Shown here: piece by piece, positions 1-64,000 of the stretch
Position numbering within the stretch: the first letter of the stretch is position 1
Layout of the letters: each line of letters begins with the position of its first letter
Assembly (NCBI GenBank): GCA_015055975.1
Contig: SVHF01000005.1
Coordinates: forward strand, 2,676-66,675
Direction: 5' to 3'
Length of the DNA stretch: 64,000 nucleotides
Source of the DNA: Clostridiales bacterium
GTDB lineage: Bacteria; Bacillota; Clostridia; Christensenellales; UBA3700
Translations under genes and position numbers: made by a program
Notes under the pieces: generated by a model
The model's database searches: none
Told to the model about the DNA's origin: nothing
The model's input: only the letters and a program-made list of their open reading frames with translations

Positions 1-1
1 A

Positions 2-250
2 GAAGATGGAGCTGGAGATAAGGATGCAGTGTATACATCAATTGTAGAGACAGTTCAAATCTGGGACAATGGAAGATATAAAGTCTTCAATACATTAGAT
101 AGTTGGTATTCACCTCATATCCATGGACTCCCATTTTCTACATCTTCAGAAAACGACTATAAAACGACTTTCTATTACGATAGTTATTCTCTAAATATTT
201 CTAATTACCAATACGCAAAAGAATTTATTGAATATATTCAAAATAAATAA
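2..250 (+). CDS. 3' part of a hypothetical protein (runs in from the window start)
   Basis: Frame is open from position 2 (EDGAGDKDAVYTS...) to TAA at 248-250; no recognisable motif. Confidence 0.55.
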   Translation, partial: EDGAGDKDAVYTSIVETVQIWDNGRYKVFNTLDSWYSPHIHGLPFSTSSENDYKTTFYYDSYSLNISNYQYAKEFIEYIQNK

Positions 251-292
251 AAACATTTTTCAATTCACCTAAATAATAGTAGAATTGAGGCA

Positions 293-1642
293 ATGAATAA
301 AGATTTATCTCAAGGTCCAATATTAAAAACGTTATGGTTATACTGCTTGCCACTTTTAGGCAGTATTATTTTGCAGCAAGTATATAACCTTGCAGATTCA
401 GTAGTTGCAGGACGTTTTATCAGTGAAGCAGCATTAGCTGCAGTCGGTAACGCAACAGAAATAACACTTATCTATACTGCTTTTGCAATGGGATGCAATA
501 TGGGCTGTCAGGTAATCACTTCTCAATTATTTGGCGCTAAAAACATTAAAGGCTTAAAAACGGGCGTATCAACAGCGTGTATTGCTTTTGGTATAGTATG
601 CTTACTTTTGATGGCATTTGGTTTTATATTTACAAAACCACTTTTGGAATTAATTAATACGCCTGAAGATATCTTAGAAGATTCAGTTTTATATCTAAGA
701 ATATATACTCTTGGTATGCCATTTGTATTTTTCTATAACATTGGCATGGGAATATTTGGAGCGTTAGGTGATTCTAAAACGCCATTTATATTCTTAGCTA
801 TATCATCAATTTCAAATATAGTTGTAGACATTATCTTTGTTGCTGTATTTAATATGGGTGTTGCTGGCGTTGCTTGGGCAACATTTATATGCCAAGGATT
901 AGCGGCAATACTTGGCTGGATAGTTTTGTATAGAAGATTGCATGCAATGAAATGTGAACAATACGAAAAGTTCTCTAAAAAACTTTTGCAAAAATTGGCA
1001 ATAGTAGCAATCCCATCTCTTTTACAACAAAGTTTTATATCTGTTGGAAATATAATTATCCAAGGTATAATAAATGGTTATGGATCTTCTGTAGTTGCAG
1101 GTTTTACTGCAGCTATGAAATTAAACAACATAGCAATTGCAACATTTTTTGCAATAGCATCAGGACTTTCAGCATTCTTTGCTCAAAATATTGGGGCAGA
1201 AACTTACGATAGATTAAATAAAGGATTTAGAGCCGCAAATTATTTTGCATTTGCCATTGCTGTTCCATTTATTATTTTGTATTCATTCTTTGGAATGCAA
1301 TGCGCTCAATTATTCTTAGGAGAGGAGGCAAGTGCTCAAGCCTTTTTAACGGCAAAGCAAGTGCTACTTTTAATTGCACCATTCTATTTCATTGCAGCAA
1401 TTAAAGTTATAACAGATGGAGCCTTACGTGGCGCTGGTGCAATGAAGTTGTTTATGATAGATACTTTTGCTGATTTAATTCTTCGTGTTGGATTTGCATT
1501 CTTGTTATCTTTCCTTTTAGGAGAAAGCGGGATTTGGTGGTCATGGGGTATTGGATGGACAATAGGAATGGTCATTGCAGAGATTTTCTATTTCAAAGGT
1601 TATTGGAAAAACAATTTAGACTTTATTAAAGACGTTAATTAA
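293..1642 (+). CDS. MATE family efflux transporter
   Basis: 449 aa, about 12 TM segments, two repeats with MATE motifs (QQVYNLADSVVAGRFIS, ALAAVG, GALGDSKTP, QNIGA). Confidence 0.93.
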   Translation: MNKDLSQGPILKTLWLYCLPLLGSIILQQVYNLADSVVAGRFISEAALAAVGNATEITLIYTAFAMGCNMGCQVITSQLFGAKNIKGLKTGVSTACIAFGIVCLLLMAFGFIFTKPLLELINTPEDILEDSVLYLRIYTLGMPFVFFYNIGMGIFGALGDSKTPFIFLAISSISNIVVDIIFVAVFNMGVAGVAWATFICQGLAAILGWIVLYRRLHAMKCEQYEKFSKKLLQKLAIVAIPSLLQQSFISVGNIIIQGIINGYGSSVVAGFTAAMKLNNIAIATFFAIASGLSAFFAQNIGAETYDRLNKGFRAANYFAFAIAVPFIILYSFFGMQCAQLFLGEEASAQAFLTAKQVLLLIAPFYFIAAIKVITDGALRGAGAMKLFMIDTFADLILRVGFAFLLSFLLGESGIWWSWGIGWTIGMVIAEIFYFKGYWKNNLDFIKDVN

Positions 1643-2570
1643 AAGGAATCATTGTCAAAAGTGGAAGAGTAACAATACATGTCATGGTGCTTAGAAGCAC
1701 CATGTTTACTGATTCTTTTTGACCTTGTCCTAACATTTCAGCAAATGTTTGAATAATTACTGCACATGGAGCTGCGCATAAAATAAATACTGTTTGCTTT
1801 ATAGTTGTTTCTATTGGCAAGAAATAAACAACAAGTAAAGCAACAAGTGGGAATATAACTTGCTTAATCCCACAGAAGATGTAGTTTTTGTAGTTTGTGA
1901 ATATTGGCTTGAACTCCATTGTTCCTAATCTCATACCAATAATTAGCATGCAAAGAGGTGTTGTCATCTTAGCAAGTATCATTACGAATTCTTCAACTCT
2001 AGCACTTATTGTAATCAAATGAGTATTTGTAAAGAATAGTGGAAGAGCCACAATTAATGAAAGCACTGCTGGATTTAAAAATACTTTCTTTATTGAGATG
2101 TATTTAGTTTCTTTAGTAATTAAATAGCAGCCAATAGTCCATCCAATTATATTCATAGCGATGAAAAATACTGTTGAATAGATATATAGTGAATCTGTTC
2201 CAAAGATTGAGTGAAGTAGTGGATTCCCAAAGAACGCTACGTTTCCAAAGCAAGTGCAAATTATGTATAGTCTATTCATAATGTCATCGAAACGATTGCG
2301 CATTATGAAATAGAAGATTGTTAAAAATAGAGTCATTAAGCCAAATACTATACCAAACACAATGCCCATGTGCTTTACGGTATCTACAGTGAATTCAGCT
2401 TGATCAAAAGAATAGATGGTTAAACATGGTTGGCATACATACATTAGAACAAAAGCAAACGCAGAAATAGATTGCTCTTTAATAAGCTTCGTCTTTACTA
2501 ATATAAATCCTGGGATTGCATAAGCAAATAGCATAGCAACCGTAGCAAGTGTAATTAAAAAGTTATCCAT
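1635..2570 (-). CDS. AEC (auxin efflux carrier / malate permease) family transporter
   Basis: 311 aa, about 10 TM, motifs FGNVAFFGNP, TTPLCMLIIG, AAPCAV. Confidence 0.88.
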   Translation of the reverse strand: MDNFLITLATVAMLFAYAIPGFILVKTKLIKEQSISAFAFVLMYVCQPCLTIYSFDQAEFTVDTVKHMGIVFGIVFGLMTLFLTIFYFIMRNRFDDIMNRLYIICTCFGNVAFFGNPLLHSIFGTDSLYIYSTVFFIAMNIIGWTIGCYLITKETKYISIKKVFLNPAVLSLIVALPLFFTNTHLITISARVEEFVMILAKMTTPLCMLIIGMRLGTMEFKPIFTNYKNYIFCGIKQVIFPLVALLVVYFLPIETTIKQTVFILCAAPCAVIIQTFAEMLGQGQKESVNMVLLSTMTCIVTLPLLTMIPFN

Positions 2571-3044
2571 TTATTCCTTTATTATGTCCGCCATTTCAAT
2601 GCGGATTACTTTTTGAAGTGAAGAGAGAGGAAGTTCGACTTGGTATCCAATTTTGCCAGCACTAAAATAGATAGTTTCAAAATCTGCTGCAGTGTTGTGA
2701 ATTACAGTTTTAAATTGTTTTTTCATTCCAATAGGAGAGCAGCCTCCATGAACATATCCAGTAAGTGGTAATAAATCTTTTTGATGTAACATCTCAAGAG
2801 ATTTTTCGTGAACTGAAGCAGCAGCTTTCTTTAAGTCTAACTCTTCTGCAACTGGTACCATAAAAACATAATGATTGTTAGATTTTGCAACAGTAACTAA
2901 TGTTTTAAAAACACGATTTACATCTTGGTGTAAAATGTTAGCAACTTCAACGCCAGATATAGCGTTTTTATCATCGCCTAAAAAATGCTCATTGTGCGTA
3001 ATTTTAAGGCTATCTAATTTTCTCATTACATTTGTCTTTTCCAT
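2571..3044 (-). CDS. ybaK: Cys-tRNA(Pro) deacylase, YbaK family
   Basis: KTNVMRKLD, VFKTLV, LDLKKAA, TGYVHGGCSPIGMKK, SAGKIG motifs; start placed at MEKTNV (3044). Confidence 0.9.
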   Translation of the reverse strand: MEKTNVMRKLDSLKITHNEHFLGDDKNAISGVEVANILHQDVNRVFKTLVTVAKSNNHYVFMVPVAEELDLKKAAASVHEKSLEMLHQKDLLPLTGYVHGGCSPIGMKKQFKTVIHNTAADFETIYFSAGKIGYQVELPLSSLQKVIRIEMADIIKE

Positions 3045-3134
3045 ATAAATAATTTTAATTTTTAAATTAAGATTTGACAAGCAAGTAAATTGACCTTTTA
3101 TTATTATTAATATAAAATATTTGCAAGAGGCCGT

Positions 3135-3626
3135 ATGAAGAAAACTATCTTATTATCTTTAATCATAATAATCGTTTTATCTTTATCTCTATTTGGCTGT
3201 GCTCCAAAGTCTGTAAAAGTCATTGTGGAAGACAGGGAAGTAGGATCTATTGATTTACTTGTTTTCGACGATACTGCAAAGTCTATAAAATATACGCTAA
3301 ATGGCGAAGAACAATCTCAATTAATACAAATGCTAGATAACCTTGGCTATATGGATAGATATATTGTTCCAAACGCAATTGCTTCAGAATCTTTTGAATA
3401 TGCTTTGACTATAAATGTTAATAAAAAAGGTTTGAAAAAAGCTTATTCATATTATGTTTATATCGATAAGACTGAAACATACACAATAGCAGGCAAAGAT
3501 ATAACAAATAGAAAGGAAAAGTATTTAAGAATTGTAACTGATTCTAAAAAATACGAGGGCGAAGCAAATCAAGAAGTAATAAATTATTTAAAGCAGTTAA
3601 AAGAAACTGCAATTTCTAGAGGATAA
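3135..3626 (+). CDS. Lipoprotein, unknown function
   Basis: Basic N-terminus, hydrophobic stretch and lipobox LFG-C. Confidence 0.75.
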   Translation: MKKTILLSLIIIIVLSLSLFGCAPKSVKVIVEDREVGSIDLLVFDDTAKSIKYTLNGEEQSQLIQMLDNLGYMDRYIVPNAIASESFEYALTINVNKKGLKKAYSYYVYIDKTETYTIAGKDITNRKEKYLRIVTDSKKYEGEANQEVINYLKQLKETAISRG

Positions 3627-3628
3627 AT

Positions 3629-4885
3629 ATGGAAAAGAAACCTTTTGTAACAAAAGAACAAATCGAAGAGATTGTTAAAACTTACCCAACTCCATTCCAC
3701 ATCTATGATGAAAAGGGAATTAGAGAAAACGCAAGAAGATTGAAGAAAGCTTTTTCTTGGAATAAAGGATTCAAAGAATACTTTGCCGTAAAAGCTACAC
3801 CAAACCCATATCTAATGCAAATTTTAAGAGAAGAGGGATGTGGAGTTGATTGCTCATCTTTAACGGAACTTATGCTTTCAGATACAGTTGGATTTTCTGG
3901 AAAAGAAATTATGTTTTCATCAAACGTAACTCCAGAGGCAGATTTTATATTAGCAAGAAAGCTAAACGCAATTATTAACTTCGACGATTTAACTCATATT
4001 GAATTTTTTAAGAAGTTAGCTCCATTTGCAGAAACAATGTGCTGCAGATATAACCCAGGTGGCGACTTTACTTTGAATAATGCAATTATGGATACTCCAA
4101 AAGATGCTAAATATGGTATGACAAAAGATCAAATGAAGCAAGCTTTCAAGAAGATGAAAGAATATGGCGTTAAACATTTCGGTATCCATGCATTTTTAGC
4201 TTCAAACACAACAGATAATGGATATTATCCAAAGCTTGCAAGAATACTATTTAATTTGGCAGTTGAATTAAAGAAAGAATGCGATGTTCATATTGCATTT
4301 ATTAATTTATCTGGTGGTGTTGGTATTGCTTATAGACCAGATCAAAAACCTAACGATATTGATGTTATTGGACAAGGCGTTAAAGAAGCTTATGAAGAAA
4401 TCTTGGTTCCAGAAGGTATGGATGATGTTGCTATCTTTACAGAACTTGGAAGATTTATGCTTGCTCCATATGGACATTTAATTGCAAAAGTTATTCATGA
4501 AAAGCATATCTGGAAAGAATATATTGGGCTTGATGCTTGTGCTGCAAATCTTATGAGACCAGCTATGTACAAGGCATATCACCACATAACAGTTTTAGGA
4601 AAAGAAAACGCTCCAAAAGATCATATCTACGATGTAACTGGTGGTCTTTGTGAAAACAATGATAAATTTGCAATTGATAGAGAATTGCCAAAGATTGATA
4701 TAGGAGACTATGTAGTAATTCATGATGCAGGCGCCCATGGTTTTTCTATGGGATATAACTATAACGGCAAACTAAGATCAGCAGAATTATTATTAAAAGA
4801 AGATGGTTCAGTTAAGCTTATTAGACGTGCTGAAACACCTGCAGATTATTTTGCAACACTAGATTTAACACCATTTAAAAAATAA
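3629..4885 (+). CDS. lysA: Diaminopimelate decarboxylase
   Basis: YPTPFHIYDE, FAVKATPN (PLP lysine), NLSGG, ELGRF, GGLCENND, AGAHGFSMGYNYNG motifs. Confidence 0.93.
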   Translation: MEKKPFVTKEQIEEIVKTYPTPFHIYDEKGIRENARRLKKAFSWNKGFKEYFAVKATPNPYLMQILREEGCGVDCSSLTELMLSDTVGFSGKEIMFSSNVTPEADFILARKLNAIINFDDLTHIEFFKKLAPFAETMCCRYNPGGDFTLNNAIMDTPKDAKYGMTKDQMKQAFKKMKEYGVKHFGIHAFLASNTTDNGYYPKLARILFNLAVELKKECDVHIAFINLSGGVGIAYRPDQKPNDIDVIGQGVKEAYEEILVPEGMDDVAIFTELGRFMLAPYGHLIAKVIHEKHIWKEYIGLDACAANLMRPAMYKAYHHITVLGKENAPKDHIYDVTGGLCENNDKFAIDRELPKIDIGDYVVIHDAGAHGFSMGYNYNGKLRSAELLLKEDGSVKLIRRAETPADYFATLDLTPFKK

Positions 4886-4906
4886 TGGAAATACATTGAA
4901 ATAGCG

Positions 4907-4933
4907 AGCTGGGATATATGTCCCAGCTTTTTT
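4907..4933 (+). terminator. Intrinsic terminator after lysA
   Basis: AGCTGGGA-TATATG-TCCCAGCT followed by a T run. Confidence 0.85.
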
Positions 4934-5022
4934 AATGTCCCTAATTTTGCCAAAGTATTGATTTATTGTAAATAAAAAATATACTTAAAGTAGGGGAATT
5001 ATTCTGATAAGGAGGATTATTT

Positions 5023-6174
5023 ATGGAGGATTACAGCAAATTTATTGCAAAAGAAAGAAGAGCTATTCCAACACCAAAGAGTATGGTAAATGAGGATGGC
5101 ACATGTGTCTTTGGAACTTTTGACAAAGAATTTGAAGAGATGGATTTATTGAAGATTAAGAATCCAACTCATTTCCCAGATTTTCTAAACAGATTCAAAT
5201 TAACTCTATGGGAAGCAACAGAAATACACTTTAAAGAAGGTGTGCTTTTAGCTGTTGTTTGCGATATGGGTATATTTGGTAAATTAATGAATGTCTTTTA
5301 TGATAAAGAAACTCATTATGTTTATTGCTGGGATACACAAATAAAATCTAAAGATACAAAAATTGCGCCAAATCTAATCAACGGCTCAATTGCCGAAGGA
5401 AGATTAGGCGAAACATTTGTTAAATACGTTAACAATTTTGAAGTAGGCAAGGCAACGCTTGATGGTAAGGCTGTTGGTAAATGCTTAGTAACAAAGCCAA
5501 GAAAAGATAAAACCGCAGTTCAAGCTATGAAAGAAAACATGGAAGAAGCAACTATTGAATATTCTCTAAAGCTAGATAGATTATCTAAGCCTTGTGTTGT
5601 TTCTATTCCATTTGCAACAGATAGACCAAGACCTTTATATAGCCAAAAGGACTTCTTTAAAGTTGAAGGTAGCTTAACAATTAATGGAAAAACCTATACA
5701 TCTGACGATTTTACTACAGGTATTATCGATGATCATAGAGGTTATTATCCAAGAAAAGCTCATTACGATTGGGTAACAACAATGGGCAAATATGAAGTTG
5801 ATGGCAAAAAGCAATATATAGCTTTCAACCTAACAAGAAACCAATCTATAGATCAAGATAAGTACAACGAAAACTTGATTTGGAAAGTTGGTGAAACATC
5901 ACTTCTAACCCCAGTTACTTTTGAAAGAAGTGTATCATCTTGGGACTTTAAAGATTTTTCTGAATGGAAGATTAAAGATGAACATGACATGGTAAATATA
6001 ACATTCAAAGTATATGGCATCAACCCAATGATTGTGCATGTCGACCATATTGTAAGAATAGATTACTACATAACATTTGGAGAACTAGAAGGATATTTGC
6101 GTGATGAAAAGGGCAACAAGATCGTTTTAGATGGAATGTTAGGTATGGGCGAAGATAAGAGCTTATTGCTATAG
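5023..6174 (+). CDS. DUF2804 family protein
   Basis: 383 aa; pattern YSQK...G-L-ING, IIDDHRGYYP..AHYDW, FNL, NENLIW, C-terminal GMGEDK recalled for DUF2804. Confidence 0.7.
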   Translation: MEDYSKFIAKERRAIPTPKSMVNEDGTCVFGTFDKEFEEMDLLKIKNPTHFPDFLNRFKLTLWEATEIHFKEGVLLAVVCDMGIFGKLMNVFYDKETHYVYCWDTQIKSKDTKIAPNLINGSIAEGRLGETFVKYVNNFEVGKATLDGKAVGKCLVTKPRKDKTAVQAMKENMEEATIEYSLKLDRLSKPCVVSIPFATDRPRPLYSQKDFFKVEGSLTINGKTYTSDDFTTGIIDDHRGYYPRKAHYDWVTTMGKYEVDGKKQYIAFNLTRNQSIDQDKYNENLIWKVGETSLLTPVTFERSVSSWDFKDFSEWKIKDEHDMVNITFKVYGINPMIVHVDHIVRIDYYITFGELEGYLRDEKGNKIVLDGMLGMGEDKSLLL

Positions 6175-6188
6175 AGCAAAATGAGGCG

Positions 6189-6219
6189 AAAAAATCCAGG
6201 TTTTGGCCTGGATTTTTTT
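6189..6219. terminator. Bidirectional intrinsic terminator between convergent genes
   Basis: AAAAAATCCAGG-TTTTGG-CCTGGATTTTTT. Confidence 0.85.
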
Positions 6220-6235
6220 ATGCAATAGTTATAAT

Positions 6236-7903
6236 TTATGAAAGCATTGCAACAGCAAGCAAGCAATATAAAATTAGTGATAGTGCATCAACAATAGTTG
6301 TTATAAATGGTGATGCTACAACTGCTGGGTCTAGTTTTACTTTCTTTGCTAAAAGTGGCAATGAACATCCAACAAATTTTGCGATGATTACGGTTAAGGC
6401 AAGTGCTAAAGAAACAATAAAGCTTCTAAAGAACGTATAGCCTTCATATCCAAATAGAAGGTTATCTATAAGCATCAATTTTGCAAAGCATGCAATAGCA
6501 AGCGTTACGCCAATTAATATAGATACTCTTATTTCTTTCCACATAACTTTAAATACGTCTTTCGTAGTAAGTTCATTTAAAGCAAGCGAACGAATAACAG
6601 TAACTGATGCTTGAGAGCCTGCATTGCCACCTGTGTCCATAATCATTGGAACGCATGCAAATAAAACTGTTGATATAGCATTTAATCGCGCTTCGAATGT
6701 GTTTATAATAAGGCCAGTGAATGTGGCGCTTATCATTAATACTAAAAGCCATGGGATTCTATTTCTCCAAATCTCAAATACGCTTCTTTTTAAATATGGC
6801 TTATCTGATGCTTGGATACCTGACATCTTAGCGATATCTTCTGAGTTTTCTTCTTTTAAGACGTCCATAGCGTCGTCAACAGTTACGATACCAACTAATC
6901 TTTTTTCATCATCTACAATTGGGATAGCGATAAAGCCATAGTCTGAAATCTTTCTAGCAACATTTTCTTTATCGTCGGTTGTTTGCGCATAGATGACATT
7001 GTCTGTCATGATATCTTTTATTAATGTTTCTTTATCTGCGAGCATTAAATCTTTTGCAGTAACTAAGCCTAAAAGCTTGTTATCTTTATCTACAACATAG
7101 CAGTTGTAGATTGTCTCTTTATTGATAGCATTCTTCTTAATTTTTGCAAAAGCTTTTTCAACTGTCATATCAGGACGAAGATATACATATTCGACGGTCA
7201 TGATAGAGCCAGCTGAATCAGCAGGGTATTTTAGAATTTCATTTACATATTTTCTTGTTTCATCGTCGCTTTGTGCAAGAATTCTTTTTACGATATTAGA
7301 AGGCATTTCTTCTACCAAATCTACCATATCGTCGACGAATAGCTCGTCCATTAAGCTCTTTAATTCAACGTTATTGAACTTTGAAATTAAAAGTTCTTGC
7401 TTATCTGAATCCAATTCAACGAATGTGTCTGCAGCCAAATCTTTTGGCATTAATCTAAACACAAGTGGTAAATCATCATCAGGTAGGTTTGAAACAATAG
7501 CAGCTAAGTCAGTAGGGTTTTCTGCTGCAAGCAATGGTTTTAAAACGGCAAAGTTTCTATTGTTGATTAAAACTTGTATTTCTTCTTCTTCGGCAATCTT
7601 TAAAGCAGTATTTTCTGGAAGATCCTCAATAAGGCCTACAGTTTCTTGAGGAGTCATTTCTTCAAGGACGTTTTCTAGTTCTTCTTCTTTAAGACCATCG
7701 ATTATTCTTTTTTGTAAATCTGTATCTAACTCAAGAATAATGGCTGCTAAAAAATCACTTGGCAATTCTCTACAAAATGGAATTAGTTTATTCTCTTCAA
7801 TTGAAGGGAATATAGTAGCTAAGTCTTTTGGAGAAAACTCTTGTGCAACCTCAACAGCGCTTGAGAATTGTTCATTCTTTAATAAATCTAAAATCTTATT
7901 CAT
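6236..7903 (-). CDS. mgtE: Magnesium transporter MgtE with duplicated N domain
   Basis: MgtE N domain, CBS pair (SAGSIMT, IPIVDDEKRLVGIVTVDD) and TM region with RIPWL, MDTGGNAGSQ, DPAVVASPFITTIVD. Confidence 0.95.
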   Translation of the reverse strand: MNKILDLLKNEQFSSAVEVAQEFSPKDLATIFPSIEENKLIPFCRELPSDFLAAIILELDTDLQKRIIDGLKEEELENVLEEMTPQETVGLIEDLPENTALKIAEEEEIQVLINNRNFAVLKPLLAAENPTDLAAIVSNLPDDDLPLVFRLMPKDLAADTFVELDSDKQELLISKFNNVELKSLMDELFVDDMVDLVEEMPSNIVKRILAQSDDETRKYVNEILKYPADSAGSIMTVEYVYLRPDMTVEKAFAKIKKNAINKETIYNCYVVDKDNKLLGLVTAKDLMLADKETLIKDIMTDNVIYAQTTDDKENVARKISDYGFIAIPIVDDEKRLVGIVTVDDAMDVLKEENSEDIAKMSGIQASDKPYLKRSVFEIWRNRIPWLLVLMISATFTGLIINTFEARLNAISTVLFACVPMIMDTGGNAGSQASVTVIRSLALNELTTKDVFKVMWKEIRVSILIGVTLAIACFAKLMLIDNLLFGYEGYTFFRSFIVSLALALTVIIAKFVGCSLPLLAKKVKLDPAVVASPFITTIVDALSLILYCLLAVAMLS

Positions 7904-7943
7904 TATAAAAATGAGTCGAACTTAAAAATAGAGAGGAATTAAA

Positions 7944-7997
7944 TTAAAAAGGGCGAGCCCTATTAATCATCCCGTTACTACTTCGCGGTTTATCCAT
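7944..7997 (-). CDS. Putative 17-aa leader peptide of mgtE (MDKPRSSNGMINRARPF)
   Basis: Full SD AGGAGGT 7 nt before the ATG, just downstream of a sigma-A promoter; ends 40 nt before the mgtE ATG. Confidence 0.65.
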   Translation of the reverse strand: MDKPRSSNGMINRARPF

Positions 7998-8031
7998 GAC
8001 TCGCACCTCCTATAATTATTTTTTCCCTTAA

Positions 8032-8060
8032 ATATTATTTATTATTTCAGTGTTTGTCAA
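8032..8060 (-). promoter_or_regulatory. Sigma-A promoter for leader-mgtE
   Basis: TTGACA (8060-8055), 17 nt spacer, TAATAT (8037-8032). Confidence 0.7.
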
Positions 8061-8170
8061 ACGCTTGGTTAACTTTTAAGAAAAAAATACAAGATAAAAT
8101 ATGGGGAACTAATATGCGCGTGTATTTTCGCGTAATATATGATACTATTTAATAGATAGAAAATTTAAAA

Positions 8171-9445
8171 GTGGGGATTATTGTGGCTCAAAATAGTATA
8201 TTCAATTTAACGATATGTTTAATGGGAATAATGATATTGACAATTCACGTTGCTAATATTCTGTTCCAAAAAGACATAAGATGGGAAGAAAAAATCCTTT
8301 TATACTTTTTCGTCTTTACAATAATTCACTTTGCAACATATCTAACATTTACGCTTCTAAAAGATTCTCACCAAACAAACGGCTTTATAATGACGTTCTA
8401 TACAATATTCTACATAATAAATAATATTGAAGTTTTATTACTATTTTGGTATGCAAGAAATTACATAAAGCTGGATACGCAGTTGGGAAAGGCGCTATCA
8501 ATTATTAACATTACAATATTTAGCATGTTTGTATTGTTAGACATAATAAACATTTTTACAGGCATTTTCTTCACTGCTCAAGATGGTGTATATCAAAGAA
8601 GCAAGACAATGATAATATCTCAAGGATACCAATTTATCATGTTTGGTATAATCATTGTTATCGCTTTGAAAAATAAGAAATTATATGTTCGTGAAAAGGT
8701 GGCTTTTTGTGTATATTGCATTTTGCCATTAATTGCGATTATTCTACAAAACATATTTAAAGGCTATGCAATAGCATATGCATCAATAATTGTAGCAATT
8801 GAAGTTCTATTCTTATTCTTAAGCGTTCAAAATAGCATTGAACTTGCAAAAGTCGAGGAAAAGAATAAAGATGCAAAAATTAAGCTGATGTTATCTCAAA
8901 TACAGCCACATTTTATGTATAACTCACTTTCTGCTATATCAACTTTAATTACGATTGATCCAGAAAAAGCTCAAGAAGCATTAGATCGTTTTACAGCATA
9001 TCTTAGAGCAAATTTATCTTCTTTATCTGCGGAAAAATTGATTCCATTTGAAGATGAATTGCAACACATCGAAACATATGTGGCTTTAGAGAAGTTAAGA
9101 TTTAATAATAGAATTAATGTTGTTTACGATATACAAACAAAGAACTTTAGCGTGCCACCATTAACGATTCAGCCACTTGTTGAAAATGCAGTAAAGCATG
9201 GTATATTAAAGAAGCTTGAAGGCGGAACAGTAACGATAAGGACGTTAGAAGTTTCGGAAGCGTTTATTGTAGAGATTGTCGATGATGGCGTTGGATTTAA
9301 TATGGCAGATGTAGATTTTAATAGTAATATACATTTTGGGATGAATAACATTAGATATCGTCTAAACACTATGTGTAGAGCCGATGTTGTTATAAATAGC
9401 GAACTTGGAAAAGGAACAAAAATAAGGGTTATCTTATATAAATAG
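8171..9445 (+). CDS. LytS/YehU-type sensor histidine kinase
   Basis: About 7 N-terminal TM; SQIQPHFMYNSL, ELQHIETYVALEKLRF, IQPLVENAVKHG, DDGVGF, HFGMNNI, GKGT. Confidence 0.92.
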   Translation: MGIIVAQNSIFNLTICLMGIMILTIHVANILFQKDIRWEEKILLYFFVFTIIHFATYLTFTLLKDSHQTNGFIMTFYTIFYIINNIEVLLLFWYARNYIKLDTQLGKALSIINITIFSMFVLLDIINIFTGIFFTAQDGVYQRSKTMIISQGYQFIMFGIIIVIALKNKKLYVREKVAFCVYCILPLIAIILQNIFKGYAIAYASIIVAIEVLFLFLSVQNSIELAKVEEKNKDAKIKLMLSQIQPHFMYNSLSAISTLITIDPEKAQEALDRFTAYLRANLSSLSAEKLIPFEDELQHIETYVALEKLRFNNRINVVYDIQTKNFSVPPLTIQPLVENAVKHGILKKLEGGTVTIRTLEVSEAFIVEIVDDGVGFNMADVDFNSNIHFGMNNIRYRLNTMCRADVVINSELGKGTKIRVILYK

Positions 9446-9455
9446 AGGTTACGGC

Positions 9456-10223
9456 ATGAGAATATTATTAGTTGATGATGAAGAATTGCAATTATTGCGT
9501 TTGAAAGATACCGTTATAAAGGTACTATCACAAGATAATGAATATTTAATATATTCAAATCCAGTGAAAGCATATGAAGAAAACAAAGATAAAGTTATAG
9601 ATATCGCGTTTTTGGATATAGAAATGCCAGTAATGAACGGAATCCAATTGGCAAAGAAATTAAAAATAGCAAATCCGCAAGTAAATATTATATTTGTAAC
9701 CGCTTATGATGGTTATGCACTTGAAGCGCATAAAATGCACGCTTCTGGCTACATTACAAAGCCTGTCAATGAAACTTTAGTTAGAAACGAAATCGAAGGT
9801 TTAAGATATCCAGTTGCACTTCCAGAGAAGGAAGGGAATTTGTTGGAGGTTAAATGCTTTGGAAACTTTGAGGTGTTCAAGGATGGAGAACCTCTACGTT
9901 TTGCAAGAAGCAAGTCTAAAGAATTGTTCGCATATCTTATCGATAGAGAAGGAGCTGCTGTTAGCTTAAACGAATTAAACGCGATATTATGGGATGAGGA
10001 TAAAAGTTCATATTTAAGAAATTTAATAGTAGATATACAAACAACATTAAAAGAAGTTGGAGCGGAGGATGTATTCGTAAAAAGACACAGCGAATGTTTC
10101 GTAAATGTAGACAAAATTAACTGCGATGCATATGAGTACAAAAAGAACAATCCAACAGCTATTAGAATGTATCGCGGAGAGTACATGGCACAGTATTCTT
10201 GGCCAATATTCAAAAACGATTGA
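9456..10223 (+). CDS. Response regulator (REC plus winged-HTH/SARP-like output)
   Basis: VDDE, FLDIEMP, FVTAY, YITKP; then VKCFGNFEV, SKSKELFAYLIDR, YRGEYM..YSW. Confidence 0.9.
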   Translation: MRILLVDDEELQLLRLKDTVIKVLSQDNEYLIYSNPVKAYEENKDKVIDIAFLDIEMPVMNGIQLAKKLKIANPQVNIIFVTAYDGYALEAHKMHASGYITKPVNETLVRNEIEGLRYPVALPEKEGNLLEVKCFGNFEVFKDGEPLRFARSKSKELFAYLIDREGAAVSLNELNAILWDEDKSSYLRNLIVDIQTTLKEVGAEDVFVKRHSECFVNVDKINCDAYEYKKNNPTAIRMYRGEYMAQYSWPIFKND

Positions 10224-10259
10224 TTTTTTGGCATTTTACGGGGAATAGACCCCTTTAAA

Positions 10260-10277
10260 TGTTGCAGTTTTGTTGCA
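10260..10277 (+). promoter_or_regulatory. Heptamer direct repeat TGTTGCA-N4-TGTTGCA, candidate response-regulator site
   Basis: Two exact copies with 11-bp period between the regulator gene and the downstream operon. Confidence 0.5.
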
Positions 10278-10285
10278 TATGAAAG

Positions 10286-10311
10286 AGTACCATTAAAGTG
10301 GTACTTTTTTT
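10286..10311 (+). terminator. Hairpin plus T run after the two-component operon
   Basis: AGTACCA-TTAAAG-TGGTACT then TTTTTT. Confidence 0.55.
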
Positions 10312-10346
10312 ATATTACTATAAGCACGCGATATTTAGGGGTAATT

Positions 10347-10793
10347 ATGAAGATAAATGCAAGAAGTAATCGACACATTGTACTACTAGTTGTTTTGGTA
10401 AGCGTATTTGTTGCGCTATCTATTTTGGCATTAAACGCAATCCAAGTGCAAGATGAGGTATATGCAGATGGAAACGAAGCCAATTTGGTTGCCAATGAAA
10501 TGGAACAAAATGTAAGTCAAGTTAATTATGTAGCTGTGTATCAAGGGGTTGAGAGCTGGGCTGTTTCTATTATTGTTTCAGCATCAATCTTAGTGATATT
10601 AATCATAACTTACCTAATAATGTTTTTTGCGTTGAATAAGTACATTGTAGAAGACGGCAAAGTGGTTAGAGCATTTAGAGTAAGTACACACGAAGGACAA
10701 ATTCATTTGTTAACATATAAGTTTTCTATGGTTTATAGGATCCCAGAAGAAGTATATGAAACAAAACAAAAAGCAAAAGAAATAAACAATTAA
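10347..10793 (+). CDS. Small membrane protein (signal/TM, second TM, short cytoplasmic domain)
   Basis: 148 aa, two hydrophobic segments, directly upstream of the giant protein gene. Confidence 0.7.
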   Translation: MKINARSNRHIVLLVVLVSVFVALSILALNAIQVQDEVYADGNEANLVANEMEQNVSQVNYVAVYQGVESWAVSIIVSASILVILIITYLIMFFALNKYIVEDGKVVRAFRVSTHEGQIHLLTYKFSMVYRIPEEVYETKQKAKEINN

Positions 10794-10826
10794 TTGAAAT
10801 TGAGGAAATACAGAACGGAGGGCATA

Positions 10827-13800
10827 ATGAATATTAAAACAAGAAATTGGATTTTCGTCATGATACTAGCTATAGTCGTAATCGCTAGTTCATTTATGAT
10901 GATCCAAAGTATAGAAAAAGCAACAAACGATAATGTCGCTTATGCAGATGCAACTTTAAGAGGAAGCGGAACTAAAGTAGATCCATATCAAATCGGGGAT
11001 GCTGAAGAGTTAGGCGCATTTAGAGACATTATTAACGGCTTGAGCGCAGTTACTGAAAAACATGCTATTTTAACAAAGGATATTGTTTTTGATACAGAAA
11101 CAAAATGGACACCAATTGGTACAGATACTAAGCCATTCAAGGGTACATTTGATGGAAATGGATACACAATTAAAGGATTAACAATAAATGCGGATGATGG
11201 AGAAAGAGGAGGCCTTTTTGGAAATATTACAGGTGGGGCTACAGAGGATGCCGCTTCTATCATTAAAAATGTAATACTAGAAAAGAATGGTGAAATAGGA
11301 AGTATTTCAGTGTTTTCAGATTCTGGTTCCATAGTTGGTTATGCATATAATGACTATATTAAAATCATCAATTGTCATAACTATCTTCCAATTTACGCAC
11401 TATCCACAACTGGAGGAATCGTAGGTCAAGCGGGACCAAATACTACAATCGAAGAATGTAGCAATCATGGAGATATAATAGCAGTATATACATTTGAAGG
11501 TGCTCCAAGAAAGCTTGGTGGAATTGTAGGATACGCAAATGGGCTTGCGCCATTATCTGGTGACATAACTCGTAACGTAACAATTAAAAATTGCTATAAC
11601 GAAGGAAATATTACAGGGGAACCTTATAGCGATACATATATATGTCAAATGTTTGGCGGAATTGCAGGAAATGTTCAGGATTATGCTGTAATTTCAAATT
11701 GTTTTAGCTTAGGAAGTGTTACAGCTGTAATAAGGTTTGAAAAGATACAATCATTGTTTGGTTATGTTGGTGATTTAACAGGTGATAAATATACACCAGC
11801 AACAGCTGTTAGTATTTCAGAGTGTTATTATCTTGAAGGCAAAGGGACAGATGAAAAAGTTCCAGCAGAAACAGGAAGTAAAGATGCTGCATGGTTTGAA
11901 GACGAAAGCAATTTTGATTCAACAAAAGGTTGGGATTTTGATACTATCTTTGAAATGGGTGCAACAAATTACCCAGTAATTAGAACAAGTAGATTGATAA
12001 TCGGTGGACACTTAGTAGGTCCAGGGTCATATGAAAGCCCAACAACAACGGATGATTCTACTACTCCAATGTTTGAATACGATATTAAAACTAACACATT
12101 AATATTGAATAGGTTTAATTACGATCCAATAAGAGCAACTGATAAATATGAATATAGCCCATATTATGGATATAATGTTGAAGCAGCTATAGATTATGTT
12201 GGCGAAGATGATTTTACTATAACGATAGCTGACCTAATCGATATTTATAACATGTCATATAGTTCAAATACATATGATTGGTATGGCATTAGATCTACAG
12301 GAAAATTAATTATACAAAAACAAGGCGCTTTTTCTGACTACTTAACATTACTACGTATTGGCTTTGAAAGTTCTGTCGTTGGAGGAGCTGTTTATGACGG
12401 GGTAGGTCATTCTAGTTATGGTATTTATTGTGAAAAAGGAATTGAATTTAAAGGTGGCAGTATAGATATAAGGGGCGGAGATAGTGTTAATGCTTCTCGT
12501 TATACAGATGAAAGTATAGGTATCTATAGCAAAAAAGATATTATAGTAGCTGCAAATACTCTAGATTCAAAGGATTTAAGAATTAAGTTTGTAGCAAGAG
12601 GGGCTACTCAAGCAATTAAATTTGACGATGATAGTGATAAGCTAACTTCTGGATGCTCTGGTATTGCTTCACCATATTGGACGGGCATTGATGAAAAAAC
12701 AACTAATGCTGTAGTTATTAATAAAAATACGGCATATGACAATACTACGTTGGGTAAAGATGTGGATAGCTCGTTTACTCCATACAGAACAATATTCTTA
12801 TGTGGTATTCCAATTGCTTTAATGCCAGATAGTAAAGAAGTCTTTTTCGGAGACCCAATTCCAGATTACACATATACAGCAAAATATATGAATAGTAGCG
12901 TATCTACTACATTTAAGGCATTCTTGGATGAAAACTTCTACGCAAATTCAAATTATAATCCTCAAACTTCGACTGTAGGTGATAAATATATTAATATGTA
13001 TAATAAAACAGAAGGAAGCTTCAGTCATTTTGTATTTGGATATCAGGCTTCAGGTATGGACTCAGCTCAAGATTTTTATGTTGAGAATAATAGAACAGGA
13101 ACGCTTAAAGTTAAGCCGTCTTTACCTCAATATACAGAGCCTGAAGCTGTAGAAGGATTAAAGTATACTGGTCAAGCCCAAGCGTTGGTAACAGCAGGCA
13201 CAGTAAGCAGTGCTGGCGCAACAATGTACTATAGTACAGACGATGGGGAAAATTGGACAACAACTGTTTCAACAGGTACAAATGTTGGTACATATAGTGT
13301 ATGGTTTAAAATCAATGGTGGATTGAATTATTCAAATGTTGAAAAAACATTGGTTTCTAATAGTATTTCAATTGTGGCAAATGATAAAGCTGCATTAAAA
13401 GCAGCAATCGATGCAGCAAATGAATATAAGAATTCTATTGCGGATAAGTATGCAACAAGAAGAACAACACTAGAAGGAATTATCAACGACAAAGATACTA
13501 ATGTATATCAAAACGATGATGTAACTGAAGCTCAAATTGCACAAGCAATTACTGATATTGAAAATGAAGTTAAGGATGCTAAAAAAGGTATCTTTAGTGA
13601 TAGCGTTGATGCAATTGGCACTGTTACATATCCTACTTCAAAAGACGATATCGATTATGCATTAAGTGTATATGATGCATTAGATGATGATTTAAAGCAA
13701 GATACAGCTGTAGTTGCAGATAAGGCAGAGCTTGATAAAGCACAAGAAGATTACTTCAGCTCTATTATTAATGCTTTAAAACCATTAGAAGATGTAAAGC

Positions 13801-16649
13801 ATATAGATGAAGTTTTCCAAAAGATAAACGATGCTTTTAATTATTTTGGATACGAATTAGATGATACACAAAAAGGAAATGTAGCCGACGATTATGACTA
13901 TCTATTAAAAGCTTACGATAAATATATCGCAGAAGGAGTTGTAGATTTAATTAAAGATATCGGCAATGTTGAAGATGTAAAGCACACTGATGAATACAAA
14001 GAAAAGATTCAAAAGGCTAGGGATGCATACGATGATTTAACAGATGATCAAAAAGCATATGTTACAAATATTAAAGATTTAGAAGATGCTGAAGATAAAT
14101 ATGCAGCTGAAGGTGTAATCGACGAGATTAACGCAATCGGTGAAGTAGAATTGACTGATGAATCAAAAGAAAAGATTCAAAAGGCGAGAGAAACATATGA
14201 TGCTTTAACAGACGAACAAAAAGATTTAGTTGATGACGATACTTATAAAAAATTAACAGATGCAGAGGCAGAATATTATAGATTAGCAGCTGAATCTGTT
14301 AAAGACATGATTGATGCAATTGGCACTGTTAAGTATCCAACATCAAAAGATGCTATTAAAGCTGCAAGAGATGCATATGATGCTCTAACAGGTGATCAAA
14401 AAGCATTAGTTTCTGAAGAAACATATAACAAACTAGTTGCTGCAGAAAAGGAATACGATAAGCAAGAAGACGATGCAACAAGAACTATTGTTGAAGATGA
14501 AGATTCTGGCGTTGCTGTTGAAACTGATGGCGAAACAGGTATTCCAAGAGATATTGAACTAAGAGTTGAAGTAAGAACAGAAGTTTCTTCTAAAGAAGGT
14601 AAGATTGATATTGATTCAATTCAAGCAAATCTTGCAAAGACACAAAAGATTGCAAAGGTATTTGATGTTAAGTTAATTCAAATCGTTGCAGGCGAAGAAA
14701 AAGAAATTCAACCATCTGACATTAAGCCAGGAATGAAGATTAAGATTCATATGAACATTCCTCAAGGCGTAAACACAAAGGACTTAAAGGTATTGCATAT
14801 CCACGACAATGGTTCTATTGAACTAATCGAAAATGTTGCTATTGATGGCGAGGATGCAATCATTGAAGTTGATTCATTATCTCAATTCGCTTTAGTAGAA
14901 AAAACAGGACATGGATTCTGCATTGGATGGATTTTATTAATCTTTGGAATCCTTGAAATGATTTGGTTAGCTTTATATATCTTGGCAAGATTCGGATTAT
15001 GGAGCAAGTTAGAGTTTATTGCACGCAAGATTAAGACAGCAGGATTCATTAGCTTATTAGTTTCTGATGCATTATTTATCCTTGCGCTAGTTGCTATATG
15101 CTTACATGTATGCGCATTGACAATTATATTCTTTATCTTGTTACTTCTAATGAATATCGCAGTTAGATTATTGTTCTTAGAAGACGTAGGTGTAATTAAA
15201 CTACCAAAATCTAAGAAAGCTCAAGAAAAGGAAAAGGCTCATGAAAAAGCAAAAGCCGATGAAACAGCAAAGGCAAATGCAAAAGATGAGCTTGAAAGAA
15301 AGAAACTTTCAGAATATAAGCATATGAGCAAATGGGGCTTAGAAGCTTCTAAGAAGATTGCAAAAGAAGAAGATGAAAACGGTATTTTGGCTGTAGGTAT
15401 TATCCAAAACAGAAAGGGCAAAGTTTACATGTTCGATCCAAACGGATACGAAGTCACTCCAGGCGATATCGTAGAAATTACAGATTTAGCAGGAGAAAAG
15501 AAAGCTGTAGCTGTTGTAATTGGTAACCATATGGCACCAAAAGAAAGAATAGTAGACCCATTCAAGCCAATTAACTGTGTTCTATACACACAAGATGCTG
15601 CTGCAGAAAAGGAAGCAGAAGAACAATCTCGTAGAGAAGAAGAGGCTCGTATTGCGGCAGAAGAAGCAGCAAAGAAGGAAGCTGAAGAGAAAGCTAGAAT
15701 AGCGGCTGAAGAAGAGGCAAGAAGACAAGCAGAACAAAAAGCGGCCGACGAAGCAGCCCTAAAGGCTGCAGAGGATAGAGCTAAGGCTGAACAAGAAGAG
15801 AAGGCTAGAAGAGAAGCCGAGGCTCTATCTCTAAAGGAAAGTCTTGCTAAAGCAAAGGCTACAGAATCTTCAAATAAGTTCTCTAAAGCTTACATTTGTG
15901 ATTATCTAAGTAAAAAGAGCAATGTGGAAATTAATACTAGAGGTAATTTGACTTCTACTGGATTGCCACTTGCAGATACTCACTATGTGGTTGCAGAAGA
16001 TAAAAAGACATGTTTTATCTATGTTTATGAAACAGAAGGATCAGTAATTATCCTTGGTAAGATGAGTGATGAATATGCAAATACTCTAAAGCCAAATCAT
16101 AAGCAAGTACATCTATCTGCATTCCCTAAGCAAAAGGATACTTGGTATAGCTTGATCTTAGATGATTCATATACAACAGATGATGTAAACAAGATTCTAG
16201 ATGATTTAGTTAACCAAACAAAGCAAGATTTAGGATTGCCATTGGAAGAAGGTATTACTCTAAAAGAATCAATTAAACTTGCTAAAGCAACTACATCATC
16301 TCACAAGTTCACAAAAGCTTATGTATGTGATTATCTAAACACAAAAGAAAACGTAGAAGTAAACACAAGAGGTAACCTAACATCAACAGGTCTTCCACTT
16401 GCAGATACTCACTATGTTGTAAATGGAGATAAGAAAGAATGCTTCGTTTATGTATACGAAACAGAAGGCTCTATCATCTTGCTTGCAAAGATGAAGGAAG
16501 ACTACGCTAAAGAATTACAAAAGAAACATTCTCAAGTACATCTATCTGCATTCCCAAAACAAAAAGATACTTGGTATAGTTTAATCATTGACGATTCATA
16601 TTCTAAAGAAGAATTTGAAAAGATAATTGATGACTTAATTAAAAGATAA
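10827..16649 (+). CDS. Giant membrane-spanning protein: GLUG-like beta-helix, MBG-like, helical repeats, 3 TM, cytoplasmic RicT-like, coiled-coil and 2x YjbR-like domains
   Basis: Start moved to ATG 10827 (SD GGAGG); N-terminal TM; DPYQI..EEL, WTPIG, FKGTFDGNGYTIKGL; repeated (I/V)DAIGxV..ARDAYDALT helices; TM cluster near 14910-15180; duplicated 143-aa C-terminal domain. Confidence 0.85.
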   Translation: MNIKTRNWIFVMILAIVVIASSFMMIQSIEKATNDNVAYADATLRGSGTKVDPYQIGDAEELGAFRDIINGLSAVTEKHAILTKDIVFDTETKWTPIGTDTKPFKGTFDGNGYTIKGLTINADDGERGGLFGNITGGATEDAASIIKNVILEKNGEIGSISVFSDSGSIVGYAYNDYIKIINCHNYLPIYALSTTGGIVGQAGPNTTIEECSNHGDIIAVYTFEGAPRKLGGIVGYANGLAPLSGDITRNVTIKNCYNEGNITGEPYSDTYICQMFGGIAGNVQDYAVISNCFSLGSVTAVIRFEKIQSLFGYVGDLTGDKYTPATAVSISECYYLEGKGTDEKVPAETGSKDAAWFEDESNFDSTKGWDFDTIFEMGATNYPVIRTSRLIIGGHLVGPGSYESPTTTDDSTTPMFEYDIKTNTLILNRFNYDPIRATDKYEYSPYYGYNVEAAIDYVGEDDFTITIADLIDIYNMSYSSNTYDWYGIRSTGKLIIQKQGAFSDYLTLLRIGFESSVVGGAVYDGVGHSSYGIYCEKGIEFKGGSIDIRGGDSVNASRYTDESIGIYSKKDIIVAANTLDSKDLRIKFVARGATQAIKFDDDSDKLTSGCSGIASPYWTGIDEKTTNAVVINKNTAYDNTTLGKDVDSSFTPYRTIFLCGIPIALMPDSKEVFFGDPIPDYTYTAKYMNSSVSTTFKAFLDENFYANSNYNPQTSTVGDKYINMYNKTEGSFSHFVFGYQASGMDSAQDFYVENNRTGTLKVKPSLPQYTEPEAVEGLKYTGQAQALVTAGTVSSAGATMYYSTDDGENWTTTVSTGTNVGTYSVWFKINGGLNYSNVEKTLVSNSISIVANDKAALKAAIDAANEYKNSIADKYATRRTTLEGIINDKDTNVYQNDDVTEAQIAQAITDIENEVKDAKKGIFSDSVDAIGTVTYPTSKDDIDYALSVYDALDDDLKQDTAVVADKAELDKAQEDYFSSIINALKPLEDVKHIDEVFQKINDAFNYFGYELDDTQKGNVADDYDYLLKAYDKYIAEGVVDLIKDIGNVEDVKHTDEYKEKIQKARDAYDDLTDDQKAYVTNIKDLEDAEDKYAAEGVIDEINAIGEVELTDESKEKIQKARETYDALTDEQKDLVDDDTYKKLTDAEAEYYRLAAESVKDMIDAIGTVKYPTSKDAIKAARDAYDALTGDQKALVSEETYNKLVAAEKEYDKQEDDATRTIVEDEDSGVAVETDGETGIPRDIELRVEVRTEVSSKEGKIDIDSIQANLAKTQKIAKVFDVKLIQIVAGEEKEIQPSDIKPGMKIKIHMNIPQGVNTKDLKVLHIHDNGSIELIENVAIDGEDAIIEVDSLSQFALVEKTGHGFCIGWILLIFGILEMIWLALYILARFGLWSKLEFIARKIKTAGFISLLVSDALFILALVAICLHVCALTIIFFILLLLMNIAVRLLFLEDVGVIKLPKSKKAQEKEKAHEKAKADETAKANAKDELERKKLSEYKHMSKWGLEASKKIAKEEDENGILAVGIIQNRKGKVYMFDPNGYEVTPGDIVEITDLAGEKKAVAVVIGNHMAPKERIVDPFKPINCVLYTQDAAAEKEAEEQSRREEEARIAAEEAAKKEAEEKARIAAEEEARRQAEQKAADEAALKAAEDRAKAEQEEKARREAEALSLKESLAKAKATESSNKFSKAYICDYLSKKSNVEINTRGNLTSTGLPLADTHYVVAEDKKTCFIYVYETEGSVIILGKMSDEYANTLKPNHKQVHLSAFPKQKDTWYSLILDDSYTTDDVNKILDDLVNQTKQDLGLPLEEGITLKESIKLAKATTSSHKFTKAYVCDYLNTKENVEVNTRGNLTSTGLPLADTHYVVNGDKKECFVYVYETEGSIILLAKMKEDYAKELQKKHSQVHLSAFPKQKDTWYSLIIDDSYSKEEFEKIIDDLIKR
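15825..16646 (+). repeat. Tandem duplicated ~143-aa C-terminal domain
   Basis: Copies begin at 15825 (LSLKESLAKAKAT) and 16254 (ITLKESIKLAKAT); shared NTRGNLTSTGLPLADTHYVV and HLSAFPKQKDTWYSLI.DDSY. Confidence 0.9.
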
Positions 16650-16673
16650 CACAAAGTTATTTTTATTGGGCAA

Positions 16674-16709
16674 GGGAGCTGCTTTGAGTTAGGGCAGCTC
16701 CCCTATTTT
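16674..16709 (+). terminator. Intrinsic terminator of the giant-protein gene
   Basis: GGGAGCTGC-N11-GCAGCTCCC then CTATTTT. Confidence 0.8.
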
Positions 16710-18299
16710 ATTAGAGATAGAAAGTAAAAAAAATCCTCGACAATATTGAAACATCGAGGTATTCGGCGGAAGGGCGGTGTCCACTTGCGCACTAATGTCT
16801 TTAAAGACATTTCCTCCCGAATCAAGCTTTAGTTTTTCTGTGAATTCTTCTAATTCTTTTTTAGTAAGTTTATTGCCTCTTGGTTTTGTATCATCAGGCC
16901 CATTAAATACAATTACTATTTCGTTGTCATAAACAATAATCACTCTAATAAATGTTCTGATTAATTTTAATCTTGTTTCAGGAGTATCGGTATCAACATC
17001 TAGAATTCGATTGAAAAACTCTAGCACAGATGCTTTAGATATTATTTGTTCAGATGCGCTTTCTTCTTTTGAAATAGCAACATCTATCTTTTCTAATTCT
17101 TCTTCTAGTTCTATTAACTTTGTTTGTGTAGATTTTGTTACAACACCAAGAGATATAGCATTTAACATATTATCTATTGCGTTTTGTGTGGTTTTCTTTC
17201 TTGTGTTTAGCATAGATAATACGATGTTTTCTTTCTTTTGTTTTAAAGAATATTCATATAAGGCATTTGCTAATTTTTCGATTATGTTTTTGTTTTTTAA
17301 TGAATTATACAAAACATCTGCAACTAAATCTTCAAGCTTTTCTTTTGGGATAGATTTGTTATGGCATCCTTTATGATAAGGCGCTGTTGATCTACAAGAA
17401 TAATAATGGTATTTTCTTCCTGTGCAGCTAGTGCTAGTTGCTCCTATTAATGGGGAATTACAATTGCCACAATATACCAATCCATTAAGCAAATAATCAT
17501 AGATGTTGTATCTATCTCCATGAGCTTCTACATTTCTTTCGTGAATAGCATTAACTGTATTCCATAATGAATCATCAATAATCTTTGGATATATATTAGT
17601 GTAAACAGTACCATCATTTTCCCATTTGCCATTGTATTTGCTATTGCATAAGGTTTTATAAATCATCTTCTTATAGAATGGTTTGCCAGTCTTTGTTCTA
17701 TATCCTTGAGCATTTAATTCATTTGCGATATGCTCAGCGGTATATCCATCTTTATACATTTCAAACATCTTCTTAACAACTTGCGCTTCAAGCGGATTAA
17801 TGACGCATTTTTGATTAACAATGTCATAACCATATAATTGCGCTCCGCCAGTAAATAATCCTTTGCTATAAGACAATTTCAAGCCACGTTTAACCTTTTG
17901 AGAAAGCTCAGCAGAGTAGTATTGGGCAAAACCTTCTAAAACAGATTCGAAAATAATAGCTTCTGGAGTATCTGGAATGTTTTCGGTTGCAGATATAACT
18001 TTTATGCCATTTTGTTTTAGAGTATGCTTGTGTACTGCTGAATCATATTTGTCTCTAGAAAATCTATCTAACTTATATACTAAGATATAATCCCATTGTT
18101 TACGAACACATTCTTTCATCATAAGTTGAAAAGAAGGTCTAGCATCATTTGTTCCAGATTTTGCACGATCAATATATTCTTTTACAACAGTGATGTCATT
18201 TCGTTTAGCATATTCATAGCAAACACGTAATTGACCTTCAATAGATTGTTCTGTTTGAGAACTACAAGAGAATCTTGCGTATATAACAGCTTTCTTCAT
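16689..18299 (-). CDS. Large serine recombinase (integrase)
   Basis: AVIYARFS (catalytic Ser), SIEGQ, RPSFQ, LVYKLDRFSR; recombinase domain; Zn ribbon VYCGNC...YYSC...C; coiled coil. Confidence 0.95.
   Translation of the reverse strand: MKKAVIYARFSCSSQTEQSIEGQLRVCYEYAKRNDITVVKEYIDRAKSGTNDARPSFQLMMKECVRKQWDYILVYKLDRFSRDKYDSAVHKHTLKQNGIKVISATENIPDTPEAIIFESVLEGFAQYYSAELSQKVKRGLKLSYSKGLFTGGAQLYGYDIVNQKCVINPLEAQVVKKMFEMYKDGYTAEHIANELNAQGYRTKTGKPFYKKMIYKTLCNSKYNGKWENDGTVYTNIYPKIIDDSLWNTVNAIHERNVEAHGDRYNIYDYLLNGLVYCGNCNSPLIGATSTSCTGRKYHYYSCRSTAPYHKGCHNKSIPKEKLEDLVADVLYNSLKNKNIIEKLANALYEYSLKQKKENIVLSMLNTRKKTTQNAIDNMLNAISLGVVTKSTQTKLIELEEELEKIDVAISKEESASEQIISKASVLEFFNRILDVDTDTPETRLKLIRTFIRVIIVYDNEIVIVFNGPDDTKPRGNKLTKKELEEFTEKLKLDSGGNVFKDISAQVDTALPPNTSMFQYCRGFFLLSISNKIGELP
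16726..16759 (-). terminator. Probable native tRNA-Ser terminator, now separated from the tRNA by the element
   Basis: Minus strand CCTCGA-TGTTTCAATATTG-TCGAGG-A-T8, 5 nt beyond the att core on the host side. Confidence 0.65.
16765..16794. other. Recombinase-proximal att junction
   Basis: Core GGCGGA (16765-16770) shared with the tRNA-Ser 3' end; element-side arm carries GCGCACTA (16787-16794), the inverse of TAGTGCGC at the other junction. Confidence 0.75.
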
Positions 18300-18330
18300 T
18301 TATTATTCATTTCTCCTTAGTATGTAATAT

Positions 18331-18611
18331 TTGTCTTTCGACACCTTCGAAAAATCAAAAAGGAATGAATTGGTCAAGGGGTAAAAGAGACTGAACCTTT
18401 ACCAAAAAGGGAATTTTTGATACCCACTTTTCGAAAGACAATTTGATGCTAGCATGTGAAAGGGTGAGATTGCGTGGTAGTAAATGGGGAGTAGAGGTGA
18501 GTAGAATAGTGGTGGATAGCGATAAGTGCACTAAAAGTATACCTAAATCTCACCTTTACCTCACCTTTGTACCCATTTGTCTCACTTTTACTCCCCCGAA
18601 AACTCACCTTT
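18331..18611. repeat. Structured intergenic region with nested inverted repeats and CTCACCTTT iteron-like repeats
   Basis: TTGTCTTTCGA (18331)/TCGAAAGACAA (18431) with inner arms; CTCAC(C/T)TTT at 18549, 18560, 18581, 18603; inverted GGTGAG copies near 18463 and 18496. Confidence 0.7.
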
Positions 18612-18665
18612 AAAACCTATATATTAAATATGGCAATTGACGTTGCTAAAAATAATAGGAGGTCA

Positions 18666-19433
18666 ATGATGGGTGGTAATGCTATACAAATAGTTGAAAG
18701 GCAAAAGAAAAAAGAAGAAAGACGTAAGAAATGGCTTGAATATATTCTTCAAGAATCTATGCATGCTGCAAAAAGTATTGGGGATGTAGATTTAAGAATA
18801 TTATGTGTAAAGACAATGCTTATTGAAAAAGGTATGAAAGATATAGATGCAGATGTAGCAGCTAAATGTGCTATATATAAGCAAGAAAAAGAAAGAACTA
18901 AAAGACGGTTAACTTTTTGTAAACATAGATATTTAGAAGAGTTCAATTATTATGCAACATTTACTTATGATGAAAACAAGTTAAGTGAGAAAAGATTTAA
19001 AAGAAAGTTATTAAGAAAACTAAAGGGATTTTCAAAGCGAAAAGGATGGAAATATTTAGGAGTATGGGAAAGAACAAAAGAATCTAAAAGATTGTATTTC
19101 TATGGTCTTGTATATATTCCAGATAAAAAGCTTGTTGGAAAATTCATAAAAGTAAACGATTTTAATTTCAAAGCGCATAAGCCTAAAGAGGTCATACAAA
19201 ACACATATTTCAATAAAAAGTTTGGACGATGTACATTTGAAGAAATAAACGCTCAATATTTGCCTAAGACTATGGTAAGAATGGTAAAGCATTTAATGGA
19301 TGCAAAAGATAGCCCTGTATCTTCAAAGAATATCCCAAGCTCAACATTAAATGATCTAAGCTATACAACATTTAAATGTTTAAAAGAAGGGGATGAATAT
19401 ATAGGGCAATTAGAAAAGCGTTTTAAATGCTAA
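18666..19433 (+). CDS. Rolling-circle Rep (HUH)-like protein with degenerate catalytic motifs
   Basis: SD AGGAGG before ATG 18666; YYATFTYD (motif I), KYLGVWER..KRLYFYG (motif II with H to Y), NTYFNKKFGR, MVRMVKHL where YxxKY is expected. Confidence 0.65.
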   Translation: MMGGNAIQIVERQKKKEERRKKWLEYILQESMHAAKSIGDVDLRILCVKTMLIEKGMKDIDADVAAKCAIYKQEKERTKRRLTFCKHRYLEEFNYYATFTYDENKLSEKRFKRKLLRKLKGFSKRKGWKYLGVWERTKESKRLYFYGLVYIPDKKLVGKFIKVNDFNFKAHKPKEVIQNTYFNKKFGRCTFEEINAQYLPKTMVRMVKHLMDAKDSPVSSKNIPSSTLNDLSYTTFKCLKEGDEYIGQLEKRFKC

Positions 19434-19450
19434 ATATTTAAATATATATT

Positions 19451-19969
19451 CTCGTATCAAGACAAGCGACACGCCCATCACCACTTGGAGGTAAAAATGA
19501 AATTTAAAGAGAAACTTATTAAAGCAAAAAAATGGTTAAAAGAACAACAAAAAGAATATGATGAAGGATTACTTCGAAGATACAATCGAGGCTATGTTGA
19601 AAGTAGGAACATGAATTGGTTTGAATTACATAGAGCAAAGAAACTTGCAAGAAGAGAATTCAGACAACAACTAAAAGTCTTATTTAAAGATATGGCAAAA
19701 GATATTAAAGACGTATGGAAACATCGGAAAGGTAAATAACTACTTGTATCAAGACTAGCACGCGCACTAAATGATTTTGCGAAATCCCGACTAAATATTT
19801 AATCGACTCAACCCATACCTAAAACAAAAAGAATAGATATAGAGCGCGAAAGTGGAAAAAAGGCTTTTCTACTCGCGTCTCCTACACCCAGGGCGAGCGA
19901 GAAATTTAGCGGGACGCGTGCTTGTCGACGACGAGCGAAGCGAGGCGCTTGTATCAAGACAAGCACACG
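19451..19969. repeat. Three copies of GTATCAAGAC in hairpins (minus strand TCTTGATAC), candidate double-strand origins
   Basis: Exact 10-mer at 19454, 19746, 19951; third copy in perfect stem GCTTGT-N6-ACAAGC; further hairpins at 19842-19880 and GTGCTTGTC/GACAAGCAC. Confidence 0.75.
19497..19739 (+). CDS. Small basic hypothetical protein (80 aa)
   Basis: SD GGAGGT before ATG 19497; K/R-rich helical sequence lying between repeat copies 1 and 2. Confidence 0.65.
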   Translation: MKFKEKLIKAKKWLKEQQKEYDEGLLRRYNRGYVESRNMNWFELHRAKKLARREFRQQLKVLFKDMAKDIKDVWKHRKGK

Positions 19970-20049
19970 TCTCATTACCATTTGATTTAGATATCGTAAA
20001 AATCGAGACTCATCGATGCTAATTGTTGGTTGGGTTTGTAAACACCATG

Positions 20050-20124
20050 TAAGTGTATAAAATATACAGTTATTGTTGACTTGAAATAAATAGAGTGTTA
20101 ATATAAGTGTATAAAATATACAGT
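20050..20124 (+). promoter_or_regulatory. Promoter flanked by a 21-bp direct repeat operator
   Basis: TAAGTGTATAAAATATACAGT at 20050-20070 and 20104-20124, each with palindrome TGTATA-AAA-TATACA; TTGACT-17-TAATAT between them. Confidence 0.75.
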
Positions 20125-20133
20125 AGGTGTAAT

Positions 20134-21282
20134 ATGCTAAAGAAACTTGTAATTAAAAATGTTAATTCAATTAAAAAATGTGAAATAGATTTTGTGAAAG
20201 GCAATTATAAATTTGCAGAAGAAAATGTGCATAATGGAGTTGTTAATCCTATAGCTATTTATGGTCATAATGGTAGCGGTAAATCTGCTGTTATGAATGC
20301 AATAGGTCATTTTGTTGCATTAATGTCATATCCTGCTGAGTCGTTAGCTCCTTTCACTGTTAATCAAATATTGTTTGATGAATATACCTTAGAAGTGGCA
20401 AAAAATTCAAGCAAGATAATTGCTAGTATTCAATTGCTATTTGATATTGACCACGATGAATATGAGTATTATATCGAGACAAGTGCGCTTGGTTATATTA
20501 CAAATGAATATTTGAAAAAGAATGGCATATGTTATTTTGAAAGAGATAAAGAAAAATTTAGTTATGAAGATAAAGAGTCAAAGATTTCTAATATTTCAAG
20601 ATTAATTCCTCAATTAAGATCATTGGCAAGTTCTGAGATTAATGATGCGACTATACAAGTTGTGTATGCATACATTAGTTCAATTACATTTGTAAACTTA
20701 CCATATATTAATAGAGGCGCTTTTGTAACTTCAAAATTGTTTTTAAATACAAACATTAATGATTTGTTAGTACAAAAATCTAAGACAATTAGAGATATGT
20801 TATCAGAAGACAATTGCTTCCCAAGGTATACAATTGAAAAGAACAATAAAATTTTTCCAAACGGTTTGCAAGCATCGCAATATAGCCTTGTGTTAGAAGA
20901 TAAAGATTTTAAAAAGAAATTGCCTTTAGAGATGATATCTGTCGGCATGAAGAATTTAAGCATATTGCTTTCTTTGTTACTTTCTGTTCCAAAGAATGGT
21001 GTAGTCTTTATTGATGAGGTTGACGCAGCTTTGCATCCTTCAACTTTAAATATGTTCTTAAAAATTATTAGGAAAAACAGTATACAAGTAGTTTTTACAA
21101 TACATAATACAAATGCATTGCAATCTATGAGGCCAGATCAAGTGTATTTTGCGAAATGGGCAAAAGGCTTTTCTAATTATTATAGATTATCAAAGATATA
21201 CCCAAATATTCGAGAAATTAATAATATAGAAAAGATGTACTTATCTTCAACTTTTGATGAGGAAATGAAAGAAGATGAGTAA
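20134..21282 (+). CDS. ABC-type ATPase (AAA_21/AAA_15-like), AbiL/RloA-like component
   Basis: Walker A GHNGSGKS, signature ISVGMK, Walker B FIDEVDAALHP, H-loop FTIHN; start at MLKKLVIKN. Confidence 0.85.
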   Translation: MLKKLVIKNVNSIKKCEIDFVKGNYKFAEENVHNGVVNPIAIYGHNGSGKSAVMNAIGHFVALMSYPAESLAPFTVNQILFDEYTLEVAKNSSKIIASIQLLFDIDHDEYEYYIETSALGYITNEYLKKNGICYFERDKEKFSYEDKESKISNISRLIPQLRSLASSEINDATIQVVYAYISSITFVNLPYINRGAFVTSKLFLNTNINDLLVQKSKTIRDMLSEDNCFPRYTIEKNNKIFPNGLQASQYSLVLEDKDFKKKLPLEMISVGMKNLSILLSLLLSVPKNGVVFIDEVDAALHPSTLNMFLKIIRKNSIQVVFTIHNTNALQSMRPDQVYFAKWAKGFSNYYRLSKIYPNIREINNIEKMYLSSTFDEEMKEDE

Positions 21283-22054
21283 AAACTATTTGCTTATAGT
21301 TGAGGGAAAGAAAACGGAGCCCAATGTATTTGAATGCGCATTTGAGCGGTATGGTTTTCGCGTTGAAAAAGGTAAAGAGCCGTTAAACATAACTGATGTT
21401 GGGCAATTTGAAAAAATTGAGTTTTCTTTAAATCAAAACAATGTGGTAATTATTCAAGGACCTAGAAATAGAATACATGATTTTTTATTACTTATAGAAA
21501 ATGAAGATGTAGTTGTAGAAAAGTTGTTTAAGTATCAATATGCGTTCTTTAATTCAATTTTCTTAATATATGATGTTGATCATAATGATTGTGAAGATAT
21601 TGAAAAAATGTTTAATTATTTTAACGATGAAACGACGTCTGGTTTATTACTATTAAGTTCTCCTTGTATTGAGGTATTAGAAGACTATAATAGAGAAAGG
21701 CGTGAAGAGACTTATCATAAAATAGAAGAATATAAAAAAGATATAAATATATATTGGAATGGGCTTGCGCAAGATAATCTATTAGCTAATTTTGAAAGCA
21801 CGATGTTACATTTTTTAGAAAAGAATCAAAAAGATTTTGCTGAAAACAACATAATGGAACATCCAAGACTTATTATAGATAAAATCAATAAGTTAAATGA
21901 GAGGGTTAATTGTTCGGATAAAGAAAAGTCTTATGTAAGATATAGATATTTTTCTACAGTAGTATATGTCGCAATAGCAAATGCTAATGGATTGACAAAA
22001 GAAATTGATAACTATTCAAAGGCATGTGAGTTCTTTGAGAACAAAAAGCAATAA
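21275..22054 (+). CDS. RloB-like TOPRIM-domain protein
   Basis: LIVEGKKTE, IFLIYDVD (DxD), SSPCIE motif; overlaps the ATPase stop by 8 nt. Confidence 0.7.
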   Translation: MSKNYLLIVEGKKTEPNVFECAFERYGFRVEKGKEPLNITDVGQFEKIEFSLNQNNVVIIQGPRNRIHDFLLLIENEDVVVEKLFKYQYAFFNSIFLIYDVDHNDCEDIEKMFNYFNDETTSGLLLLSSPCIEVLEDYNRERREETYHKIEEYKKDINIYWNGLAQDNLLANFESTMLHFLEKNQKDFAENNIMEHPRLIIDKINKLNERVNCSDKEKSYVRYRYFSTVVYVAIANANGLTKEIDNYSKACEFFENKKQ

Positions 22055-22176
22055 AATTTTTGTTTGTATAATTTAATCTTTTGACTTTTCGGAGAAGGTT
22101 CTTGTTGATTTTTTTTAGATTAATATTGAATTTATATCTGGATCTTTGACATAATAATATTAAAGGAACTAAACAT

Positions 22177-22584
22177 ATGACTATAGGTGAAAAGATTAAA
22201 CAATTGCGTATATCAAAAGGGTTATCTGTTTCTGAATTTGCACAACAAATCGAAGTAACAGAGCGGACTATTTATAGATGGGAAAGCAATAAAAATATCC
22301 CATCTAATTCATATTTAGCGAAAATAGCAATTTCCTGCGATGTCAAGATAGATTATTTCAAAAGTGAAAAAGCAAAATTGTCTATCGTCAAGCTATTATC
22401 TATAATCTCAATAGTTATTCTTTCTTTATTAACATTAATATCGTTAATAGGGTTTATAGCATATTTGGCCACAGGGCAAAGAGTTTTATTTGGTCTATCT
22501 TTTGATTTTATTATAGCAATGCTAATATTTTCTTTTAGCCTTTTATCTTTTGCAATAGTGTTTTTGTCTTTAAATAAATACTAA
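22177..22584 (+). CDS. XRE-family HTH regulator with two C-terminal TM helices
   Basis: IGEKIKQLRISKGLS..EFAQQIEVTERTIYRWESNKNIP followed by two hydrophobic segments. Confidence 0.88.
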   Translation: MTIGEKIKQLRISKGLSVSEFAQQIEVTERTIYRWESNKNIPSNSYLAKIAISCDVKIDYFKSEKAKLSIVKLLSIISIVILSLLTLISLIGFIAYLATGQRVLFGLSFDFIIAMLIFSFSLLSFAIVFLSLNKY

Positions 22585-22596
22585 TTGTCTTAAAAA

Positions 22597-22644
22597 GTCA
22601 TGAAATGTCACGAAATGTCAGTAGATAAATTATATATAATGTCA
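22597..22644 (+). promoter_or_regulatory. Phased (T)GTCA repeats upstream of the cargo operon
   Basis: GTCA at 22597, 22607, 22617 (10-bp period, GAAATGTCA twice) and AATGTCA at 22638. Confidence 0.5.
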
Positions 22645-22672
22645 TAATCTTTTAGTAGGAGGTTATGATATT

Positions 22673-23398
22673 ATGAAAAATAAATTATTTATTATTTTGA
22701 TGCTTATTTTGACGATTTGTGTTTCAACAGCATATGTAACATCAATTGCTTATGCGGAAAGCACAAATAGTGAAGAGGCTTTTAGTAGTGACCCAACAAT
22801 AGTACATCTTTCAGATGATTATCAAGGATGGAATAATTCGTCGCGTTGGTATTCTCAGCCATTATGGTATTGCGATAATAATTCATATTCGCCAACATCA
22901 CATGATTACAAATATTGCGAATATAATACTTCTGTAATAAGCAATTTGCCGTACTATAAAGTAATGGCAACTGATAGTTATGAAACTATAGAATTGTCGC
23001 AAGTTGAGACTCTTTCGTCTCCGGATAATAGTGAAACAAACTCTGGTGTATTTGTTACATTCCAAAGCAATAACATTTCATATGCTTCGGGAATATATTT
23101 GAATGGAGATGAATACATATTAGGAGCATTAACTTCAGAATTGCAAATATTCGGCTCTACGACAAAGGTTGGAGCTGGAAAAGTGTTATATAGACAAGGG
23201 GCTTTAGTGAACGGCGGTACTTGGGGAGGTTGGTCATACGCTGATTTAGGGACTAATACTTCAATTTATTTTCCAGCTAATGTTGCTGTTCAATTGGCTG
23301 TTATTTATGAGGTTAAAGAAGAAAAATTACATTGGTATCAAAGTCATAAATATTATAGATGCTTGGGATACTATAGATTTAACACGGGAGTTGTTTAA
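22673..23398 (+). CDS. Secreted hypothetical protein (Tyr/Trp/Ser rich)
   Basis: SD AGGAGG, signal peptide ending AYA-E, no recognised domain. Confidence 0.75.
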   Translation: MKNKLFIILMLILTICVSTAYVTSIAYAESTNSEEAFSSDPTIVHLSDDYQGWNNSSRWYSQPLWYCDNNSYSPTSHDYKYCEYNTSVISNLPYYKVMATDSYETIELSQVETLSSPDNSETNSGVFVTFQSNNISYASGIYLNGDEYILGALTSELQIFGSTTKVGAGKVLYRQGALVNGGTWGGWSYADLGTNTSIYFPANVAVQLAVIYEVKEEKLHWYQSHKYYRCLGYYRFNTGVV

Positions 23399-24312
23399 TG
23401 TTAGAATTGATAAAACAAAACAAGAATAAACTTACTTGCATCCTAATAGCATTTGTCACAATTATAGCAATTGTTCTTTTGTTATTAGGCAGTCAAACTT
23501 ATACAACGAATTCAGATGATGATTCATCTATTGATTCATATAAAGTCCTATATGAAGAAGCGAAAATGAATTATGAGTGCAAAATTGGAATAAGAGAGTG
23601 GCCTGCCGGTGTTATGCAAGATCCAAAAATGACAGCTAAAGATTATGAAGCGAAAATGAATTATTATGAAGAATTAATGGATAATAATATTTCTAAATCA
23701 GATTATTTTAATATAGATAATCCTCTGCAAAATAAAGAAACAATGAGGCATGCAACAATAGGATATATGATGTTATATATCATGAGCTTTTTTGTTATAA
23801 TTGCAGCGCTTAGCATTCCTTATGTTTTTGCTAATGACGATAAGCATAGCAAATTAGTAGCATTAGGAGCTTCATATTGTAGTGTATTTGTTTTGAATTT
23901 AATAGTGTTCATCTTTGGTATTCCATTTGTGTTAAATAATATGTCAGCGCCAGTAATTCAGCAGTTTGGAATAAATACAATTACAACAACGATATCTATA
24001 TATTATTTTGTTAGAGCATTGGGATTGTTGTGTATATCTCTCTTAATGTGCACAATAGGAAGTATTATTGCGAATGCAAGAAAGATGAGCTTCGCTAAAT
24101 ATTTATCTGTATTTATGACATATTTCATTTTCTGTATTCCATTTGTTTTAGAGTTGGGATTAAAGTCTAACAATTATGCAATTATTCCTATTACGCATAT
24201 ACAATTTGCAAACAATATAATAAATAATCCGATTTATTGGATTGGCGTTATTATATGCATTATGTTGGGAATATGTTATTATGCATGTTTGAGGTTTAGA
24301 AAGCAATTATAA
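23398..24312 (+). CDS. Multi-pass membrane protein, ABC-2 permease-like topology
   Basis: TM1, ~85-aa extracellular loop, five further TM; TAATG-coupled to the upstream gene. Confidence 0.65.
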   Translation: MLELIKQNKNKLTCILIAFVTIIAIVLLLLGSQTYTTNSDDDSSIDSYKVLYEEAKMNYECKIGIREWPAGVMQDPKMTAKDYEAKMNYYEELMDNNISKSDYFNIDNPLQNKETMRHATIGYMMLYIMSFFVIIAALSIPYVFANDDKHSKLVALGASYCSVFVLNLIVFIFGIPFVLNNMSAPVIQQFGINTITTTISIYYFVRALGLLCISLLMCTIGSIIANARKMSFAKYLSVFMTYFIFCIPFVLELGLKSNNYAIIPITHIQFANNIINNPIYWIGVIICIMLGICYYACLRFRKQL

Positions 24313-24390
24313 ATATGTTTAGCTATATTAAATCGGAGGTGGTGCTAAAAATAATAAGAATCAACAACATAATAGATTAGGAGGTTATTT

Positions 24391-25758
24391 ATGAATAAAA
24401 GTAGACAAAAAATCAAATTAGTTGCAATCACTAGCATTTTGCTCTTAGCATTAATCGCAGTAGCAGGAGCGACTTTAATATTAGGCATAACAATGCAAAA
24501 GGCTCAGCATAACATAGAATCGTTTAATTCGGACCCAATTGCTTCATATGAGAAAACATACTGTGAAGAGTTAATGTCATATAAATTGGATCAAAATTAT
24601 ATCTGTACTTTAACAAAAGAAGTATATGATTTTTCTGGCAATGCAAATTATATGCTTTGTTATGATGAAAATTTAAATTGGTATGCGATAATAAATAGAA
24701 CAAGCGGTGATGTTTTAGAACGAAAAGAATCAAAATCCCCATATAATGATTATTTGGAATACAAGTGTTTCTATTTGGGATATGGTAATTATTACTTTTT
24801 AGAAGGCAATAGGATTGTTTCTATTATGGATACAACTACTATATTTGAAGCAGATGATATCCCACAAGAGCTTATTGAAGGATCTATAAATCTAAACAAC
24901 AAAGCGATCACCGATGGAACTTTTAAATCTAGGGAAGAGATAGAAGAATTTGTAAAAGAGCAAGAAAAATCTATTGTTTCGTTATGTGGAGCATCAAATA
25001 GAAATAATACACATTATTGTGACAATCTATTGTATTTTTTAGAAATGTGCAACGCTTTAGTGCCAAAACGATTTGTAATCTCGACTGAACCATATTATGT
25101 TACGATTGGCTGTGGGACTTTTACAAGATATAATGGGGCTCAATATGATGATATTTTGTTTGCAAAAAATACAACAGGAACATGTGGAATAGTATCTTCT
25201 GCAATGCTATTACAGTATTATGAAAGAAATGGGATATTAAACGTTATTCCAAATAGTATATATAACAATAGTATAATTAGTTTTCCTTCTGGTTCAACAG
25301 TGTCAAGTGTTGGCTTAGAGTATACCGTTGCCCAAAAAGTTCATAATGCAATAAATGCTCATCATAGTGAGATTTTGGGAGGTTCTACTTATGTATCGGC
25401 AAAAGATGCAATAAATGGGTATTTCTCAACATACGGGATAACTGGAGTTAGTGCATCGTCAAACGTTTTAGATGCTGGCATGAAGTCCACAATTAACAAT
25501 GGAGATCCAGTAGTAGTATTTATAAGTGGAGGAACAGGATATAGCGCTTATATTGATTCTAGTAGCAATAATTATTATTCGGAGTATATTAGCTCACATG
25601 CAATGTTAGCATTTGGGTACACAACTGGGTTATTCGGACTGGTTGATGAGTATATTTGCAATAAAGGATGGCCAGAAGCGTATAATAATTACTATACATA
25701 TGGCGTAACATACATTTCGCACATTTCTATCGTGGGTAATGTAAAATTATTATATTAA
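24391..25758 (+). CDS. Secreted or membrane-anchored papain-fold cysteine peptidase (C10/C39-like)
   Basis: N-terminal TM, prodomain-like region, N..GTCGIVSSAMLLQY (Cys), SHAMLAFGY (His), ICNKGW (as in streptopain-like NxGW). Confidence 0.7.
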   Translation: MNKSRQKIKLVAITSILLLALIAVAGATLILGITMQKAQHNIESFNSDPIASYEKTYCEELMSYKLDQNYICTLTKEVYDFSGNANYMLCYDENLNWYAIINRTSGDVLERKESKSPYNDYLEYKCFYLGYGNYYFLEGNRIVSIMDTTTIFEADDIPQELIEGSINLNNKAITDGTFKSREEIEEFVKEQEKSIVSLCGASNRNNTHYCDNLLYFLEMCNALVPKRFVISTEPYYVTIGCGTFTRYNGAQYDDILFAKNTTGTCGIVSSAMLLQYYERNGILNVIPNSIYNNSIISFPSGSTVSSVGLEYTVAQKVHNAINAHHSEILGGSTYVSAKDAINGYFSTYGITGVSASSNVLDAGMKSTINNGDPVVVFISGGTGYSAYIDSSSNNYYSEYISSHAMLAFGYTTGLFGLVDEYICNKGWPEAYNNYYTYGVTYISHISIVGNVKLLY

Positions 25759-25768
25759 GGAGAACGCT

Positions 25769-26248
25769 ATGAGGAAGCATAAATATATAATAATTGCAGT
25801 CGTTGCCATTGTTGTTTTGATTGTTATTGCGTTTCTTGTTAATTTGTGTTTATTTAATGCGCTTAAAAACAATAAAGTAAACATCCTTGAACAGCATGGT
25901 GTGAAAACTACAGAAATCCTAAAACTTGAAAAATTAGAGCATTCGCCGGAGCAGCAGTATTTGAAATATACAACATTTTGCTCTAAAACAAAATTTATGT
26001 ATGGAATATATTCGTTGGGATATAAGGTACATTGTTTATATGATGATGGTAACAAACAGATTGAATATGACCTATATGAAGTAGATTGGGCTAGAACGTA
26101 TGCAGAAGATGAATCATTTTATATTTTTTCGGCAGAAACCTTGTTTGAAACAAAGCATATTTTAGTATTAGATAAAAGCGACAAGGATAATTTGGAACTA
26201 GTTTGGCGAGATTTGGGGTTGTTAATTGATTATCAATTTGCCCTATAG
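25769..26248 (+). CDS. Single-pass membrane hypothetical protein
   Basis: SD AAGGAG, N-terminal TM, 10 nt after the peptidase stop. Confidence 0.7.
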   Translation: MRKHKYIIIAVVAIVVLIVIAFLVNLCLFNALKNNKVNILEQHGVKTTEILKLEKLEHSPEQQYLKYTTFCSKTKFMYGIYSLGYKVHCLYDDGNKQIEYDLYEVDWARTYAEDESFYIFSAETLFETKHILVLDKSDKDNLELVWRDLGLLIDYQFAL

Positions 26249-26349
26249 AGCAGTAGTAGATTGTCAAATCAAGTGCAATCTTGGTTATGTATAAGTCACT
26301 AAAGAAAAATATAATTGATTTGATATATCAAAGACAATAGAGCACTAAA

Positions 26350-26389
26350 GATAGAGCCAACTCAGTTTAAATATTGAACTGGCTCTATC
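26350..26389 (+). terminator. Hairpin after the cargo operon
   Basis: GATAGAGCCA (26350) / TGGCTCTATC (26380); weak T tail. Confidence 0.45.
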
Positions 26390-26502
26390 AATTTACGCGA
26401 CTCTAGCTAGTCCACCTCTATATTTTATTCTTTTGATGAAATCTTTTTGTATTTTAATGAATTAAAAGAAGTCGAAAATTAGTTTATATTATGCAATTAG
26501 TT

Positions 26503-26531
26503 AAAAAGAAAATAGAGTACAAAGTACTCTA
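26503..26531 (-). terminator. Element-borne terminator (serves tRNA-Ser when integrated, recombinase when excised)
   Basis: Minus strand TAGAGTAC-TTT-GTACTCTA-TTTTCTTTTT. Confidence 0.7.
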
Positions 26532-26580
26532 CTTTTCAAAGATTAGTCTCAAAGCAAAACTGTTTTTATATACTAACCAA

Positions 26581-26607
26581 TAGTGCGCTTGAGACCCTTG
26601 TGGCGGA
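26581..26607. other. tRNA-proximal att junction
   Basis: TAGTGCGC (26581-26588) and core GGCGGA (26602-26607) overlapping the tRNA acceptor end. Confidence 0.75.
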
Positions 26608-26691
26608 GAGTGCGAGATTTGAACTCGCGCTACGGTTTCCCGTACTACACCCTTAGCAGGGGCGCCCCTTCGGCCTCTTGGGTAACTCTCC
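26601..26691 (-). tRNA. tRNA-Ser(GCT)
   Basis: GGAGAGT...ACTCTCC-G-CCA, anticodon loop CT-GCT-AA, long variable arm, GTTCAAATC T-arm. Confidence 0.97.
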
Positions 26692-26754
26692 AAACCGAAG
26701 TTATATGCTCATTTATATTAACACACGTTACGCGTAATGTAAATGAAATATTTA

Positions 26755-26829
26755 TGGTGACTCCGTCGGGATTCGAACCCGAGTAGCAGCCGTGAGAGGG
26801 CTGAGTCTTAACCGCTTGACCACGGAGCC
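26755..26829 (-). tRNA. tRNA-Glu(CTC)
   Basis: GGCTCCG...CGGAGTC-A-CCA, anticodon stem CAGCC/GGCTG with loop CT-CTC-AC, GGTTCGAATCC. Confidence 0.97.
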
Positions 26830-26880
26830 AAAAGCATAAGATATATTATCATAGAAATATATTCTTGTCTAATTATTTAA

Positions 26881-27804
26881 TTAAATTTCGCCCTTTATTA
26901 CTTTATTTGCAAAATCTAAGAATAATTGGTTAGCTTTAACCGCATCTTTTCCTTTCCAAGTGCTTTGGAAGGTGTGGTTAGATAAGAACTTTGTAGAGTA
27001 GTACACTTCGTTATAAACTCCAAGTTCATTTAGTTTATCAACTAAATCCTCACCTTGACCACCACAGAAGAAATCTTGTTTTGCATATACGACGCAAGAT
27101 TTTGGGAAGTCTTTTGTTATATTTGGAAGTGAAGATATAACATCAATGTATGGATTAGATTTTATATCCTTAATATCAGTTCCAGTGAAGTGCTTACAAA
27201 TTTGTCCAGATAGATTAAATAATACTTTCACAGACAAAGCTCTATCAATATCATAAATACCGCAATTTAGCATCAAAGCTGTTATGTTTAATTTAGATTT
27301 TAGGCCTAACTTTTCTTGCATTAATTTGCTGCCTTGAAGGGCTGCAAGTTCAGCTACATAATAGCCGCCAGAAGAATCTCCTGTTGCAATTACTTTAGAT
27401 AAATCTAAATTGTATTTTTCTGCGTTATCATAAACCCAATCCAATGCTTTAACAAGATGTGCTAGGGGAGCTGGGAATAAATATTTTGGTCCAAGTCCAT
27501 TATTAACGTTAACAACAAAAGCATTAGTGTTTATTGCAAGCCATGAAGATAGACATCTTCTATACTTTTTATCACCAGCAATAAAGCCGCCGCCATGAAC
27601 ATTGAATATAACGGGATGCTTTTCGTTTGGTGCTGTTTTTGAGATGTAAGTATCTAGTCTGCAAGTTTTAGAATCTGATTCGTCATAAACGATATCTTTT
27701 TCTACATCAATTTTGCCTTTGAATTTTCTCATCATACTTGGTCTATTTTGAAAATAATTAAAACCGAAGTCGATTGCTCTAAATACAACATAATCAAAAC
27801 TCAT
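26881..27804 (-). CDS. Alpha/beta hydrolase, HSL-type esterase/lipase
   Basis: HGGGF oxyanion motif, GDSSG nucleophile, C-terminal D and H (QDFF, NHTF). Confidence 0.88.
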   Translation of the reverse strand: MSFDYVVFRAIDFGFNYFQNRPSMMRKFKGKIDVEKDIVYDESDSKTCRLDTYISKTAPNEKHPVIFNVHGGGFIAGDKKYRRCLSSWLAINTNAFVVNVNNGLGPKYLFPAPLAHLVKALDWVYDNAEKYNLDLSKVIATGDSSGGYYVAELAALQGSKLMQEKLGLKSKLNITALMLNCGIYDIDRALSVKVLFNLSGQICKHFTGTDIKDIKSNPYIDVISSLPNITKDFPKSCVVYAKQDFFCGGQGEDLVDKLNELGVYNEVYYSTKFLSNHTFQSTWKGKDAVKANQLFLDFANKVIKGEI

Positions 27805-27924
27805 AATTCACCTCTAGACATACATAATTTTATTAAAAATAAAACAAAAACGCAATATGTTCGCGCGCACCTTGATTTTATTAAATCGCGTATGTTATAT
27901 TTTTAGTAGTTCAAGGCACTAAAA

Positions 27925-29442
27925 ATGTTAAAAGGATTACTATCGAAATTAAGAGAATCAGCAATTTCAGTAGCACCAGTTGCTATTATCGTTTTTGTGC
28001 TTGCTTTAACACCAATTACAGATTTTACAACAACAGAAATAATTACATTTGCTATATGCTCTGTATTTATGATTATCGGCATCACTCTATTTAATTTAGG
28101 TGCAGATATGGCTATGACACCAATGGGTGAGCAAATAGGTTCTGGTTTGACAAAGCAAAGAAAAGTAACACTACTTGTAGCAATTGCTTTTATGATGGGC
28201 CTTTTAATTACTATGGCTGAGCCAGATCTATCAGTTCTAGCTGAACAAGTAAGTGCAGTTGTAAATCAAACGGTTTTAATAGTTTTGGTTGGAATCTCTG
28301 TTGGCTTATTCTTGATGATTGCCGTAATTAAAGTTGTATTCAAAAAAGATTTAGCCACGCTATTATTTTTTGCATATCTTTTAACATTTGCTCTTGCTGC
28401 ACTTTTAATTGAAAGAGGAAAAGGGGATATGATACCACTTGCATATGATTCCGGTGGTGTAACTACAGGCCCAATTACAGTTCCATTTATAATGGCACTC
28501 GGCGTTGGTGTTGCAACGGTTGTCGGTGGTAAGCATGCAGATGAAAACAGTTTTGGTCTTATTGCGCTATGTTCTGTAGGCCCAATGATAGCCGTTATTA
28601 TTTTGGCGCTTGGATCATCTGGCGAGCTTACATATATGCTTCCAGATTATTCTTTGAATCTATCTGCAATAGGTCATGTATTTTTACAGACTCTTTGGGA
28701 TGTATTTAAGGCATTAGGTTTAATAATTTTGTTTTTCTTAGTTTTGCAATTCACAATTTTGAAATTGCCAAAAACAAGATTAATCAATATGGGAATTGGC
28801 GTTGCATTTACATTCGTGGGATTAATCATATTCTTAATGGCAGTAGAAATTGGATTTATGCCAATAGGTTTTAAACTAGGACAGGAATTAGCAAGATTAG
28901 ACAATTGGGTAATAATTATTGCAGGCGTCGTACTAGGAGCCGTAGTAGTTTTGGCCGAACCTGCTGTACACGTATTAAATAAACAAGTTCAAGATATAAC
29001 AGAAGGCACGGTTACAAAGCGTTCAATGATGATGGCTCTATCGCTTGGTGTAGGTATTTCAATTGGGCTTTCTATGATTAGAATTATATTTAAGTTCTCA
29101 ATCTTGTATTACCTAATCCCTGGATATATATTATCGCTAGCATTGTCTTTCTTTGTTCCAAAGATGTATACAGCAATTGCGTTTGACTCAGGTGGCGTTG
29201 CATCAGGTCCATTAACATCAAGTTTTATATTGCCATTTGCAATTGGCGCATGTTCTGCCCTAAATGGAGAAGAAAGCGTATTATCTTTAGGATTTGGTAT
29301 TGTAGCAATGGTTGCAATGACTCCACTTATTACAATTCAAGTTCTAGGTTTTAGAGCAATTATGGCAAAGACGGTTCGTGCAAAGCTTACAATGAAGAGA
29401 ATCTTGGAAGCAGATGACGAACAAATTATAGATTTTATGTAG
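27925..29442 (+). CDS. DUF1538 family membrane protein (two repeats)
   Basis: Two halves each with AEP and DSGGV(T/A)(T/S)GP motifs. Confidence 0.85.
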   Translation: MLKGLLSKLRESAISVAPVAIIVFVLALTPITDFTTTEIITFAICSVFMIIGITLFNLGADMAMTPMGEQIGSGLTKQRKVTLLVAIAFMMGLLITMAEPDLSVLAEQVSAVVNQTVLIVLVGISVGLFLMIAVIKVVFKKDLATLLFFAYLLTFALAALLIERGKGDMIPLAYDSGGVTTGPITVPFIMALGVGVATVVGGKHADENSFGLIALCSVGPMIAVIILALGSSGELTYMLPDYSLNLSAIGHVFLQTLWDVFKALGLIILFFLVLQFTILKLPKTRLINMGIGVAFTFVGLIIFLMAVEIGFMPIGFKLGQELARLDNWVIIIAGVVLGAVVVLAEPAVHVLNKQVQDITEGTVTKRSMMMALSLGVGISIGLSMIRIIFKFSILYYLIPGYILSLALSFFVPKMYTAIAFDSGGVASGPLTSSFILPFAIGACSALNGEESVLSLGFGIVAMVAMTPLITIQVLGFRAIMAKTVRAKLTMKRILEADDEQIIDFM

Positions 29443-29450
29443 GGGGAAAG

Positions 29451-29879
29451 ATGGCTGAGACTAAGCAAAAGAAAGTAACTGCACAAAAGCCTGAAAAGAA
29501 AAAGGCAGCAACAAGAAGCAAAGTTGAATCAAATAAGCTTGAGCTTTTAGTTACTATTGTCAATAGACAAAAAGCAGAGTTTTATATGGATCTTATCCAA
29601 TCATATGAAGCAAATATGCAAATGGCTTGCCAAGCTCAAGGAACAGCAACTCCTGACATGAGAAAGATATTAGGATTAGTTGATATAGATAAGACTGTTA
29701 TCTTTAGTGTCGTTCAAGAATCTAGAGTATCTGATATTATGTATCAACTATCTAAAAGATTTAGAACAATCAAAAATGGTGGAGGTATAGCATATACTAT
29801 TCCACTAGCAAGCGTAATTGGCGTAGCCGTATATACATTTTTATCTAACAACAAAGATGCCGTAAAGGAAGGTAATTAG
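29451..29879 (+). CDS. P-II-like protein
   Basis: LLVTIVNR, QGTA T-loop-like, GGGIAYTIPL. Confidence 0.75.
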   Translation: MAETKQKKVTAQKPEKKKAATRSKVESNKLELLVTIVNRQKAEFYMDLIQSYEANMQMACQAQGTATPDMRKILGLVDIDKTVIFSVVQESRVSDIMYQLSKRFRTIKNGGGIAYTIPLASVIGVAVYTFLSNNKDAVKEGN

Positions 29880-29880
29880 T

Positions 29881-30243
29881 ATGAAGAAAATAGAGCATGA
29901 ATTAATCGTTTGTATTGTAAATGAAGGAATGAGTGAAACTGTAATGGACGTTGCAAAAGAAGTTGGTGCAACGGGCGGTACAGTTATAAGAGCTAGAGGA
30001 ACTGCAAATAAAGAAGCAGAAGCATTCTTTAAAATCACGATTGACCCACAAAAGGAAATCGTCATGATTTTAGCTCCTATCGCTCTAAAAGAACCTATTA
30101 TGCACGCTCTATACAACAAAGCTGGATTGAAAACTCCAGGACAAGGCATCACATTCTCTCTTCCTGTAGATAATGTTGCAGGATTGAATAAGCAAATATT
30201 AGAAACAGAGAAGAAGGAAGACCAAAAAGAAGAAAACAAATAG
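29881..30243 (+). CDS. P-II family protein
   Basis: LIVCIVNEG, GATGGTVIRARGT, KEIVMIL, PGQGITFSLPV. Confidence 0.85.
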   Translation: MKKIEHELIVCIVNEGMSETVMDVAKEVGATGGTVIRARGTANKEAEAFFKITIDPQKEIVMILAPIALKEPIMHALYNKAGLKTPGQGITFSLPVDNVAGLNKQILETEKKEDQKEENK

Positions 30244-30248
30244 CATTT

Positions 30249-30323
30249 GCTCTCTTAGTTAAATGGATATAACAAGTCCCTCCTAAGGACTAGTTGTGGG
30301 TTCGATTCCCGCAGGGAGTGCCA
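30249..30323 (+). tRNA. tRNA-Arg(CCT)
   Basis: GCTCTCT...AGGGAGT-G-CCA, anticodon stem AGTCC/GGACT with loop CT-CCT-AA, GGTTCGATTCC. Confidence 0.96.
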
Positions 30324-30340
30324 TTTTTTTTGCAACGAAT

Positions 30341-30378
30341 GCAATTGTATTGCTTTTGTGCGCACAATCCATCATAAT
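30341..30378 (+). promoter_or_regulatory. relB promoter with palindromic operators
   Basis: TTGCTT-17-CATAAT; GCAAT-TGT-ATTGC over the -35 and perfect palindrome TTGTGCGCACAA (30356-30367) in the spacer. Confidence 0.6.
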
Positions 30379-30407
30379 ATGTGTAATAACCAAAAGGAGT
30401 TTATATT

Positions 30408-30704
30408 ATGGCATCAAAGTCTGCAAATTTATATGCGAGAATAGAGCCGGAAGTTAAAGAACAAGCAGAGAGAATTTTGTCTTCGCTAGGCATTCCTGCT
30501 TCAAGCGCAATAAATATGTTTTACAAGCAAATAATATTACAAAACGGATTGCCATTTGATGTAAAGCTTCCTAAAGAGAAGCCTATTTCTGTTGGCAGTT
30601 TGACAAAAGAAGAATTAGAAGGAGAATTGGGAAAAGGATACGCAGATGTTCTTGCGGGTAGGGAAGAATCCGTAGATAAGGTGTTTTCTGATATTAGAAA
30701 ATAG
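30408..30704 (+). CDS. RelB/DinJ family antitoxin
   Basis: ARIEPEVKEQAERILSSLGIPASSAINMFYKQIILQNGLPFDVKLP. Confidence 0.9.
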   Translation: MASKSANLYARIEPEVKEQAERILSSLGIPASSAINMFYKQIILQNGLPFDVKLPKEKPISVGSLTKEELEGELGKGYADVLAGREESVDKVFSDIRK

Positions 30705-30764
30705 TTAATGTTATTCGCGTGATTTATGGACCGAGATATTGATGAAGTTTTAGGAAATAAATGA
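30701..30764 (+). pseudogene. 3' remnant of a RelE/ParE toxin gene
   Basis: Reads IVNVIRVIYG, then after a frame slip RDIDEVLGNK-TGA; that TGA overlaps the next ATG (ATGA); no 5' part or start. Confidence 0.6.
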
Positions 30765-31462
30765 AATTAGATAAAGAAATATTTGCAAAGTGTAAAGTAT
30801 ATTTTGACAAGCTTGTCCCATATGGATTTATTGAATCCAATGATGGGGCTTTTTCTTTTAGAAAAGATATTCTAAATGGAGATTTTGTAATCCATGTAGA
30901 TATAGATGCTAATGGAAACATTATTTGCAAGATAATCGAAGTTGCGTTCAATGAAGAATTCAAGGGACTAGATATAGAAGACTATGTTGGAAGCTTTATT
31001 GGCGAAATGAAAGACGAATGTGAAAGAGTACTTTTAGATATAAAAGACAAGTGCTGCTATGTTGAGCCATTTAGGTTTGACCAATCAAATAGAATCACAA
31101 AAGAATTGTTCAAATTATATAATGAAGCTCCAGATTATCCATTTGATGACGGCAAAAACGATGAAGATGCAGTGTTTAGATGTAAAGATAATCAAAAATG
31201 GTATGGCATATTAATGCCAATAAAACGATCTTGTATTTCAAAAAACAAAGAAGATGAAGACATTATAGATGTATTAAATGTGAAGGTTGACGAGAATAAA
31301 CTTGAAGATATTTTAAAGCTTCCTAGTGTATATCCTGCTTATCATATGAATAAGCAAAAATGGATAAGCATAGTTCTTGACGGAGGGCTTGACGACAAAA
31401 CGCTTATGAACCTTATATGCACCTCTAGAGATTTGGTAATAGCAAAGCACAAAAAGAAATAG
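30761..31462 (+). CDS. MmcQ/YjbR family DNA-binding protein with N-terminal extension
   Basis: AVFRC..NQKWYGILM, LNVKVD, YPAYHMNKQKWISIVLDG. Confidence 0.88.
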   Translation: MKLDKEIFAKCKVYFDKLVPYGFIESNDGAFSFRKDILNGDFVIHVDIDANGNIICKIIEVAFNEEFKGLDIEDYVGSFIGEMKDECERVLLDIKDKCCYVEPFRFDQSNRITKELFKLYNEAPDYPFDDGKNDEDAVFRCKDNQKWYGILMPIKRSCISKNKEDEDIIDVLNVKVDENKLEDILKLPSVYPAYHMNKQKWISIVLDGGLDDKTLMNLICTSRDLVIAKHKKK

Positions 31463-31486
31463 TGTATAATAAAAGAGAGGTGTGCT

Positions 31487-32053
31487 ATGGAAGAATTAGA
31501 AAAAGTAGAACAAGTTCCAGGAGAAGATTTAAAACCTCAAAGCCCAAAAAGTGTATCTAGAACTCTTGCAATTACTTCATTGTCTATAGCTATCTTTATG
31601 ATTTTTCTTTCAGGGCTTTTTGATTTTCTCGCGTTCAAAGATGCAATATTAACATTTATTGCAGGATTATTAGTAACTGCAGTGGCAACTGTAATTATTT
31701 TTATGGCGTTTTTTGCAAGCCTTGTTTTGATTTTTGGTATTATTATTCTCCAAAACAATGGATTCTGGCCAATTAATGCTATAAAGAATGTGTTTATAGA
31801 GATTATGGGAAGTGTAGAGATTCTACCAGAGCAGTTAGCTGCATTTAGAATTTATAGAATCATTTTATTGGTATTATTTGTTGGTAATATTATTTTGGCG
31901 TCAATCGCAGTAGTGAAATACAAAAAAGAAAAAGCACTAAAACTTGTAAAGCCATTTGATAATACAAAACCTATGGCCATTACAGCATTAGTATTTGCTT
32001 GTATCGGCGCGGCAATATCAATAGCTTCGATATTCTTAACTACTATATTATAA
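31487..32053 (+). CDS. Four-TM hypothetical membrane protein
   Basis: 188 aa, four hydrophobic segments, SD GAGGTG. Confidence 0.7.
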   Translation: MEELEKVEQVPGEDLKPQSPKSVSRTLAITSLSIAIFMIFLSGLFDFLAFKDAILTFIAGLLVTAVATVIIFMAFFASLVLIFGIIILQNNGFWPINAIKNVFIEIMGSVEILPEQLAAFRIYRIILLVLFVGNIILASIAVVKYKKEKALKLVKPFDNTKPMAITALVFACIGAAISIASIFLTTIL

Positions 32054-32479
32054 ATATAGCTCTTCTAATTTATCACAAAGATATTTATATCTATTGAATT
32101 TATCTTCGTCTGCAAAATGATCTTTTCTATCTTGCTTTATTACATTTACATAATCTAAAACTTCATCGCCAAATTGTTCTGAAGCTAAATCGAATTTATG
32201 ACCATCAACTATGTTGAAGCAGTGAACTCCACCAGTTTTTAGAGGGATTCCGTATACTTCGCCTCCAAAAATATCTTGAACTAAAAATGCTGTAATAGAG
32301 CATTGACCTACTGTCTTATTATCTTTTGACCAATTGCTTCTTAATCTTGGCGCACATGAGTATTCGCACCAGATGTTATCTAGCATATCATATAAAACTC
32401 TAGGATTCTCAACCTTTAGGTATTTCTTGTTAATAGGAGATACAAGTGTATCTTGCCATCCGTAAAAATTGTATTTCAT
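32048..32479 (-). CDS. YunG-like protein (Cys-His-Asp triad)
   Basis: WSKDN..GQCSITAFLVQDIFGGE, HCFN, FDLASEQF. Confidence 0.7.
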   Translation of the reverse strand: MKYNFYGWQDTLVSPINKKYLKVENPRVLYDMLDNIWCEYSCAPRLRSNWSKDNKTVGQCSITAFLVQDIFGGEVYGIPLKTGGVHCFNIVDGHKFDLASEQFGDEVLDYVNVIKQDRKDHFADEDKFNRYKYLCDKLEELYL

Positions 32480-32585
32480 ACTTCACCTCACATGAATATA
32501 ATACAACTAATATTTACATTTTGGGAATAATATTATATTATTCAATTAAGCGATTGCTAGAAAAATAAATAATTTGGGGTTTTAA

Positions 32586-34439
32586 ATGAATGATTTAACA
32601 AAAGGCCAAAAGGCATATTTAATTACGCATTCAATATTATCTGCAATTGGATTAGTGCTAATTTTGTTTTTGCTAGATATAGCAAATCTAAAAGTGTTCG
32701 GGACTGTATTGACACTAATTTTTTATGTTGCGTTTGTTGCTTCAATATTCTTTATTGTGAAGAAGAAATGGTATGTAAAATGCGCCGCAACATTATTGTT
32801 AGTTATTCTAACAATGGTTATGTTCTTTGCAGCAGCTCCAGGTAAAGCGTACTTAGATGCAGTTCAAGGAAAGAATTTAGAATCAACAGCTATTTTGGAA
32901 GTTGAAGGTGGTAAAATTCAAGGCGTTAAAACTCAAGATGGAAAAGTTGAAGTATACGCAGGAATTCCATATGCAAAAGCCCCAATTGGAGATCTTCGTT
33001 GGAAAGAACCACAAAATGTAGAGCCATGGGAAGGAGTTAAAGACTGTACTAAATTTGCAAATAGAGCAATGCAATCATCTACATCATTTATGATGAATAC
33101 TCTTCAAGATATGTATCTTGAGGGCGGCTGGCATATAGATTTGAAATATCAACCAGATTTACCAATGAGCGAAGACTGCTTATATCTAAATGTGTATAAG
33201 CCAGTTGATGCTACAGAAAATACCCCAGTTCTTATTTATTATCATGGTGGTTCATTAATGTCTGGAACTACAGCAAGTAAAGATATCTACGGAGTAGAGG
33301 TTGCTAAAAAGGGAGTTATCTTTGTAACTGTCGCGTATAGACTTGGTGTATTTGGATATTTAGCACTTCCAGAACTTAAGGAAGAATCTCCAAATGGAAC
33401 TACAGGAAACTATGGTCTTTTAGACCAAGTTAAAGCTTTGGAGTGGGTTAATAATAATATCACGAAATTTAATGGTGATAAAACTAACATAACAATTGCG
33501 GGTGAATCAGCAGGTTCATCATCAATTTCGGCACTTTGCTCAACCCCACTTGCAAAGAATCTATTTAAGCAAGCTATTGGCGAATCATCATCAGTTGTAT
33601 TGCAAGTTCCACCTCATACATTTAGAACTTTAGATAAAGCGTATAAGATGGGTGCAGATATTAAGAAAGAATTTGGTGTAGAAACTCTAGAACAAATGAG
33701 AGCTATGCCAGCAGAAGAGCTAATAAAGACAAAGTATGAAAATTCAGCAATGACAGTTGATGGATATGCGTTGCCAAAGACTCCATATGAAATATATCTT
33801 GCTGGAGAAAATAACGAAAAAGCACTTTTAAATGGTGTAAATGCTGGAGAAGCTGATCCATTCATCTTCTTGCAGTATTTATTTGGAAAACAACCAAATC
33901 TAGATAACTACAAAGAAAGATTGCAATCTGTCTTTGGCGAAGATACAGATGCGCTTTTAGCAATGTATGAAGGAAAGATTAATTCAAATAAAGATGCAAG
34001 CAAAGTGTTTAATGAAATTATTTCTGCATATTGGTTTATCTATCCACATCAATCTTGGTCAACAATGGCATATAACAATTCAGAAAAAGTGTATAGATAT
34101 GTATTCACAAAAGAAAACGGATATATGAGCACATGGCACTCTGGAGAAATTATCTACGCTTATGGAAATGTAAAGAACGAAGGAAAGTCTTATAGATATG
34201 ACGAAAGCGATTTAGCACTATCTGATACGATGCTAAATTATTGGATTAACTTTGTTAAAACAGGAAATCCAAATGGTGAAAATCTTCCTCAATGGGATGA
34301 ATGGAATCCAATTAATAATAGAATTATTGAGCTAGGATCAAAGGTAGATATGATTGATGATCCATATCAATTCCTATATGATTTCATGAAAGCATTTGAT
34401 GAAAAGAGGGCAGTAGATCCAAATAATGCTTTTAACTAA
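32586..34439 (+). CDS. Type-B carboxylesterase with N-terminal membrane anchor
   Basis: GIPYAKAPIGDLRW, SEDCLYLNV, YHGG, GESAG, E (NAGE), H (WHSGE); three N-terminal TM. Confidence 0.92.
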   Translation: MNDLTKGQKAYLITHSILSAIGLVLILFLLDIANLKVFGTVLTLIFYVAFVASIFFIVKKKWYVKCAATLLLVILTMVMFFAAAPGKAYLDAVQGKNLESTAILEVEGGKIQGVKTQDGKVEVYAGIPYAKAPIGDLRWKEPQNVEPWEGVKDCTKFANRAMQSSTSFMMNTLQDMYLEGGWHIDLKYQPDLPMSEDCLYLNVYKPVDATENTPVLIYYHGGSLMSGTTASKDIYGVEVAKKGVIFVTVAYRLGVFGYLALPELKEESPNGTTGNYGLLDQVKALEWVNNNITKFNGDKTNITIAGESAGSSSISALCSTPLAKNLFKQAIGESSSVVLQVPPHTFRTLDKAYKMGADIKKEFGVETLEQMRAMPAEELIKTKYENSAMTVDGYALPKTPYEIYLAGENNEKALLNGVNAGEADPFIFLQYLFGKQPNLDNYKERLQSVFGEDTDALLAMYEGKINSNKDASKVFNEIISAYWFIYPHQSWSTMAYNNSEKVYRYVFTKENGYMSTWHSGEIIYAYGNVKNEGKSYRYDESDLALSDTMLNYWINFVKTGNPNGENLPQWDEWNPINNRIIELGSKVDMIDDPYQFLYDFMKAFDEKRAVDPNNAFN

Positions 34440-34572
34440 ATATAAGGCGCTTTTATGCGCATATAACATACATGCGTAATTTTACTTGCGAAAAATATGC
34501 ATTATTGCTAAAATACTAAACGAGTTAAAAATTTAACGAAAAATTTTATAAATATATGGAGGACATATTATT

Positions 34573-35631
34573 ATGGCAAATGTAAGAGTTGCAATTAATG
34601 GTTTTGGACGTATCGGTCGTTTAGCATTCAGACAAATGTTTGGTGCTGAAGGTTTTGAAATTGTTGCTATCAACGATTTAACAAGCCCAAAAATGTTAGC
34701 ACACTTATTAAAGTACGATTCAACACAAGGTAACTATGTAAACATGGGACACACAGTTGAATCTTGCGAAGCTGTTCTTAACGAAGATGGAACAGTAAAA
34801 GAAGATGGATACATCGTAGTTGATGGAAAGAAGATCACAATCTATGCTAAAGCTAAGGCTGCTGAACTTCCATGGAAAGCTCTAGATGTAGACGTTGTTT
34901 TAGAATGTACAGGTTTCTATACATCTAAGGCTAAGGCACAAGCTCATATCGATGCTGGTGCAAAGAAAGTTGTTATTTCAGCTCCAGCTGGTAACGATCT
35001 TCCTACAATCGTTTACAACGTTAACCACACAACATTAACAAAAGATGACAACATCATTTCTGCTGCTTCTTGTACAACAAACTGCTTAGCTCCAATGGCT
35101 AAGGCTTTAAATGATCTAGCTCCAATCGAAGCTGGTATCATGACAACAGTTCATGCTTATACAGGAGACCAAATGATCCTAGATGGCCCACAAAGAAAGG
35201 GTGATTTAAGAAGATCAAGAGCTGGTGCTATCAACATCGTTCCAAACTCAACAGGTGCTGCTAAGGCTATCGGTTTAGTTATCCCAGAATTAAATGGTAA
35301 GTTAATCGGTTCTGCACAAAGAGTTCCAACTCCTACAGGTTCTACAACAATCTTAGTTGCTGTTGTAAACAAGGCTGTAACAAAGGATGATATCAATGCT
35401 GCTATGAAGGCTGCTGCTACAGAATCATTCGGATATACAGAAGAACAATTAGTTTCTTCAGACGTTATCGGTATGAGATTCGGTTCATTATTTGATGCTA
35501 CTCAAACAATGGTTATCCCAATGGGTGACAAGACTCAAGTTCAAGTTGTTTCTTGGTATGATAATGAAAATTCTTATACATCTCAAATGGTTAGAACAAT
35601 CAAGTATTTCGCTAAGTTATTAAACAAATAA
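34573..35631 (+). CDS. gap: Glyceraldehyde-3-phosphate dehydrogenase (type I)
   Basis: [26 protein letters not shown]; strongly biased codon usage. Confidence 0.98.
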
Positions 35632-35656
35632 TTGATTAATTAATCAAAGATACCAA

Positions 35657-35694
35657 AGGCTGGTAGAACAAATAAGTTTTACCAGCCTGTTTTT
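35657..35694 (+). terminator. Intrinsic terminator after gap
   Basis: AGGCTGGTA / TACCAGCCT stem then GTTTTT. Confidence 0.8.
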
Positions 35695-35748
35695 ATAATT
35701 GACAATTATATTTATCTAATATAAAATGTTGATTATTATTGAGGATAT

Positions 35749-37344
35749 ATGTCACAAACAAGGAAAGAAAAACTAATAGCCGATTTAAAATATATGGGTA
35801 AGAATATAACGGAAGTTATATTACCTGTTATTGGGCTTTGTGGTTTATCTGGAATTATCGTAGGACTTTTGGTAGGCTTTTTCAATTATGCTATGAAGTG
35901 GCTCGTTATATGGAGTAAGCAAATATATGCATATGTAGGCGAGCATTTAGCATTTTTACCACTTCTACTTTTAGGTCTAGGCGTTTTAGCAATAGCTATG
36001 GCATATATTCATAAATGGGCCCCAGAAACCAGGGGAAGTGGCGTTCCTCAAACAGAAGGTATGATGAGAGGAATGGTTGGCTTTAAACCATTTAGAATGA
36101 TGGCCGGTATGATAGCAGGTTCTGCAATAAGTTTCTTTGCAGGGTTACCACTAGGAACTGAAGGTCCATCTTTACAACTTGGTGCTTCTTCATCTCAAGC
36201 TGTATCAAACGTATTTAAATCTAAACTTGCTTGGCAAAGATATGTAATATCTGCCGGTGCTGGTGCAGGTTTTGCCGTAGCGTTCTCAGCTCCTTTATCT
36301 GGTCTTATTTTCGTTTTAGAAGAAGGGCATAGAAGATTTTCTCCAGTTTTATTATTATCTACTGTTGTTTCTATAACCCTAGGCTTTATGACATATAGAT
36401 TAATGGGTAATGTAACAGGACTTTGGAATGCTGATTCAGCACACTTCCAATTTGCAGAATTTGAAGCTGTAACATATCAACAAATTTGGGTATTATTAGG
36501 CATTGGTGTAATATGCGGCATTTTAGCAGTTATATTTAACTATGTTATGATGAATTCTCAAAAGGTCACTGATAAATATGAAAAATATCTACCTGAGTGG
36601 GCAAGATTGTTATTTATATTTATAATAGTTGGAATAACGGGCGTGTTCTTTGGATATGTTAATTATTCTGGCCATGATTTAATCGAGATGATATCTACAG
36701 GCTCGTTCCCAACATGGATGCTAATCATAATGCTTGTTGTTAAATTTATAATGGTAATTCTTTGCTATGATTCAGGATCAACAGGTGGCTTATTTGTGCC
36801 AATGCTAACAATTGGTGCACTAATTGGTGGCATCGTTGGAGATATTGGTATCGCTCTAAATCTTCTTGATCCTAAATATTATATATCTATTATATGTATC
36901 GGCATGACAACATTCTTTGGAGCAGCCGTTAGAGCTCCATTGACAGCAATTGTTCTTATTGTCGAATTATCTCAATACGAAGCAAGATTCTTGCCTCCAA
37001 TGATTTCTATAATTACCGCATTTTTAGTTGCAGAATTATTCGGTTCTAAGCCTCTATATGATTCTATGCTAGAAAGATTAAAGAAAATCTTTGCAAACTA
37101 CCATAAGGTAGAAATGGAAGATATCGATTTGCAAGTAGAGGATGGAGCATTTATTTCTGGCAAGAAGATTTCAGATATTTTATGGCCTATAGATACTTTG
37201 ATTGTAAGTATTACAAGAGGCAACGAAAAAATAGTTCCAAACGCTGGAACAATTGTTGAAGTTGGAGATGTTTTAACTATTCAAGTTGAAACAGGTAATA
37301 AAGAAAGAACAACAAGATATTTGAATCACTTAATTTCAGACTAA
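35749..37344 (+). CDS. ClC family H+/Cl- exchanger with C-terminal TrkA-C domain
   Basis: GSGVP, GTEGP (gating Glu), GGLFVP, C-terminal RCK_C (SITRGNEKIVPNAGT). Confidence 0.9.
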   Translation: MSQTRKEKLIADLKYMGKNITEVILPVIGLCGLSGIIVGLLVGFFNYAMKWLVIWSKQIYAYVGEHLAFLPLLLLGLGVLAIAMAYIHKWAPETRGSGVPQTEGMMRGMVGFKPFRMMAGMIAGSAISFFAGLPLGTEGPSLQLGASSSQAVSNVFKSKLAWQRYVISAGAGAGFAVAFSAPLSGLIFVLEEGHRRFSPVLLLSTVVSITLGFMTYRLMGNVTGLWNADSAHFQFAEFEAVTYQQIWVLLGIGVICGILAVIFNYVMMNSQKVTDKYEKYLPEWARLLFIFIIVGITGVFFGYVNYSGHDLIEMISTGSFPTWMLIIMLVVKFIMVILCYDSGSTGGLFVPMLTIGALIGGIVGDIGIALNLLDPKYYISIICIGMTTFFGAAVRAPLTAIVLIVELSQYEARFLPPMISIITAFLVAELFGSKPLYDSMLERLKKIFANYHKVEMEDIDLQVEDGAFISGKKISDILWPIDTLIVSITRGNEKIVPNAGTIVEVGDVLTIQVETGNKERTTRYLNHLISD

Positions 37345-37350
37345 TTTCTA

Positions 37351-37962
37351 TTATTCTAATAAAGACTCAGGATCACACATTAACGCTTTTGAAAGCATAA
37401 TGAGATATTCGCTTCTTGCGCCATTTATATTTTTCTGCTTTTGCTCATATTGTTGAATTGTTCTTAGTGGTACTCCGCTAAGCAAAGCAAGTTCGCTTTG
37501 AGATATGCCCACTTGTTCACGTATTCTTTTTAGATTTGACTTTGTTGAAGAAATAGATAGTAACTCATCCATTTTGTCGCAAAATTGCAATATATCCATT
37601 TCGTGGTAAGGATTATATAAATCTCTTATATCTAAAATAGGAACGGTAATAGCTTTAAAAGAAATATTTCTTAACCATTGATAATAAGCAAGAGCCCAAC
37701 CTGTCCAATATTCTCGCGTACGCCCATTTTTATATGTTTGATTGGTATCGCAGCAAATTATAAGACGAGCAAGCTCAACTCCAGATTGCCCAGCAATTGT
37801 TGACGAATCTCCTGTCTCAAAAGCTTTAGATATTGGAGATTTTAAAAATGCTGTCCAAAAATCTTCGAGTAAGACGTGCGCATCATTTACGGCATAATCT
37901 AACATTGTTCCTAAAGATGTTTGCGCTATTTCTAAATATGTTTTATCGTAAGCGGGTATCAT
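37351..37962 (-). CDS. XRE-family regulator with N-terminal DUF3791-like helical domains
   Basis: C-terminal LKRIREQVGISQSELALLSGVPLRTIQQYEQ HTH; start set at MIPAY (SD GAGGAG). Confidence 0.8.
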   Translation of the reverse strand: MIPAYDKTYLEIAQTSLGTMLDYAVNDAHVLLEDFWTAFLKSPISKAFETGDSSTIAGQSGVELARLIICCDTNQTYKNGRTREYWTGWALAYYQWLRNISFKAITVPILDIRDLYNPYHEMDILQFCDKMDELLSISSTKSNLKRIREQVGISQSELALLSGVPLRTIQQYEQKQKNINGARSEYLIMLSKALMCDPESLLE

Positions 37963-38620
37963 CTGGTTTAATCTCCTCATCTAAGATTGTGGTAATGTAG
38001 ATATCACCTTTTTGCCTTGTGTTCTTTCTAGAATTGAAATAATCGTTTCTTGCCATTTTGTCACGGATCTCTTTTTTAGGATACCATTCTAAAGCGCTTG
38101 CTTTTTCGCTACCTAGATATTCAATTTTGTCAAAGGCTCTTTTGCTTATAATTACGAATTGTTGTCCAAGTTTTCCAAGCGTTAGAGCATTGCATAATTG
38201 TCTATATGAAATTGTGCCATTGATGAAATCTTGAGCATAAGAAAAGTAGCTATCGTCAGCTCTATATCCTAACACTATATCTATCCCGTCTAACGATACT
38301 CTAAAATTTTTTATTAAAAAATCTCTGGCTTCGTTTGCTAGTGGAGATAAAATGTTGAATGTTCTATATGTCAATAGAATTGTTAACCAATGAAGAAAAG
38401 TGTATTTTGAGTCATTTAAATCTAGAATATTTAATCCTTCGGTAGAGATTTGATATTTATTTGCGTATCCATCTCTATCTTTTTCAACGGCCCATTCTTT
38501 TGCCATTTCTAAAGATTGCGTACAATAAAAACCTCGGCCGTAGTCGTTATAGGGTTTACCCGCGCCGTATATAGGTGTTTTTATGATGTCTTTTGATCCA
38601 TGGTAAATGATTTCGTTCAT
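37943..38620 (-). CDS. DUF3990 family protein (predicted ADP-ribosyltransferase fold)
   Basis: IYHGS, DYGRGFYCT, AKEWA, LGQQFV; start at MNEII (SD GGAG). Confidence 0.8.
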   Translation of the reverse strand: MNEIIYHGSKDIIKTPIYGAGKPYNDYGRGFYCTQSLEMAKEWAVEKDRDGYANKYQISTEGLNILDLNDSKYTFLHWLTILLTYRTFNILSPLANEARDFLIKNFRVSLDGIDIVLGYRADDSYFSYAQDFINGTISYRQLCNALTLGKLGQQFVIISKRAFDKIEYLGSEKASALEWYPKKEIRDKMARNDYFNSRKNTRQKGDIYITTILDEEIKPDDTRLR

Positions 38621-38651
38621 ACACACTCCATAGCTATTTATATTCAATAGT

Positions 38652-38705
38652 ATTATACTCCAATCGGAGTAGTGTGTCAATTTACTATACTCCAATCGGA
38701 GTAGT
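38652..38705 (-). promoter_or_regulatory. Consensus sigma-A promoter with two palindromic operators
   Basis: TTGACA (38680-38675)-17-TATAAT (38657-38652); 20-bp direct repeat at 38654 and 38686, each containing TACTCC-AATC-GGAGTA. Confidence 0.85.
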
Positions 38706-38706
38706 A

Positions 38707-40251
38707 TTAAAACTTAATATCAAAAATATCTGTGCAAATTCTATTTGCGTATTCTGGTTCGTGGGTAACTAATAATATGGCGCCTTTATAGTCTTGTAGA
38801 GCGTCAAATAGGGCATCTTTTGCATTGACGTCTAAATGATTAGTAGGCTCGTCTAAAATAAGCAAATTTGAAGACTTTTGCATAATTGCACAAAGTTTAA
38901 TCTTTACTTGTTCTCCACCAGATAGGTTTCCAACTGGTTTTGTAGCAAGTTCTCCGCGAAGGCCAACCTTTGCAAGTTCGCTTCTTATTTCTTTTGCATT
39001 CATTTTAGGGAACATTTCGTTCATAAATGTCGTTGCAGATATTGTTTTAGATCTAAACTCCAAATCTTGTTCAACATAGTTGATTTTTGTTTGAAGGTGG
39101 AAATCAAATGTGCCTGAGATTGCTGGAAGCTTATGCATCAATGTCTTTAAAAGAGTAGTCTTTCCAAGACCATTTGTTCCTCTAATCCACATCTTTGTAT
39201 CTGATGTCATAGATAAATCTATAGGGGGCAAAATAGCATGTCCATCGTATCCAATTTCAAGATTCTTAACTTCAAGTAAGTGTCTTGCTAGTATTTGAAC
39301 GTAAGGGAAGTTGAAAACTGGTTTTACAGTAGATACTGGCTTTTGCATAACATCAATTCTATCTAACATCTTTTGACGAGAATTCGCCATACCTGCAGTT
39401 GCTGCACGTGCTTTATTTTTAGCGATGTATTCTTCCATACGCTTAATTTCTCTTTGTTGACGTTCATAATCATCTTGATATTGTTGAGCTTTTTGCTCAT
39501 GTTGTAGTAGGTATTCATTATATGAGCACCAATATTTTGTGATTTGTCCGTTTTCAATATTGATGATTATCTTGCAAGTATTATTTAAAAATTGAGTATC
39601 GTGAGAAACAAGAATGAATGTACCCTTGAAAGAATTCAAGAACTTGTTTAGCCAATCGATTTGCTCCAAATCCAAAAAGTTAGTAGGCTCATCAAGTAGC
39701 ATTACATCTAAATCTTGAAGCAATAGCTTTGCTAGCATTAACTTTGCACGTTGACCACCAGAAAGCGTAGCAATTAAAGTATCATAACCATAGTTATTAA
39801 CGCCAAGGCCTGTTGCTACCTTTTTGATTTCAGATTCTAAATCGTAAAAGTTCGCGTGTTCTAATCTTTCTTGCATCTTTGCTGTTTTTTCGATTAGGGC
39901 ATTTAGTTGCTTTTCGTCCGCTTCTCCCATTTTCTCATAAAGAGAATTAAGTTCTGCTTCTAAATCAAATAAATGTTGGAATGAAGTTTTTAAATATTCC
40001 ATGACAGTTAAAGATCTGTCTATATTTGCATGTTGATCTAAATAACCCCATCTAATTCCGTTTAACCATTTAACTTCGCCTTCATCTTGAGAAAGGTTTC
40101 CTGCAATTATATTCATAAATGTAGATTTTCCTGCGCCATTTAAGCCAACAACACCAATGTGCTCACCATTATTTACGGTAAGATTTGCATTGTTGAATAA
40201 CTGCTTTTCATCAAAGACATGAGATAAATTAGTAATTGTTAAAACGCTCAT
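38707..40251 (-). CDS. ABC-F family ATPase (YfmM/YkpA-like translation factor)
   Basis: Two NBDs (GLNGAGKST/LSGGQ/LLDEPTN and GTNGLGKTT/LSGGE/ILDEPTN), PtIM linker, no TM. Confidence 0.92.
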   Translation of the reverse strand: MSVLTITNLSHVFDEKQLFNNANLTVNNGEHIGVVGLNGAGKSTFMNIIAGNLSQDEGEVKWLNGIRWGYLDQHANIDRSLTVMEYLKTSFQHLFDLEAELNSLYEKMGEADEKQLNALIEKTAKMQERLEHANFYDLESEIKKVATGLGVNNYGYDTLIATLSGGQRAKLMLAKLLLQDLDVMLLDEPTNFLDLEQIDWLNKFLNSFKGTFILVSHDTQFLNNTCKIIINIENGQITKYWCSYNEYLLQHEQKAQQYQDDYERQQREIKRMEEYIAKNKARAATAGMANSRQKMLDRIDVMQKPVSTVKPVFNFPYVQILARHLLEVKNLEIGYDGHAILPPIDLSMTSDTKMWIRGTNGLGKTTLLKTLMHKLPAISGTFDFHLQTKINYVEQDLEFRSKTISATTFMNEMFPKMNAKEIRSELAKVGLRGELATKPVGNLSGGEQVKIKLCAIMQKSSNLLILDEPTNHLDVNAKDALFDALQDYKGAILLVTHEPEYANRICTDIFDIKF

Positions 40252-40359
40252 GCCATTATTGTAAGATTTTAATATTGAATTATGCAACCAATAAAGTATG
40301 AAATATCTCCATTGAATAAAATATTATATTATGTTAATATTTTAACAGGAGGCTGTAAA

Positions 40360-41118
40360 ATGGCAAATAAGGTTATCGCTTTCGCAGGAAAAGGCGGAGT
40401 AGGAAAAACAAGTTTATCTGCGCTAACTGTTAAGTTATTGTGTAGCAAATTTAAAGATAAAAAGATTTTGGCAATTGATGCCGATCCAGCAGTTGGGTTA
40501 TCTACAGCATTAGGAGTTGAAGTAACACACACTGTTAATGATGTTAGATTAAATTTTATCGACGAATTAAAAAAACCAGATAGATTATCTACAATGGAAA
40601 TTTTAAATGAAGCTCATTTTGAATTATCTGACATAATGATTGATTGTAAAGATTATGCGTTTTTGGCAATTGGAAGACCAGAAGGAGCCGGTTGCTATTG
40701 TTCAATAAATAGTTTCTTAAAAGATATTATTTCAGAAATTGCATCCAATTTTGATTATGTAGTTATTGATGGCGAGGCTGGAATTGAGCAAGTTAATAGA
40801 AGAGTAATGCAAACCGTTACAGATTTAGTTTTAGTTTCTGATGGAAGCGCTAAAGGTATAAATGTAGCGAGAACTATTCAAGATGTAGCTAAGAATTTAC
40901 AAATGTATAATAACTCAGGAATTATAATAAATAGAGTGAAAGAAGACAAGTTCAAGGATTTAATCAATCTTGATGGATTGAGCTTATATGGATTTATTGA
41001 TGAGGACCCAAATCTTCAACTATTAGATATTCAAGGAAAATCTCTATTTGAATTAGAAGATAACTCAATTACAGTTAAAGGATTAGAAACAGCACTTAAA
41101 AAGGCAGGAATTATATAA
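40360..41118 (+). CDS. cooC: CooC/AcsF-like nickel-insertion ATPase
   Basis: GKGGVGKT, DADP, GRPEGAGCYC (CxC), IDGEAGIE; SD AGGAGG before ATG 40360. Confidence 0.8.
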   Translation: MANKVIAFAGKGGVGKTSLSALTVKLLCSKFKDKKILAIDADPAVGLSTALGVEVTHTVNDVRLNFIDELKKPDRLSTMEILNEAHFELSDIMIDCKDYAFLAIGRPEGAGCYCSINSFLKDIISEIASNFDYVVIDGEAGIEQVNRRVMQTVTDLVLVSDGSAKGINVARTIQDVAKNLQMYNNSGIIINRVKEDKFKDLINLDGLSLYGFIDEDPNLQLLDIQGKSLFELEDNSITVKGLETALKKAGII

Positions 41119-42326
41119 TGCGTGATTTAAAACATATCCATTTTTATGAAGATTTGCTAGAACAAGCAAACAATGAATTGGTGCAAAAAGCGAAAAAAGA
41201 AGGAAAGGCTTGTGTTGCATATACCTGTTATTATATGCCAGAAGCGCTATTAAATTTAGACAATAGCTTTTCTGTTAGACTTCGCGCTCCACATACAGGG
41301 TCATTAGATATTAGCCAATATTATATGTCTAGTTTTATTTGTGGATATTCAAGAGCACTTTTAGAGAGAGCATTTGAAGGTGGATTCAATTTCGTTGATT
41401 GTTATTTTTCATCAGACACATGCCAACAAATGGTCAGAGTTGTTGAAAACATCCACGAAATGAATCTAATAGACAACAAACGATTCTATTACAACATTAT
41501 CGATGCGCCATTGAAGATAACAGAACATGGCACTGAGTTTTACACAAATCAAGTTAAAACAAGATTTTTAGAACCACTTAGAGATAAGTTTAATTGTGAT
41601 ATATCAGAAGAGGCCTTAAGAAAAGCGGTTGAAATGCATAATAGAATGTGTGCAATTTTTGAGGAAATCTCTGAAATGAGAAAGGAAGAAAATCCAAAAA
41701 TCACACCAAGAGAATTCCATATTTTATGTTTGGTTAGTTATGCTTGTCCTACATATTTAATATTGCCATATCTTGAAGAAACTCTTGAGGATTTAAGACA
41801 TCGTCAAAAGGATGAAAAAAATAGATGGAGAGCAAGAGTAGTTGTAGTTGGTTCTGAAATAGACGATTATACATTCTCAGAAATTTTGGAATCTTGTAAT
41901 TGTTATGTAGTTGCAGATAGATATTGCTATGGATCAATACCTGGAAGACAACAAATTGTATTAAATGACAAAGAGCCTGTATTAGATCAAGTATGTAGAA
42001 ACTATTTAGTTACTAATCAATGCCCAAGATTTATGGCACAAGATAAGATTCAAGGAAGAAGGGAACTTATTAAGAGACTTGTAGAAGATTATAAGGCAGA
42101 TGGCATTATATATGAACAAGCAAAGTTCTGCGATTTCTGGGGATATGAAAGAATGCTTGCATCAAGAGTATTGCAAGATGAATACCATATTCCAACAACG
42201 CAAATCGATAGAGAATATGTAGTATCTGGATCAGGTCAGTTAATGACAAGAATTCAAGCTTTTGTTGAAAGCTTAGAAATAAAGAAAATACAAGCAAAGG
42301 AGGCAGCAAAGCATGGCAAAGACTAA
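41118..42326 (+). CDS. 2-hydroxyacyl-CoA dehydratase family subunit (beta/BcrC/DCCP-like)
   Basis: YTCYYMPE, ICGYSR, DTCQQ, RYCYG, CPRF, KFCDFW; C-terminal TRIQAFVE. Confidence 0.85.
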   Translation: MRDLKHIHFYEDLLEQANNELVQKAKKEGKACVAYTCYYMPEALLNLDNSFSVRLRAPHTGSLDISQYYMSSFICGYSRALLERAFEGGFNFVDCYFSSDTCQQMVRVVENIHEMNLIDNKRFYYNIIDAPLKITEHGTEFYTNQVKTRFLEPLRDKFNCDISEEALRKAVEMHNRMCAIFEEISEMRKEENPKITPREFHILCLVSYACPTYLILPYLEETLEDLRHRQKDEKNRWRARVVVVGSEIDDYTFSEILESCNCYVVADRYCYGSIPGRQQIVLNDKEPVLDQVCRNYLVTNQCPRFMAQDKIQGRRELIKRLVEDYKADGIIYEQAKFCDFWGYERMLASRVLQDEYHIPTTQIDREYVVSGSGQLMTRIQAFVESLEIKKIQAKEAAKHGKD

Positions 42327-43857
42327 GCATATAGCAGATAATTATAAGCCAAAAACTTGTATTTATAAACGCCGTGAATGGCGAGGCTTTAAAGATACTT
42401 TCTATGATTTTTTCCAATGGTTAAAATTGTGGGGGATTTTGGCAGGCTGGCTTCTTGCCCATCCAATCCAAAATATAAAGGCATTATTTAGATATCGTTG
42501 GATGTACACATATCTAACGGTTGTTTCATTCTTTGATAGATTAATGAGCCAAATGAAAGGAGCTGCTCTTAGAGCTGCTAGAAACAATATGAATACTCTA
42601 GCAAAAATAGTAACAAAGCATTTAACAATACTATTTTCAGCAGATGAGCATTTGCATCCTCATTCTAAAAAGGCTAAAGAAAAATCTGAGCATATCATTT
42701 TGATTGATGAATTATTACCGGGCATTTTCTGCGCAGGATTTAAGGGATATAACACAATTTTATATCAAGTAGCTCCTGTATATTTGCCATCATTAATTAA
42801 TCAACATACGCCAGTTCATTATATCAGCCAAACTGAAAGCTATGGATTGCCGGCAGATGTATGTCCGCTTCCATCATATGAAGCAGGCGTTGCGATTGAA
42901 GATGATTTCTGCAAAGTTGGTAAATGCTTTATCTCATGCAATATGCCATGTGATGGCAGTATCATGACATCAGCTGTACAAGATAGACGACATGGACTAC
43001 CAACAATGCCTTTAAATGTTCCACTTCGTTGGAAAAGAGAAGAGGTCATGGATTATGCAGTAAAAGAATACAAATCTGTAATTAAGTTCATTGAAGATCA
43101 AACTGGTGCAATATTTGATTACGATGAATTGAGAAAAGCTTGCGAAATTTGGAACGAACAAACAAGAATGAAGATGGAAAAGTGGGAATTAAATAAAACT
43201 GACATTCCACCACACACAGGCTCTACATCTTGGTTGTATAGAATATTTGAATATCAATTTGCATGCGGAAATGCTCAAGCTCTAAAGAACGATAAAAAGG
43301 TCAATGCAATATTGAGAAAGCAAGTAGCTAAAGGAATATTCCCAAAGACTGTAAAGCATCGTGCAATTATTTGGAATACGCCATGTAACAATTATGCAAA
43401 CTTTAACGAATGGTTATTGGACTGTTGGGGTATTGATTCTGTTTGCGAAATGATTGATTTCCAAGGATCTGAAATAATTGATACATCTACACCAGAAACT
43501 ATGTTATATGGTATTGCTAAGATGGCACAAGGAGCTACCATGAGAGTTCATACAAAAGGTGGCTATGAAGTTATCTTAGATGATTTATGGGTTAAGATGG
43601 AAGAATTTAATGCCGATATGGTAATTATGTTTGAGCAAATTTCTTGCAAGGGCGTAGCGGCTATAAGCGGCTTATTTGAAGAACAAGCAATGAAGAGGGG
43701 CGTTAAGTTTGTTTGGGTTAAACAAGATTTGATGGACCCAACCTCAATATCTAGAAGAGATATGAGAGACGACATTAATAAATTTATGAAGACAGTAATG
43801 AGAGAAGAACCACTAGATGAATCTCTAGTTGATTTCGACGATAGTGAATGCTGGTAG
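42313..43857 (+). CDS. 2-hydroxyacyl-CoA dehydratase family alpha subunit with N-terminal amphipathic extension
   Basis: YGLPADVCP, NMPCDG, QISCKG, D.MDP motifs; about 100 extra N-terminal residues rich in W/F/K/R. Confidence 0.8.
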   Translation: MAKTKHIADNYKPKTCIYKRREWRGFKDTFYDFFQWLKLWGILAGWLLAHPIQNIKALFRYRWMYTYLTVVSFFDRLMSQMKGAALRAARNNMNTLAKIVTKHLTILFSADEHLHPHSKKAKEKSEHIILIDELLPGIFCAGFKGYNTILYQVAPVYLPSLINQHTPVHYISQTESYGLPADVCPLPSYEAGVAIEDDFCKVGKCFISCNMPCDGSIMTSAVQDRRHGLPTMPLNVPLRWKREEVMDYAVKEYKSVIKFIEDQTGAIFDYDELRKACEIWNEQTRMKMEKWELNKTDIPPHTGSTSWLYRIFEYQFACGNAQALKNDKKVNAILRKQVAKGIFPKTVKHRAIIWNTPCNNYANFNEWLLDCWGIDSVCEMIDFQGSEIIDTSTPETMLYGIAKMAQGATMRVHTKGGYEVILDDLWVKMEEFNADMVIMFEQISCKGVAAISGLFEEQAMKRGVKFVWVKQDLMDPTSISRRDMRDDINKFMKTVMREEPLDESLVDFDDSECW

Positions 43858-43867
43858 GAGGCTAAAG

Positions 43868-44677
43868 ATGAAAAAATATTTTTGTGGATGTGACGTAGGT
43901 TCAACATATGCTAAATGCGTAATAATGGATGAGGAAGGCAAAATTCTTGCTCACTCAACAATTCGTTCAAAGATAAATCCAGTGCAATCGGCAACAATAG
44001 CTCTAGATGAAACAATTAAACAAGTAGATGGGCTAAATAGTGCACAAGAATTGACATATCTTGTAGGAACAGGATATGGAAGAAATAAGGTGCCATTTGC
44101 TGATGAAAATATATCTGAAATCTCTTGCCATGCGATGGGCGTACATGTAGTTGATCCAACTATAACTGGTATTATTGATATCGGTGGACAAGACGTTAAA
44201 GGTATTAGAATAGATAAAGATGGAACTGTTTTGAACTTTGCTATGAACGATAAATGTGCAGCAGGCACAGGAAAGTTCTATGAAGCTATGGCAAGAGCTT
44301 TCGAAATGCCACTTGAAGAATTTGCAAAGTTATCTTTAAAGGCTAAAAATGTTATTCCAATTACAGCTCAATGTACAGTATTTGCTGAATCAGAAGTAAC
44401 ATCGCTTGTTGGTGAAGGAAAACCAATGGAAGAAATTGCAGCTGGTCTTCAAGTATCTATTGCAAAAAGATGTTTTGTAATGGCTAAAAAAGCAGGCACT
44501 GATGGAAAGATTACATTAACGGGTGGTTGTGCTAAAAATGAAGGATTGAAAAAGGCAATTGAGCAAGTTCTAAGAATTAAAGTAACAGAACTTCCTCTAG
44601 ATCCTCAACTTATGGGCGCACTAGGAGCTGCAGAATATGCAAGACAAAAGGGATTGGCAGAAGGAGCGAATAAATAA
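43868..44677 (+). CDS. Acyl-CoA dehydratase activase (HgdC/BcrAD ASKHA ATPase)
   Basis: GCDVGST, GTGYGR, EISCHA, IDIGGQD, NDKCAAGTG, CTVFAESE, LTGG; start at MKKYF. Confidence 0.92.
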   Translation: MKKYFCGCDVGSTYAKCVIMDEEGKILAHSTIRSKINPVQSATIALDETIKQVDGLNSAQELTYLVGTGYGRNKVPFADENISEISCHAMGVHVVDPTITGIIDIGGQDVKGIRIDKDGTVLNFAMNDKCAAGTGKFYEAMARAFEMPLEEFAKLSLKAKNVIPITAQCTVFAESEVTSLVGEGKPMEEIAAGLQVSIAKRCFVMAKKAGTDGKITLTGGCAKNEGLKKAIEQVLRIKVTELPLDPQLMGALGAAEYARQKGLAEGANK

Positions 44678-44790
44678 TGATTACATTGTTTTTGATTTAT
44701 TATTTTAACCTAGATACAAAACTTATCTATCTTTTGCAAAAACCAATGATGAAGCATTATGACAACATAAAGAGAGATAGAAAACTATAA
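44677..44790 (+). CDS. Unannotated 37-aa small membrane protein (MITLFLIYYFNLDTKLIYLLQKPMMKHYDNIKRDRKL)
   Basis: Fills the whole gap; TAATG overlap with both neighbours; SD AAGGAG upstream. Confidence 0.75.
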   Translation: MITLFLIYYFNLDTKLIYLLQKPMMKHYDNIKRDRKL

Positions 44791-45506
44791 TGAATTTGTA
44801 TGATGGATTAATAAAAGACATTTTCAAGGTGTTAGCTAATTATCCAATGAAAAAATTGGATAGCAAGCCTTTGGCTTGGGATATTAATAACAAGAACGTT
44901 TTTCTTTTAGATAAGGAAATGGCATATGAGCTTGGTGGATATCCTAAAGATAGTGTTAATATTATAATCCAATCGGACAACCAATTTATTGACGATGGAA
45001 TATATTTTATATGCCCAAATGATTTTGACATCAAATTGCTTGAAAAACAGCGTCATTTATCATTTGGGAAAATCGTTTTATTAAAGACAAAAAATCTTGA
45101 CGAAAATAATATCTATGATTTCACGCAAAAAACTTTAATTAAAGATACGAAAGCTTATTTTAATGACGTTATGACAAGAGCGTCTTCAAAGCACTATTTT
45201 ATAAATTATAAAGTGTCCAAAAAGGCTATAAAAGATGGCTTTGATATCTATAAGATGGCAAGCTCAATACATTCTTCATATCTAGAAATAGATGAAGTTG
45301 TTAATTGTGCTGTTATAATATTATTGGGCGATATGAATATTTATAAAGAGCTTTTGCCATTGGCGGAAAAGAATAAGGAAATATCTATAGCTCTAAATCA
45401 CATATTTGATGGCGTAAATATGGATTGTAAGTCCTGTGATATGACAGATATATGTGATGAGATAAAAGAGCTGCGTGCAATACACAAAAAACAACAAAAG
45501 GAGTAA
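44790..45506 (+). CDS. Acetyl-CoA synthase (AcsB/CdhC) middle-domain-like protein with C-terminal CxxC-x5-C
   Basis: YELGG, SFGKIVLL, VMTRAS...YKVSKKAIKDG resemble the ACS/CdhC region; ends DCKSCDMTDICDEI. Confidence 0.55.
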   Translation: MNLYDGLIKDIFKVLANYPMKKLDSKPLAWDINNKNVFLLDKEMAYELGGYPKDSVNIIIQSDNQFIDDGIYFICPNDFDIKLLEKQRHLSFGKIVLLKTKNLDENNIYDFTQKTLIKDTKAYFNDVMTRASSKHYFINYKVSKKAIKDGFDIYKMASSIHSSYLEIDEVVNCAVIILLGDMNIYKELLPLAEKNKEISIALNHIFDGVNMDCKSCDMTDICDEIKELRAIHKKQQKE

Positions 45507-45511
45507 TTACT

Positions 45512-47212
45512 ATGGGGGAAAAAATAATAGTTAATCCAAAGACAAGATGGTATAAAGACGCCGTCGTTTATCAAATTTATCCAAGAAGCTTTTGCGATTC
45601 AAATGGTGATGGCATTGGCGACTTGAGAGGAATTATTTCAAAACTAGACTATATCAAATCTTTAGGAGTTAATGCCGTTTGGCTATCTCCAATTTACAAA
45701 TCTCCAAATGATGACAATGGATATGATATCTCAGATTATAGAGACATTATGGATGAGTTTGGCACAATGGCAGATTTTGACGAAATGATTAAAGGTATGC
45801 ATGATAGAGGCATCAAGCTTATTATGGACCTTGTCGTTAACCATACGTCAGATGAACATAAGTGGTTCTTAGAATCTAAAAAATCTAAAGATAACCCATA
45901 TAGAGATTACTATATCTGGAGAGAAGGAAAGGGCAAAAAACCTCCAAACAATTGGATGAGTAACTTCGTAGGACCAGCTTGGGAATACGATGAAACAACA
46001 GGTGAGTATTATTTGCACCTATTTTCTAAAAAACAGCCAGATCTAAATTGGGAAAATCCAAAGGTTAGACAAGAGGTTGCAGATATTTGTAATTTCTGGT
46101 TCGAAAAGGGCGTAGATGGCTTTAGATGCGACGTTATCACATATATATCTAAAGTTCCAGGTCTTCCTGATGGGAATTTCTTAAAGGATGCGCCTTTAAT
46201 GGGGCAACATAACTATGTTATGGGACCAAGATATCATGAATATATGCACGAGCTAAATGAAAGAGCATTTTCTAGATATGACACAATGACAGTTGGTGAA
46301 GCTGCCGGTATTACATTTAAAGATGCATATAAGAGCATTGATGAATCAGTAGGAGAGCTTGATTCTGTATTTACATTTGAACATGTTAATGCGGATATGT
46401 ATATTCAAGTGTTCCCACATAAATTATCTCTTCCAAAATGGAAGAAGATCTTATCTAATTGGCAAAGTTTGCCTCTAACATCACAACCAACCCTATTTTT
46501 AGAAAATCATGACCAACCACGTTCTTGGCCAAGATTTGTTATGTATGAAAAGAACAATAAAGAGCTTGCTTGTAAGATGTTACTTGTTGCTATGCAAATG
46601 ATGAGAGGAACAGGATATATTTACCAAGGACAAGAAATCGGTATGACAAATATCGAATTAAAGCAAGAAGAATATATAGACATCATGGCAACTCGTATCT
46701 TCGATACGCTTAAAAAGACAGCGCCATTTTTGATGCCTATTGCAAGAAGCGCTATGGCAAAAAGAGCAAGAGATCACGCAAGAACTCCAATGCAATGGGA
46801 TTCAAGTGAGCTTTGCGGATTTACTACAGGAAAGCCATGGATGAAGATAAATCCAAATCATGTAGATGTAAATGTCGAAAAGCAAGAAAATGATGTAGAT
46901 AGTATCTTGAATTTCTATAGAAAATTCTTACATTTTAGAAAAGGCAAGGACGTCATAATCTCGGGTTCATATGTTCCATATTACGAGAAAAATAGAAGCT
47001 TGTTCGTATACAATAGAGTTTTAGGTAATAAGGCATATTTCACGATTTGTAATTTCAAGAATAAGCCAATTAGTTTCAAGGTTCCAAAAGACTTGAATAT
47101 CAAGTCTTCAAAAGTGGCAATTACAAACTATAAAGAACCGGTTTCAGATGTATTAATGTCAAGAAAGATTGCGCCATTTGAAGCAGTTGTTTATGAATTA
47201 GAATTGAAATAA
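45512..47212 (+). CDS. GH13 oligo-1,6-glucosidase / alpha-glucosidase
   Basis: YQIYPRSF.DSNGDGIGD, DLVVNH, DGFRCDV, VGE, ENHDQPR. Confidence 0.92.
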   Translation: MGEKIIVNPKTRWYKDAVVYQIYPRSFCDSNGDGIGDLRGIISKLDYIKSLGVNAVWLSPIYKSPNDDNGYDISDYRDIMDEFGTMADFDEMIKGMHDRGIKLIMDLVVNHTSDEHKWFLESKKSKDNPYRDYYIWREGKGKKPPNNWMSNFVGPAWEYDETTGEYYLHLFSKKQPDLNWENPKVRQEVADICNFWFEKGVDGFRCDVITYISKVPGLPDGNFLKDAPLMGQHNYVMGPRYHEYMHELNERAFSRYDTMTVGEAAGITFKDAYKSIDESVGELDSVFTFEHVNADMYIQVFPHKLSLPKWKKILSNWQSLPLTSQPTLFLENHDQPRSWPRFVMYEKNNKELACKMLLVAMQMMRGTGYIYQGQEIGMTNIELKQEEYIDIMATRIFDTLKKTAPFLMPIARSAMAKRARDHARTPMQWDSSELCGFTTGKPWMKINPNHVDVNVEKQENDVDSILNFYRKFLHFRKGKDVIISGSYVPYYEKNRSLFVYNRVLGNKAYFTICNFKNKPISFKVPKDLNIKSSKVAITNYKEPVSDVLMSRKIAPFEAVVYELELK

Positions 47213-47931
47213 TGCAAGACATAGAAAAATTACAAGAATTAATAGACAAATCAAATAAAATAGTTTTCTTTGGAGGAGCAGGAGTTAGCACCGAATCTGG
47301 CATTCCAGATTTTAGAAGCCAGGACGGATTATATAACCAAAAGTATAAATATCCTCCAGAGGAAATAATTTCTCATACATTTTTTGTCCATAAAACAGAA
47401 GAATTTTATGAGTTTTATAAAGATAGAATGCTTTATTTAGACGCAAAGCCAAACATTACACATAAGGCTCTAGCAAAGCTAGAAGAGAAGGGAAAATTGC
47501 TTGCAATTGTTACTCAAAACATAGATGGGCTTCATCAATTAGCAGGCTCTAAAAAAGTCTTTGAATTACACGGAAGTGTGCTTAGAAATTATTGTACAAA
47601 GTGCAGAAAATTTTACGATGTGAATTTTATTAAAAATTCAGTTGGTGTTCCAAAGTGTTCATGTGGTGGTATTGTAAAGCCAGATGTTGTTTTGTATGAA
47701 GAAGGACTTGATGAGGATGTAATTGTCGGCTCTATTAAAGCTATCGAAAATGCGGATTTATTAATCATTGCTGGAACGTCTTTAGTTGTTCAACCAGCAG
47801 CAAGTTTAATTAACTATTATCGTGGCAAGGACATAGTCCTTATTAACAAGTCTGAAACCTTTGCAGATAGTCGTGCAAGCCTATGTTTTCACGACTCTTT
47901 GGGCAGTGTTTTTGAAAAGTTGAATATTTAG
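47212..47931 (+). CDS. cobB: NAD-dependent protein deacylase (sirtuin)
   Basis: GGAGVSTESGIPDFRS, TQNIDGLH, CTKC/CSC zinc site, GTSLVV. Confidence 0.93.
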   Translation: MQDIEKLQELIDKSNKIVFFGGAGVSTESGIPDFRSQDGLYNQKYKYPPEEIISHTFFVHKTEEFYEFYKDRMLYLDAKPNITHKALAKLEEKGKLLAIVTQNIDGLHQLAGSKKVFELHGSVLRNYCTKCRKFYDVNFIKNSVGVPKCSCGGIVKPDVVLYEEGLDEDVIVGSIKAIENADLLIIAGTSLVVQPAASLINYYRGKDIVLINKSETFADSRASLCFHDSLGSVFEKLNI

Positions 47932-47975
47932 TCCTAGATTTTCCATATATTTATATAATATTTTAGGAATGCGTA

Positions 47976-48005
47976 TTGAAAACGCGTGCGCTCAAATGCT
48001 ATAAT
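47976..48005 (+). promoter_or_regulatory. Extended -10 promoter of the glycogen operon
   Basis: TTGAAA-18-TATAAT with TG at 47997-47998. Confidence 0.6.
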
Positions 48006-48038
48006 TTGGGTATTAAGATTAAAAGGAGTTAGTGCACG

Positions 48039-49937
48039 ATGATTGATACAAAGCAACCGGTTTATTTATTTCACGAAGGAACAAACCACGAAGCGTACAA
48101 ATTATTGAGTCCTAGCCAAGTAGTTGAGGGGGGAAAGAAAGGATGGGTGTTCAGAGTATGGGCACCACACGCAAAGACAGTTTCTGTTGTAGGCGATTTC
48201 AATTACTGGGATAGATCATCTAATCCAATGTATAAGATTAGCGATGGTATCTGGGAAGTATTTGTAGAAGGTCCAAAAATTTATGATAACTACAAATACA
48301 GCATAGAGGCACAAGATGGAAGAATTATCATGAAGTCTGACCCATATGCACTTCATACAGAAACAGCTCCACAAAATGCATCAAAGCTTTATGAATCTTC
48401 ATATAAGTGGGGAGATGCTAAGTGGATGAAGGCAAGAGAAAGCGTTAATCCATATGAAGCACCAATGAATATTTACGAACTTCATTTGGGCAGCTGGAGA
48501 AGACACCAAGATGGAAACGTTATGAACTATAGAGATATAGCAAATGACCTAGTTTCTTATGTCAAAGATATGGGTTATACACATGTAGAAATTTTGCCAA
48601 TTACAGAATATCCATTTGATGGTTCATGGGGATACCAAGTAACAGGTATGTTTGCTCCAACATCAAGATATGGAACTCCAGACGATTTTAGATATTTAAT
48701 AGACACTCTTCATAAAAACGGTATCGGTATTTTCTTGGACTGGGTTATTGCCCATTTCCCAAAGGATGAATATGGCTTATATGAATTCGATGGACAAAAG
48801 ACATACGAATATGAAGAAGGTTGGAAATGTGAACATAAAGAATGGGGAACAAGAATCTTTGACTACGGTAAGAACGAAGTTAAATCATTCTTAACATCAT
48901 CTGCAATGTTCTGGACAAAAGAATTCCACATCGATGGCATTAGAGTTGATGCCGTTGCTTCAATGCTATATTTAGATTATGGTAGAAAAGATGGAGAGTG
49001 GAGACCAAACTGCTTTGGTGGAAATTACAACCTTGAAGCAATTGATTTCTTAAAGATGTTAAACACAACAGTTCTATCTGAAAACAAGGGCGTGCTAATG
49101 ATTGCTGAAGAATCTACTGCATTCCCAATGATTACAAAGCCAGCATACGATGGCGGTCTTGGATTCAATTTCAAGTGGAACATGGGATGGATGAACGATA
49201 TGTTAAGATATGTATCTGCTGATCCATTCTTTAGAAAAGACATGCACAACAATGTAACCTTTGCTATTACATATGCATATAGCGAAAACTATATATTACC
49301 AATTTCTCACGACGAAGTTGTTCACGGAAAAGCATCACTTTTAAATAAGATGCCAGGTGAATATCAACAAAAGTTCGATGGAGATAAGGCATTCTTGGGA
49401 TTCATGATGGCTCACCCAGGAAAGAAGTTATTATTCATGGGATGCGAATTTGGTCAATTTATTGAATGGGATTATAAAAAGCAATTAGATTGGTTCTTGC
49501 TAGATTATGATTCTCATAGAAATTTAAATAAGTTCGTTAAAGATTTGAATAGATATTATCTTGACCACAATGAAATGTATCAACAAGATACAACATATGA
49601 TGGATTCAAGTGGATATGTGCAGATGATAACACACAAAACATCGTTTCATTCAAGAGATTCAATAAAGAAGGCGACTATACAATCGTAGTTGTTAACTTC
49701 TCACCAATCGCAAGAGGAAACTATTCAATTGGTGTTCCAGATGATGCAACATATCAAGTACTTCTAAATTCTGATTCAGAAAAATATGGAGGTGCAGGAA
49801 ATACTCCTACATCATATAAAGCACATGCAGGCGAAATGCATGGTGAAAAGTATGCAATCGATTTAGAGATTCCAGCAAACTGCGTTCTATATCTAAAACC
49901 AGTTCAAGGAAAGAAAGCTAAAAAAGGAAAAAAATAA
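48039..49937 (+). CDS. glgB: 1,4-alpha-glucan branching enzyme
   Basis: FRVWAP, IYELHLGSW, SWGYQ, DGIRVDAV, AEES, SHDEVVHGK. Confidence 0.97.
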   Translation: MIDTKQPVYLFHEGTNHEAYKLLSPSQVVEGGKKGWVFRVWAPHAKTVSVVGDFNYWDRSSNPMYKISDGIWEVFVEGPKIYDNYKYSIEAQDGRIIMKSDPYALHTETAPQNASKLYESSYKWGDAKWMKARESVNPYEAPMNIYELHLGSWRRHQDGNVMNYRDIANDLVSYVKDMGYTHVEILPITEYPFDGSWGYQVTGMFAPTSRYGTPDDFRYLIDTLHKNGIGIFLDWVIAHFPKDEYGLYEFDGQKTYEYEEGWKCEHKEWGTRIFDYGKNEVKSFLTSSAMFWTKEFHIDGIRVDAVASMLYLDYGRKDGEWRPNCFGGNYNLEAIDFLKMLNTTVLSENKGVLMIAEESTAFPMITKPAYDGGLGFNFKWNMGWMNDMLRYVSADPFFRKDMHNNVTFAITYAYSENYILPISHDEVVHGKASLLNKMPGEYQQKFDGDKAFLGFMMAHPGKKLLFMGCEFGQFIEWDYKKQLDWFLLDYDSHRNLNKFVKDLNRYYLDHNEMYQQDTTYDGFKWICADDNTQNIVSFKRFNKEGDYTIVVVNFSPIARGNYSIGVPDDATYQVLLNSDSEKYGGAGNTPTSYKAHAGEMHGEKYAIDLEIPANCVLYLKPVQGKKAKKGKK

Positions 49938-49968
49938 ACGGGGACATATTAAGGAGGAGATAGTTTAA

Positions 49969-51159
49969 ATGTTATCTTTGAAAAAGGAAACTGTAGCAAT
50001 GCTACTTGCAGGCGGACAAGGGACAAGATTATACGCTCTAACAAGAGACGTAGCAAAGCCAGCCGTATCATTTGGTGGAAAGTATAGAATCATTGACTTC
50101 CCACTATCTAACTGTGTTAATTCAAATATTGACACAATCGGTGTTTTAACACAATACAAGCCATTTGACTTAAACCAATATATTGGCAACGGACAACCAT
50201 GGGACTTAGACAGATTATCTGGTGGTGTATTTGTATTACCTCCATATTCTAAGGGTGGCGAATCAGGCGACTGGTATAAAGGTACAGCAAACGCAATTTA
50301 TCAAAACATTGAATTCGTAGATAAGTTCTCTCCAGAATACGTTTTAGTATTATCTGGCGACCACATCTACAAGATGAACTACGACAAGATGCTAGATTAC
50401 CATAAAGAAAAGGGAGCAGATTGTACAATCGCCGTTATCAATGTTCCTCTAGCTGAAGCTTCAAGATTTGGTATCATGAACACAAATCCAGATAATTCAG
50501 TTTATGAGTTTGAAGAAAAGCCAAAGCAACCAAAGAGCACAAACGCTTCTATGGGTATCTATATTTTCAATTGGCAAAAACTAAGAAAATATTTAATCGA
50601 AGATGAAAATGATCCAAATTCATCTAACGACTTTGGTAAGAATATCATCCCAAATATGTTGAAAGACGGACAAAAGTTATTCGCATATAACTTTAAAGGA
50701 TATTGGAAAGACGTTGGTACTATCGCAAGTTTGTGGGAAGCAAACATGGATATCATCAACGAACAAAGCGGTATTAATCTTGCAGACAACACTTGGAAGA
50801 TTTATGCAAGAAATACAGCAGAGCACCCTCACGTTACAGGGCAAGATGCAAGAATTATCAATTCTCTAGTTACTGAAGGTTGCGAAATCGATGGTACAGT
50901 TATCAACAGCGTTATTTCTTCTGGCGTAAAGATTGAAGAAGGCGCAGTTGTAGAAAACAGTGTAATTATGCCAAATGCAATCGTTGAAGCAGGTGCTGTT
51001 ATTAAGTACTCAATCGTAGGCCAAGGCGCAGTTGTTGGAAAGTGTGCTAAGGTTGGCGAAACTCAAGATGGCAAGGACGGATGGAAGATTGCCGTGGTTG
51101 GACCATATGGCAAGGTTGCAGATAAGCAAATCGTCAAGATTGGCGAAATGGTAGACTAG
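49969..51159 (+). CDS. glgC: Glucose-1-phosphate adenylyltransferase
   Basis: [39 protein letters not shown]. Confidence 0.97.
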
Positions 51160-51170
51160 GAGGTGCAGAT

Positions 51171-52286
51171 ATGAATAATATTATTAGCGTTATTTTTGCA
51201 AGTGACCAAGAAACAAAATTAGATAACTTAGCTTTACATAGAACTGCTGCATCTTTACCATTTGCAGGCAGATATAGATGTATCGACTTTACATTATCAA
51301 ACTTAGTAAATAGCCAAATCACATCAATCGGTATCGTTACAAGATCAAATTATTCTTCTTTAATGGACCATATCAGAATGGGTCGTGATTGGGATTTAAA
51401 TAGAAAAAATGGTGGTATTACAGTATTCCCACCTTATGCTTCAAATACATCAAGAAATGTATTTAAAGGAAAGATTGAGGCTTTATATGGTATTTTGGAA
51501 TTCTTCACAAAGGCTCCAGAAGATTATGTAATCGTAACAAACTCTAATATTATTGCAAGTATCAACTTTGAAGATGTATTTGATGAACACATCAAGAGCG
51601 GTGCAGATATTACTATTGTTTCATACACAGCAAAGCCAACAACATCAAAGAGATTGCTTCTTGAGCTTGATGATAACAATAAAGTTATTGGCACAAGAAT
51701 CACTCAAACAGCATCAGATGAAGAAACAGAAATTGGCACAAATATTTACTTAATGAAGAAAGATATCTTAGTTGAACAAGTTATAGACAACTTCGAAAGA
51801 GGATATATCGACTTTGAAAAGAATATCATTCAACAAAATATCGACAAACTAAATATTCATGCATATCATTTAACACAACATTGTGCAATTATTGATGATG
51901 TTAAGTCTTACTATAGTGAATCAATGGCAGTATTAAATGCAAAGATTAGAAGCGAATTATTCGATGGCCCAGGCGGAAACGTATACACAAAGGTAAAAGA
52001 TAGTGTTCCAACAAGATATAGAGATAAGGCAGTTGTACAAAATTCATTAGTTGCCGATGGTTGTGATATCAACGGAACAGTTATAAATAGTATCCTATTC
52101 CGTGGCGTTGTAGTAGAAGAAGGCGCTGAAATTAGAAATTCAATTGTAATGGAAGGTGGCGTCGTTAAGAAGGATGCAACTCTAGATTACACAATAACAG
52201 ATAAAAACGTAACAATTACAGAAGACAAGCATATGTCAGGTACAGAATTGTTTGTAGCTGTAATACCAAAGAACAAAAAAGTTTAA
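51171..52286 (+). CDS. glgD: Glucose-1-phosphate adenylyltransferase subunit GlgD
   Basis: ASLPFAGRYR.IDF, WDLNRK; follows glgC. Confidence 0.93.
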   Translation: MNNIISVIFASDQETKLDNLALHRTAASLPFAGRYRCIDFTLSNLVNSQITSIGIVTRSNYSSLMDHIRMGRDWDLNRKNGGITVFPPYASNTSRNVFKGKIEALYGILEFFTKAPEDYVIVTNSNIIASINFEDVFDEHIKSGADITIVSYTAKPTTSKRLLLELDDNNKVIGTRITQTASDEETEIGTNIYLMKKDILVEQVIDNFERGYIDFEKNIIQQNIDKLNIHAYHLTQHCAIIDDVKSYYSESMAVLNAKIRSELFDGPGGNVYTKVKDSVPTRYRDKAVVQNSLVADGCDINGTVINSILFRGVVVEEGAEIRNSIVMEGGVVKKDATLDYTITDKNVTITEDKHMSGTELFVAVIPKNKKV

Positions 52287-52305
52287 TTTAATTGGAGGCT
52301 AACCC

Positions 52306-53970
52306 ATGGCAGAAAACAAAAAGACAACAAAAAAAGTTGCGCAACCAAAGGTTGAACCAAAAAAGGAAGTAGAAAGTAAGGCTCCAAAAGCTGCACCAGC
52401 TGCAAAGAAAGCCCCAGCTCCAAAGGTTGCACCAGCACCTAAAGCTGCTCCTGCTCCAAAAACAGAAGTTAAAAAGGAAGAAGTTAAACTAGAAGTTAAG
52501 AAAGAAGAAGTTAAGGTAGAAAACCCAGCTCCAAAGAAAAATGAGCCAATGAAGGTATTGTTTGTAGCAGGCGAAGCAAATCCATTTATTAAAACAGGTG
52601 GACTTGCTGACGTTGCAGGCGCACTTCCAAAAGCATTGGTAGATAAGGGAATTGATGCAAGAGTTATGATTCCTCTATATCTAGGAATCCCTCAAGAATT
52701 CAAGAACAATATGCAATATATCGGAAATTGCTTTGTTCAATTGTCTTGGAGAAGCCAATACTGTGGTGTGTTCAAATATGTTTACCAAGGAGTTACATAT
52801 TACTTCATTGATAATGAATTCTATTTCAAGAGACATGGAATTTATGGACATTATGATGATGGTGAAAGATTTGCGTTCTTTAGCAAAGCAATTTTAGAGA
52901 GCTTAAAGATTATTGATTTCACACCAGATATTATCCATGCAAACGATTGGCATACAGCTTTAGTTCCTGTATTTTTGGATTGCTTCTACAGAGGCGAAGA
53001 ACATTGCAAGAACGCAAAGACTGTTTATACAATTCATAACATCGAATTCCAAGGACAATATGGAGACGGCCTAATCGAAGATATCTTAGGATTTAACTAC
53101 GATCAATCTCTATTAGTTCGTTACGCAGGATGCGTAAATTATATGAAGGGTGGTATTGAAAGCGCTTCAAGGGTAACAACAGTATCTCCATCATATGCAA
53201 ACGAAATCCTTGATCCATATTATGGATATGGAATGCAAGATATCTTAAATGCAAGAAAGTTCAAGCTATCTGGTATTATTAACGGTATCGATGAAGAAAA
53301 GAATAATCCAGCAACCGATAAGTCTTTGTTCAAAAATTATGACATTAACACAATTGAGAATAAGAAGTTCAATAAGATTGGATTACAACAATTACTTGGC
53401 TTGCCAGTAAATGAAGATGTTCCAATGATTGGTATGGTTGGAAGATTGACACATCAAAAGGGAATCGATTTGGTAACAGCTGTTATGGATAGAATCTTGG
53501 ATTTAGATGTGCAAGTAGTTATTCTAGGTACAGGCGATTGGAAGTATGAAAACATCTTAAAGGATATGCAAAATAGATATCCAGGTAAGTTAAGAGCTAT
53601 TATTAACTTCTCATCAGATATGGCAAGTAAAATTTATGCTGCATCAGATATGTTCTTAATGCCATCTAAGTTTGAACCATGTGGATTATCTCAAATGATA
53701 GCAATGCGTTATGCATCTGTACCAATCGTAAGATTAACAGGTGGACTAAAAGATACAGTTATGGCTTATAACCATGAAACTGGCGAAGGTGAAGGATTTA
53801 CTTTCCTAACATATAACGCAAGTGATATGCTATATGCTATAGAAAGAGCAGTTGGACTTTATAGAGACTATAAAGAAGACTGGAACAAGGTTGTGCATAA
53901 CGGCATGAAGAAAGACTTCAGTTGGAAGACAATCGCAAATCAATACATAGACTTATACAAGAGTATTTAA
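52306..53970 (+). CDS. glgA: Glycogen synthase with ~80-aa K/A/P/E-rich N-terminal extension
   Basis: KTGGLADV, HANDWH, SKFEPCGL; core begins at MKVLFVAGE. Confidence 0.96.
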   Translation: MAENKKTTKKVAQPKVEPKKEVESKAPKAAPAAKKAPAPKVAPAPKAAPAPKTEVKKEEVKLEVKKEEVKVENPAPKKNEPMKVLFVAGEANPFIKTGGLADVAGALPKALVDKGIDARVMIPLYLGIPQEFKNNMQYIGNCFVQLSWRSQYCGVFKYVYQGVTYYFIDNEFYFKRHGIYGHYDDGERFAFFSKAILESLKIIDFTPDIIHANDWHTALVPVFLDCFYRGEEHCKNAKTVYTIHNIEFQGQYGDGLIEDILGFNYDQSLLVRYAGCVNYMKGGIESASRVTTVSPSYANEILDPYYGYGMQDILNARKFKLSGIINGIDEEKNNPATDKSLFKNYDINTIENKKFNKIGLQQLLGLPVNEDVPMIGMVGRLTHQKGIDLVTAVMDRILDLDVQVVILGTGDWKYENILKDMQNRYPGKLRAIINFSSDMASKIYAASDMFLMPSKFEPCGLSQMIAMRYASVPIVRLTGGLKDTVMAYNHETGEGEGFTFLTYNASDMLYAIERAVGLYRDYKEDWNKVVHNGMKKDFSWKTIANQYIDLYKSI

Positions 53971-54022
53971 TTACTTCGTGATAACGGGGAAAGCGAAATA
54001 ATTAAAAGGAAGGCAATTATAA

Positions 54023-56452
54023 ATGGAAAAAATTACCGCAAAAGAAGTTAGAGAGATCGTTGACAACAAGTGTCAAAGATATTTCGGAAAGACTGTTGAT
54101 CAAGCAAGTAAACACCAAATCTATAGAGCAATCTGTTATTTGGTAAGAGATCTTCTAACAGAAGAAAGACTAGAATTTAAGAGAAAAAGAGTACAACAAG
54201 AAACAAAGCAAGTTTACTATATGTCAATGGAATTCCTACTAGGAAGATCATTAAAGAACCACTTATTCAATATGGGTTTGACAGAAGTATTTGAAGAAGC
54301 TTGCAAAGGTCTTGGTGTAACTTTGGAAGAAATCGAAGAATTAGAACCAGATGCAGGATTAGGAAACGGAGGTCTTGGAAGACTTGCTGCTGCATATATG
54401 GAATCTTTGACAAATTTAAATTATGTTGCTTCAGGTTTCTCAATTAAATATGACTATGGCATATTTAAACAAAAGATTAACGATGGTTGGCAATTAGAAT
54501 TAGCTGACGATTGGTTACAAAACGGTGACGTTTGGTTAGCTCCACGTGAAGAAGATACATTCAGAATCAAGTTCGGGGGAACAATTAACCAAAGATGGGA
54601 AAATGGCAGACTATATGTTGATCAAGTAAACTGCTACGAAGTAGATGCTATCCCATACGATATGAACGTATCTGGATATCAAGTTCCAGCAGTTAACAAG
54701 TTAAGATTGTGGACAGCTAAAGCTCCAAACGATTTTGATATGCAATTGTTCTCTCAAGGTGAATACGTAAAATCTCTTGAGCAAAAGGCACTTGCAGAAT
54801 CTATTTGTAAGGTTCTATACCCAGCTGACCACCACGTAGAAGGTAAGATGTTGAGATTAAAGCAACAATACTTCTTCGTATCAGCATCAATGCAATCTAT
54901 TTTCAAAAAGCACATAAGAGATTATGGTTCTTTGGATTCACTTCCAGATAAGATTGCAATTCACATCAACGATACTCACCCAACACTATGTATTCCAGAA
55001 ATGATGAGATTGCTTCTAGATGAGTATGGATATTCATGGGATAAGGCTTGGGATATTGTTACAAAGACAATTTCATACACAAACCATACGGTTATGGCAG
55101 AAGCTCTTGAAAAGTGGCCAGAAGATATCTTCAAGCAATTATTGCCAAGAATTTATCAAATTGTTGTAGAAATTAACCAAAGATTCTGTAATGATCTATG
55201 GGCATTCTATCCAAACGATTGGAATAAAGTTGCATATAATGCAATTCTATCTCACAACCAAATCAAAATGGCTAATTTGTGCTTAGCTGCATCTCATACA
55301 ATCAATGGTGTATCAGCACTTCACTCACAAATTTTGAAGGACGATATCTTCCACGATTACTATGTAATGAACCCAATGAAGTTCACAAACGTTACAAACG
55401 GTATTACATATAGACGTTGGTTATCTCAAGCTAATCCAGAATTGAGTGATTATATCAAGACATTAATTGGGGATGGATTCTTGAAAGATGCTAACGAATT
55501 AAAGAAGTTAGAAAAATTCCAAGGCAACAAGGAAGTTTTAAATAACTTCATGAAGATTAAAAAGCACAATAAAGAAAAGCTTGCTAAATACATCTTAGAT
55601 AACAATGGTATAGAAGTAGATCCAAATTCAATCTTCGATGTTCAAGTAAAGAGATTGCACGAATACAAGAGACAACTTCTAAACGCTCTTCATATTCTAG
55701 ATTTGTATTATCAATTAAAAGCAAATCCAAATATGGATATCAATCCAAGAACATTTATCTTTGGCGCAAAGGCAGCTCCAAGCTACTACATGGCTAAACA
55801 AATTATTAAGTTAATTTGTTGCTTAGGAGATCAAATTAACAACGACCCAGATATCAAGGGTAAGATAAAAGTAGTATTCTTAGAAAACTATAGAGTATCT
55901 TTAGCTGAAATCGTTATGCCAGCATCAGATGTTTCAGAACAAATCTCTATTGCAGGTAAGGAAGCATCAGGTACAGGTAACATGAAGTTCATGATTAACG
56001 GCGCTGTAACTATGGGTACAATGGATGGTGCAAACATCGAAATCCATGAAAGAGTTGGAGACGAGAACATCTTCATCTTTGGTATGAGAGCTAATGAAGT
56101 AGAAGAATTAAATAAGCGTGGATATGAACCAGCTAGCTTCTATAATTCAAATCCAAGAATTAAGGCAGTTATCGATGGATTACGTTCAGGTATCGCTGGT
56201 GTTCAATTCAATGAAATTGCAGATTCACTAGTTATGGGTTCAGATCACTATAAAGTACTTGCAGACTTTGCATCATATTGTGATGCTCAAGATAAATTAG
56301 ACAAGGCATATTCAGATAAGATGCGTTGGGCTAGAATGTCTTTGATGAACACAGCTAATGCAGGATTCTTCTCATCAGATAGAGCTGTACAAGAATACGT
56401 TGATAGAATCTGGCACTTAACACCAGTTAAATTCACACAAAAGAAGAAATAA
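54023..56452 (+). CDS. glgP: Glycogen phosphorylase
   Basis: GLGNGGLGRL, EASGTGNMK, KRLHEYKRQ. Confidence 0.97.
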   Translation: MEKITAKEVREIVDNKCQRYFGKTVDQASKHQIYRAICYLVRDLLTEERLEFKRKRVQQETKQVYYMSMEFLLGRSLKNHLFNMGLTEVFEEACKGLGVTLEEIEELEPDAGLGNGGLGRLAAAYMESLTNLNYVASGFSIKYDYGIFKQKINDGWQLELADDWLQNGDVWLAPREEDTFRIKFGGTINQRWENGRLYVDQVNCYEVDAIPYDMNVSGYQVPAVNKLRLWTAKAPNDFDMQLFSQGEYVKSLEQKALAESICKVLYPADHHVEGKMLRLKQQYFFVSASMQSIFKKHIRDYGSLDSLPDKIAIHINDTHPTLCIPEMMRLLLDEYGYSWDKAWDIVTKTISYTNHTVMAEALEKWPEDIFKQLLPRIYQIVVEINQRFCNDLWAFYPNDWNKVAYNAILSHNQIKMANLCLAASHTINGVSALHSQILKDDIFHDYYVMNPMKFTNVTNGITYRRWLSQANPELSDYIKTLIGDGFLKDANELKKLEKFQGNKEVLNNFMKIKKHNKEKLAKYILDNNGIEVDPNSIFDVQVKRLHEYKRQLLNALHILDLYYQLKANPNMDINPRTFIFGAKAAPSYYMAKQIIKLICCLGDQINNDPDIKGKIKVVFLENYRVSLAEIVMPASDVSEQISIAGKEASGTGNMKFMINGAVTMGTMDGANIEIHERVGDENIFIFGMRANEVEELNKRGYEPASFYNSNPRIKAVIDGLRSGIAGVQFNEIADSLVMGSDHYKVLADFASYCDAQDKLDKAYSDKMRWARMSLMNTANAGFFSSDRAVQEYVDRIWHLTPVKFTQKKK

Positions 56453-58254
56453 TGGAAATTTATTTCGACTCGAAAGACTTAAAGTGTAAGACACCTTTTG
56501 GCGCAGTAGGCACGGATAAAGTAATAACTTTTACGGCCTATTGCAAGGATGGTGTTTTCGTTCAAAGGGCATACCTTGTTATATATCAAGACGGAAACGA
56601 TGTTCCTCTAGAATATCCAATGTCTTATATAGAAACTACAGCAGGTATGTCTTCTTTTTCGGTCGATGTAGATGATTTAGAAGTAGGTCTTTATTGGTAT
56701 CACTTTGTTTTCTATACAGAAGAAGGCGAATTTAGAAAAGATAAAGATGGCTACGGATTCCAATTAACAATTTTTGATGAAGACTATAAAACCCCAGATG
56801 ATGTAAAAGGTGGCGTTATATATCACGCCTTTGTAGACAGATTTGCAAAGGGCAAAGACAAGAATGCTATATTTATTAAAAAAGGCGTTCTAAAGGCCTG
56901 GGATGAGCCTCTAACGCTATGCGATCCAGATGGAGTATATAGAGCAAACGATTTTTATGGTGGAAACTTCCAAGGTATCATAGATAAATTAGATTATCTA
57001 AAAGATTTGGGAGTTACGCTTTTATATCTATCTCCGATTTTCAAATCATCATCAACTCATAGATATGATACAGGAAACTATTTAGAGGTAGATGAATTAT
57101 TAGGAACAGAAGCTAAATTCAAAGAACTTATCGATAAAGCAAAAGATAAAGGCATAGATATCATGCTAGATGGTGTATTTAACCATACTGGAGCGGATAG
57201 TATCTATTTCAATAAATTTGGTAATTACGATTCTATCGGCGCATATCAATCTATGCAAAGCCCATATTTTAATTGGTATACTTTCTATGACTTCCCAGAT
57301 AATTATCATTGTTGGTGGGGCGTTACTGTTTGTCCAACTATAAAACCAACACCAAATGGTTTTAGAGATTTAATTACAAATCCAATTAATGGCGTTATAA
57401 ACAAGTGGACATCTTTAGGCGTTAAAGCGTGGAGATTGGATGTTGTTGATGAACTTGCCGAAGATTTCGTAAAAGACATTAGAAAAGCCGTAAAACGCGG
57501 CGGAAAGGACAAACTACTTATTGGAGAAGTTTGGGAAGACGCTTCGAATAAGATAGCATATGATACACGTCGTCATTACTTCCAAGGAGAAGAACTTGAT
57601 GGCGTAATGAATTATGTATATAAAAATGCAATACTAGCATACACTATGGGAGGAACTCCAAAAGCATTTAAAAATGCAGTGTATGAGCTAGTTGAAAATT
57701 ATCCAAAACAATCTTTAGATTGTTCTATGAACTTAATTGGCACTCACGATACGGTTAGAGCTTTAACAATTTTGGGAGGAGCTACACAAGAGAATTATAC
57801 AAAATCTGAAAAGAATGCATATAGATTAACTCAAGAAAACTATGCGCTTGCAGTAAAGAGATTGAAGATTGCTTCAGCGATTGAATTTATGCTTCCAGGT
57901 ATACCATCAATTTATTATGGCGATGAAATTGGTATGCAAGGATTTGAAGATCCAATGAATAGAGAGCCAATGAAATGGGATGACATAAATGAAGAAGTGC
58001 ATTCTCATTATGTGGCTTTAGGGAAGATTAGAAAGGACTATAAGGCAGAAATGTGTGGCTCAATTGAGATTGAAGATGATGATATCTTGATTATGAGAAG
58101 AAAAGCTAAAAAGACTATTACTTTAATTGCAAATACTTGTGATTATAGACGTACTTATCCACTAGATACAGATAAATACGATTTATTGACAGGAAAGCAT
58201 ATAAAGGGAAGATTAATCTTAGAGCCAAACGAAGTATATATTATTGAAGAATGA
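56452..58254 (+). CDS. GH13 neopullulanase/amylopullulanase-type debranching enzyme
   Basis: YGGNFQGII, LDGVFNH, WRLDV, GEVWE, GTHDT, YYGDE. Confidence 0.88.
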   Translation: MEIYFDSKDLKCKTPFGAVGTDKVITFTAYCKDGVFVQRAYLVIYQDGNDVPLEYPMSYIETTAGMSSFSVDVDDLEVGLYWYHFVFYTEEGEFRKDKDGYGFQLTIFDEDYKTPDDVKGGVIYHAFVDRFAKGKDKNAIFIKKGVLKAWDEPLTLCDPDGVYRANDFYGGNFQGIIDKLDYLKDLGVTLLYLSPIFKSSSTHRYDTGNYLEVDELLGTEAKFKELIDKAKDKGIDIMLDGVFNHTGADSIYFNKFGNYDSIGAYQSMQSPYFNWYTFYDFPDNYHCWWGVTVCPTIKPTPNGFRDLITNPINGVINKWTSLGVKAWRLDVVDELAEDFVKDIRKAVKRGGKDKLLIGEVWEDASNKIAYDTRRHYFQGEELDGVMNYVYKNAILAYTMGGTPKAFKNAVYELVENYPKQSLDCSMNLIGTHDTVRALTILGGATQENYTKSEKNAYRLTQENYALAVKRLKIASAIEFMLPGIPSIYYGDEIGMQGFEDPMNREPMKWDDINEEVHSHYVALGKIRKDYKAEMCGSIEIEDDDILIMRRKAKKTITLIANTCDYRRTYPLDTDKYDLLTGKHIKGRLILEPNEVYIIEE

Positions 58255-58652
58255 TAGAGTATAAGGAAACTAAACTATTTTCAAAAGACGATGTTGTCGA
58301 ATTATTCGAATCTGTAAATTGGCCAGAAGCAAAATATCCAGATAAATTATTTTCTGCGCTTCAAAATTCTCAAACTGTTATTTGCGCGTTTGATGATAAA
58401 AAACTTGTAGGGCTAATTAGAGTGCTATCTGACGAGAGTGTTTTTGCAATAATTCATTTCCTTTTAGTAAATCCAAATTACCAAGGAATGCACATTGCTT
58501 CAACTTTAGTTGAAAAAGTAAAAGAAAGATATAAAGATATTATGTATTTAAAAGTAGTTCCAATTGATGAAAATGCTAAGAAATTCTATTTAAAACAAGG
58601 ATTTGAAGTTGCTCCAACTTCAGATTGTTTGATTATTCAGAATAAAATATAA
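58251..58652 (+). CDS. GNAT family N-acetyltransferase
   Basis: LLVNPNYQGMHIA, FYLKQGF. Confidence 0.85.
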   Translation: MIEYKETKLFSKDDVVELFESVNWPEAKYPDKLFSALQNSQTVICAFDDKKLVGLIRVLSDESVFAIIHFLLVNPNYQGMHIASTLVEKVKERYKDIMYLKVVPIDENAKKFYLKQGFEVAPTSDCLIIQNKI

Positions 58653-58696
58653 TTGTGATATAATATTCATAGAGTAAAAAACTTGAGGGGGTTTCT

Positions 58697-59092
58697 ATGA
58701 ATAAAAAAATCTTAGCAATTAGCGTTGCAATATTGTTGCTTATTACGAGCGTTTTATTAATTGCATGTGCAAAAATTAGTGATGATCCAAAAGAACAAGC
58801 AAAGTCTTTAGAAGATAAAGGTTGCACTGTTAGTGTTCTTGATTCTGAAGAAGCATTAAAAGAACAAACTGAATATTTAGAAAGTAATGGCATAATCGTA
58901 TTTAATGACATTCAAGCAGTACTAGTAATCAAGAAAGATAGTGACACGGGATATATCTATTATATGGGTAGTATTTCAGATGCAGAAAGATTAATGGATG
59001 GCTTGTCATTCTTGGGAGATTATGAATCAAATATGCAATCAACTAATATTGTATACTTTGGATCAAAAGCTATTTATGATTTAATGAAATAG
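58697..59092 (+). CDS. Lipoprotein, unknown function
   Basis: Lipobox LIA-C. Confidence 0.75.
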   Translation: MNKKILAISVAILLLITSVLLIACAKISDDPKEQAKSLEDKGCTVSVLDSEEALKEQTEYLESNGIIVFNDIQAVLVIKKDSDTGYIYYMGSISDAERLMDGLSFLGDYESNMQSTNIVYFGSKAIYDLMK

Positions 59093-59110
59093 CGCTAAGG
59101 AACAAAATTA

Positions 59111-59148
59111 AAGTGAGTCTCAAATCCGTTTGAGATTCACTTTTTTTT
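59111..59148 (+). terminator. Intrinsic terminator
   Basis: AAGTGAGTCTCAAA-TCCG-TTTGAGATTCACTT then T run. Confidence 0.88.
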
Positions 59149-59318
59149 GTGGCGCTATGAATTTTACACAAAAGCTTTAAAACAAGAATTTACTTTTGCA
59201 AATTTTTTTTGGACTTCCGCTTTATACTGGAATTTGCTTTTACAATTAACTTGCTTATCAGTTTTGCAAATAAACCATTGAGAAAAACAAAAAAAACAAA
59301 TATAATAGTATTACTATT

Positions 59319-60080
59319 ATGGAATTTGGGTTTATAAGCGGAGATTTTCATACACACACTGTTTTTTCTCACGGAAAAGGCACAATTGAGCAAAATGTTC
59401 AAGAAGCAATAAAGCGTGGGCTTAAAGCTATTGCTATAACTGACCATGGATTTGGTCAACCTTTTGCAGGTATTACTCCTAAATCTTTTGAAATAATGAA
59501 AACACAAGTTGCAGATCTTCGAATTAAATATCCGGAGATTAGAATATTGCTTGGTGTTGAAGCAAATATTATTAAAAAAGATGGAACAATCGATTTAACA
59601 GATGAGCAAGAAAAACAAATGGATATTATTTTAGCTGGATATCATTTATCTGCTACAAAAAGAACTGTCCCAAGTCTATTAAGCCTTGCTGTGCCTGCGG
59701 TATTTGCTCAAATGGGAGTTTGTTCAAAAGGGCAGAAAAGACGCAATACAAAGACATATTTAGACGCCGTAAAGAAAAGAAAGATTGATGTTATAACTCA
59801 CCCTGGATATTTAATGCCAATAGATTATGTTGAGCTTGGGAAAGCGTGCGCAGATTTAGGAACTTATTTAGAGATTTCGTCACGCCATGTTATTCCAAAC
59901 GAAAGAGGACTTGAAGAGCTATTAAAAACGGATGTTAAGTTTATTATCAATTCTGATGCGCATGAATTGTATCAAATAGGGCATGTGAATTATGCACTAA
60001 GATTGATTGATAAATATCATATAGAAGATAGAGTTGTTAATCTAAATTCAATAGATTTTCCATTGAGGTCTAAATCTTAA
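59319..60080 (+). CDS. PHP domain phosphoesterase
   Basis: DFHTHT, ITDHG, GVEAN, THP, NSDAH. Confidence 0.88.
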   Translation: MEFGFISGDFHTHTVFSHGKGTIEQNVQEAIKRGLKAIAITDHGFGQPFAGITPKSFEIMKTQVADLRIKYPEIRILLGVEANIIKKDGTIDLTDEQEKQMDIILAGYHLSATKRTVPSLLSLAVPAVFAQMGVCSKGQKRRNTKTYLDAVKKRKIDVITHPGYLMPIDYVELGKACADLGTYLEISSRHVIPNERGLEELLKTDVKFIINSDAHELYQIGHVNYALRLIDKYHIEDRVVNLNSIDFPLRSKS

Positions 60081-61042
60081 TGAATTATACAGATGATGTT
60101 AAGAGGGAAATATATGCACAAGTGTTATCTGAAAGCTACGACAAAAAGTTTTCATATTTAACAGGGGTTACAAAGTCTTTAGCTCAAATAAATGCATTTA
60201 AAAAGGATGATAAAATCTTAACATATGAAATTAAAGATGCAGCGCTTGCAAATGTAGTTAGCAATCTTTTAATAGAACTATTCAATATTGAGCACGAAAT
60301 TGAATATGTAAATATTGATCCAAAGATGTATGTAATTACTCTTTTTGGGGACAAGGCTAATTCTATGTTAAAGTCAATGCATTTATCTCATTATGAAGGT
60401 GATAAGTTCGTTGAGATGGCGAATTCGTCACACATAGAGAAGATTTCAAACATGGAAAAGGCAGAAGGCTATCTTCAGGGTATCTTTAGCGCGTTAGGTA
60501 GTGTATACTATCCTCATCTAGATGAAAATCTAGAAAAGAAAGATAGGGGATATCATCTTGAGATAATCTTTTTAGAAAAAGAGCACGCCCTATCTACTCA
60601 GACAATGCTTGAAGAGTGCAAAATACCATTAACGTATATAGAAAGAGAATCAACATTTGCTCTATATTCGAAAAATAGTGAAAGAATATCTGATGTATTA
60701 GCATTCTTAGGCGCAAGCAACGCGGTATTGCAACTAAATAATATAAGTGCTCAACTATACATGAATAATGAAATAAATAGAGTTTCAAATATAGAAGCTG
60801 CAAACATGGATAAAGTTGCTATAGCAAATGCAAAATATATTGAAGCTATAGAACAAATAGATAAAAAGATAGGAATAAAACACATTCAAGATGAAAAGAT
60901 AAGGCTTGTTTGTGATGAAAGGTTGAAAGATAAATTGTCATCATTAAGTGCACTTGCAACAAAGCTTAATATGACAAAGAGCTCATTAAATAGAATATTT
61001 GCTAAGATATTAAAACTTAGAGATTCATTGGAGGATAAATAA
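60080..61042 (+). CDS. whiA: DNA-binding protein WhiA
   Basis: LAGLIDADG-like GYLQGIFSALGSV, YHLEI, LYSKNSERISDVLAFLGA, NRVSNIEAANMDK, C-terminal HTH. Confidence 0.88.
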   Translation: MNYTDDVKREIYAQVLSESYDKKFSYLTGVTKSLAQINAFKKDDKILTYEIKDAALANVVSNLLIELFNIEHEIEYVNIDPKMYVITLFGDKANSMLKSMHLSHYEGDKFVEMANSSHIEKISNMEKAEGYLQGIFSALGSVYYPHLDENLEKKDRGYHLEIIFLEKEHALSTQTMLEECKIPLTYIERESTFALYSKNSERISDVLAFLGASNAVLQLNNISAQLYMNNEINRVSNIEAANMDKVAIANAKYIEAIEQIDKKIGIKHIQDEKIRLVCDERLKDKLSSLSALATKLNMTKSSLNRIFAKILKLRDSLEDK

Positions 61043-64000
61043 TGGCAGATTTGAAATGCAAAGTAAAACCAGAAGACATGCTAGATACTGTACCTTTTGT
61101 GCATTTACATTTACACACTGAATATAGTTTGTTGGATGGTGCTGCAAGATTGACACAAGGTAGCTGTTCTCCATTATTTGATGAGTGTCTAAGATTGGGT
61201 ATGCCAGGTGTTGCTATAACTGACCACGGAAATATGATGGCTGCATATCCAGCATATACAACATGGAAAGCATATAAGAAATTCGTTCCTGAAGGAAAAG
61301 AGTTCAATGTTATATATGGTAATGAGTTCTATACAGTTGATGACATGCATAGACAAGAATCAACAAGAAGATATGATTATAACCACTTGGTAATTTTAGC
61401 AAAAACAAAGAAGGGCTTAGATAATTTAAGCGCGCTAACGAGTTTGTCTTATATTGAAGGTTATTATGGAAAACCAAGAATCGATTTGCAAACAATAAGA
61501 AAGTATTCAGAAGATTTAATTTGCTTATCTGCATGTTTAGCTGGTGTTATTCCACAATATCTTGTTCATGATGAATATGAAAAGGCAAAGGCATATGCGC
61601 TAGAACTTCAAAGTATATTCGGAAAGGAAGATTTCTATATAGAACTTCAAGATCATGGAATTCCTGAAGAAAGAAAGATACTTCCACTTTTATATAAAAT
61701 TGCACAAGAAATTGGGGCCAAAGTTGTTGCAACAAACGACGTTCACTATATTAAAAAGTCTGACGCTGAAGCTCATGACGTAATGTTATGTATTCAAACA
61801 GGTGCTAAGGTTTCTGACGAAAAGAGAATGAGATTTGATACTCAAGAGTTCTATCTAAAGAGCTACGAAGAAATGCAAAAGCTATTTTCATGGTGTCCAG
61901 AAGCTTTAACAAACACTGTTGAAGTAATGAATAAGTGTAAGGGCGTTGTATTTAAAGAAAGAGATATTGAAAGATTATATCCAACATATGTTCCACCAAC
62001 AGGGTTTACTCCTGAAACATATTTAAGAAAGCTTACAGAAGAAGGCTTAAAGAGAAGATATGGAGATAAATTAGGCCCAGAACAAATAGATAGAGCTAAT
62101 ATGGAATTGAAAGTAATTCACGATAAAGGGTTCGATTCTTATTATCTAGTTGTATGGGATTTTATTAACTATTCAAAGTCTGTAGATATTCCAATTGGAC
62201 CAGGAAGAGGTAGTGGTGTTGGGAGTATTGTTGCTTACGCAATAGGTATTACAAACGTAGAGCCATTGCAATACGATTTATTCTTTGAAAGATTCTTAAA
62301 TGTTGAAAGAAACTCACCACCAGATTTCGATATTGATATTTGTACAGAACGTCGTGGCGAAGTTATTGATTACGTAGTAAATAAATATGGTCGTGAAAAA
62401 GTTTGTCAAATTTTGACACTTGGAACTTTGAAGCCAAAGAATGCTATTGCCGATGTTGGTAGAGTGTATAACGTTCCTCTAGATTTAGTTAATAAGACTA
62501 AAAAGACATTGCCAAACGATCCAAAGCTAACACTTCCACAAGCACTTGGAAAAGCTTTTGATAAACAAGGCAACCCAATCCCTGGTATTCCAGAGTTTAT
62601 AGAGATATACGAATCAAACGAAGAAATGCGAAGAACAATAGATATGGCATGCAAGCTAGAGGGTATGCCAAAGAACATGTCTAAGCACGCAGCAGGTGTT
62701 GTTATCTGTAATGTTCCTGTCATTGATGCAATTCCAGTTTTAATTCAGAAAAAGGGCGATAAAGTTGATGTTGTAACTCAATTCCAAAAGACAGAAGTTG
62801 AAGAATTGGGACTTTTGAAGATGGACTTTTTAGGCCTTATCACTTTGACCGATATTCACCATGCGATTAAATATGTAAAAGAAGACCATGGTGTTGAGAT
62901 TAATTTTGATAATATGGGCGTTGATGACCCAGGCGTTTATAAAATGATTTCAGAAGGTGATACAGACTTTGTATTCCAACTTGAAAATGGTGGTATGCGT
63001 AAATTTATGACTCAAATGCAGCCAAATAACATTGAAGACTTAATAGCTGCCATTTCTTTGTATAGACCAGGCCCTATGGATTGTATTCCACAATATCTAG
63101 AGGCAAGAAAGCATCCTGAAAAGATTGTTTATCAAGACCCATGTTTGGAACCAATTTTAAAGATGACATTCGGCGTATTCGTATACCAAGAACAAGTTAT
63201 GAATGCTGCAAGAACAATGAGTACTTATTCTCTTGGAGAAGCTGATAATCTTCGTCGTGCTATGGGTAAAAAGAAAGCAGACGTTATGGCAAAGGAAAGA
63301 GAAAAGTTCTTAAAAGGTGCAGTTGAAGTTAGACATATTTCAAAAGATGCAGCAAATGCAACATTTGATATTATGGAAAAATTCGCAACTTATGCGTTCA
63401 ATAAATCTCACGCCGCAGCTTATGCATATATAGCATACCAAACTGCATATCTAAAGAAATATTATTATGTAGAACTTGCTTGCGCCATCTTAAATAACAG
63501 AATTACGAAATCTGACCAATTATTGAAATATATTAATATTGCTAAAAACCATGGCGTTGAAATCTTACCAGCAGACGTTAATAAGTCTCACGTCAAATTC
63601 AAGGTTGAAAATGGTGGTATAAGATTTGGTCTTACAGCTATTAAAAATATTGGGGAACAAGTTGCTGAAGAAATCGTAAAAGAAAGAGAAGCAAATGGTG
63701 AATATAAGTCTTTAGCAGATTTTGTTTCAAGATTAGATCAAGGCGTTGCAAATAAGACAACAATTGAAAACTGTACAAAAGCAGGAGCTATGGATTGTTT
63801 TGGACACACTAGAGCTACAATAATGCAAAATTATCCAGCAATCATAAAGAAGGCTCAAGAAGATAAAAAGAGAGCTGTAAATGGCCAAATGTCTCTATTT
63901 GATATGGGTGGAATGGATGATCCTGCATCTGTAGATAACATGATTGAAGTAAAAGAGTTTGCGAAACTAGATTTGCTTGCTCAAGAAAAAGAAGTTTTAA
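61042..64000 (+). CDS. dnaE: DNA polymerase III alpha subunit (partial, runs off window end)
   Basis: Not in the ORF track. ATG overlaps the whiA stop; FVHLHLHTEYSLLDG, ITDHG, GRGS, LFFERFLN, PDFDID, KMDFLGL, AFNKSHAAAY. Confidence 0.96.
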   Translation, partial: MADLKCKVKPEDMLDTVPFVHLHLHTEYSLLDGAARLTQGSCSPLFDECLRLGMPGVAITDHGNMMAAYPAYTTWKAYKKFVPEGKEFNVIYGNEFYTVDDMHRQESTRRYDYNHLVILAKTKKGLDNLSALTSLSYIEGYYGKPRIDLQTIRKYSEDLICLSACLAGVIPQYLVHDEYEKAKAYALELQSIFGKEDFYIELQDHGIPEERKILPLLYKIAQEIGAKVVATNDVHYIKKSDAEAHDVMLCIQTGAKVSDEKRMRFDTQEFYLKSYEEMQKLFSWCPEALTNTVEVMNKCKGVVFKERDIERLYPTYVPPTGFTPETYLRKLTEEGLKRRYGDKLGPEQIDRANMELKVIHDKGFDSYYLVVWDFINYSKSVDIPIGPGRGSGVGSIVAYAIGITNVEPLQYDLFFERFLNVERNSPPDFDIDICTERRGEVIDYVVNKYGREKVCQILTLGTLKPKNAIADVGRVYNVPLDLVNKTKKTLPNDPKLTLPQALGKAFDKQGNPIPGIPEFIEIYESNEEMRRTIDMACKLEGMPKNMSKHAAGVVICNVPVIDAIPVLIQKKGDKVDVVTQFQKTEVEELGLLKMDFLGLITLTDIHHAIKYVKEDHGVEINFDNMGVDDPGVYKMISEGDTDFVFQLENGGMRKFMTQMQPNNIEDLIAAISLYRPGPMDCIPQYLEARKHPEKIVYQDPCLEPILKMTFGVFVYQEQVMNAARTMSTYSLGEADNLRRAMGKKKADVMAKEREKFLKGAVEVRHISKDAANATFDIMEKFATYAFNKSHAAAYAYIAYQTAYLKKYYYVELACAILNNRITKSDQLLKYINIAKNHGVEILPADVNKSHVKFKVENGGIRFGLTAIKNIGEQVAEEIVKEREANGEYKSLADFVSRLDQGVANKTTIENCTKAGAMDCFGHTRATIMQNYPAIIKKAQEDKKRAVNGQMSLFDMGGMDDPASVDNMIEVKEFAKLDLLAQEKEVL

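Follow-up and report, generated by a model that had tools for sequence, protein, structure and literature searches.

The window, by which we mean the whole 64,000-nt stretch of DNA analysed here, encodes a long-form MgtE on its minus strand. The gene is preceded by a leader with its own promoter, a short open reading frame (the mini-ORF) with its own Shine-Dalgarno (SD) sequence, and RNA segments that can pair in alternative ways. The features are as follows, in the order in which they are transcribed.

8032..8060, minus strand: promoter, TTGACA (8060-8055), 17 nt, TAATAT (8037-8032), with 10 of 12 consensus matches
8004..8011, minus strand: SD1, AGGAGGUG, the ribosome-binding site of the leader ORF, GGAGG at 8010-8006, 8 nt ahead of the ATG
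7998..8004, minus strand: e1, GCGAGUC, core GAGUC at 8002-7998, the 5′ partner common to two alternative helices
7944..7997, minus strand: leader ORF of 17 codons plus stop, MDKPRSSNGMINRARPF, ATG at 7997, TAA at 7946-7944
7977..7985, minus strand: CGA-AGU-AGU (Arg-Ser-Ser), holding the codon pair that is frozen in mgtE and corA leaders
7961-7946, minus strand: AGGG/CUCG/CCCU/UUUU within the end of the leader ORF
7942..7959, minus strand: e2, GGCUCGC (7959-7953), then the anti-SD sequence CCUUUUUAAUU; 3′ arm of the hairpin predicted to lock e1 and SD1 (MFE fold, covariation, RNAalifold)
7930..7938, minus strand: pyrimidine-rich spacer UUCCUCUCU between the leader stop and e3
7913..7917, minus strand: e3, GACUC, the alternative partner of e1, 9 nt ahead of the mgtE ATG, the usual position of an SD
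7900..7914, minus strand: small start-codon hairpin of UCAUU (7914-7910, overlapping e3) with AAUGA (7904-7900, holding the mgtE ATG), weak in fold prediction
6236..7903, minus strand: mgtE, long form, 555 aa, ATG at 7903, with two MgtE_N stretches, a CBS pair and the MgtE channel domain

The original prediction had described a promoter, a perfect SD and a 17-codon ORF whose end overlaps AGGG-CUCG-CCCU-UUUU, and all of these are present in the sequence at the positions listed. About 25 nt of leader separate the promoter from AGGAGGUG, e1 abuts the leader ATG at 7997, and the leader stop lies inside the arm formed by e2 and the anti-SD sequence. The whole leader stretch is single-copy in the genome. 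The mgtE gene itself has no SD-like run of at least 4 nt between positions -20 and -3, as had been proposed. The mini-ORF and mgtE are in different frames; their ATGs lie 94 nt apart with a stop codon in between. Taken alone, the features of the window are statistically not striking and do not go beyond chance: the region contains 8 promoter-like sites against 5.2 expected, and its fold z-score of -0.87 marks an unremarkable energy, which counts against the model proposed below. The features are judged to be real because they are conserved in relatives.

The upstream DNA was read at 44 long-form (~555 aa) mgtE loci from at least eight families of the same order. A short ORF of 17-31 codons with its own SD was found upstream of mgtE at 41 of these loci, all of which also have a promoter, and in the relatives the distance from the TTGACA-type promoter to the leader SD is the same as in the window. 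The three loci without a mini-ORF (L041, L073 and L076) have a strong SD directly before mgtE. Twenty-eight leaders share the layout of the window, GGAGG-N3-e1-AUG, e2, stop, U/C-rich spacer and e3-N9-AUG(mgtE), and are referred to as type A. Within this group the GGAGG of SD1 is invariant (28/28), 24 of 28 leaders have a spacing of 8 nt between the SD and the leader start, the distance from e3 to the mgtE AUG is 9 nt in 21 of 28 (range 8-11), a U/C-rich, G-poor spacer is found in every leader, and all 28 mgtE genes are without an SD. Type-B leaders have a GUG start and encode MKGRSS.., and their mgtE has its own SD, buried in a second hairpin; they fit the same switch scheme. The alignment of upstream regions that had been suggested as a check of the original prediction thus recovers the mini-ORF in 41 of 44 relatives, together with the double-sided changes in both helices that are described below.

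Long-form MgtE occurs in two of the six other genomes of the genus (three of seven including that of the window) and is patchy across many families of the order. An exact-pattern scan of genome contigs for SD-e1..CGAAGUAG..GGCUCG returned only two relatives from the genus and two chance matches, both in G+C-rich coding DNA. A covariance model (R1) run on 400 genomes of the class, with 8 candidates scored per genome, matched only the window's own genome, which is a weak negative; two weak matches from another covariance-model run were rejected as spurious. A protein-alignment search of metagenome contigs gave two loci only, the patterns chosen being unspecific peptide ones. In the window a gene for a LytS-type kinase (8171-9445) stands back to back with the leader-mgtE unit, and in the sister genome G005 (L003, 1160-1330) the unit directly follows a tRNA gene and its terminator. 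Since the neighbours differ between members of the genus, promoter, leader and mgtE travel as one unit, which has either moved or been acquired independently. Ordinary Rfam matches belonging to neighbouring genes were also recorded around some of the loci, namely FMN riboswitches about 1 kb upstream of type-B mgtE (L037, L042 and L044, about 4150-4350, minus strand) and a THF riboswitch near L076 (744-840).

The mini-ORF carries the marks of translation. Its frame is open in 41 of 41 leaders, compared with 12 (29%) and 4 (10%) of 41 for the other two frames over the same spans, and indels between families, such as those of +24 nt and -15 nt in G060, leave it intact. A count over 22 neighbour pairs gives synonymous to non-synonymous codon changes of 40:104 in frame versus 27:110 and 17:121 out of frame, and differences at codon positions 1, 2 and 3 number 65, 50 and 83. 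The leaders L071 and L072 differ at 3 nt, all synonymous, and the residue before the conserved Arg uses all of its synonyms (GGG/GGU/GGA/GGC, UAC/UAU, CCG/CCU/CCC). At the same time, 72% of the codon changes are non-synonymous, so that the peptide is weakly constrained overall; this is counted against the model, and loose constraint on the peptide is usual for regulatory leader peptides. What recurs among the peptides is Asp or Glu as the second residue, in many cases a His, then an acidic cluster with or without Pro, and finally Arg-Ser. Acidic or Pro-containing starts are seen in MDKPRSS.. of the window and in MDxDPRSS, MEYHPSENDS and MKVHLCDGDD of its mgtE and corA relatives, although the peptide of the window genus has lost the acidic stretch of other families, a further point against the model. 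Judged by these patterns, the mini-ORF is evidently a separate, conserved and translated leader ORF. The reading that would have undone the original prediction, namely that MDKPRSS is a broken N-terminus of MgtE, was rejected: the two lie in different frames with a stop between them, and 44 relatives share the MgtE start MNKIL...

The first Arg-Ser of the leader peptide is encoded as CGA-AGU in 50 of 54 leader ORFs, from genomes that range from A+T-rich to moderately G+C-rich, and in the mgtE and corA leader ORFs of this order of Clostridia the pair follows the Asp/Glu/Pro cluster by 1-3 residues. In the genome of the window, CGA makes up 2% of Arg codons and AGA 78%; CGA can be read there only by tRNA-Arg(ACG), through inosine-A wobble, and AGU is read by tRNA-Ser(GCU) through G-U wobble. 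All three Arg codons of the window's mini-ORF are rare in its genome (CGA 2%, AGG 4.3% and CGC 2% of Arg codons). A partner for CGAAGU within the RNA was sought and rejected, as any 6-nt complement occurs in only 18 of 51 leaders, mostly as AUUUUG and at inconsistent places. In one corA leader (L105, of G897) CGAAGU is kept while a 1-nt difference shifts the frame (MDSDPKCQII); this exception is counted against the model and hints that the motif acts at the level of RNA or decoding rather than as Arg-Ser. Our favoured reading, which is a guess, is that CGA-AGU is a programmed slow-decoding site.

The minimum-free-energy fold of the leader pairs AAUUA-AGGAGG-GCGAGUC with GGCUCGC-CCUUUU-UAAUU, so that the whole mini-ORF would lie in a hairpin that buries its own SD. 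The original prediction also held that GCGAGUC can pair either with GGCUCGC or with GACUC, and covariation across the 28 type-A leaders bears out both pairings. For the 7-bp core of e1:e2, 95.9% of cells are paired (slid controls 27-62%) and three pairs have changed on both sides; for the 5 bp of e1:e3, 97.1% of cells are paired (slid controls 14-39%) and two pairs have changed on both sides. No shuffle reached the observed covariation score for either helix, and unguided RNAalifold predicted the e1:e2 helix. Where e1 has G or A in its key column, e2 and e3 both have the matching C or U. This change from G-C to A-U is independent in L039 (family f25, whose other members have G-C or G-U) and in family f36, and L083 (GGGUU/AACUU) shows a change from C-G to U-A. 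As e1:e2 and e1:e3 share e1, the leader has the mutually exclusive helices, supported by covariation, that are expected of translational attenuation by a leader ORF.

Several observations count against the model. The lowest-energy fold shows e1:e2 in only 8 of the 28 leaders, and with a ribosome placed at the stop it contains e1:e3 in 9 of 28. The e1:e3 helix has only 5 bp, and blocking e3 in silico barely altered the predicted openness of the mgtE start (0.37 to 0.38). Start-codon hairpins that overlap e3 are also predicted, weakly, in f25 and f36 leaders: in the genus of the window and in f25 the bases after e3 (UCAU or CCAU) are complementary to the mgtE AUG and the next base (AUGA or AUGG), and in f36 the pairing is between UGAC of e3 and a GUCA that lies at the mgtE start. 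Since the hairpin shares its bases with e3, formation of e1:e3 should open the mgtE start. In addition, four f36 leaders (L049-L050 and L079-L080) have a second UGACUU copy that overlaps the mini-ORF stop and pairs, in the predicted fold, with GAAGUUG of the CGAAGU box; this copy may be an extra layer in that lineage.

The relation to Mg2+ was approached through the M-box, for which a match to the RF00380 covariance model of at least 44 bits was required. A search of 7700-8300 with Rfam 15 at E ≤ 10 found no M-box, no RF01056 Mg_sensor and no other relevant family, and the absence of an M-box from this leader, part of the original prediction, is thereby confirmed. None was found in the whole genome of the window in a search in which control genomes did match, and none at the long-form mgtE loci (44 read, with a covariance-model search of the window and 20 related leaders). 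Of the short-form (~450 aa) mgtE loci of the order, 22 were examined and 15 have an M-box, among them 10 of the 11 closest to the long form (58-63% identical over the shared part), the eleventh being cut by a contig end. By this comparison of loci, the leader is in the place that the M-box holds in sister mgtE genes. The long form, with its extra N-terminal MgtE_N, pairs with the mini-ORF leader at 41 of 44 loci and the short form with the M-box at 15 of 22 (loci L036-L083), and MgtE architecture and regulatory device seem to be inherited together.

Leaders of the same kind were found before corA. Before corA genes of families f25 and f36 there are mini-ORF leaders that have an SD of their own and the same CGAAGU, some of them in genomes without a long-form mgtE; such leaders were counted at about 30 of 34 loci, 28 by script and two by eye. 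The encoded peptides include MDADPRSSQHLR, MDADGRSSQQIQ, MDSDYRSS.., MESDGRSK.. and MDPDEENN.., and MDKPRSS of the window reads plainly as the same kind of start. A mini-ORF common to the genes of two unrelated Mg2+ importers suggests that the signal is Mg2+ itself or something closely tied to it, and this is our strongest argument. The leader is therefore probably tied to Mg2+ as far as its genomic company tells, and we infer that it responds to it.

The corA leaders L094, L095, L099 and L102-L132 (f25 and f36, MD[AS]D[PYG]RS..) contain anti-SD sequences and, downstream, a hairpin that is conserved, ACGCACACG...CGUGGCGU; possible partners of the CCUCGAA in their ORF are UUUGAGG of the same leader and a UUCGAGGG loop. 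The window genome's own corA (G000, contig C11, L101, 1290-1680, minus strand) has a promoter, a short leader and a plain AGGAGGUGA SD. No mini-ORF was found at this gene, and the same holds in genus g390, which has the mgtE leader; thus in the genome of the window and in g390 only one of the two importers, mgtE and corA, carries the switch.

Combined, these observations make the leader very probably a ribosome-coupled control of Mg2+ uptake. In detail we propose, at somewhat better than even confidence, that the locus holds a conserved cis-regulatory mgtE leader made of a translated mini-ORF and four RNA segments, in which a ribosome-coupled switch to e1:e3 opens the mgtE start, with Mg2+ as the likely signal. 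Sequence comparison establishes the building blocks of this proposal, which are the ORF, its translation signature, both helices and the replacement of the M-box. In the resting state, the end of the mini-ORF (e2, GGCUCGC-CCUUUU) would sequester SD1 and e1 (GCGAGUC), and the SD-less mgtE start would be held in the weak hairpin that shares e3 bases (GACUC-AUU with AAUGA). A ribosome on the mini-ORF that occupies e2, or that has stalled before e2, would free e1, which could then pair with e3 and so open the mgtE start. The absence of an SD coincides with the presence of the mini-ORF, which argues that mgtE depends on the leader, either through re-initiation after the leader stop, 26-45 nt upstream, or through SD1 nearby. 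In the window, the ribosome that has finished the mini-ORF, 40 nt upstream, might go on to initiate mgtE; alternatively, a 30S subunit might do so from SD1, which e1:e3 would keep close to the start. Mg2+ could act by making the SD1 hairpin more or less stable, by altering how fast ribosomes move over, or how stably they stay on, the Asp/Pro start and the rare, wobble-read CGA-AGU, or by both, and low Mg2+ would lead to more MgtE synthesis. We infer this direction of the switch, and this way of initiating mgtE, from the arrangement of the parts; single-sequence folding and accessibility calculations do not settle the direction.

A more specific version, which we put forward as a speculation of low probability, makes the ribosome itself the Mg2+ sensor through a programmed decoding checkpoint at the wobble-read CGA-AGU. 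Slow decoding at low Mg2+ would keep a short, acidic peptidyl-tRNA on the ribosome and flip the switch, and e1:e3 would lend SD1 to the SD-less mgtE start as a split ribosome-binding site with fixed distances of 3 nt and 9 nt.

Among the other explanations, the one that survives best reverses the logic of the switch. Reading of the mini-ORF to its end at high Mg2+ would let e1:e3 block mgtE (OFF), and early abortion on the Asp/Pro start at low Mg2+ would let e1:e2 re-form and leave e3 free (ON). Here e3 lies exactly at the required ribosome-binding position, acidic or Pro-rich N-terminal halves are common in leader peptides, the scheme matches the logic of MgtL, and the direction of the Mg2+ response comes out right. 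It would, however, require the SD-less mgtE to initiate alone, yet the lack of an SD coincides with the presence of a mini-ORF, and mgtE has a strong SD at each of the three loci where the mini-ORF is missing, a pattern that points to dependence on the leader. Moreover, e3 overlaps the start-codon hairpin, so that e1:e3 would open rather than close it, and in type-B and corA leaders reading of the mini-ORF should unmask the downstream SD. We regard the reversed switch as possible but unlikely.

The original prediction had taken the element for a leader-peptide attenuator of mgtE. The translated leader ORF and the alternative pairings agree with that view, but its transcriptional side is unsupported, as the U-run after the stem is not conserved outside the genus. 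In an attenuator, the hairpin at the mini-ORF end and its U-run would terminate transcription unless a ribosome on the mini-ORF prevents it. All four sequences of the genus type (window, two genomes of the genus and a metagenome contig) indeed have a G+C-rich core (GGUGCGAGUC/GGCUCGCC) followed at once by CUUUUUA. The small AGGG-CUCG-CCCU-UUUU hairpin, however, is present only in the genome of the window, its relatives having UUGGCUCGCC (G005) or AUGGCUCGUG (G004), and the bases at this place belong, as its 3′ arm, to a larger conserved hairpin, which has a loop of 40-60 nt and buries the leader SD. The other families either lack the U-run or have it at a distance of 2-10 nt from the stem, and it touches the stem only in the window genus. 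A terminator scan called none at the leader, and a conserved G+C-rich short-loop stem with an adjoining U-run, as expected of an intrinsic-terminator attenuator, was not found. Attenuation would also leave e3 and the SD-less mgtE without a role. As relatives do not share the small hairpin, translational control is the probable mechanism. Classical attenuation has, in our view, little chance of being the main one; it could act as an extra layer in the genus of the window.

Still less probable, in our view, is a pure RNA sensor, in which the hairpin and the conserved CGAAGU loop would sense Mg2+ or another ligand and the reading frame would be incidental. The freezing of CGAAGU at the nucleotide level, also where the frame is shifted in L105, and the location of the element where relatives have the M-box speak for it. 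Against it, the SD, the start codon, the 8-nt spacing and the open frame are kept in 41 of 44 mgtE and about 30 of 34 corA leaders through frame-preserving indels, and synonymous variation adjoins the CGAAGU motif. No conserved structure past one helix was found in the leader alignment with RNAalifold, CGAAGU has no RNA partner, and the loop is free to vary in length and sequence. Very improbable, too, is a leader with no relation to Mg2+ that would serve general translational coupling or sense charged tRNA-Arg/tRNA-Ser or polyamines: its rare Arg and Ser codons could report tRNA supply, but in the genomes examined it stands only before mgtE and corA and takes the M-box place of relatives.

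The translational switch that we prefer can be compared with several known systems. The M-box (ykoK, RF00380) has the same place in the 5′ leader of mgtE and presumably the same signal, but it is a 160-nt metal-binding aptamer that acts without translation, whereas the present leader has one hairpin and a translated ORF and gives no match to the M-box model. In one case from M. tuberculosis, an M-box controls a small ORF. The "mgtE motif", a riboswitch candidate reported by Breaker and colleagues, is confined to Thioalkalivibrio and was rejected as the identity of this leader, to which it is unrelated. Leaders of the ermC/cat type likewise consist of a leader ORF with its own SD, where the position of the ribosome decides between stems and opens a downstream start; those sense antibiotics by nascent-peptide arrest and have targets with an SD, and in the present leader the switching partner lies upstream of the leader start codon.

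MgtL, the 17-codon leader ORF of mgtA in Salmonella and E. coli (RF01056 Mg_sensor), is thought to make the ribosome a Mg2+ sensor by way of alternative stems. It controls Rho-dependent transcription termination, and early destabilisation of the ribosome at low Mg2+ turns expression ON. The window shares with it a short leader ORF of 17 codons with Asp, Glu or Pro near its start, ahead of a Mg2+ importer. The differences are that the present leader has no Rfam match, that the peptides are unrelated and that it most probably controls translation initiation. The C/U-rich, G-poor spacer would nevertheless be compatible with a feature of Rho-dependent termination.

In Salmonella, an 8-codon ORF, mgtQ, lies between mgtC and mgtB (Choi et al., mBio 2021, PMC8092293), and it was shown experimentally that translation of this acidic mini-ORF frees the mgtB ribosome-binding site (PMC8092293). 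Both systems have a tiny ORF ahead of a Mg2+ transporter gene and alternative stems that hide or free the start (1:2 and 3:4 in one state, a single cross-pairing in the other). Control is translational in mgtQ and is proposed to be so here, and the Asp/Glu codons of the mgtQ ORF matter (PMC8092293). On comparative evidence, the present leader, with a translated ORF that has its own SD, probably belongs with translational attenuation of the mgtQ or ermC kind. It differs from mgtQ in having no sequence relation to it, in its phylum and in its target, an MgtE channel rather than the P-type MgtB. Furthermore, its cross-pairing is 1:3 and not 2:3, its own SD is part of segment 1, its target gene is without an SD, and its ORF carries the frozen CGA-AGU.

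Control of Mg2+ uptake in Gram-positive bacteria is taught as control by the M-box riboswitch, and to our knowledge leader-peptide sensing of Mg2+ (MgtL, MgtP, mgtQ) is known only from enterobacteria. A full-text literature search found no leader ORF before mgtE or corA in Clostridia. If the proposal is true, ribosome-based Mg2+ sensing would be widespread and would have arisen on unrelated RNA scaffolds, with a mini-ORF switch in many families of gut and rumen Clostridia. It would also improve the annotation of Mg2+ regulons in uncultured anaerobes. The element is compact (~110 nt) and its parts (start codon, e1/e2/e3 and CGA-AGU) can be mutated, so that it would offer a test bed for the effects of Mg2+ on decoding and ribosome stability. 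Control of a Mg2+ transporter by a leader ORF is already known from the systems above; what is apparently undescribed is its occurrence in this phylum and at this transporter, together with the RNA design, the SD-less target and the frozen CGA-AGU.

Follow-up and report, generated by a model that had tools for sequence, protein, structure and literature searches.

Does an element that recombines through a site inside its own integrase gene change the enzyme by integrating, and does this change switch the enzyme off? The question is raised by a recombinase gene in a 64,000-nucleotide stretch of DNA from a Clostridiales bacterium (GCA_015055975.1, contig SVHF01000005.1), hereafter the window. 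An earlier note on this DNA had proposed that the C-terminus of the recombinase is exchanged by its own reaction, and that the integrated gene runs through a terminator before any stop codon, so that integration could turn the integrase off. Serine integrases are prized as genome-engineering tools because they are simple and directional, and structural work is actively addressing how that direction is determined and reversed.

Results

At the protein level, Pfam assigned the Resolvase (PF00239, residues 4-146, E 9e-28), Recombinase (PF07508, residues 171-255, E 6e-18), and Zn_ribbon_recom (PF13408, residues 270-330, E 6e-14) domains to the recombinase. Residues Y7, R9, S11, Q15, R45, and R79 fall in invariant columns of an alignment with 37 homologues, and the zinc-ribbon cysteines C277, C280, C302, and C312 are conserved among the homologues. 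The AlphaFold2 model of the integrated form displays long helices over residues 319-416, corresponding to the embedded coiled coil. A sequence search matched A118 and TP901-1 chains, and Foldseek with the homologue P0003 matched the SPbeta, Bxb1, phiC31, and LI integrases (E 3e-19 to 1e-14). Judged by its catalytic domain, Recombinase domain, and zinc ribbon with predicted coiled coil, the enzyme is a large serine recombinase (serine integrase).

Table 1. Features of the element, its junctions, and the neighbouring DNA (window positions)
Feature	Position	Strand	Basis or remark
Terminator of the convergent 1951-aa gene	16674..16702	+	recombinase TAA (16689-16691) in its loop
Large serine recombinase, chromosomal (integrated) form, 536 aa	16689..18299	-	ORF list, Pfam, alignment
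Host-side hairpin (16735-16759) and T8 (16726-16733)	16726..16759	-	inside the integrated ORF
Recombinase-side junction core GGCGGA (minus strand TCCGCC)	16765..16770	.	overlaps the PP codons CCG CCG at 16764-16769
Integrated element body, ~9.8 kb	16771..26601	.	bounded by the two cores
P-arm half of the 8-bp perfect inverted repeat, TAGTGCGC	16787..16794	-	within the recombinase CDS
Element-borne terminator, hairpin and T run	26503..26535	-	-12.3 kcal/mol, z -4.1
Excised-form tail CDS, QGSQAHYWLVYKNSFALRLIFEK, 23 codons	26532..26600	-	not protein-coding while integrated
P'-arm half of the same inverted repeat, GCGCACTA	26581..26588	-	
tRNA-Ser(GCU), integration target	26601..26691	-	ARAGORN (anticodon gct)
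tRNA-side junction core GGCGGA	26602..26607	.	in the acceptor 3' strand and CCA end of tRNA-Ser
tRNA-Glu(CUC), upstream of tRNA-Ser(GCU)	26755-26829		ARAGORN

The recombinase ORF spans an att core, as the earlier note had read, and both cores were located (Table 1). All features described in that note were recovered, either exactly at its coordinates or a few bases away. Between positions 16000 and 27500, GGCGGA occurs only at these two places. The repeat between the element ends consists of this 6-bp identity block alone, with no duplicated tRNA fragment. ARAGORN reports tRNA-Ser as intact and ending at the junction, with its CCA now supplied across the core. The element is a tRNA-gene-targeting island: it adjoins tRNA-Ser and the tRNA gene stays intact. 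The domain search of its cargo returned a Rep-like gene, an AAA_21 ATPase with an RloB-like gene, an HTH gene, and a C39-like peptidase, and none of the nine cargo ORFs scanned presented conjugation domains.

In the reconstructed attP, the core is flanked by the 8-bp perfect inverted repeat TAGTGCGC...GCGCACTA, within an overall imperfect palindrome. The circle junction is predicted to read ...GCCCTTCCGCC-ACAAGGGTCTC... and the empty site tRNA...CTCTCCGCC-GAATACCTCGATG.... The crossover proline codon is CCG at this locus and CCA in 47/47 relatives; therefore, the reconstructed empty site encodes tRNA...CCG instead of CCA.

Both protein ends described in the earlier note were reproduced. Residues 1-512 are encoded by the element, and residues 513-536 are read from host DNA: the integrated form ends ...VDTALPP followed by NTSMFQYCRGFFLLSISNKIGELP, 24 residues up to the TAA, giving 536 aa. 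Joining the element ends at the core keeps the frame and gives ...VDTALPP-QGSQAHYWLVYKNSFALRLIFEK-TAG, 535 aa. The first ~30 nt of this tail CDS are the P' arm. The excised-form stop also coincides with the element terminator, as had been noted, with TAG 26529-26531 in the 5' stem of its hairpin. This terminator has a dual role: in the integrated state it closes the tRNA operon, and in the excised state the recombinase gene.

We made the same join in 11 relatives (L029, L032, L038, L045, L046, L049, L050, L053, L057, L061, and L078), linking the recombinase, cut at its CCA, to the DNA that follows the CCA of a tRNA on the same strand, 4.7-9.9 kb upstream. The tRNAs were Val, Leu (eight cases), and Arg (two cases). 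All 11 joins gave an in-frame tail of 28-30 aa, ..KTN..FVLFF..DYFG.K.K, ending in a stop. The integrated tails of these 11 genes are unrelated (0-41 aa), and over the relatives they are arbitrary, from 0 to >90 residues. The earlier note had named homologues stopping ahead of the PP dipeptide as evidence against its reading; the homologues do not stop there: the second Pro is invariant (37/37 aligned homologues), and in the genome-contig set the codon of this final proline is the CCA of the tRNA in 47/47 relatives. Of the two tails, the conserved one is that of the excised form.

The conserved tail presents a motif at the C-terminus: four hydrophobic residues, a turn, and then F-[A/G]-[I/L/V]-x-h-x-h. 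With a motif matrix built from other clades, the free tail of the window scored 10.1 bits and the integrated tail 0.0 (null 99th percentile, 6.1). The join goes beyond chance because 11 relatives regain the conserved tail and the free tail of the window reaches that score. Among 118 full-length database homologues, 24 exceeded the null's 99th percentile for the motif score, and the integrated 536-aa tail had no homologue among the 118. The codon-position entropy of 42 diverse tails was 1.47, 1.28, and 1.78 bits, and the F and G/A of the motif persist through synonymous changes. Moreover, the F-[A/G]-[I/L/V] core is found in clades with unrelated DNA, including IMG/VR contigs without the CCA codon there. 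As read from these alignments, the free-tail motif is conserved at the protein level across the recombinase clade. The design itself, with the att site in the element's own integrase gene and different C-termini encoded by the excised and integrated forms, is likewise clade-wide by sequence comparison. The in-frame joins here and in the 11 relatives support the proposed exchange of the C-terminus by the element's own recombination.

At the structural level, AlphaFold2 modelled the homologue P0003, which carries a free-type tail, with strands at residues 495-499, 513-520, and 523-529, at only moderate confidence for the tail (pLDDT 56-74). In the integrated protein of the window, residues 493-536 lacked secondary structure (pLDDT 32-43). 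The free tail is thus predicted to fold into a beta-hairpin, and the integrated tail to be disordered.

Part of the conservation has another source in one subgroup. The tail module is also found 3' of the recombinase genes in L171-L173, and its DNA is ~85% conserved (by eye) among these and the window, with recombinases only 48-58% identical. In L173, a 1-nt indel shifts the frame and truncates the tail. Within this subgroup, sequence comparison indicates that constraint on the DNA itself (P' half-site, terminator) or exchange of the module accounts for some of the conservation. In a second subgroup, KTN...FVLFF coincides with a hairpin and T run. The RNA of the tail-coding segment also folds into a long hairpin (-17.7 kcal/mol), which was dropped since it is apparently not conserved in L171 (by eye).

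P0003, P0008, and P0010 could not be taken as plain free forms. The L172 and L173 contigs are too short to judge this. In L171, P0008 with its free-type tail adjoins chromosomal genes syntenic with contig C27 of the source genome. C27 carries the tail module after tRNA-Ser(CGA), with no recombinase nearby. We read the L171/C27 arrangement as a remnant or a tandem insertion. Given the chromosomal setting of P0008, a free-type tail does not always mean an excised element. We also rejected the tail module as a native trailer of tRNA-Ser: empty tRNA-Ser sites in the genus carry unrelated trailers, a pattern search of 401 genomes of the order found the module only in the source genome (twice) plus one weak match, and the equivalent module of the second subgroup follows seven tRNA species in different hosts.

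Regarding the host context, a genome of the same genus (G005) carries tRNA-Ser, then CCA, a terminator, and DNA homologous to window position 8061 downwards. Compared with it, the surplus in the window is 18.5 kb rather than 9.8 kb; therefore, the flank read into by the recombinase may belong to an older island. Searching the reconstructed attB in 40 relatives matched the tRNA part only, with the host flank in none of them. Exact-match scans gave no match for the host flank or the element flank in metagenome contigs, nor for the tail module in viral contigs. The terminator of the convergent gene, when read on the minus strand, folds at -20.3 kcal/mol and has no U tract.

The earlier note had further proposed that the integrated ORF crosses a terminator before its stop. 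At this locus the claim stands: the host hairpin has an 8-bp stem (-9.8 kcal/mol, z -2.8; no shuffle folds as well), and its T8 run lies 34 nt ahead of the TAA. Before the insertion, this hairpin and T run probably terminated the tRNA-Glu/tRNA-Ser operon. As a conserved feature the claim does not hold. A terminator-like site lies within 50 nt in 33 integrated relatives; the ORF passes the hairpin in 16 of them and stops before or inside it in 17, 10 of which stop just 3 codons after the CCA. The control frames pass it more often than the real frame (20/33 and 25/33). The free-form tails of the second subgroup have an in-ORF hairpin and T run of their own, 12 codons before the stop; thus, equating a terminator in the ORF with an integrated and silent gene fails family-wide. 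The source genome does have a tmRNA gene (tag ANKSEFALAA).

Discussion

We suggest that the full enzyme is encoded by the excised circle alone, the integrated copy specifying a tail-less variant with altered or weaker activity. This is our best reading of the sequence comparisons. Taken as a whole –an att-in-gene element, a conserved tail of the free state, and an integrated enzyme without it– we consider it likely. The element lies at the extreme 3' end of tRNA-Ser(GCU), with the crossover core in the last two proline codons of the recombinase. In the reconstructed circle, the ORF runs 23 codons into the opposite element end and stops in the element terminator. In the chromosome, 24 unrelated host-read residues, predicted to be disordered, stand in place of the free tail. 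Relatives at other tRNA genes share this build.

A tail that is selected and yet can be made only from the circle should have its function in the free state, most simply in making attP x attB integration efficient or giving it the correct direction. The tail-less integrated enzyme could then be weaker or differently biased, which would make the integrated state more stable, as has been described for Mx8 IntP/IntX. Running through the old tRNA terminator would be a by-product of insertion directly upstream of that terminator and not a designed switch, and at this locus the old terminator may further lower the expression of the integrated form.

Alternatively, the tail exchange could be a neutral by-product, with attP overlapping the gene end since a compact element has to supply the tRNA with a terminator, tail conservation reflecting DNA constraints (P' half-site, hairpin), and both forms working equally. 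The high DNA conservation of the module in the window and L171-L173 despite 48-58% protein identity, the frame-shifted tail of L173, the overlap of KTN..FVLFF with a hairpin and T run, and the evident tolerance of integrated tails of 0 to >90 aa all fit this explanation. However, third codon positions are the most variable (1.78 vs. 1.47 and 1.28 bits), and the F-[A/G]-[I/L/V] core survives synonymous changes and appears in clades with unrelated DNA. Moreover, the conserved part (DYFG.K.K; SFALRLIF here) lies 40-70 nt from the crossover, outside the ~25-27 bp of a serine integrase half-site (extent taken from the phiC31 structure paper), and an ordered hairpin is predicted for the free tail only. 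We thus regard neutrality as rather unlikely. Far more improbable, to the point of being hardly credible, is that the 6-bp repeat is coincidental, with the true ends elsewhere and the 536-aa form native. The shared sequence is indeed only 6 bp, neither the 40 relatives nor the metagenome contigs yielded an empty site with this host flank, and G005 lacks 18.5 kb here instead of 9.8 kb. Against coincidence, the join keeps the frame and its tail both carries the motif and ends in a terminator, 11 relatives repeat this geometry, 47/47 relatives have the tRNA CCA as their junction codon, an 8-bp perfect inverted repeat surrounds the reconstructed attP core, and the tail of the 536-aa form has no homologue among 118 relatives.

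The off-switch of the earlier note remains to be weighed. The integrated transcript would end at the old tRNA terminator, stalled ribosomes would lead to tmRNA tagging and degradation, and the whole would be a selected trait. The passage of the ORF through the hairpin (-9.8 kcal/mol) and U8 34 nt before the TAA is compatible with it, as are the tmRNA gene of the source genome and the 16 of 33 integrated relatives that also pass a terminator-like site. Despite this, we found no enrichment: 17 relatives stop before or inside the hairpin, and with control frames passing in 20 and 25 of the 33, the trend is if anything the opposite. A large subgroup carries the hairpin and T run in the free-form tail, and a full silencing of the integrated recombinase would preclude excision of the element. 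Besides, terminators within ORFs are often suppressed by translating ribosomes. A selected terminator switch is therefore very unlikely in our view.

Our preferred reading, that of a free-state tail and a tail-less integrated enzyme, can be pushed one step further. The integration state of the DNA could set the direction of recombination, with the tail-bearing circle form tuned for attP x attB and the tail-less form relaxed or reversed towards attL x attR with little or no RDF. The beta-hairpin would then be a removable directionality module in a large clade targeting tRNA 3' ends. We consider this extension unlikely.

The locus belongs to a large, unstudied clade in gut Clostridia, plus related phage-like contigs. 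In this clade, the reaction rewrites the enzyme's own gene, the crossover codon is the tRNA CCA, and a conserved C-terminal hairpin (predicted) belongs to the free state only. Should activity or direction differ between the two forms, the system would be a self-contained state sensor with no repressor and possibly no RDF, and also a new integrase family aimed at universally conserved tRNA ends. If they are alike, it would still be a clear case of serine integrases using tRNA genes, which Islander (2014) called unknown (PMC4383910).

Comparison with known systems

The recombinase resembles SPbeta SprA, Bxb1, phiC31, Listeria A118/LI, and TP901-1 in its resolvase catalytic domain, recombinase domain, and zinc ribbon with a long coiled-coil insertion. 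Its short core identity and the imperfectly palindromic reconstructed attP would also be in keeping with these integrases. Studied members target protein-coding genes or intergenic sites, whereas this element sits at the CCA end of a tRNA gene. An attP within the enzyme's own gene is not described for them in the publications surveyed; here, the crossover falls in the last conserved codons of the enzyme and is followed by a conserved tail of ~23-30 aa. For SprA, a paper on the extreme C-terminus exists (pmid 33244797), its title being cited in PMC11722253. Tyrosine-integrase islands carry a duplicated tRNA fragment, whereas only 6 bp are repeated here.

Integrases altered by their own attachment site have precedents. 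In the rumA-inserted streptococcal ICEs, which use a single serine integrase, the att site lies in the integrase gene, and the excised and integrated forms differ in length and C-terminus (Ambroset et al. 2016, PMC4701971). The same authors suggested that these two forms may differ in function. Our locus is alike in having one att site inside a serine integrase gene that leads to two C-termini. However, the rumA elements are conjugative, target the rumA CDS, and reciprocally swap two protein 3' ends with a frame change. Here, the target is the 3' end of tRNA-Ser(GCU), the frame is kept, the free tail has a conserved motif, and the island is small, without detected conjugation genes.

Archaeal integrases of the SSV type also have the attachment site within the integrase ORF, and the gene is changed by integration (PMC7253208, PMC4383910). 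These are tyrosine recombinases whose gene is split in two, whereas here only a short tail is lost. In the phage Mx8, attP lies within the integrase CDS, and integration gives int a new 3' end and alters its properties (PMC6070905): 13 residues take the place of 112 at the C-terminus, and the activity of the altered enzyme is lower (PMC4701971). Mx8 IntP/IntX and our recombinase share the attP in the integrase CDS and the new 3' end on integration. The Mx8 enzyme is a tyrosine integrase of another superfamily and chemistry, the replaced segment is far larger, and the functional consequence is experimental for Mx8 and inferred here. Mx8 IntP/IntX and the serine integrases of the rumA-targeting streptococcal ICEs are the closest precedents of this locus.

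Results

Recombination rewrites the recombinase gene of this element, and only the free form of the enzyme carries the conserved tail. By domain content and fold it is a large serine recombinase; its catalytic-site R9 and S11 lie in alignment columns invariant among 37 homologues, and the body of the AlphaFold2 model of its homologue P0003 resembles the SPbeta, Bxb1, phiC31 and LI integrases. The ORF crosses the core GGCGGA within its PP codons, as the earlier note had claimed, and joining the element ends at the core keeps the frame and gives ...VDTALPP-QGSQAHYWLVYKNSFALRLIFEK-TAG (535 aa), with the new stop at the element's terminator. Also as described there, the chromosomal ORF, which ends in NTSMFQYCRGFFLLSISNKIGELP instead of the free tail, passes an 8-bp hairpin and a T8 run before its TAA.

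Coordinates of the recombinase, its attachment sites and neighbouring features in the window
Feature	Positions	Strand	Remarks
Large serine recombinase ORF, 536 aa	16689..18299	minus	Resolvase, Recombinase, Zn_ribbon_recom domains
TAA of integrated recombinase ORF	16689-16691		Within terminator loop of the convergent 1951-aa gene
T8 run in integrated ORF	16726-16733
8-bp hairpin in integrated ORF	16735-16759		-9.8 kcal/mol, z -2.8
GGCGGA, recombinase side	16765-16770		Inside codons of the PP dipeptide
GGCGGA, tRNA side	26602-26607		Acceptor 3' strand and CCA end of tRNA-Ser
Inverted repeat arms of attP	16787-16794; 26581-26588		TAGTGCGC; GCGCACTA
Hairpin and T run	26503-26535		-12.3 kcal/mol, z -4.1
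TAG of free-form recombinase	26529-26531		In 5' stem of the hairpin 26503-26535
tRNA-Glu(CUC) and tRNA-Ser(GCU)	tRNA-Ser 26601-26691	minus	Same strand as recombinase, ~8.3 kb upstream of it
Element cargo	18567-26248		Rep-like ORF (PF23343, weak), HTH protein, C39-like peptidase
Extra 8.7-kb block	8062-16764		Between element and conserved chromosome, relative to G005
Block ORFs	8171-9445, 9456-10223, 10347-10793, 10794-16649 (1951-aa gene)	plus

On the minus strand, the tRNA junction reads tRNA-Ser...CTCTCCGCC / A-CAAGGGTCTCAAGCGCAC... and continues into the element, and the recombinase junction reads ...recombinase...GCCCTTCCGCC / G-AATACCTCGATG... and continues into host DNA. Between 16000 and 27500 there is no GGCGGA besides the two junction cores. 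The reconstructed attP contains an 8-bp perfect inverted repeat. All that the earlier note described in the sequence is thus confirmed. The reconstructed empty site would encode a tRNA ending in CCG, and relatives encode CCA; either the A was not encoded in the recipient or a mutation changed the junk tail once the element was in place.

Within the cargo, the neighbours of the C39-like peptidase have no domain match, and an AAA_21 ATPase ORF and an RloB-like ORF overlap and may form an AbiL-type defence pair. The 1.6 Mb genome has two more large serine recombinase genes, ~42% identical to the one in the window, on other contigs (C33:70651-72063 and C8:2375-3805).

The tail swap is real and general across relatives. 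Gut Clostridia/Christensenellales MAGs abound in homologues with 42-58% identity, and remoter ones (34-43%) are present on IMG/VR contigs. The earlier note would have been contradicted by homologues ending before the PP dipeptide; none of the 37 aligned homologues does so, and all 37 have the second proline. The 47 genome-derived relatives with a proline at this position all encode it by CCA, after codons such as GCA, CCG or CCA, so the conserved part of the gene ends in a copy of a tRNA acceptor end. Past this codon the proteins diverge totally, except those with one recurring tail type. In 11 integrated relatives (L029, L032, L038, L045, L046, L049, L050, L053, L057, L061, and L078), a tRNA on the same strand lies 4.7-9.9 kb upstream of the recombinase; it is tRNA-Val, tRNA-Leu (eight) or tRNA-Arg (two). 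When the recombinase was fused at its CCA codon to whatever follows the CCA of that tRNA, all 11 joins were in frame and gave a 28-30-aa tail of one pattern (e.g. NKNKTNLDENSKFVLFFTRDYFGLKIKR, then the stop); the chromosomally encoded tails have 0-41 aa and are unrelated. Since a conserved module, the DNA encoding the free tail, follows different tRNA species in different hosts, it must travel with the element. We consider this the strongest evidence for the anatomy proposed at the window.

We aligned 42 tails from different subclades, including phage-like contigs with recombinases that have no CCA codon, anchored on the F-[A/G]-[I/L/V] core. Mean entropies at the three codon positions were 1.47, 1.28, and 1.78 bits, and the core residues were maintained through synonymous changes; judged from these alignments, the pattern marks the tail as a translated peptide under selection. 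A position matrix built from 28 tails, with the window's own subgroup left out, gave 10.1 bits for the free tail of the window enzyme and 0.0 bits for the integrated one (99th percentile of a null from internal sequences, 6.1 bits). The homologue alignment suggested in the earlier note thus identifies the excised-form tail as the conserved one. The motif is present in 24 of 118 full-length database homologues. One homologue with this tail, P0003 (58% identical to the window enzyme in the best local BLASTP alignment), is predicted by AlphaFold2 to form strands at 495-499, 513-520, and 523-529, with pLDDT 56-74 over the tail; residues 493-536 of the integrated window protein have pLDDT 32-43 and no predicted secondary structure.

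Part of the conservation reflects the P' half-site and the terminator for the tRNA, because in the window's own subgroup the module is also strongly conserved as DNA and, in another subgroup, the KTN...FVLFF part of the tail overlaps a hairpin and T run (AAAACGAAC...GTTCGTTTTGTTTTTT). In the window and three related loci (L171, L172, L173), module DNA is ~85% identical over ~100 nt by eye, and the recombinases are only 48-58% identical; a 1-nt indel shortens the tail of L173. In L045, L046, L053, L057, L061 and others, a terminator-like hairpin and T run lies in the free-tail coding sequence, in the first ~50 nt past the tRNA CCA and ~12 codons before the free-tail stop. One DNA stretch in this subgroup appears to be P' arm, tRNA terminator and coding sequence together.

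The earlier note had further proposed that passage of the integrated ORF through a terminator makes a non-stop switch, and this part found no support among the relatives. Thirty-three integrated relatives with a terminator-like site ending ≤50 nt from CCA were scored for an in-frame stop before the U tract. The recombinase frame stopped before or inside the hairpin in 17 and ran past it in 16, against 13 and 20 in one control frame and 8 and 25 in the other, with no enrichment for absence of a stop among these relatives. Terminator passage cannot be the family's control principle and is incidental; it is expected for an outward-reading gene directly upstream of a tRNA terminator. At the window locus it could reduce recombinase expression, and a tmRNA gene is present in the source genome. 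Ten of the 33 genes stop three codons past CCA (L011, L015, L023, L027, L030, L035, L058, L078, L086, and L107). The host flanks of several of these share a TAAATCGAAC-like motif at the stop position, a possible host-side half-site or leftover from an earlier element.

In G005, a genome of the same genus, the DNA directly after tRNA-Ser(GCU), CCA and a 66-nt terminator is homologous to the window from 8061 downwards. At this tRNA-Ser hot spot the window therefore has 18.5 kb extra: the 9.8-kb element and the 8.7-kb block holding the 1951-aa gene. This block is possibly an older island that entered the same hot spot, and the hairpin and T8 run entered by the recombinase may represent either the former terminator of the tRNA or that island's end. 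Two other genomes of the genus, G001 and G006, have related tail modules directly after tRNA-Ser(GCU). The other tail type stands straight after the tRNA's CCA at their loci L007 (VANCTHPNDKKLGCVYFFSTEYFGIVIKL, then the stop) and L006, so the site holds related elements or remnants. The assemblies of G002, G004, and G006 have contig breaks within 50-150 nt of it.

A free-type tail is no proof of an excised state, as illustrated by P0008 (locus L171), whose downstream chromosomal genes are syntenic with contig C27 of the source genome. At C27:23793-23914, tRNA-Ser(CGA) is followed directly after CCA by TTAGGGTCTCAAGCGCACTACTGGTTAGTATA, the module of window 26569-26600. Contig C27 has no recombinase gene, and the site resembles either a remnant lacking the recombinase or a place of tandem accretion. 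Our reading of both cases is that tRNA-Ser sites accumulate remnants and tandem insertions, because the empty tRNA-Ser sites in the genus have trailers unrelated to the module and, one weak match aside, a search of 400 other genomes in the order did not find the module.

Discussion

A tail under selection that only the circle can encode would act in the free state. Its simplest role would be to make attP x attB integration efficient, or to direct it properly, once the element has been transferred. The integrated copy would encode an enzyme without the tail, ending in arbitrary and probably disordered residues. Excision is still required for the elements to spread, so attL x attR recombination must be able to proceed without the tail. 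The Mx8 case suggests an integrated form that is probably weaker or biased in another way, and insertion would thereby be stabilised. The extreme C-terminus of SprA is reported to affect directionality, according to a title cited in PMC11722253. The boldest reading would make the tail a directionality module. The design poses a directly testable question on built-in state sensing in serine integrases.

Among the papers searched, we found no serine-integrase clade that targets tRNA 3' ends, has its last conserved codon in the CCA and carries past the crossover a tail that is conserved and selected. Islander (2014) stated that no serine integrase was known to use a tRNA gene as target (PMC4383910). 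The Mx8 and SSV-type integrases also have the att site in their own gene and exchange the C-terminus, but both are tyrosine recombinases. For Mx8, integration swaps the integrase C-terminus and the modified enzyme is reported to be less active (PMC6070905, PMC4701971); for SSV-type integrases, the att site within the gene is mentioned in PMC7253208 and PMC4383910. The streptococcal rumA ICEs likewise have a serine integrase with the att site in its own gene, and its two forms are suggested to differ (PMC4701971).

Follow-up and report, generated by a model that had tools for sequence, protein, structure and literature searches.

Serine integrases catalyse recombination between attP and attB sites, and the excision of the integrated element needs a directionality factor. 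Their attP sites are ~50 bp long and consist of inverted half-sites around a central dinucleotide, with a few bp in common with attB. In mycobacteriophages such as BPs the attP site is located inside the repressor gene, the integrase is of the tyrosine type, and integration leads to a truncation of the repressor. Serine integrases have been described in reviews and databases as inserting in protein-coding genes and are not known to target tRNA genes (PMC4383910, PMC5704250), and the word tRNA is absent from a survey of large recombinases (PMC10083194). Islander-type islands at the 3' ends of tRNA genes, which keep the tRNA functional, are integrated by tyrosine enzymes (PMC4383910). The Ralstonia filamentous phages phiRSM, as far as Askora et al. 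2011 are summarized in PMC4471427, use a small Int of the resolvase/invertase type with a 13-bp core and an attP located between genes.

The locus investigated here was found in a window of 64,000 nucleotides, which is the whole stretch of DNA that was analysed. Based on all comparisons, it was concluded, with a probability of roughly 85%, that positions 16765-26601 form a 9.84-kb integrative element inserted at the 3' tip of tRNA-Ser(GCT) by its own large serine recombinase. The features were as follows (dots mark features without a strand):

16674..16702, + : terminator of the giant gene (1951-aa protein), 13-bp stem, -22.1 kcal/mol; host DNA
16689..18299, - : gene of the large serine recombinase (536 aa when integrated); the element encodes residues 1-512 and host DNA the last 24
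16726..16764, - : B arm of attL, formerly the trailer and terminator of tRNA-Ser, now downstream of the integrase core and read through by the integrase ORF
16765..16770,. : left GGCGGA core (attL); in the metagenomes X4, X7 and X21, contigs of related elements break off or start precisely at 16765
16771..16794,. : P' arm of attP, within the integrase 3' coding region; contains the inverted repeat arm GCGCACTA (16787-16794)
18300..19985, + : Rep module, consisting of a divergent intergenic region, a Rep-like gene of 288 aa (18567-19433) and a repeat-containing ORF of 84 aa
20107..22054, + : AbiL-like defence pair, AbiLi/AAA_21 ATPase (20107-21282) and RloB-like/PDC-M12B partner (21275-22054)
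22177..26248, + : other cargo, namely an HTH_3 regulator carrying transmembrane segments, a predicted secreted protein (241 aa), a multi-pass membrane protein (304 aa), a Peptidase_C39_2-like protein (455 aa) and a single-pass protein (159 aa)
26509..26535, - : new tRNA-Ser terminator, the integrase's own terminator in the attP configuration; the same hairpin lies 3' of the integrase gene of the relative L036
26565..26601,. : P arm of attP; contains the inverted repeat arm TAGTGCGC (26581-26588) and encodes the attP-state tail QGSQAHYWLVYK...
26602..26607,. : right GGCGGA core (attR), inside the tRNA acceptor end
26601..26691, - : tRNA-Ser(GCT), intact, with CCA encoded at 26603-26601; B' arm of attB

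A close likeness was to the phage-type large serine integrases (Listeria A118/LI, TP901-1, Bxb1, phiC31), which have the three-domain architecture, a short core, a ~50-bp attP with inverted arms and no target duplication beyond the core in common with the window enzyme. However, those enzymes use a site inside a protein-coding gene, whereas the target here was the tRNA 3' tip, and the cargo was a small non-phage island. The attP core was also located inside the integrase ORF, so that upon integration the terminator and the final 23-24 residues are exchanged for others. An alteration of the C-terminus of an element-encoded protein by an attP in a coding region is common to BPs and this element, but the altered gene was the serine integrase itself and not a repressor, and any regulatory effect would be hypothetical here. 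As in phiRSM, according to the same summary, a serine recombinase placed a small Rep-bearing element at a tRNA-Ser 3' end, and relatives of the window enzyme serve inovirus-like prophages; in contrast to phiRSM, the enzyme was a large serine recombinase of 536 aa whose 6-7-bp core lies within its own ORF, and the hosts (Ralstonia and Clostridia) are unrelated groups. The Islander-type islands (PMC4383910) likewise sit at tRNA 3' ends with the tRNA kept functional and one site re-used by different elements, yet they differ in enzyme family and mechanism. Here the sole recombinase belonged to the serine family, only 6-7 bp were common, the far end repeated GGCGGA alone, and there was no displaced tRNA fragment.

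The recombinase was assigned to the large serine class by its catalytic domain, C-terminal and zinc-ribbon domains and short att sites. Matches to Resolvase (PF00239, E 9e-28), Recombinase (PF07508, E 6e-18) and Zn_ribbon_recom (PF13408, E 6e-14) were obtained, and the structures matched were 3bvp (TP901-1 catalytic domain) and, over residues 147-404, the A118 integrase C-terminal domain entries 4kis and 6dnw. Residues R9, S11, Q15, D78, R79 and R82 were invariant across 15 homologues. The complete domain set and the invariant catalytic residues agreed with the preliminary description, in which the integrase had been called intact.

Both copies of the 6-bp GGCGGA duplication noticed earlier were located at 16765-16770 and 26602-26607. 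When the element ends were joined, the reconstructed attP read TAGTGCGC-13-GGCGGA-16-GCGCACTA, the arms lying 13 nt before the right core and 16 nt after the left core. The site was 51 bp long with 8-bp inverted arms and had 6-7 bp in common with attB. The perfect inverted repeat claimed around the core was thus present, and an 8-bp perfect near-symmetric repeat across the junction was recorded in only 32 of 5000 junctions made from random pairs of 40-mers of the same genome (0.64%, P ~0.006). The reconstructed attB, attL and attR junctions had no inverted repeat longer than 4 bp. The P' word occurred once in the window, where neither a second, inverted attP copy beside the integrase gene nor a long inverted repeat involving the att arms was found. 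We infer that the crossover dinucleotide lies inside GGCGGA, as GG at core positions 4-5. A crossover to the left of the core, considered as an explanation of the C/T difference at position -1, was rejected, as attL and attR had no common dinucleotide there.

Natural empty sites were found in two other gut metagenomes, in which tRNA-Ser followed the giant-protein gene and the old terminator, joined exactly at the predicted core. The X3 contig read ...CATCGAGGTATT|TGGCGGAGAGTGCGAGA, and a 526-bp contig from sheep gut (X13) ran from the giant-gene 3' end to ...CATCGAGGTATA|TGGCGGAGAGT. In both, the old trailer and terminator stretch was directly joined to TGGCGGAGAG, so the empty locus that had been suggested as a check was recovered. 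A probe with the giant-gene 3' end recovered no empty locus across GTDB relatives; the region belongs to a repeated domain and the species are too far apart, which made the probe uninformative.

It had also been expected that the empty site would read CC-G and that integration would supply the CCA. This was contradicted by both natural empty sites, which read TGGCGGA and therefore encode CCA; five relatives within the genus, read across that end of their tRNA-Ser genes, encoded CCA (TGG) as well. The attL base 16764 was C, one base different from the T at position -1 of the empty sites, and the CC-G reading arose solely from this C. Hence, insertion of the element repairs no CC-G tRNA.

The recombinase ORF crossed the core at codons P511-P512 in the integrated and attP states alike. 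The attP order, in which the integrase 3' end is followed by CCGCCA, the P arm and the terminator, was contiguous in L036, a 58%-identical relative, and the integrase, CCGCCA and P arm were contiguous in L035. The following sequence of events was proposed. The attP core CCGCC(A) corresponds to the last tRNA bases. In the circular form, the ORF would run on into the P arm (tail QGSQAHYWLVYKNSFALRLIFEK), giving an enzyme of 535 aa, and stop at its own terminator; the attP-state stop codon (26529-26531) sits in the 5' stem of the 26509-26535 terminator. Integration would proceed by a 2-bp staggered exchange within GGCGGA, which would shift the integrase tail and terminator to the tRNA side, where they would become the new trailer and terminator of the tRNA. 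The recombinase gene would then enter the former tRNA terminator and acquire an unrelated 24-residue tail, and the tRNA sequence would stay unchanged. A replacement terminator had been noted before, and the new terminator does end the tRNA transcript; it is, however, actually the integrase's own attP-state terminator, as its contiguity in the 58%-identical relative indicated. Integration therefore makes the integrase gene and the tRNA exchange their terminators. The old tRNA terminator (16726-16764, minus strand) was a hairpin CCUCGAUG...UGUCGAGG followed by U8, with a predicted folding energy of -13.2 kcal/mol. It stands back-to-back with the giant-gene terminator.

Further, the same breakpoint was found clade-wide. 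Unrelated tails followed ...PP in 82-91 of the ~118 homologues compared, homology stopping exactly at the PP codons. At least 80% identity before PP and at most 25% after it was recorded for 36 homologue pairs, and in three pairs different enzymes carried the same tail. Relatives had CTCTCCGCCA, 10 nt of the tRNA-Ser end, at the PP codons. In the order, 10 of the best 29 loci with related recombinases adjoined a tRNA-Ser gene. On the cargo side of three PP-clade relatives, the 15-20 kb searched contained no tRNA, and a recombinase protein search of the genome contig collection gave no confirmed relative. For the recombinase clade as a whole, tRNA-Ser ends are the normal target, and this copy is no oddity; tRNA integration had been noted as more typical of tyrosine integrases, and it is indeed unusual for the serine class but usual in this clade. 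In this order of gut Clostridia, docking on tRNA-Ser tips is a trait of an entire clade of large serine recombinases, whose members carry defence islands and in some cases inovirus-like prophages. Each member provides an enzyme with a readable attP and attB as raw material for genome-engineering integrases, and the target is a conserved, gene-neutral site with several copies in each genome. Owing to the layout of the ORF, the integration state and the previous host can be read from the protein tail alone.

Sister elements had a Rep module ~95% identical to that of the window (93-98% at the protein level, G005 and L036), with integrases just 48-58% identical. The element family is modular and combines a Rep-like module with a recombinase module that can be swapped and with variable cargo, which in the window consists of an AbiL-like defence pair and exported proteins. 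The sister element of G005, from the same genus, was at a locus syntenic with tRNA-Ser(CGA), and its contig was the sole match of the attP searches in the genome contig collection; the attP 24-mer, the inverted repeat pattern and a degenerate P-arm module had no match in viral or metagenome contig collections. A window-type left end with 3 mismatches in 236 nt (98.7%) was found beside a different flank in X21, and window-type right ends were found on a CGA-type tRNA-Ser in X21 and X22. One X4 contig joined the right end, GGCGGA and the left end (a P|P' junction). It was rejected as proof of a circle, as the sequence beyond the terminator was unlike both the window cargo and the other X4 element contig, and also because chromosomal P|P' junctions exist in G005; it could be a tandem array or scar junction. 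The P arm was 94% identical to positions 23788-23822 of contig C27 of the same genome, where P-arm-like DNA lay beside tRNA-Ser(CGA) without an element.

This element-free DNA could have supported homologous exchange, and an insertion by homologous recombination between P-arm-like scars, or by transposition, with an incidental GGCGGA repeat, was considered. It is highly improbable, as empty tRNA-Ser(GCT) sites existed without P-arm-like DNA, the junction coincided exactly with the breakpoint in the recombinase ORF that the clade has in common, and neither a transposase nor terminal inverted repeats were present. An insertion made by the recombinase long ago, leaving a fixed, immobile island whose att sites and ORF merely look intact, would agree with several data. 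The contigs of the source sample contained the occupied state alone at ~850x depth, with no circle or excision product of the window's copy; attL differed from the natural empty sites at -1, the Rep-like gene had no HUH histidines, and domain and protein searches of the element identified no recombination directionality factor, relaxase or packaging genes. However, empty and occupied states were both present among close strains, near-identical ends (98.7%) occurred in other hosts and at a tRNA-Ser(CGA) site, and the ORF and catalytic residues were intact. We consider a fixed island unlikely, although it deserves real weight. The integrase-att pair is possibly active, as had been suggested earlier, judging from the presence/absence polymorphism and the same element ends in other hosts. 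Both its current activity and its route between cells were inferred.

As to that route, the element might be not a plasmid-like or mobilizable island but a degenerate inovirus-like filamentous prophage or satellite, exiting with the morphogenesis genes of a helper phage. Zot-like (including the ATPase), coat-like or other phage structural genes were not detected in the window element, and a prophage reading of it was rejected on this ground. The Rep-like gene matched REP_ORF2-G2P (PF23343) weakly, at 22.4 bits against a cutoff of 27.8, and had RLYFYG at the place of the HUH motif, so that the catalytic motif was altered. Yet it was homologous to the Rep of the elements L098 and L100, both of which use recombinases of the clade, L100 also having a LexA-like repressor and a Zot-like hit. 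The phiRSM phages, as summarized in PMC4471427, give a precedent for a filamentous phage integrating at tRNA-Ser by a serine recombinase. On balance, such an origin is rather improbable, and integration of a non-phage island by its own recombinase was preferred.

For the recombinase-driven element, two further possibilities were considered. The first in-frame stop of the integrated ORF was at 16689-16691, and the U-tract of the old terminator (16726-16733) precedes it. The integrated integrase loses its conserved tail and terminator, and transcripts ending at the old terminator may carry no stop codon; the enzyme would then be poorly made, or marked for degradation, until the gene is restored by excision. 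It is a doubtful proposal that the attP inside the integrase gene serves as an intrinsic switch between states and that this goes together with unusual tolerance towards the half of the target outside the tRNA, and regulation of the enzyme by the tail and terminator swap is open to test. The enzyme may also be able to use an attR that is already in place (P arm, core, tRNA), resulting in tandem stacking and P-arm scars. Under the canonical rule, which to our knowledge is that serine integrases pair only attP with attB, such re-use of attR would be unexpected.

The defence pair of the cargo was recognised as AbiL-like by an AbiLi-type ABC/AAA ATPase (PADLOC AbiLi, E 2.7e-41; AAA_21, 1.7e-19). 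Its partner matched Pfam RloB at 22 bits, below the cutoff of 31.5, and the PADLOC candidate family PDC-M12B (E 1e-12) rather than AbiLii. A 98.8%-identical copy of the pair was located on contig C8 of the same genome, beside a different recombinase, and the source-sample depth was doubled over this stretch.

On sequence evidence, it was concluded that window 16765-26601 is a real and precisely bounded element of a large serine recombinase (LSR), its enzyme intact and its att sites readable. The window was contig C37 of a 42-contig, 1.59-Mb MAG of ~32% GC. The best-matching runs were faeces metagenomes, and the related runs were gut metagenomes, with bovine, sheep and goat samples among them. 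The genes at the two ends of the element were as follows:

16689-18299, minus strand: LSR of 536 aa with Resolvase, Recombinase and Zn_ribbon_recom domains
26601-26691, minus strand: tRNA-Ser(GCT), with tRNA-Glu upstream

The predicted product of ORF 16689-18299 is a large serine recombinase. It matched A118 integrase C-terminal-domain structures and the TP901-1 catalytic domain, and it retained all the catalytic residues invariant among homologues. The full domain set and these residues bore out the intact integrase of the preliminary description.

Copies of GGCGGA were located at 16765-16770 and 26602-26607. The arm TAGTGCGC (26581-26588) ended 13 nt ahead of the right core and GCGCACTA (16787-16794) began 16 nt past the left one, matching the duplication and spaced 8-bp arms described previously; the three hairpin terminators were all located as well. 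A perfect near-symmetric inverted repeat of at least 8 bp occurred in 0.64% of random junctions (n=5000, built from the same genome), and none longer than 4 bp was present in the reconstructed attB, the attL junction or the attR junction.

Public metagenome contigs were compared over the insertion region, and the empty site was recovered twice. The contig from run X3 read ...CATCGAGGTATT joined to TGGCGGAGAGTGCGAGA, and a 526-bp contig from X13 (sheep gut) ran from the 3' end of the giant-protein gene, the 1951-aa host gene left of the element, through both terminators to ...GGTATA joined to TGGCGGAGAGT. The predicted locus, with this gene convergent on tRNA-Ser, is therefore real; the proposed search for cargo-free loci found both sites meeting at the predicted core, and the inserted DNA was exactly 16765-26601, give or take the core. 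In X4, X7 and X21, related elements had contigs that started or broke precisely at 16765.

The base before GGCGGA was T in both empty sites, so CCA was encoded there; the same held for five relatives from the genus whose tRNA-Ser genes could be followed across the 3' end. The contrast drawn earlier between CC-G in the empty and CCA in the integrated state was thus no property of natural sites. In the window, attL base 16764 was C. Since no dinucleotide left or right of the core was common to attL and attR, the crossover must fall inside GGCGGA, and this C therefore reflects either variation between strains or a mutation acquired later.

The core lay within codons L510-P511-P512 (CTT CCG CCN) of the recombinase ORF. 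In the integrated state the ORF ended in ...PP-NTSMFQYCRGFFLLSISNKIGELP, the tail coming from host DNA, and with the element ends joined (attP state) it ended in ...PP-QGSQAHYWLVYKNSFALRLIFEK, its stop codon falling within the 5' stem of the terminator at 26509-26535. The integrase, CCGCCA, the P arm (right end of the element) and the same terminator hairpin were contiguous in L036, a 58% identical homologue, and the integrase, CCGCCA and P arm followed one another in L035 (48% identical, same-genus genome G005). Because of the joined-end ORF and these layouts, the "replacement terminator" was recognized as the integrase's own. It does supply the tRNA with a new terminator, as first proposed, but belongs to the integrase gene; on integration, the two genes trade terminators. 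After the corrections concerning CCA and the terminator, the original interpretation stands. It was also observed that the first in-frame stop of the integrated recombinase (16689-16691) lies past the U-tract (16726-16733) of the old tRNA terminator, so transcripts ended there would have no stop codon.

Homologues were present in 102 of 401 genomes of the host's order. The motif ...S.K..[S/L]PP followed by unrelated tails was found in 82-91 of 118 full-length homologues (42-58% identical); 36 pairs shared at least 80% identity before PP and at most 25% after it, and three pairs had the same tail on different enzymes. The DNA at the PP codons was (C)TCCGCCA; one subgroup had CTCTCCGCCA there, which corresponds to ten bases from the end of tRNA-Ser. 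Past CCGCCA, integrated relatives often resembled the window in having a simple terminator hairpin as their flank. A tRNA-Ser gene (TGA, CGA, GCT or GGA anticodon) lay at the recombinase 3' end in 10 of the best 29 loci; tRNA-Arg, tRNA-Lys or tRNA-Ala was found at others. The ORF-through-core layout is a clade-wide trait.

Serine-recombinase mobilizable elements have been described as inserting within genes (PMC5704250), and tRNA is nowhere mentioned in PMC10083194. A precedent is the phiRSM small serine recombinase, which integrates at tRNA-Ser (PMC4471427); the target is common to both, whereas the window enzyme is a large serine recombinase. The kind of element is already known, and the tRNA-tip target and ORF-through-core layout are what is new.

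Two further arrangements were noted. In a sister clade (L059, L062, L064, L071, L073) the recombinase ORF runs antisense into the tRNA-Ser gene, with tails such as ...LGGDGEIRTHEP, and passes through the core the other way round. In L047 (G139:C10) the recombinase was closely followed by CCGCCA and a terminator hairpin, and next came TGGCGGAAGCGGAGGG..., which suggests a second recombinase 3' end facing the first; two elements may have inserted tail to tail.

In run X21 a left end of the window type, mismatched at 3 of 236 nt, stood beside a different flank, and in X21 and X22 a window-type right end was joined to a CGA-type tRNA-Ser. The G005 element occupied a locus syntenic with own-genome contig C27, the tRNA-Ser(CGA) locus. 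Its Rep module was 93-98% identical to window 18314-19985, the integrases only 48%; L036 likewise combined a conserved Rep module with a divergent integrase, and the family is therefore modular. An X4 contig passed from 26502-26607 directly into AGGGCGGTGTCCACTTGCGCACT, a P-P' junction that may or may not come from a circle. A 5944-bp contig (X4 and X8, compared with window 26564-26606) carried window-like cargo and the right end leading into ...TGGCGG followed by GCCATGAGGGAAACGAAC, a flank with no obvious tRNA. This may be a secondary integration site with only GGCGG in common.

P-arm sequence also occurred away from the element. Own-genome C27:23788-23824 (35-37 nt), directly downstream of tRNA-Ser(CGA), was 94% identical to the P arm (window 26564-26601), with no element beside it at that locus; this copy may represent either a solitary attR-like scar or ancestral flanking DNA that gave rise to the P arm. 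C27-like P-arm sequence lay on the integrase side of the G005 element. In the genus relative G002, a ~104-nt near-identical repeat (extending to 148 nt between the two tRNA-Ser copies) followed tRNA-Ser(CGA), tRNA-Ser(GCT) and a tmRNA-like gene recognized by eye, the copies being 98-100% identical:

G002 C25:1-147 (L088): repeat copy
G002 C27:1-148 (L017): repeat copy
G002 C45:2085-2187 (L096): repeat copy

Two contigs broke at this repeat, and in X21 it flanked attL on the side next to the integrase. Elements of the P0051 type (the recombinase of L074-L077), with varied defence cargo, had a conserved hairpin module past CCGCCA, adjoining conserved host genes. A candidate explanation that would cover the C27, G005, G002 and P0051 patterns is that elements stacked in tandem at an attR already present and that the older one then decayed, which would be unorthodox for serine recombinases.

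The cargo included an AbiLi-type ATPase with an RloB-like/PDC-M12B partner. This AbiL-like pair was present twice in the own genome (C8:79-2145 and window 20047-22113, 98.8% identical), the C8 copy adjoining a different LSR (42% identical), and source-sample depth was doubled across the pair. A third such recombinase stood at the end of own-genome contig C33. Further cargo comprised an HTH regulator with transmembrane segments and a set of exported or membrane-bound proteins, a C39-like peptidase among them; phage structural genes, a relaxase and a spare attP were looked for in the element and not found.

The Rep-like protein (18567-19433) had RLYFYG at the position of the HUH motif in rolling-circle Reps, and the module with RLYFYG was still 93-98% conserved in two sister elements with different integrases. 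Related enzymes belonged to elements that encode a LexA-like repressor and a Rep of the G2P type, to which L100 adds a Zot-like protein; such elements are probably filamentous prophages. L074-L077 shared one identical recombinase and one host site, with cargo differing by sample: WYL, methylase, HATPase and Mrr-helicase genes in one, and WYL, PLD-helicase, SMC-like protein and DndB in others. Defence cassettes thus look to have been exchanged while the integrase stayed the same.

Follow-up and report, generated by a model that had tools for sequence, protein, structure and literature searches.

A candidate rolling-circle origin with two truncated copies in a serine-recombinase island of a gut Clostridiales bacterium

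The three short repeats described here, found in a 64,000-nucleotide stretch of a Clostridiales bacterium genome (contig SVHF01000005.1, positions 2,676 to 66,675; hereafter the window), appear to be one complete and two truncated copies of the replication origin of a mobile-element family from gut Clostridia. They lie beside a Rep paralogue, Rep*, which is catalytically dead yet under selection. The explanation that we favour, and which we regard as fairly probable from sequence comparison, is that of a satellite-like island (16765-26607, tRNA-Ser) with a serine recombinase, which depends on a helper and has kept an origin usable in trans together with auxiliary Rep sites. The features on which the argument depends are the following.

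16689..18299, minus strand: large serine recombinase of the island (Pfam Resolvase, Recombinase and Zn_ribbon_recom)
18666..19433, plus strand: Rep*, a catalytically dead PF23343-type Rep paralogue of 255 aa (Pfam, alignment, omega)
19451..19487, plus strand: copy 1, a right-half site made of the core CTCGTATCAAGAC and the full 3' flank (direct repeat)
19497..19739, plus strand: basic orphan ORF of 80 aa between copies 1 and 2, with a strong GGAGG ribosome-binding site
19743..19764, plus strand: copy 2, a degenerate right-half site made of the core CTTGTATCAAGAC and a fast-changing 3' part (direct repeat)
19765..19912, plus strand: structured spacer between copies 2 and 3, with a long hairpin at about 19842-19881 and a TAGCGG apex at 19907-19912
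19913..19984, plus strand: copy 3, a complete origin-like element (inverted repeat, covariation, conserved position after Rep)
20047..22113, plus strand: defence-like cargo cassette (Pfam), starting 63 nt past the origin
20134-21282, plus strand: AAA_21 ATPase (Pfam)
21275-22054, plus strand: RloB-like protein (Pfam)

Results

As an earlier sequence-only reading of this DNA had reported, GTATCAAGAC occurs exactly at 19454, 19746 and 19951, with spacings of 292 and 205 nt. All three are in direct orientation on the plus strand; copy 1 begins 18 nt past the stop of the Rep-like gene (19433) and copy 2 begins 4 nt past the stop of the 80-aa ORF (19739). With up to one mismatch allowed the window holds 10 matches to GTATCAAGAC against 3.1 expected, a number that none of 100 shuffles reaches. 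The repeat units measure 22-37 nt (19451-19487, 19743-19764 and 19948-19984), and GTATCAAGACWAGC has just two copies elsewhere in the genome, both adjoining an active Rep paralogue on contig C33.

The three copies had been taken for equivalent start/stop hairpins; we find instead one complete origin and two right-half sites, since copy 3 is indeed a hairpin element but copies 1 and 2 are without both arms. In copy 3 the 5' arm GACGCGTGCTTGTC (19913-19926) and the 3' arm GACAAGCACACGTC (19958-19971) form an outer stem of 14 bp, which encloses an inner hairpin with a GCGAAGC mini-hairpin at its tip and an unpaired stretch CTTGTATCAA at 19948-19957, and the conserved 3' flank TCATTACCATTTG reaches 19984. 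Conservation extends to the 14-bp outer and the 8-bp inner helix, with 9 covarying pairs that show double changes (40 cells) among 31 relatives; 88% of the cells are paired, compared with 17-51% in slid controls, and 0 of 500 shuffles equal this. A shorter stem of 6 bp had been described for copy 3, and GCTTGT and ACAAGC are able to pair around ATCAAG there, but this is not the conserved structure: of the 31 related origins 18 form it perfectly and 13 interrupt it with a central C.A mismatch, and compensatory changes are absent. Copy 1, which has neither the 5' arm nor the inner hairpin, directly follows the stop of Rep* and extends up to the ribosome-binding site from which the 80-aa ORF would be translated. 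The copy-1-type site (A type) has one more G than the copy-3-type (B type), and the A-type 21-mer is restricted to this genus among the 74 genomes of the family that were scanned.

Across the order, 41 of 401 genomes and 26 of 173 genera contain the 18-nt core (one match for the reversed control), and 48 of the 401 genomes contain the pattern of 5' arm plus hairpin. Related loci encode a conserved 706-aa ATPase, in which N-terminal transmembrane helices are followed by a P-loop domain and which always precedes Rep; there are at least 165 loci encoding it. Among 80 such loci Rep is adjacent in 78 and the full origin is found in 54, where it stands on the strand of Rep in 53 and at a median of 192 nt (144-400) past an intact PF23343 Rep. 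The corresponding distance is 480 nt past the dead paralogue in the window and 315 nt past the active Rep on C33. The motif is therefore conserved beside homologous active Rep genes, both in this genome and across the order, and the earlier opinion that it is origin-like, which had been made to depend on such conservation, is supported. Most relatives have a single origin without a half-site, so half-sites are not a general requirement. A scan of 2.9 million IMG/VR contigs for the core gave one genuine locus and one chance match in a Clp-like gene, and an Rfam scan of 16000-23000 gave no relevant RNA family.

The match of Rep* to PF23343 in Pfam (E = 1e-4) falls under the family cutoff. In the alignment RLHFH has turned into RLYFY (HUH into YFY), Y(I/L)xKY into MVKHL, and the N-terminal motif is missing; the window, P0121, G005 and L096 have substitutions at all four catalytic residues, namely the two HUH histidines and the two tyrosines. 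The helper model of the earlier reading had implied an inactive neighbouring Rep, and on this point the loss of these residues agrees with it. Rep* is under purifying selection (omega = 0.20; 12 of 24 changes are non-synonymous against 81% expected, p = 5e-4), while its lineage is rare, with near-identical homologues only.

A potential helper is present in the same cell. Contig C33 of this genome encodes, at 58829-59755, an active Rep paralogue, 32% identical to Rep*, with RLHFH and YIMKYISK intact; the HUH and tyrosine motifs are complete only in paralogues and relatives of this kind and absent from Rep* of the window. Directly past the C33 Rep there are an A-type and a B-type site, 94% identical to copy 1 and 92% identical to copy 3, so that the motif does sit next to an active homologue elsewhere in the genome, a point on which the sequence-only reading had proposed to be checked. 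These two patches of about 70 nt are the sole similarity between the intergenic regions of the window and C33; their near-identity could also stem from recent gene conversion instead of selection for a shared Rep. The C33 element is about 17 kb long, with about 10 kb of structural genes between its recombinase and Rep, and is adjoined by PcfJ/PcfK genes. Its genes, including that of the 706-aa ATPase, gave no sequence match in Pfam, PHROG, NCBIfam or PDB, and an AlphaFold model of the ATPase (43 sequences; pLDDT 65 overall, with a poor ATPase core) found nothing in PDB by Foldseek. No VirB4, VirD4 or other type IV secretion families were detected. The arrangement of half-site and origin recurs in the active C33, L090 and L230 elements, from which the 80-aa ORF is missing.

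Around copies 1 and 3, 163 nt are unchanged in three relatives that are about 9% diverged (dS ~0.09), while the adjoining spacer varies. Copy 1 with its flanks (19434-19496) is invariant in the window, G005 and L096, and the segment 19876-19912 is invariant in relatives; the core of copy 2 is invariant too, its 3' part being different in all three relatives. At the position of copy 2, L096 has an extra unit of 57 nt carrying a fourth copy, and the number of half-sites among close relatives is 2, 3 or 4. For the 80-aa ORF, searches of 5.8 billion and 1.8 billion proteins returned no homologues beyond copies that are 92-93% identical, and its omega of ~0.2-0.3 comes from few changes (p = 0.07). 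A promoter-like TTTAAA-17-TATATT lies by copy 1 (19422-19450; promoters were at chance level in the promoter scan), so that a promoter and the ribosome-binding site belonging to this ORF are another possible cause of the invariance of copy 1. A terminator scan of 18250-20250 found 0 terminator-like sites and no T tracts. The spacer 19765..19912 has a DNA fold z of -4.7 on the plus and -4.2 on the minus strand, and relatives have an equivalent long hairpin between Rep and origin. As the CS-6 sequence TAGCGT is a conserved motif of single-strand origins, or sso (PMC4598088), we regard the spacer as a candidate single-strand origin and/or packaging signal.

Concerning the nicked strand, the earlier choice was CTTGATA of the minus strand. 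This string is there in all copies, but the strand-specific features lie on the plus strand: GC-GNA-GC is found in 55 of 71 origins, with the top strand more stable in 55 of 71; the [TC]AGCG (CS-6-like) apex of the neighbouring long hairpin is on the top strand in 25 of 48 cases against 1 of 48 on the bottom; and the orientation of the origin relative to Rep is fixed (same strand in 53 of 54). Read on the plus strand, the nick region is CTTGTATCAAG, CTTG-TATCAAG, a palindrome. Taken together, the strand-specific motifs and the orientation favour the plus strand, opposite to the first choice. Truncated copies follow the full origin in the direction of synthesis just if the minus strand is nicked; on the plus strand they precede it, the half-sites would lie behind the origin and not ahead, and circles of 205, 292 and 497 nt would then not be primary products. 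For the position of the nick there are two clues. The left flanks of half-sites nearly always end in CTTG or CTCG beside unrelated DNA, which suggests CTTG^TATC, and hybrid sites break after GAC; judged by these flanks, the two are not reconcilable with a single simple cut.

GGCGGA occurs at 16765-16770 and again at 26602-26607, inside the tRNA-Ser gene (26601-26691), and the island ends (16765-26607) were drawn from this tRNA-Ser/GGCGGA duplication, species of the same genus being too diverged in DNA for an empty-site comparison. The cassette 20047..22113 is 98.8% identical to positions 79-2145 of contig C8, a second recombinase islet of the same genome from which the origin, Rep* and the 80-aa ORF are all missing. 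Islands that have this origin beside a serine recombinase but no Rep are found in L049, L059, L123 and L075, and the layout recombinase-Rep-origin-cargo is found with an active Rep in L091-L094; defence genes in relatives of the island include MTase, Shedu and AbiEii. The module of Rep* and origin is intact in at least 3 samples or species, in differing chromosomal and cargo contexts, and four different cargos join at the same point past the origin.

In L075 (7.9 kb) and L076 (5.8 kb, Shedu/MTase/AbiEii) the cargo lies between a full site and a directly repeated half-site, and hybrid sites recur in which the left half and core are joined to a foreign right flank. A Campbell or cassette type of event predicts a matching downstream half-site, and none was found in five hybrid loci, three of which had 13-19 kb of downstream sequence; six isolated half-sites had no full origin, Rep or recombinase within 17 kb upstream, and the cargo of the window has no downstream half-site. 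In the Logan contigs of the source metagenomes, which come from dsDNA libraries in which ssDNA circles are undetectable, there was no circle junction and the depth of the island equalled that of its flank. Two contig joints, 19487>19918 and 18446>20050, were considered as circles and rejected, being the paralogous loci on C33 and C8.

Discussion

From the above we infer binding, strand, trans-activation and the role of half-sites in the following model. The three motifs would each represent the core at which a rolling-circle double-strand origin is bound and nicked, an origin used by the widespread PF23343 Reps (gene-II/ORF2-like, HUH, two-tyrosine) of gut Christensenellales-type Clostridia. 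Copy 3 would be the complete, cruciform-forming origin, preceded by an sso-like hairpin and with the nick expected in the unpaired CTTGTATCAA; copies 1 and 2 would be right halves (core and 3' flank), unable to form the cruciform. The island would be integrated into tRNA-Ser by its own serine recombinase. Because Rep* has lost both HUH histidines and both tyrosines, the island should be unable to nick its own origin, and it is likely to rely on an active relative carried by this genome: the working Rep of the C33 element, or one brought in by an incoming relative, would recognise copy 3 in trans and nick the plus strand, and rolling-circle copying would lead to a satellite-like spread of the island with its defence cargo. 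Rep* may bind copies 1 and 3 without cutting, as a regulator or a competitor. We also propose that the half-sites serve as auxiliary Rep sites and that, at the same time, they arise from and feed into strand transfer catalysed by Rep; this would account for the varying number of half-sites among close relatives. They are unlikely to be strong terminators: placed just ahead of the origin, an efficient one would be crippling for the active C33 element whichever its polarity. As is characteristic of satellites, the island has no functional initiator of its own, and its cis sites match a co-resident autonomous element.

Some of the same facts allow other readings. A helper Rep might nick the minus strand at CTTG^ATA in copy 3, with leftward synthesis ending at copy 2 or 1, and so release ssDNA circles of 205 or 497 nt, or 292 nt if copy 2 fires too. 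Minus-strand CTTGATA in all the copies, all of them direct repeats, and the phiX-like Y-x-x-K-Y motif of active relatives would suit this, and truncated origins are sufficient for termination in Ff phages and pC194-type plasmids. The locus would correspond in nature to the cassette engineered in Ff, which combines a full origin with a packaging signal and a truncated origin: on the minus strand the order of full origin, structured hairpin and truncated origin is that of the Ff nanorod/microphage design (PMC11962056). We nevertheless consider it unlikely: the GNA mini-hairpin, the sheared G.A pairs, the CS-6-like apex and the constant orientation of the origin towards the gene block speak for displacement of the plus strand, the same arrangement in the active C33, L090 and L230 elements would abort each replication round after 286 nt, and no junction contig was found, in a data set that is weak for this purpose. 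It is equally doubtful that the module is part of the defence cargo, in which Rep* and the origin copies would act against related ssDNA elements, Rep* occupying or poisoning origins in a dominant-negative manner like Ff gpX or RepC/RepC*, and chromosomal copies perhaps titrating the Rep of an invader. A dead yet selected Rep*, the strict conservation of copies 1 and 3 and the defence genes of the island (AAA_21/RloB) and its relatives (MTase, Shedu, AbiEii) would be expected there; however, half-site and origin stand together in elements with an active Rep as well, so the sites are not a defence invention, and the island shares its genome with a C33 element that has intact genes.

Somewhat less unlikely is an origin of transfer, with a relaxase-like Rep, the 706-aa ATPase as a coupling-type motor and the island as an integrative mobilisable element with an oriT, which is compatible with helper-dependence because only the transfer route differs. 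The constant position of the ATPase ahead of Rep, with its transmembrane helices and P-loop domain, the adjoining PcfJ/PcfK genes and the fact that IMG/VR nearly never calls these elements viral (the one true match noted above) would be in line with it, and there are known examples of integrative mobilisable elements that combine an RCR-type relaxase with a serine recombinase (PMC5704250). The lack of detected VirB4, VirD4 or other type IV secretion families speaks against it, as does the definition of PF23343 on Reps of filamentous phages and plectroviruses, and both the sso-like hairpin and a small gene of single-strand-binding type are in keeping with a replicon that has an ssDNA stage. That the island is a decaying remnant of a C33-like element, and the copies functionless scars of Rep-mediated or slippage events, seems quite improbable to us. 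Structural genes are missing here compared with about 10 kb in C33, the sister islet on C8 is without the whole module, the Rep* lineage is rare and the 3' part of copy 2 evolves freely, but a remnant would hardly be reconciled with purifying selection on Rep*, with 163 unchanged nt around copies 1 and 3 next to a neutral-like spacer, or with a module kept intact in varied contexts.

Purely transcriptional signals, as terminators past two genes or operators of an ordinary repressor, are scarcely credible. Copies 1 and 2 do each follow a stop codon, and copy 1 overlaps the promoter-like site ahead of the 80-aa ORF; against this stand the empty terminator scan, the lack of an Rfam match, and the association of the sequence with Rep genes in 26 genera, where its cruciform covaries. 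One may even suggest, as a rather remote extension, that the 13-nt core CTTGTATCAAGAC is a Rep-operated recombination joint besides being a replication start, such that ssDNA circles bounded by half-sites are cut out and pasted into other origins. We give as little credence to its corollary, that the joint builds and reshuffles defence islands as an HUH-enzyme analogue of the integron platform, with Rep* as a site-binding regulator. Such a joint would account for the 80-aa unit between copies 1 and 2, the 57-nt unit of L096, the cargo of L075 and L076, the hybrid sites and the four cargos at the same point past the origin.

Returning to the favoured explanation of a helper-dependent island, its parts resemble several known systems. 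The CTTG^ATA sequence is the site of phiX174 gpA, and CS-6 TAGCGT belongs to the ssoA of pC194/pUB110/pMV158-type plasmids. The locus shares with these the CTTG tetranucleotide in an unpaired stretch of a cruciform and the HUH and Y-x-x-K-Y motifs of active relatives, as well as a TAGCG-type apex on a long hairpin beside the origin, as in pC194-type plasmids (PMC4598088), and the separate nick and bind regions of origins (PMC5714925). It differs in having CTTGATA just on the disfavoured strand, another Rep family and an element integrated by a serine recombinase. In Ff, a cassette of full (+) origin, packaging signal and truncated (+) origin as terminator (the Specthrie microphage) gives 221-nt circles (PMC11962056). 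The PF23343 family is named after the gene-II protein and plectrovirus ORF2, and like Ff the locus has a structured hairpin of the sso or packaging-signal type just upstream of a hairpin-borne nick site, past the gene block, and a complete origin with truncated direct copies at a distance of some hundred nt; truncated copies of the Ff origin terminate and do not initiate. Unlike Ff, the origin has a sequence and fold unrelated to GTTCTTT^AATA, its truncated copies have lost the 5' hairpins and kept the 3' side, which is the side on which Ff terminators are cut short, the copies lie behind the origin on the favoured strand, and the locus occurs naturally, in a chromosome, with a dead Rep as its partner.

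RS1 and TLC-phi of CTX-phi are helper-dependent satellites of filamentous phages, and Ff gpX and the inactive RepC/RepC* of pT181 are non-catalytic initiator derivatives that regulate rolling-circle replication. With RS1, TLC-phi and the oriT-mimicking mobilisable islands reviewed in PMC5704250 the locus has in common a small integrated element with its own integrase and cargo, Rep-less relatives with the origin only, a cis site matching the initiator of a co-resident element and no working initiator of its own. It differs from them in residing in a Gram-positive gut anaerobe, in using a serine recombinase in a tRNA gene and in keeping a selected dead Rep; its own transfer or packaging is a prediction. 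As with gpX and RepC/RepC*, a Rep-derived protein without nicking ability is kept beside the origin; Rep* is, however, a separate full-length paralogue, 32% identical, and not an internal translation product or a spent enzyme. Rolling-circle transposition by IS91/ISCR and Helitrons employs ori91 and ter91 with CTTG or GTTC as a target (PMC5714925), and the locus recalls it in the HUH two-tyrosine enzyme, the half-site left flanks ending in CTTG or CTCG and the cargo segments between full site and half-site (L075, L076). It departs from this scheme in having no transposase-like ends, mostly a single site, integration by a serine recombinase, and five hybrid loci without the predicted downstream half-site.

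Rolling-circle origins, truncated origins as terminators and satellites that borrow the initiator of a helper are already known, nearly always from Ff and CTX phages and small Gram-positive plasmids. The locus opens onto a large unannotated family of Rep plus membrane ATPase in gut Christensenellales-type Clostridia, with the core in about 10% of the genomes of the order, and onto derivatives that have the origin only, or the origin with a dead but selected Rep, beside a serine recombinase and defence genes. The origin motif, very conserved and easily searched, is a practical marker for such elements and for the boundaries of their cargo. If helper-dependence is true, uncultured gut anaerobes would exchange anti-phage cargo by this route, and the island would show that an HUH protein without catalytic activity can be kept in nature for its binding to sites.

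The repeats and their surroundings

A motif scan of the window places the exact GTATCAAGAC on the plus strand at 19454, 19746 and 19951; with one mismatch allowed there are 10 matches against 3.1 expected, a number reached in 0 of 100 shuffles. According to the repeat finder these belong to units of 22-37 nt, spaced by 292 and 205 nt, copy 1 lying 3' of the stop of a Rep-like ORF (19433) and copy 2 3' of that of an 80-aa ORF (19739), just as the sequence-only reading had listed them. Its title of three hairpins holds for copy 3 but overstates the case for copies 1 and 2, because inverted repeats (arms 19913-19926 and 19958-19971) enclose copy 3 only. Copies 1 and 2 are right halves of an origin (half-sites), with core and 3' arm, and copy 1 has a further 3' flank that copy 2 lacks. 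Every copy of the site is a direct repeat in all half-site-bearing elements.

Features of the window
16689-18299, minus strand: large serine recombinase, upstream of the Rep-like ORF
18666-19433, plus strand: Rep-like ORF (Rep*)
19451-19487, plus strand: copy 1 repeat unit
19497-19739, plus strand: 80-aa ORF
19743-19764, plus strand: copy 2 repeat unit
19948-19984, plus strand: copy 3 repeat unit
Downstream of the repeats: AAA_21 ATPase and RloB-like pair, then an HTH gene and more cargo
16765-16770 and 26602-26607: GGCGGA, the second located at the 3' terminus of tRNA-Ser

The window lies on contig C37 of a 42-contig, 1.59-Mb genome from faecal metagenomes, and the GGCGGA pair fits a 9.8-kb island. 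The recombinase ORF spans the left att core (its end, 16689-16770, takes in GGCGGA at 16765-16770), so its last ~25 codons stem from outside the island. Between recombinase and Rep* (18459-18612) lies an array of CTCAC(C/T)TTT repeats with inverted GGTGAG copies, found also on an element of contig C33 of the same genome (C33:67511-67614), there 2.7 kb from the recombinase; it is a regulatory or iteron-like region common to both. Close relatives (L096:1951-2298, L091:3566-3916) encode a winged-helix-like protein of 115/116 aa between the recombinase and Rep or Rep*; the gene is lost from the window, which has 48 nt (18605-18653) instead of 444 nt.

An origin family and an active Rep in the same genome

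Of 61 relatives, 22 encode a Rep homologue. Among 401 genomes of the order, representing 173 genera, 41 genomes and 26 genera contain the 18-nt core GTATCAAGACAAGCACAC (at most one mismatch), against one match for the reversed control. The pattern of 5' arm plus hairpin is present in 48 of the 401 genomes. A search baited with a 706-aa ATPase yielded 80 loci, which come from gut MAGs of Christensenellaceae and other Clostridia; Rep lies directly 3' of the ATPase in 78, and a complete site is present in 54, at a median of 192 nt 3' of Rep and on the same strand as Rep in 53 of them. Its layout is GCGTGTGCTTGTC, an inner hairpin, (A)CT(T/C)GTATCAA and GACAAGCACACGC. Among 31 distinct examples 88% of cells in the outer 14-bp and inner 8-bp helices are paired, with changes on both sides at nine pairs (40 cells), which none of 500 shuffles matches, while slid registers pair at 17-51%. 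The inner hairpin ends in 55 of 71 sites in a GC-GNA-GC tip, the very stable mini-hairpin of the d(GCGAAGC) type. In the 5-6-bp stem proposed from sequence alone the 3' arm pairs in an alternative way; this stem is intact in 18 of the 31 sites and does not covary. By its anatomy copy 3 of the window genuinely belongs to this family of origins.

A second Rep clade of 300-330 aa (L011, L016, L018-L021, L023, L026, L032, L034-L036) has a different conserved hairpin directly after the stop (GTCAAGGGTAAAGTGCATTGC...GCAACCCTTGAC) and an origin variant with core CTTGTCTATG, inverted and ~0.8-1.4 kb upstream of Rep.

As to whether the motif adjoins an active homologue elsewhere in the genome, it does. 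C33 encodes a second homologue, 32% identical, with all motifs intact; a 37-nt unit of the copy-1 type stands directly 3' of its stop, and a hairpin-embedded unit of the copy-3 type 286 nt beyond. When the island is compared with the genome by BLAST, its matches to C33 in this interval are limited to these two patches of ~70 nt (94% and 92%). The integrated C33 element (C33:55578-72291, ~17 kb; locus L008 covers 52000-66000) extends from a serine recombinase, over ~10 kb encoding membrane or secreted proteins (among them proteins of 351, 199, 662, 140 and 41 aa), to the 706-aa P-loop membrane protein, Rep, the two sites and a cargo of an N6-methyltransferase with two HsdS-like genes; it also encodes small regulatory genes, a 516-aa lipoprotein-like protein and a 113-aa OB-like protein. 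Its structural genes have no match in Pfam, PHROGs, NCBIfam or PDB, and the structure model of the 706-aa ATPase, whose family counts at least 165 loci in public genomes, was too poor for structure searching.

Half-sites and the inactive paralogue

Most relatives have a single site, so half-sites are dispensable for the origin as such; they recur in the Rep lineage that includes C33. One half-site and an origin follow Rep in C33, L090 and L230 (Reps 94-97% identical). Loci L091-L094, with an active Rep 56% identical, are ordered serine recombinase, two small genes, Rep, hairpin, half-site, 75 nt, origin and cargo, and in L207, of a separate lineage, the half-site comes 46 nt downstream of the origin. 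In the Rep* lineage there are three copies in the window and in the sister species G005, and four in the metagenome contig L096, whose extra unit measures 57 nt and is bounded by CTTG|TATC. Across these three (dS about 0.09) no change is found in the 63 nt surrounding copy 1 or in the 100 nt that end in copy 3, whereas variation affects the spacer 19765-19875 and the 3' portion of copy 2; copies 1 and 3 are therefore under constraint, and copy 2 is so at most in its 13-nt core. In the active-Rep relatives L090 (3' of Rep, ~1508) and L091 (~5240) the core of the complete origin is changed to GTATAAGAGAC and the half-site retains GTATCAAGAC, so that, within one element, the sites disagree precisely where the nick is presumed.

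The Rep-like ORF matches PF23343 (Rep ORF2/G2P) weakly in Pfam. In alignment it has RLYFY for the homologues' RLHFH and MVKHL for Y(I/L)xKY, and it lacks their N-terminal YPxxKxYxDGSHYIAIP motif; with these losses it cannot act as a nuclease. All copies found have an intact ORF, and of the 24 substitutions separating the window from L096, 12 are non-synonymous against an expectation of 81% (omega 0.20, p = 5e-4), a pattern indicating that Rep* is not a pseudogene. It would be natural to suggest that it binds the site without cutting. Evidence of constraint is weak for the 80-aa ORF, which is an orphan. Copy 1 comes directly after a promoter-like TTTAAA-17-TATATT and adjoins the ribosome-binding site of this ORF, so it may act as an operator.

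Which strand would be nicked

The nick consensus of pC194 and phiX is CTTG^ATA, and for this reason the minus strand (TCTTGATAC) had been chosen initially. The core is palindromic (CTTG-TAT-CAAG), and CTTG is therefore present on both strands, but three strand-specific features all lie on the plus, gene-sense strand and disfavour the minus-strand reading. First, in 55 of 71 sites the top strand is the one with the more stable GNA loop and flanking G.A pairs. Second, the orientation of the site relative to the gene block is fixed. Third, the long hairpin that separates Rep from the origin has an apex (TAGCGG at 19907-19912 in the window) that reads [TC]AGCG in 25 of 48 relatives for the top strand and in 1 of 48 for the bottom. 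This apex resembles the CS-6 motif TAGCGT of ssoA single-strand origins (PMC4598088). We therefore favour a nick on the plus strand, in the unpaired CTTGTATCAA, which would direct synthesis toward the cargo. In the long spacer hairpin (19842-19881) a T>C change in G005 and L096 turns G.T into G-C, accompanied by a loop change; this is consistent with selection on the fold.

The strand also bears on the suggestion that several origins allow a Rep to peel off single-stranded mini-circles. An engineered Ff cassette of full origin, packaging signal and truncated origin yields 221-nt circles (PMC11962056), which by analogy shows the idea to be mechanistically sound. It requires the nicked strand to be the minus one, however, and is disfavoured by the same strand-specific evidence. 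Half-sites are also unlikely to be efficient terminators, because the active C33-type elements would then, with either polarity, yield no complete progeny strands.

Recombination at the site

G005 shares, at 93% identity (Rep* 99%), the module that extends from the recombinase N-terminus through Rep* and the 80-aa ORF as far as the origin; there it occupies a different chromosomal site, with a recombinase C-terminus just 48% identical overall and an unlike cargo starting about 12 nt past copy 3. The window, G005, C33 and L230 have four different cargos, each attached within 1-3 nt of one point after CATTACCAYT. A third islet, C8:79-2785, on another contig of the genome, carries a related serine recombinase and the AAA_21/RloB cassette at 98.8% identity; it corresponds to 17889-18446 and 20047-22113, with 18447-20046 (Rep*, 80-aa ORF, origin) absent, and accounts for the doubled contig depth over 20096-22113 and the 18446>20050 'joint'.

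Complete origins stand beside serine recombinases without any Rep in L049, L059, L123 and L075. An origin and a downstream half-site bracket cargo in two genomes: 7.9 kb ending at chromosomal spoIIE in L075, and 5.8 kb with Shedu, methyltransferase and AbiEii in L076. Hybrid sites recur, at no fewer than seven loci; in L012, L105, L123, L126, L127, L140, L194 and L198, CT(C/T)GTATCAAGAC, with the canonical left arm and the inner hairpin before it, is joined to a foreign flank, TGTGACATATTTTTATGGAC, and a conserved downstream module. This flank has its own left part in L141 and L142, and in G024 it is preceded by a different hairpin and core ATTTGTCGGTAC, which suggests a second origin class recombining with this one. 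No downstream half-site of hybrid sites was found in five loci, three of them with 13-19 kb of downstream sequence, and the 17 kb upstream of six isolated half-sites contain neither an origin nor a Rep or recombinase. The site is clearly a hot spot of recombination, for which a clean cassette mechanism is at most a candidate.

Proposed mechanism

We propose, giving the scheme as a whole slightly better than an even chance, that copy 3 is a working double-strand origin fireable solely in trans, with Rep* bound and half-sites auxiliary. The active Rep of the co-resident C33 element, which has sites nearly identical to those of the window, would be the obvious candidate. Rep* bound to copies 1 and 3 would serve as a regulator or competitor, and the half-sites would both act as auxiliary sites for Rep and result from strand transfer by it. 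Firing on the excised island would replicate and spread it together with its defence cargo, and the island would thus behave as a satellite.
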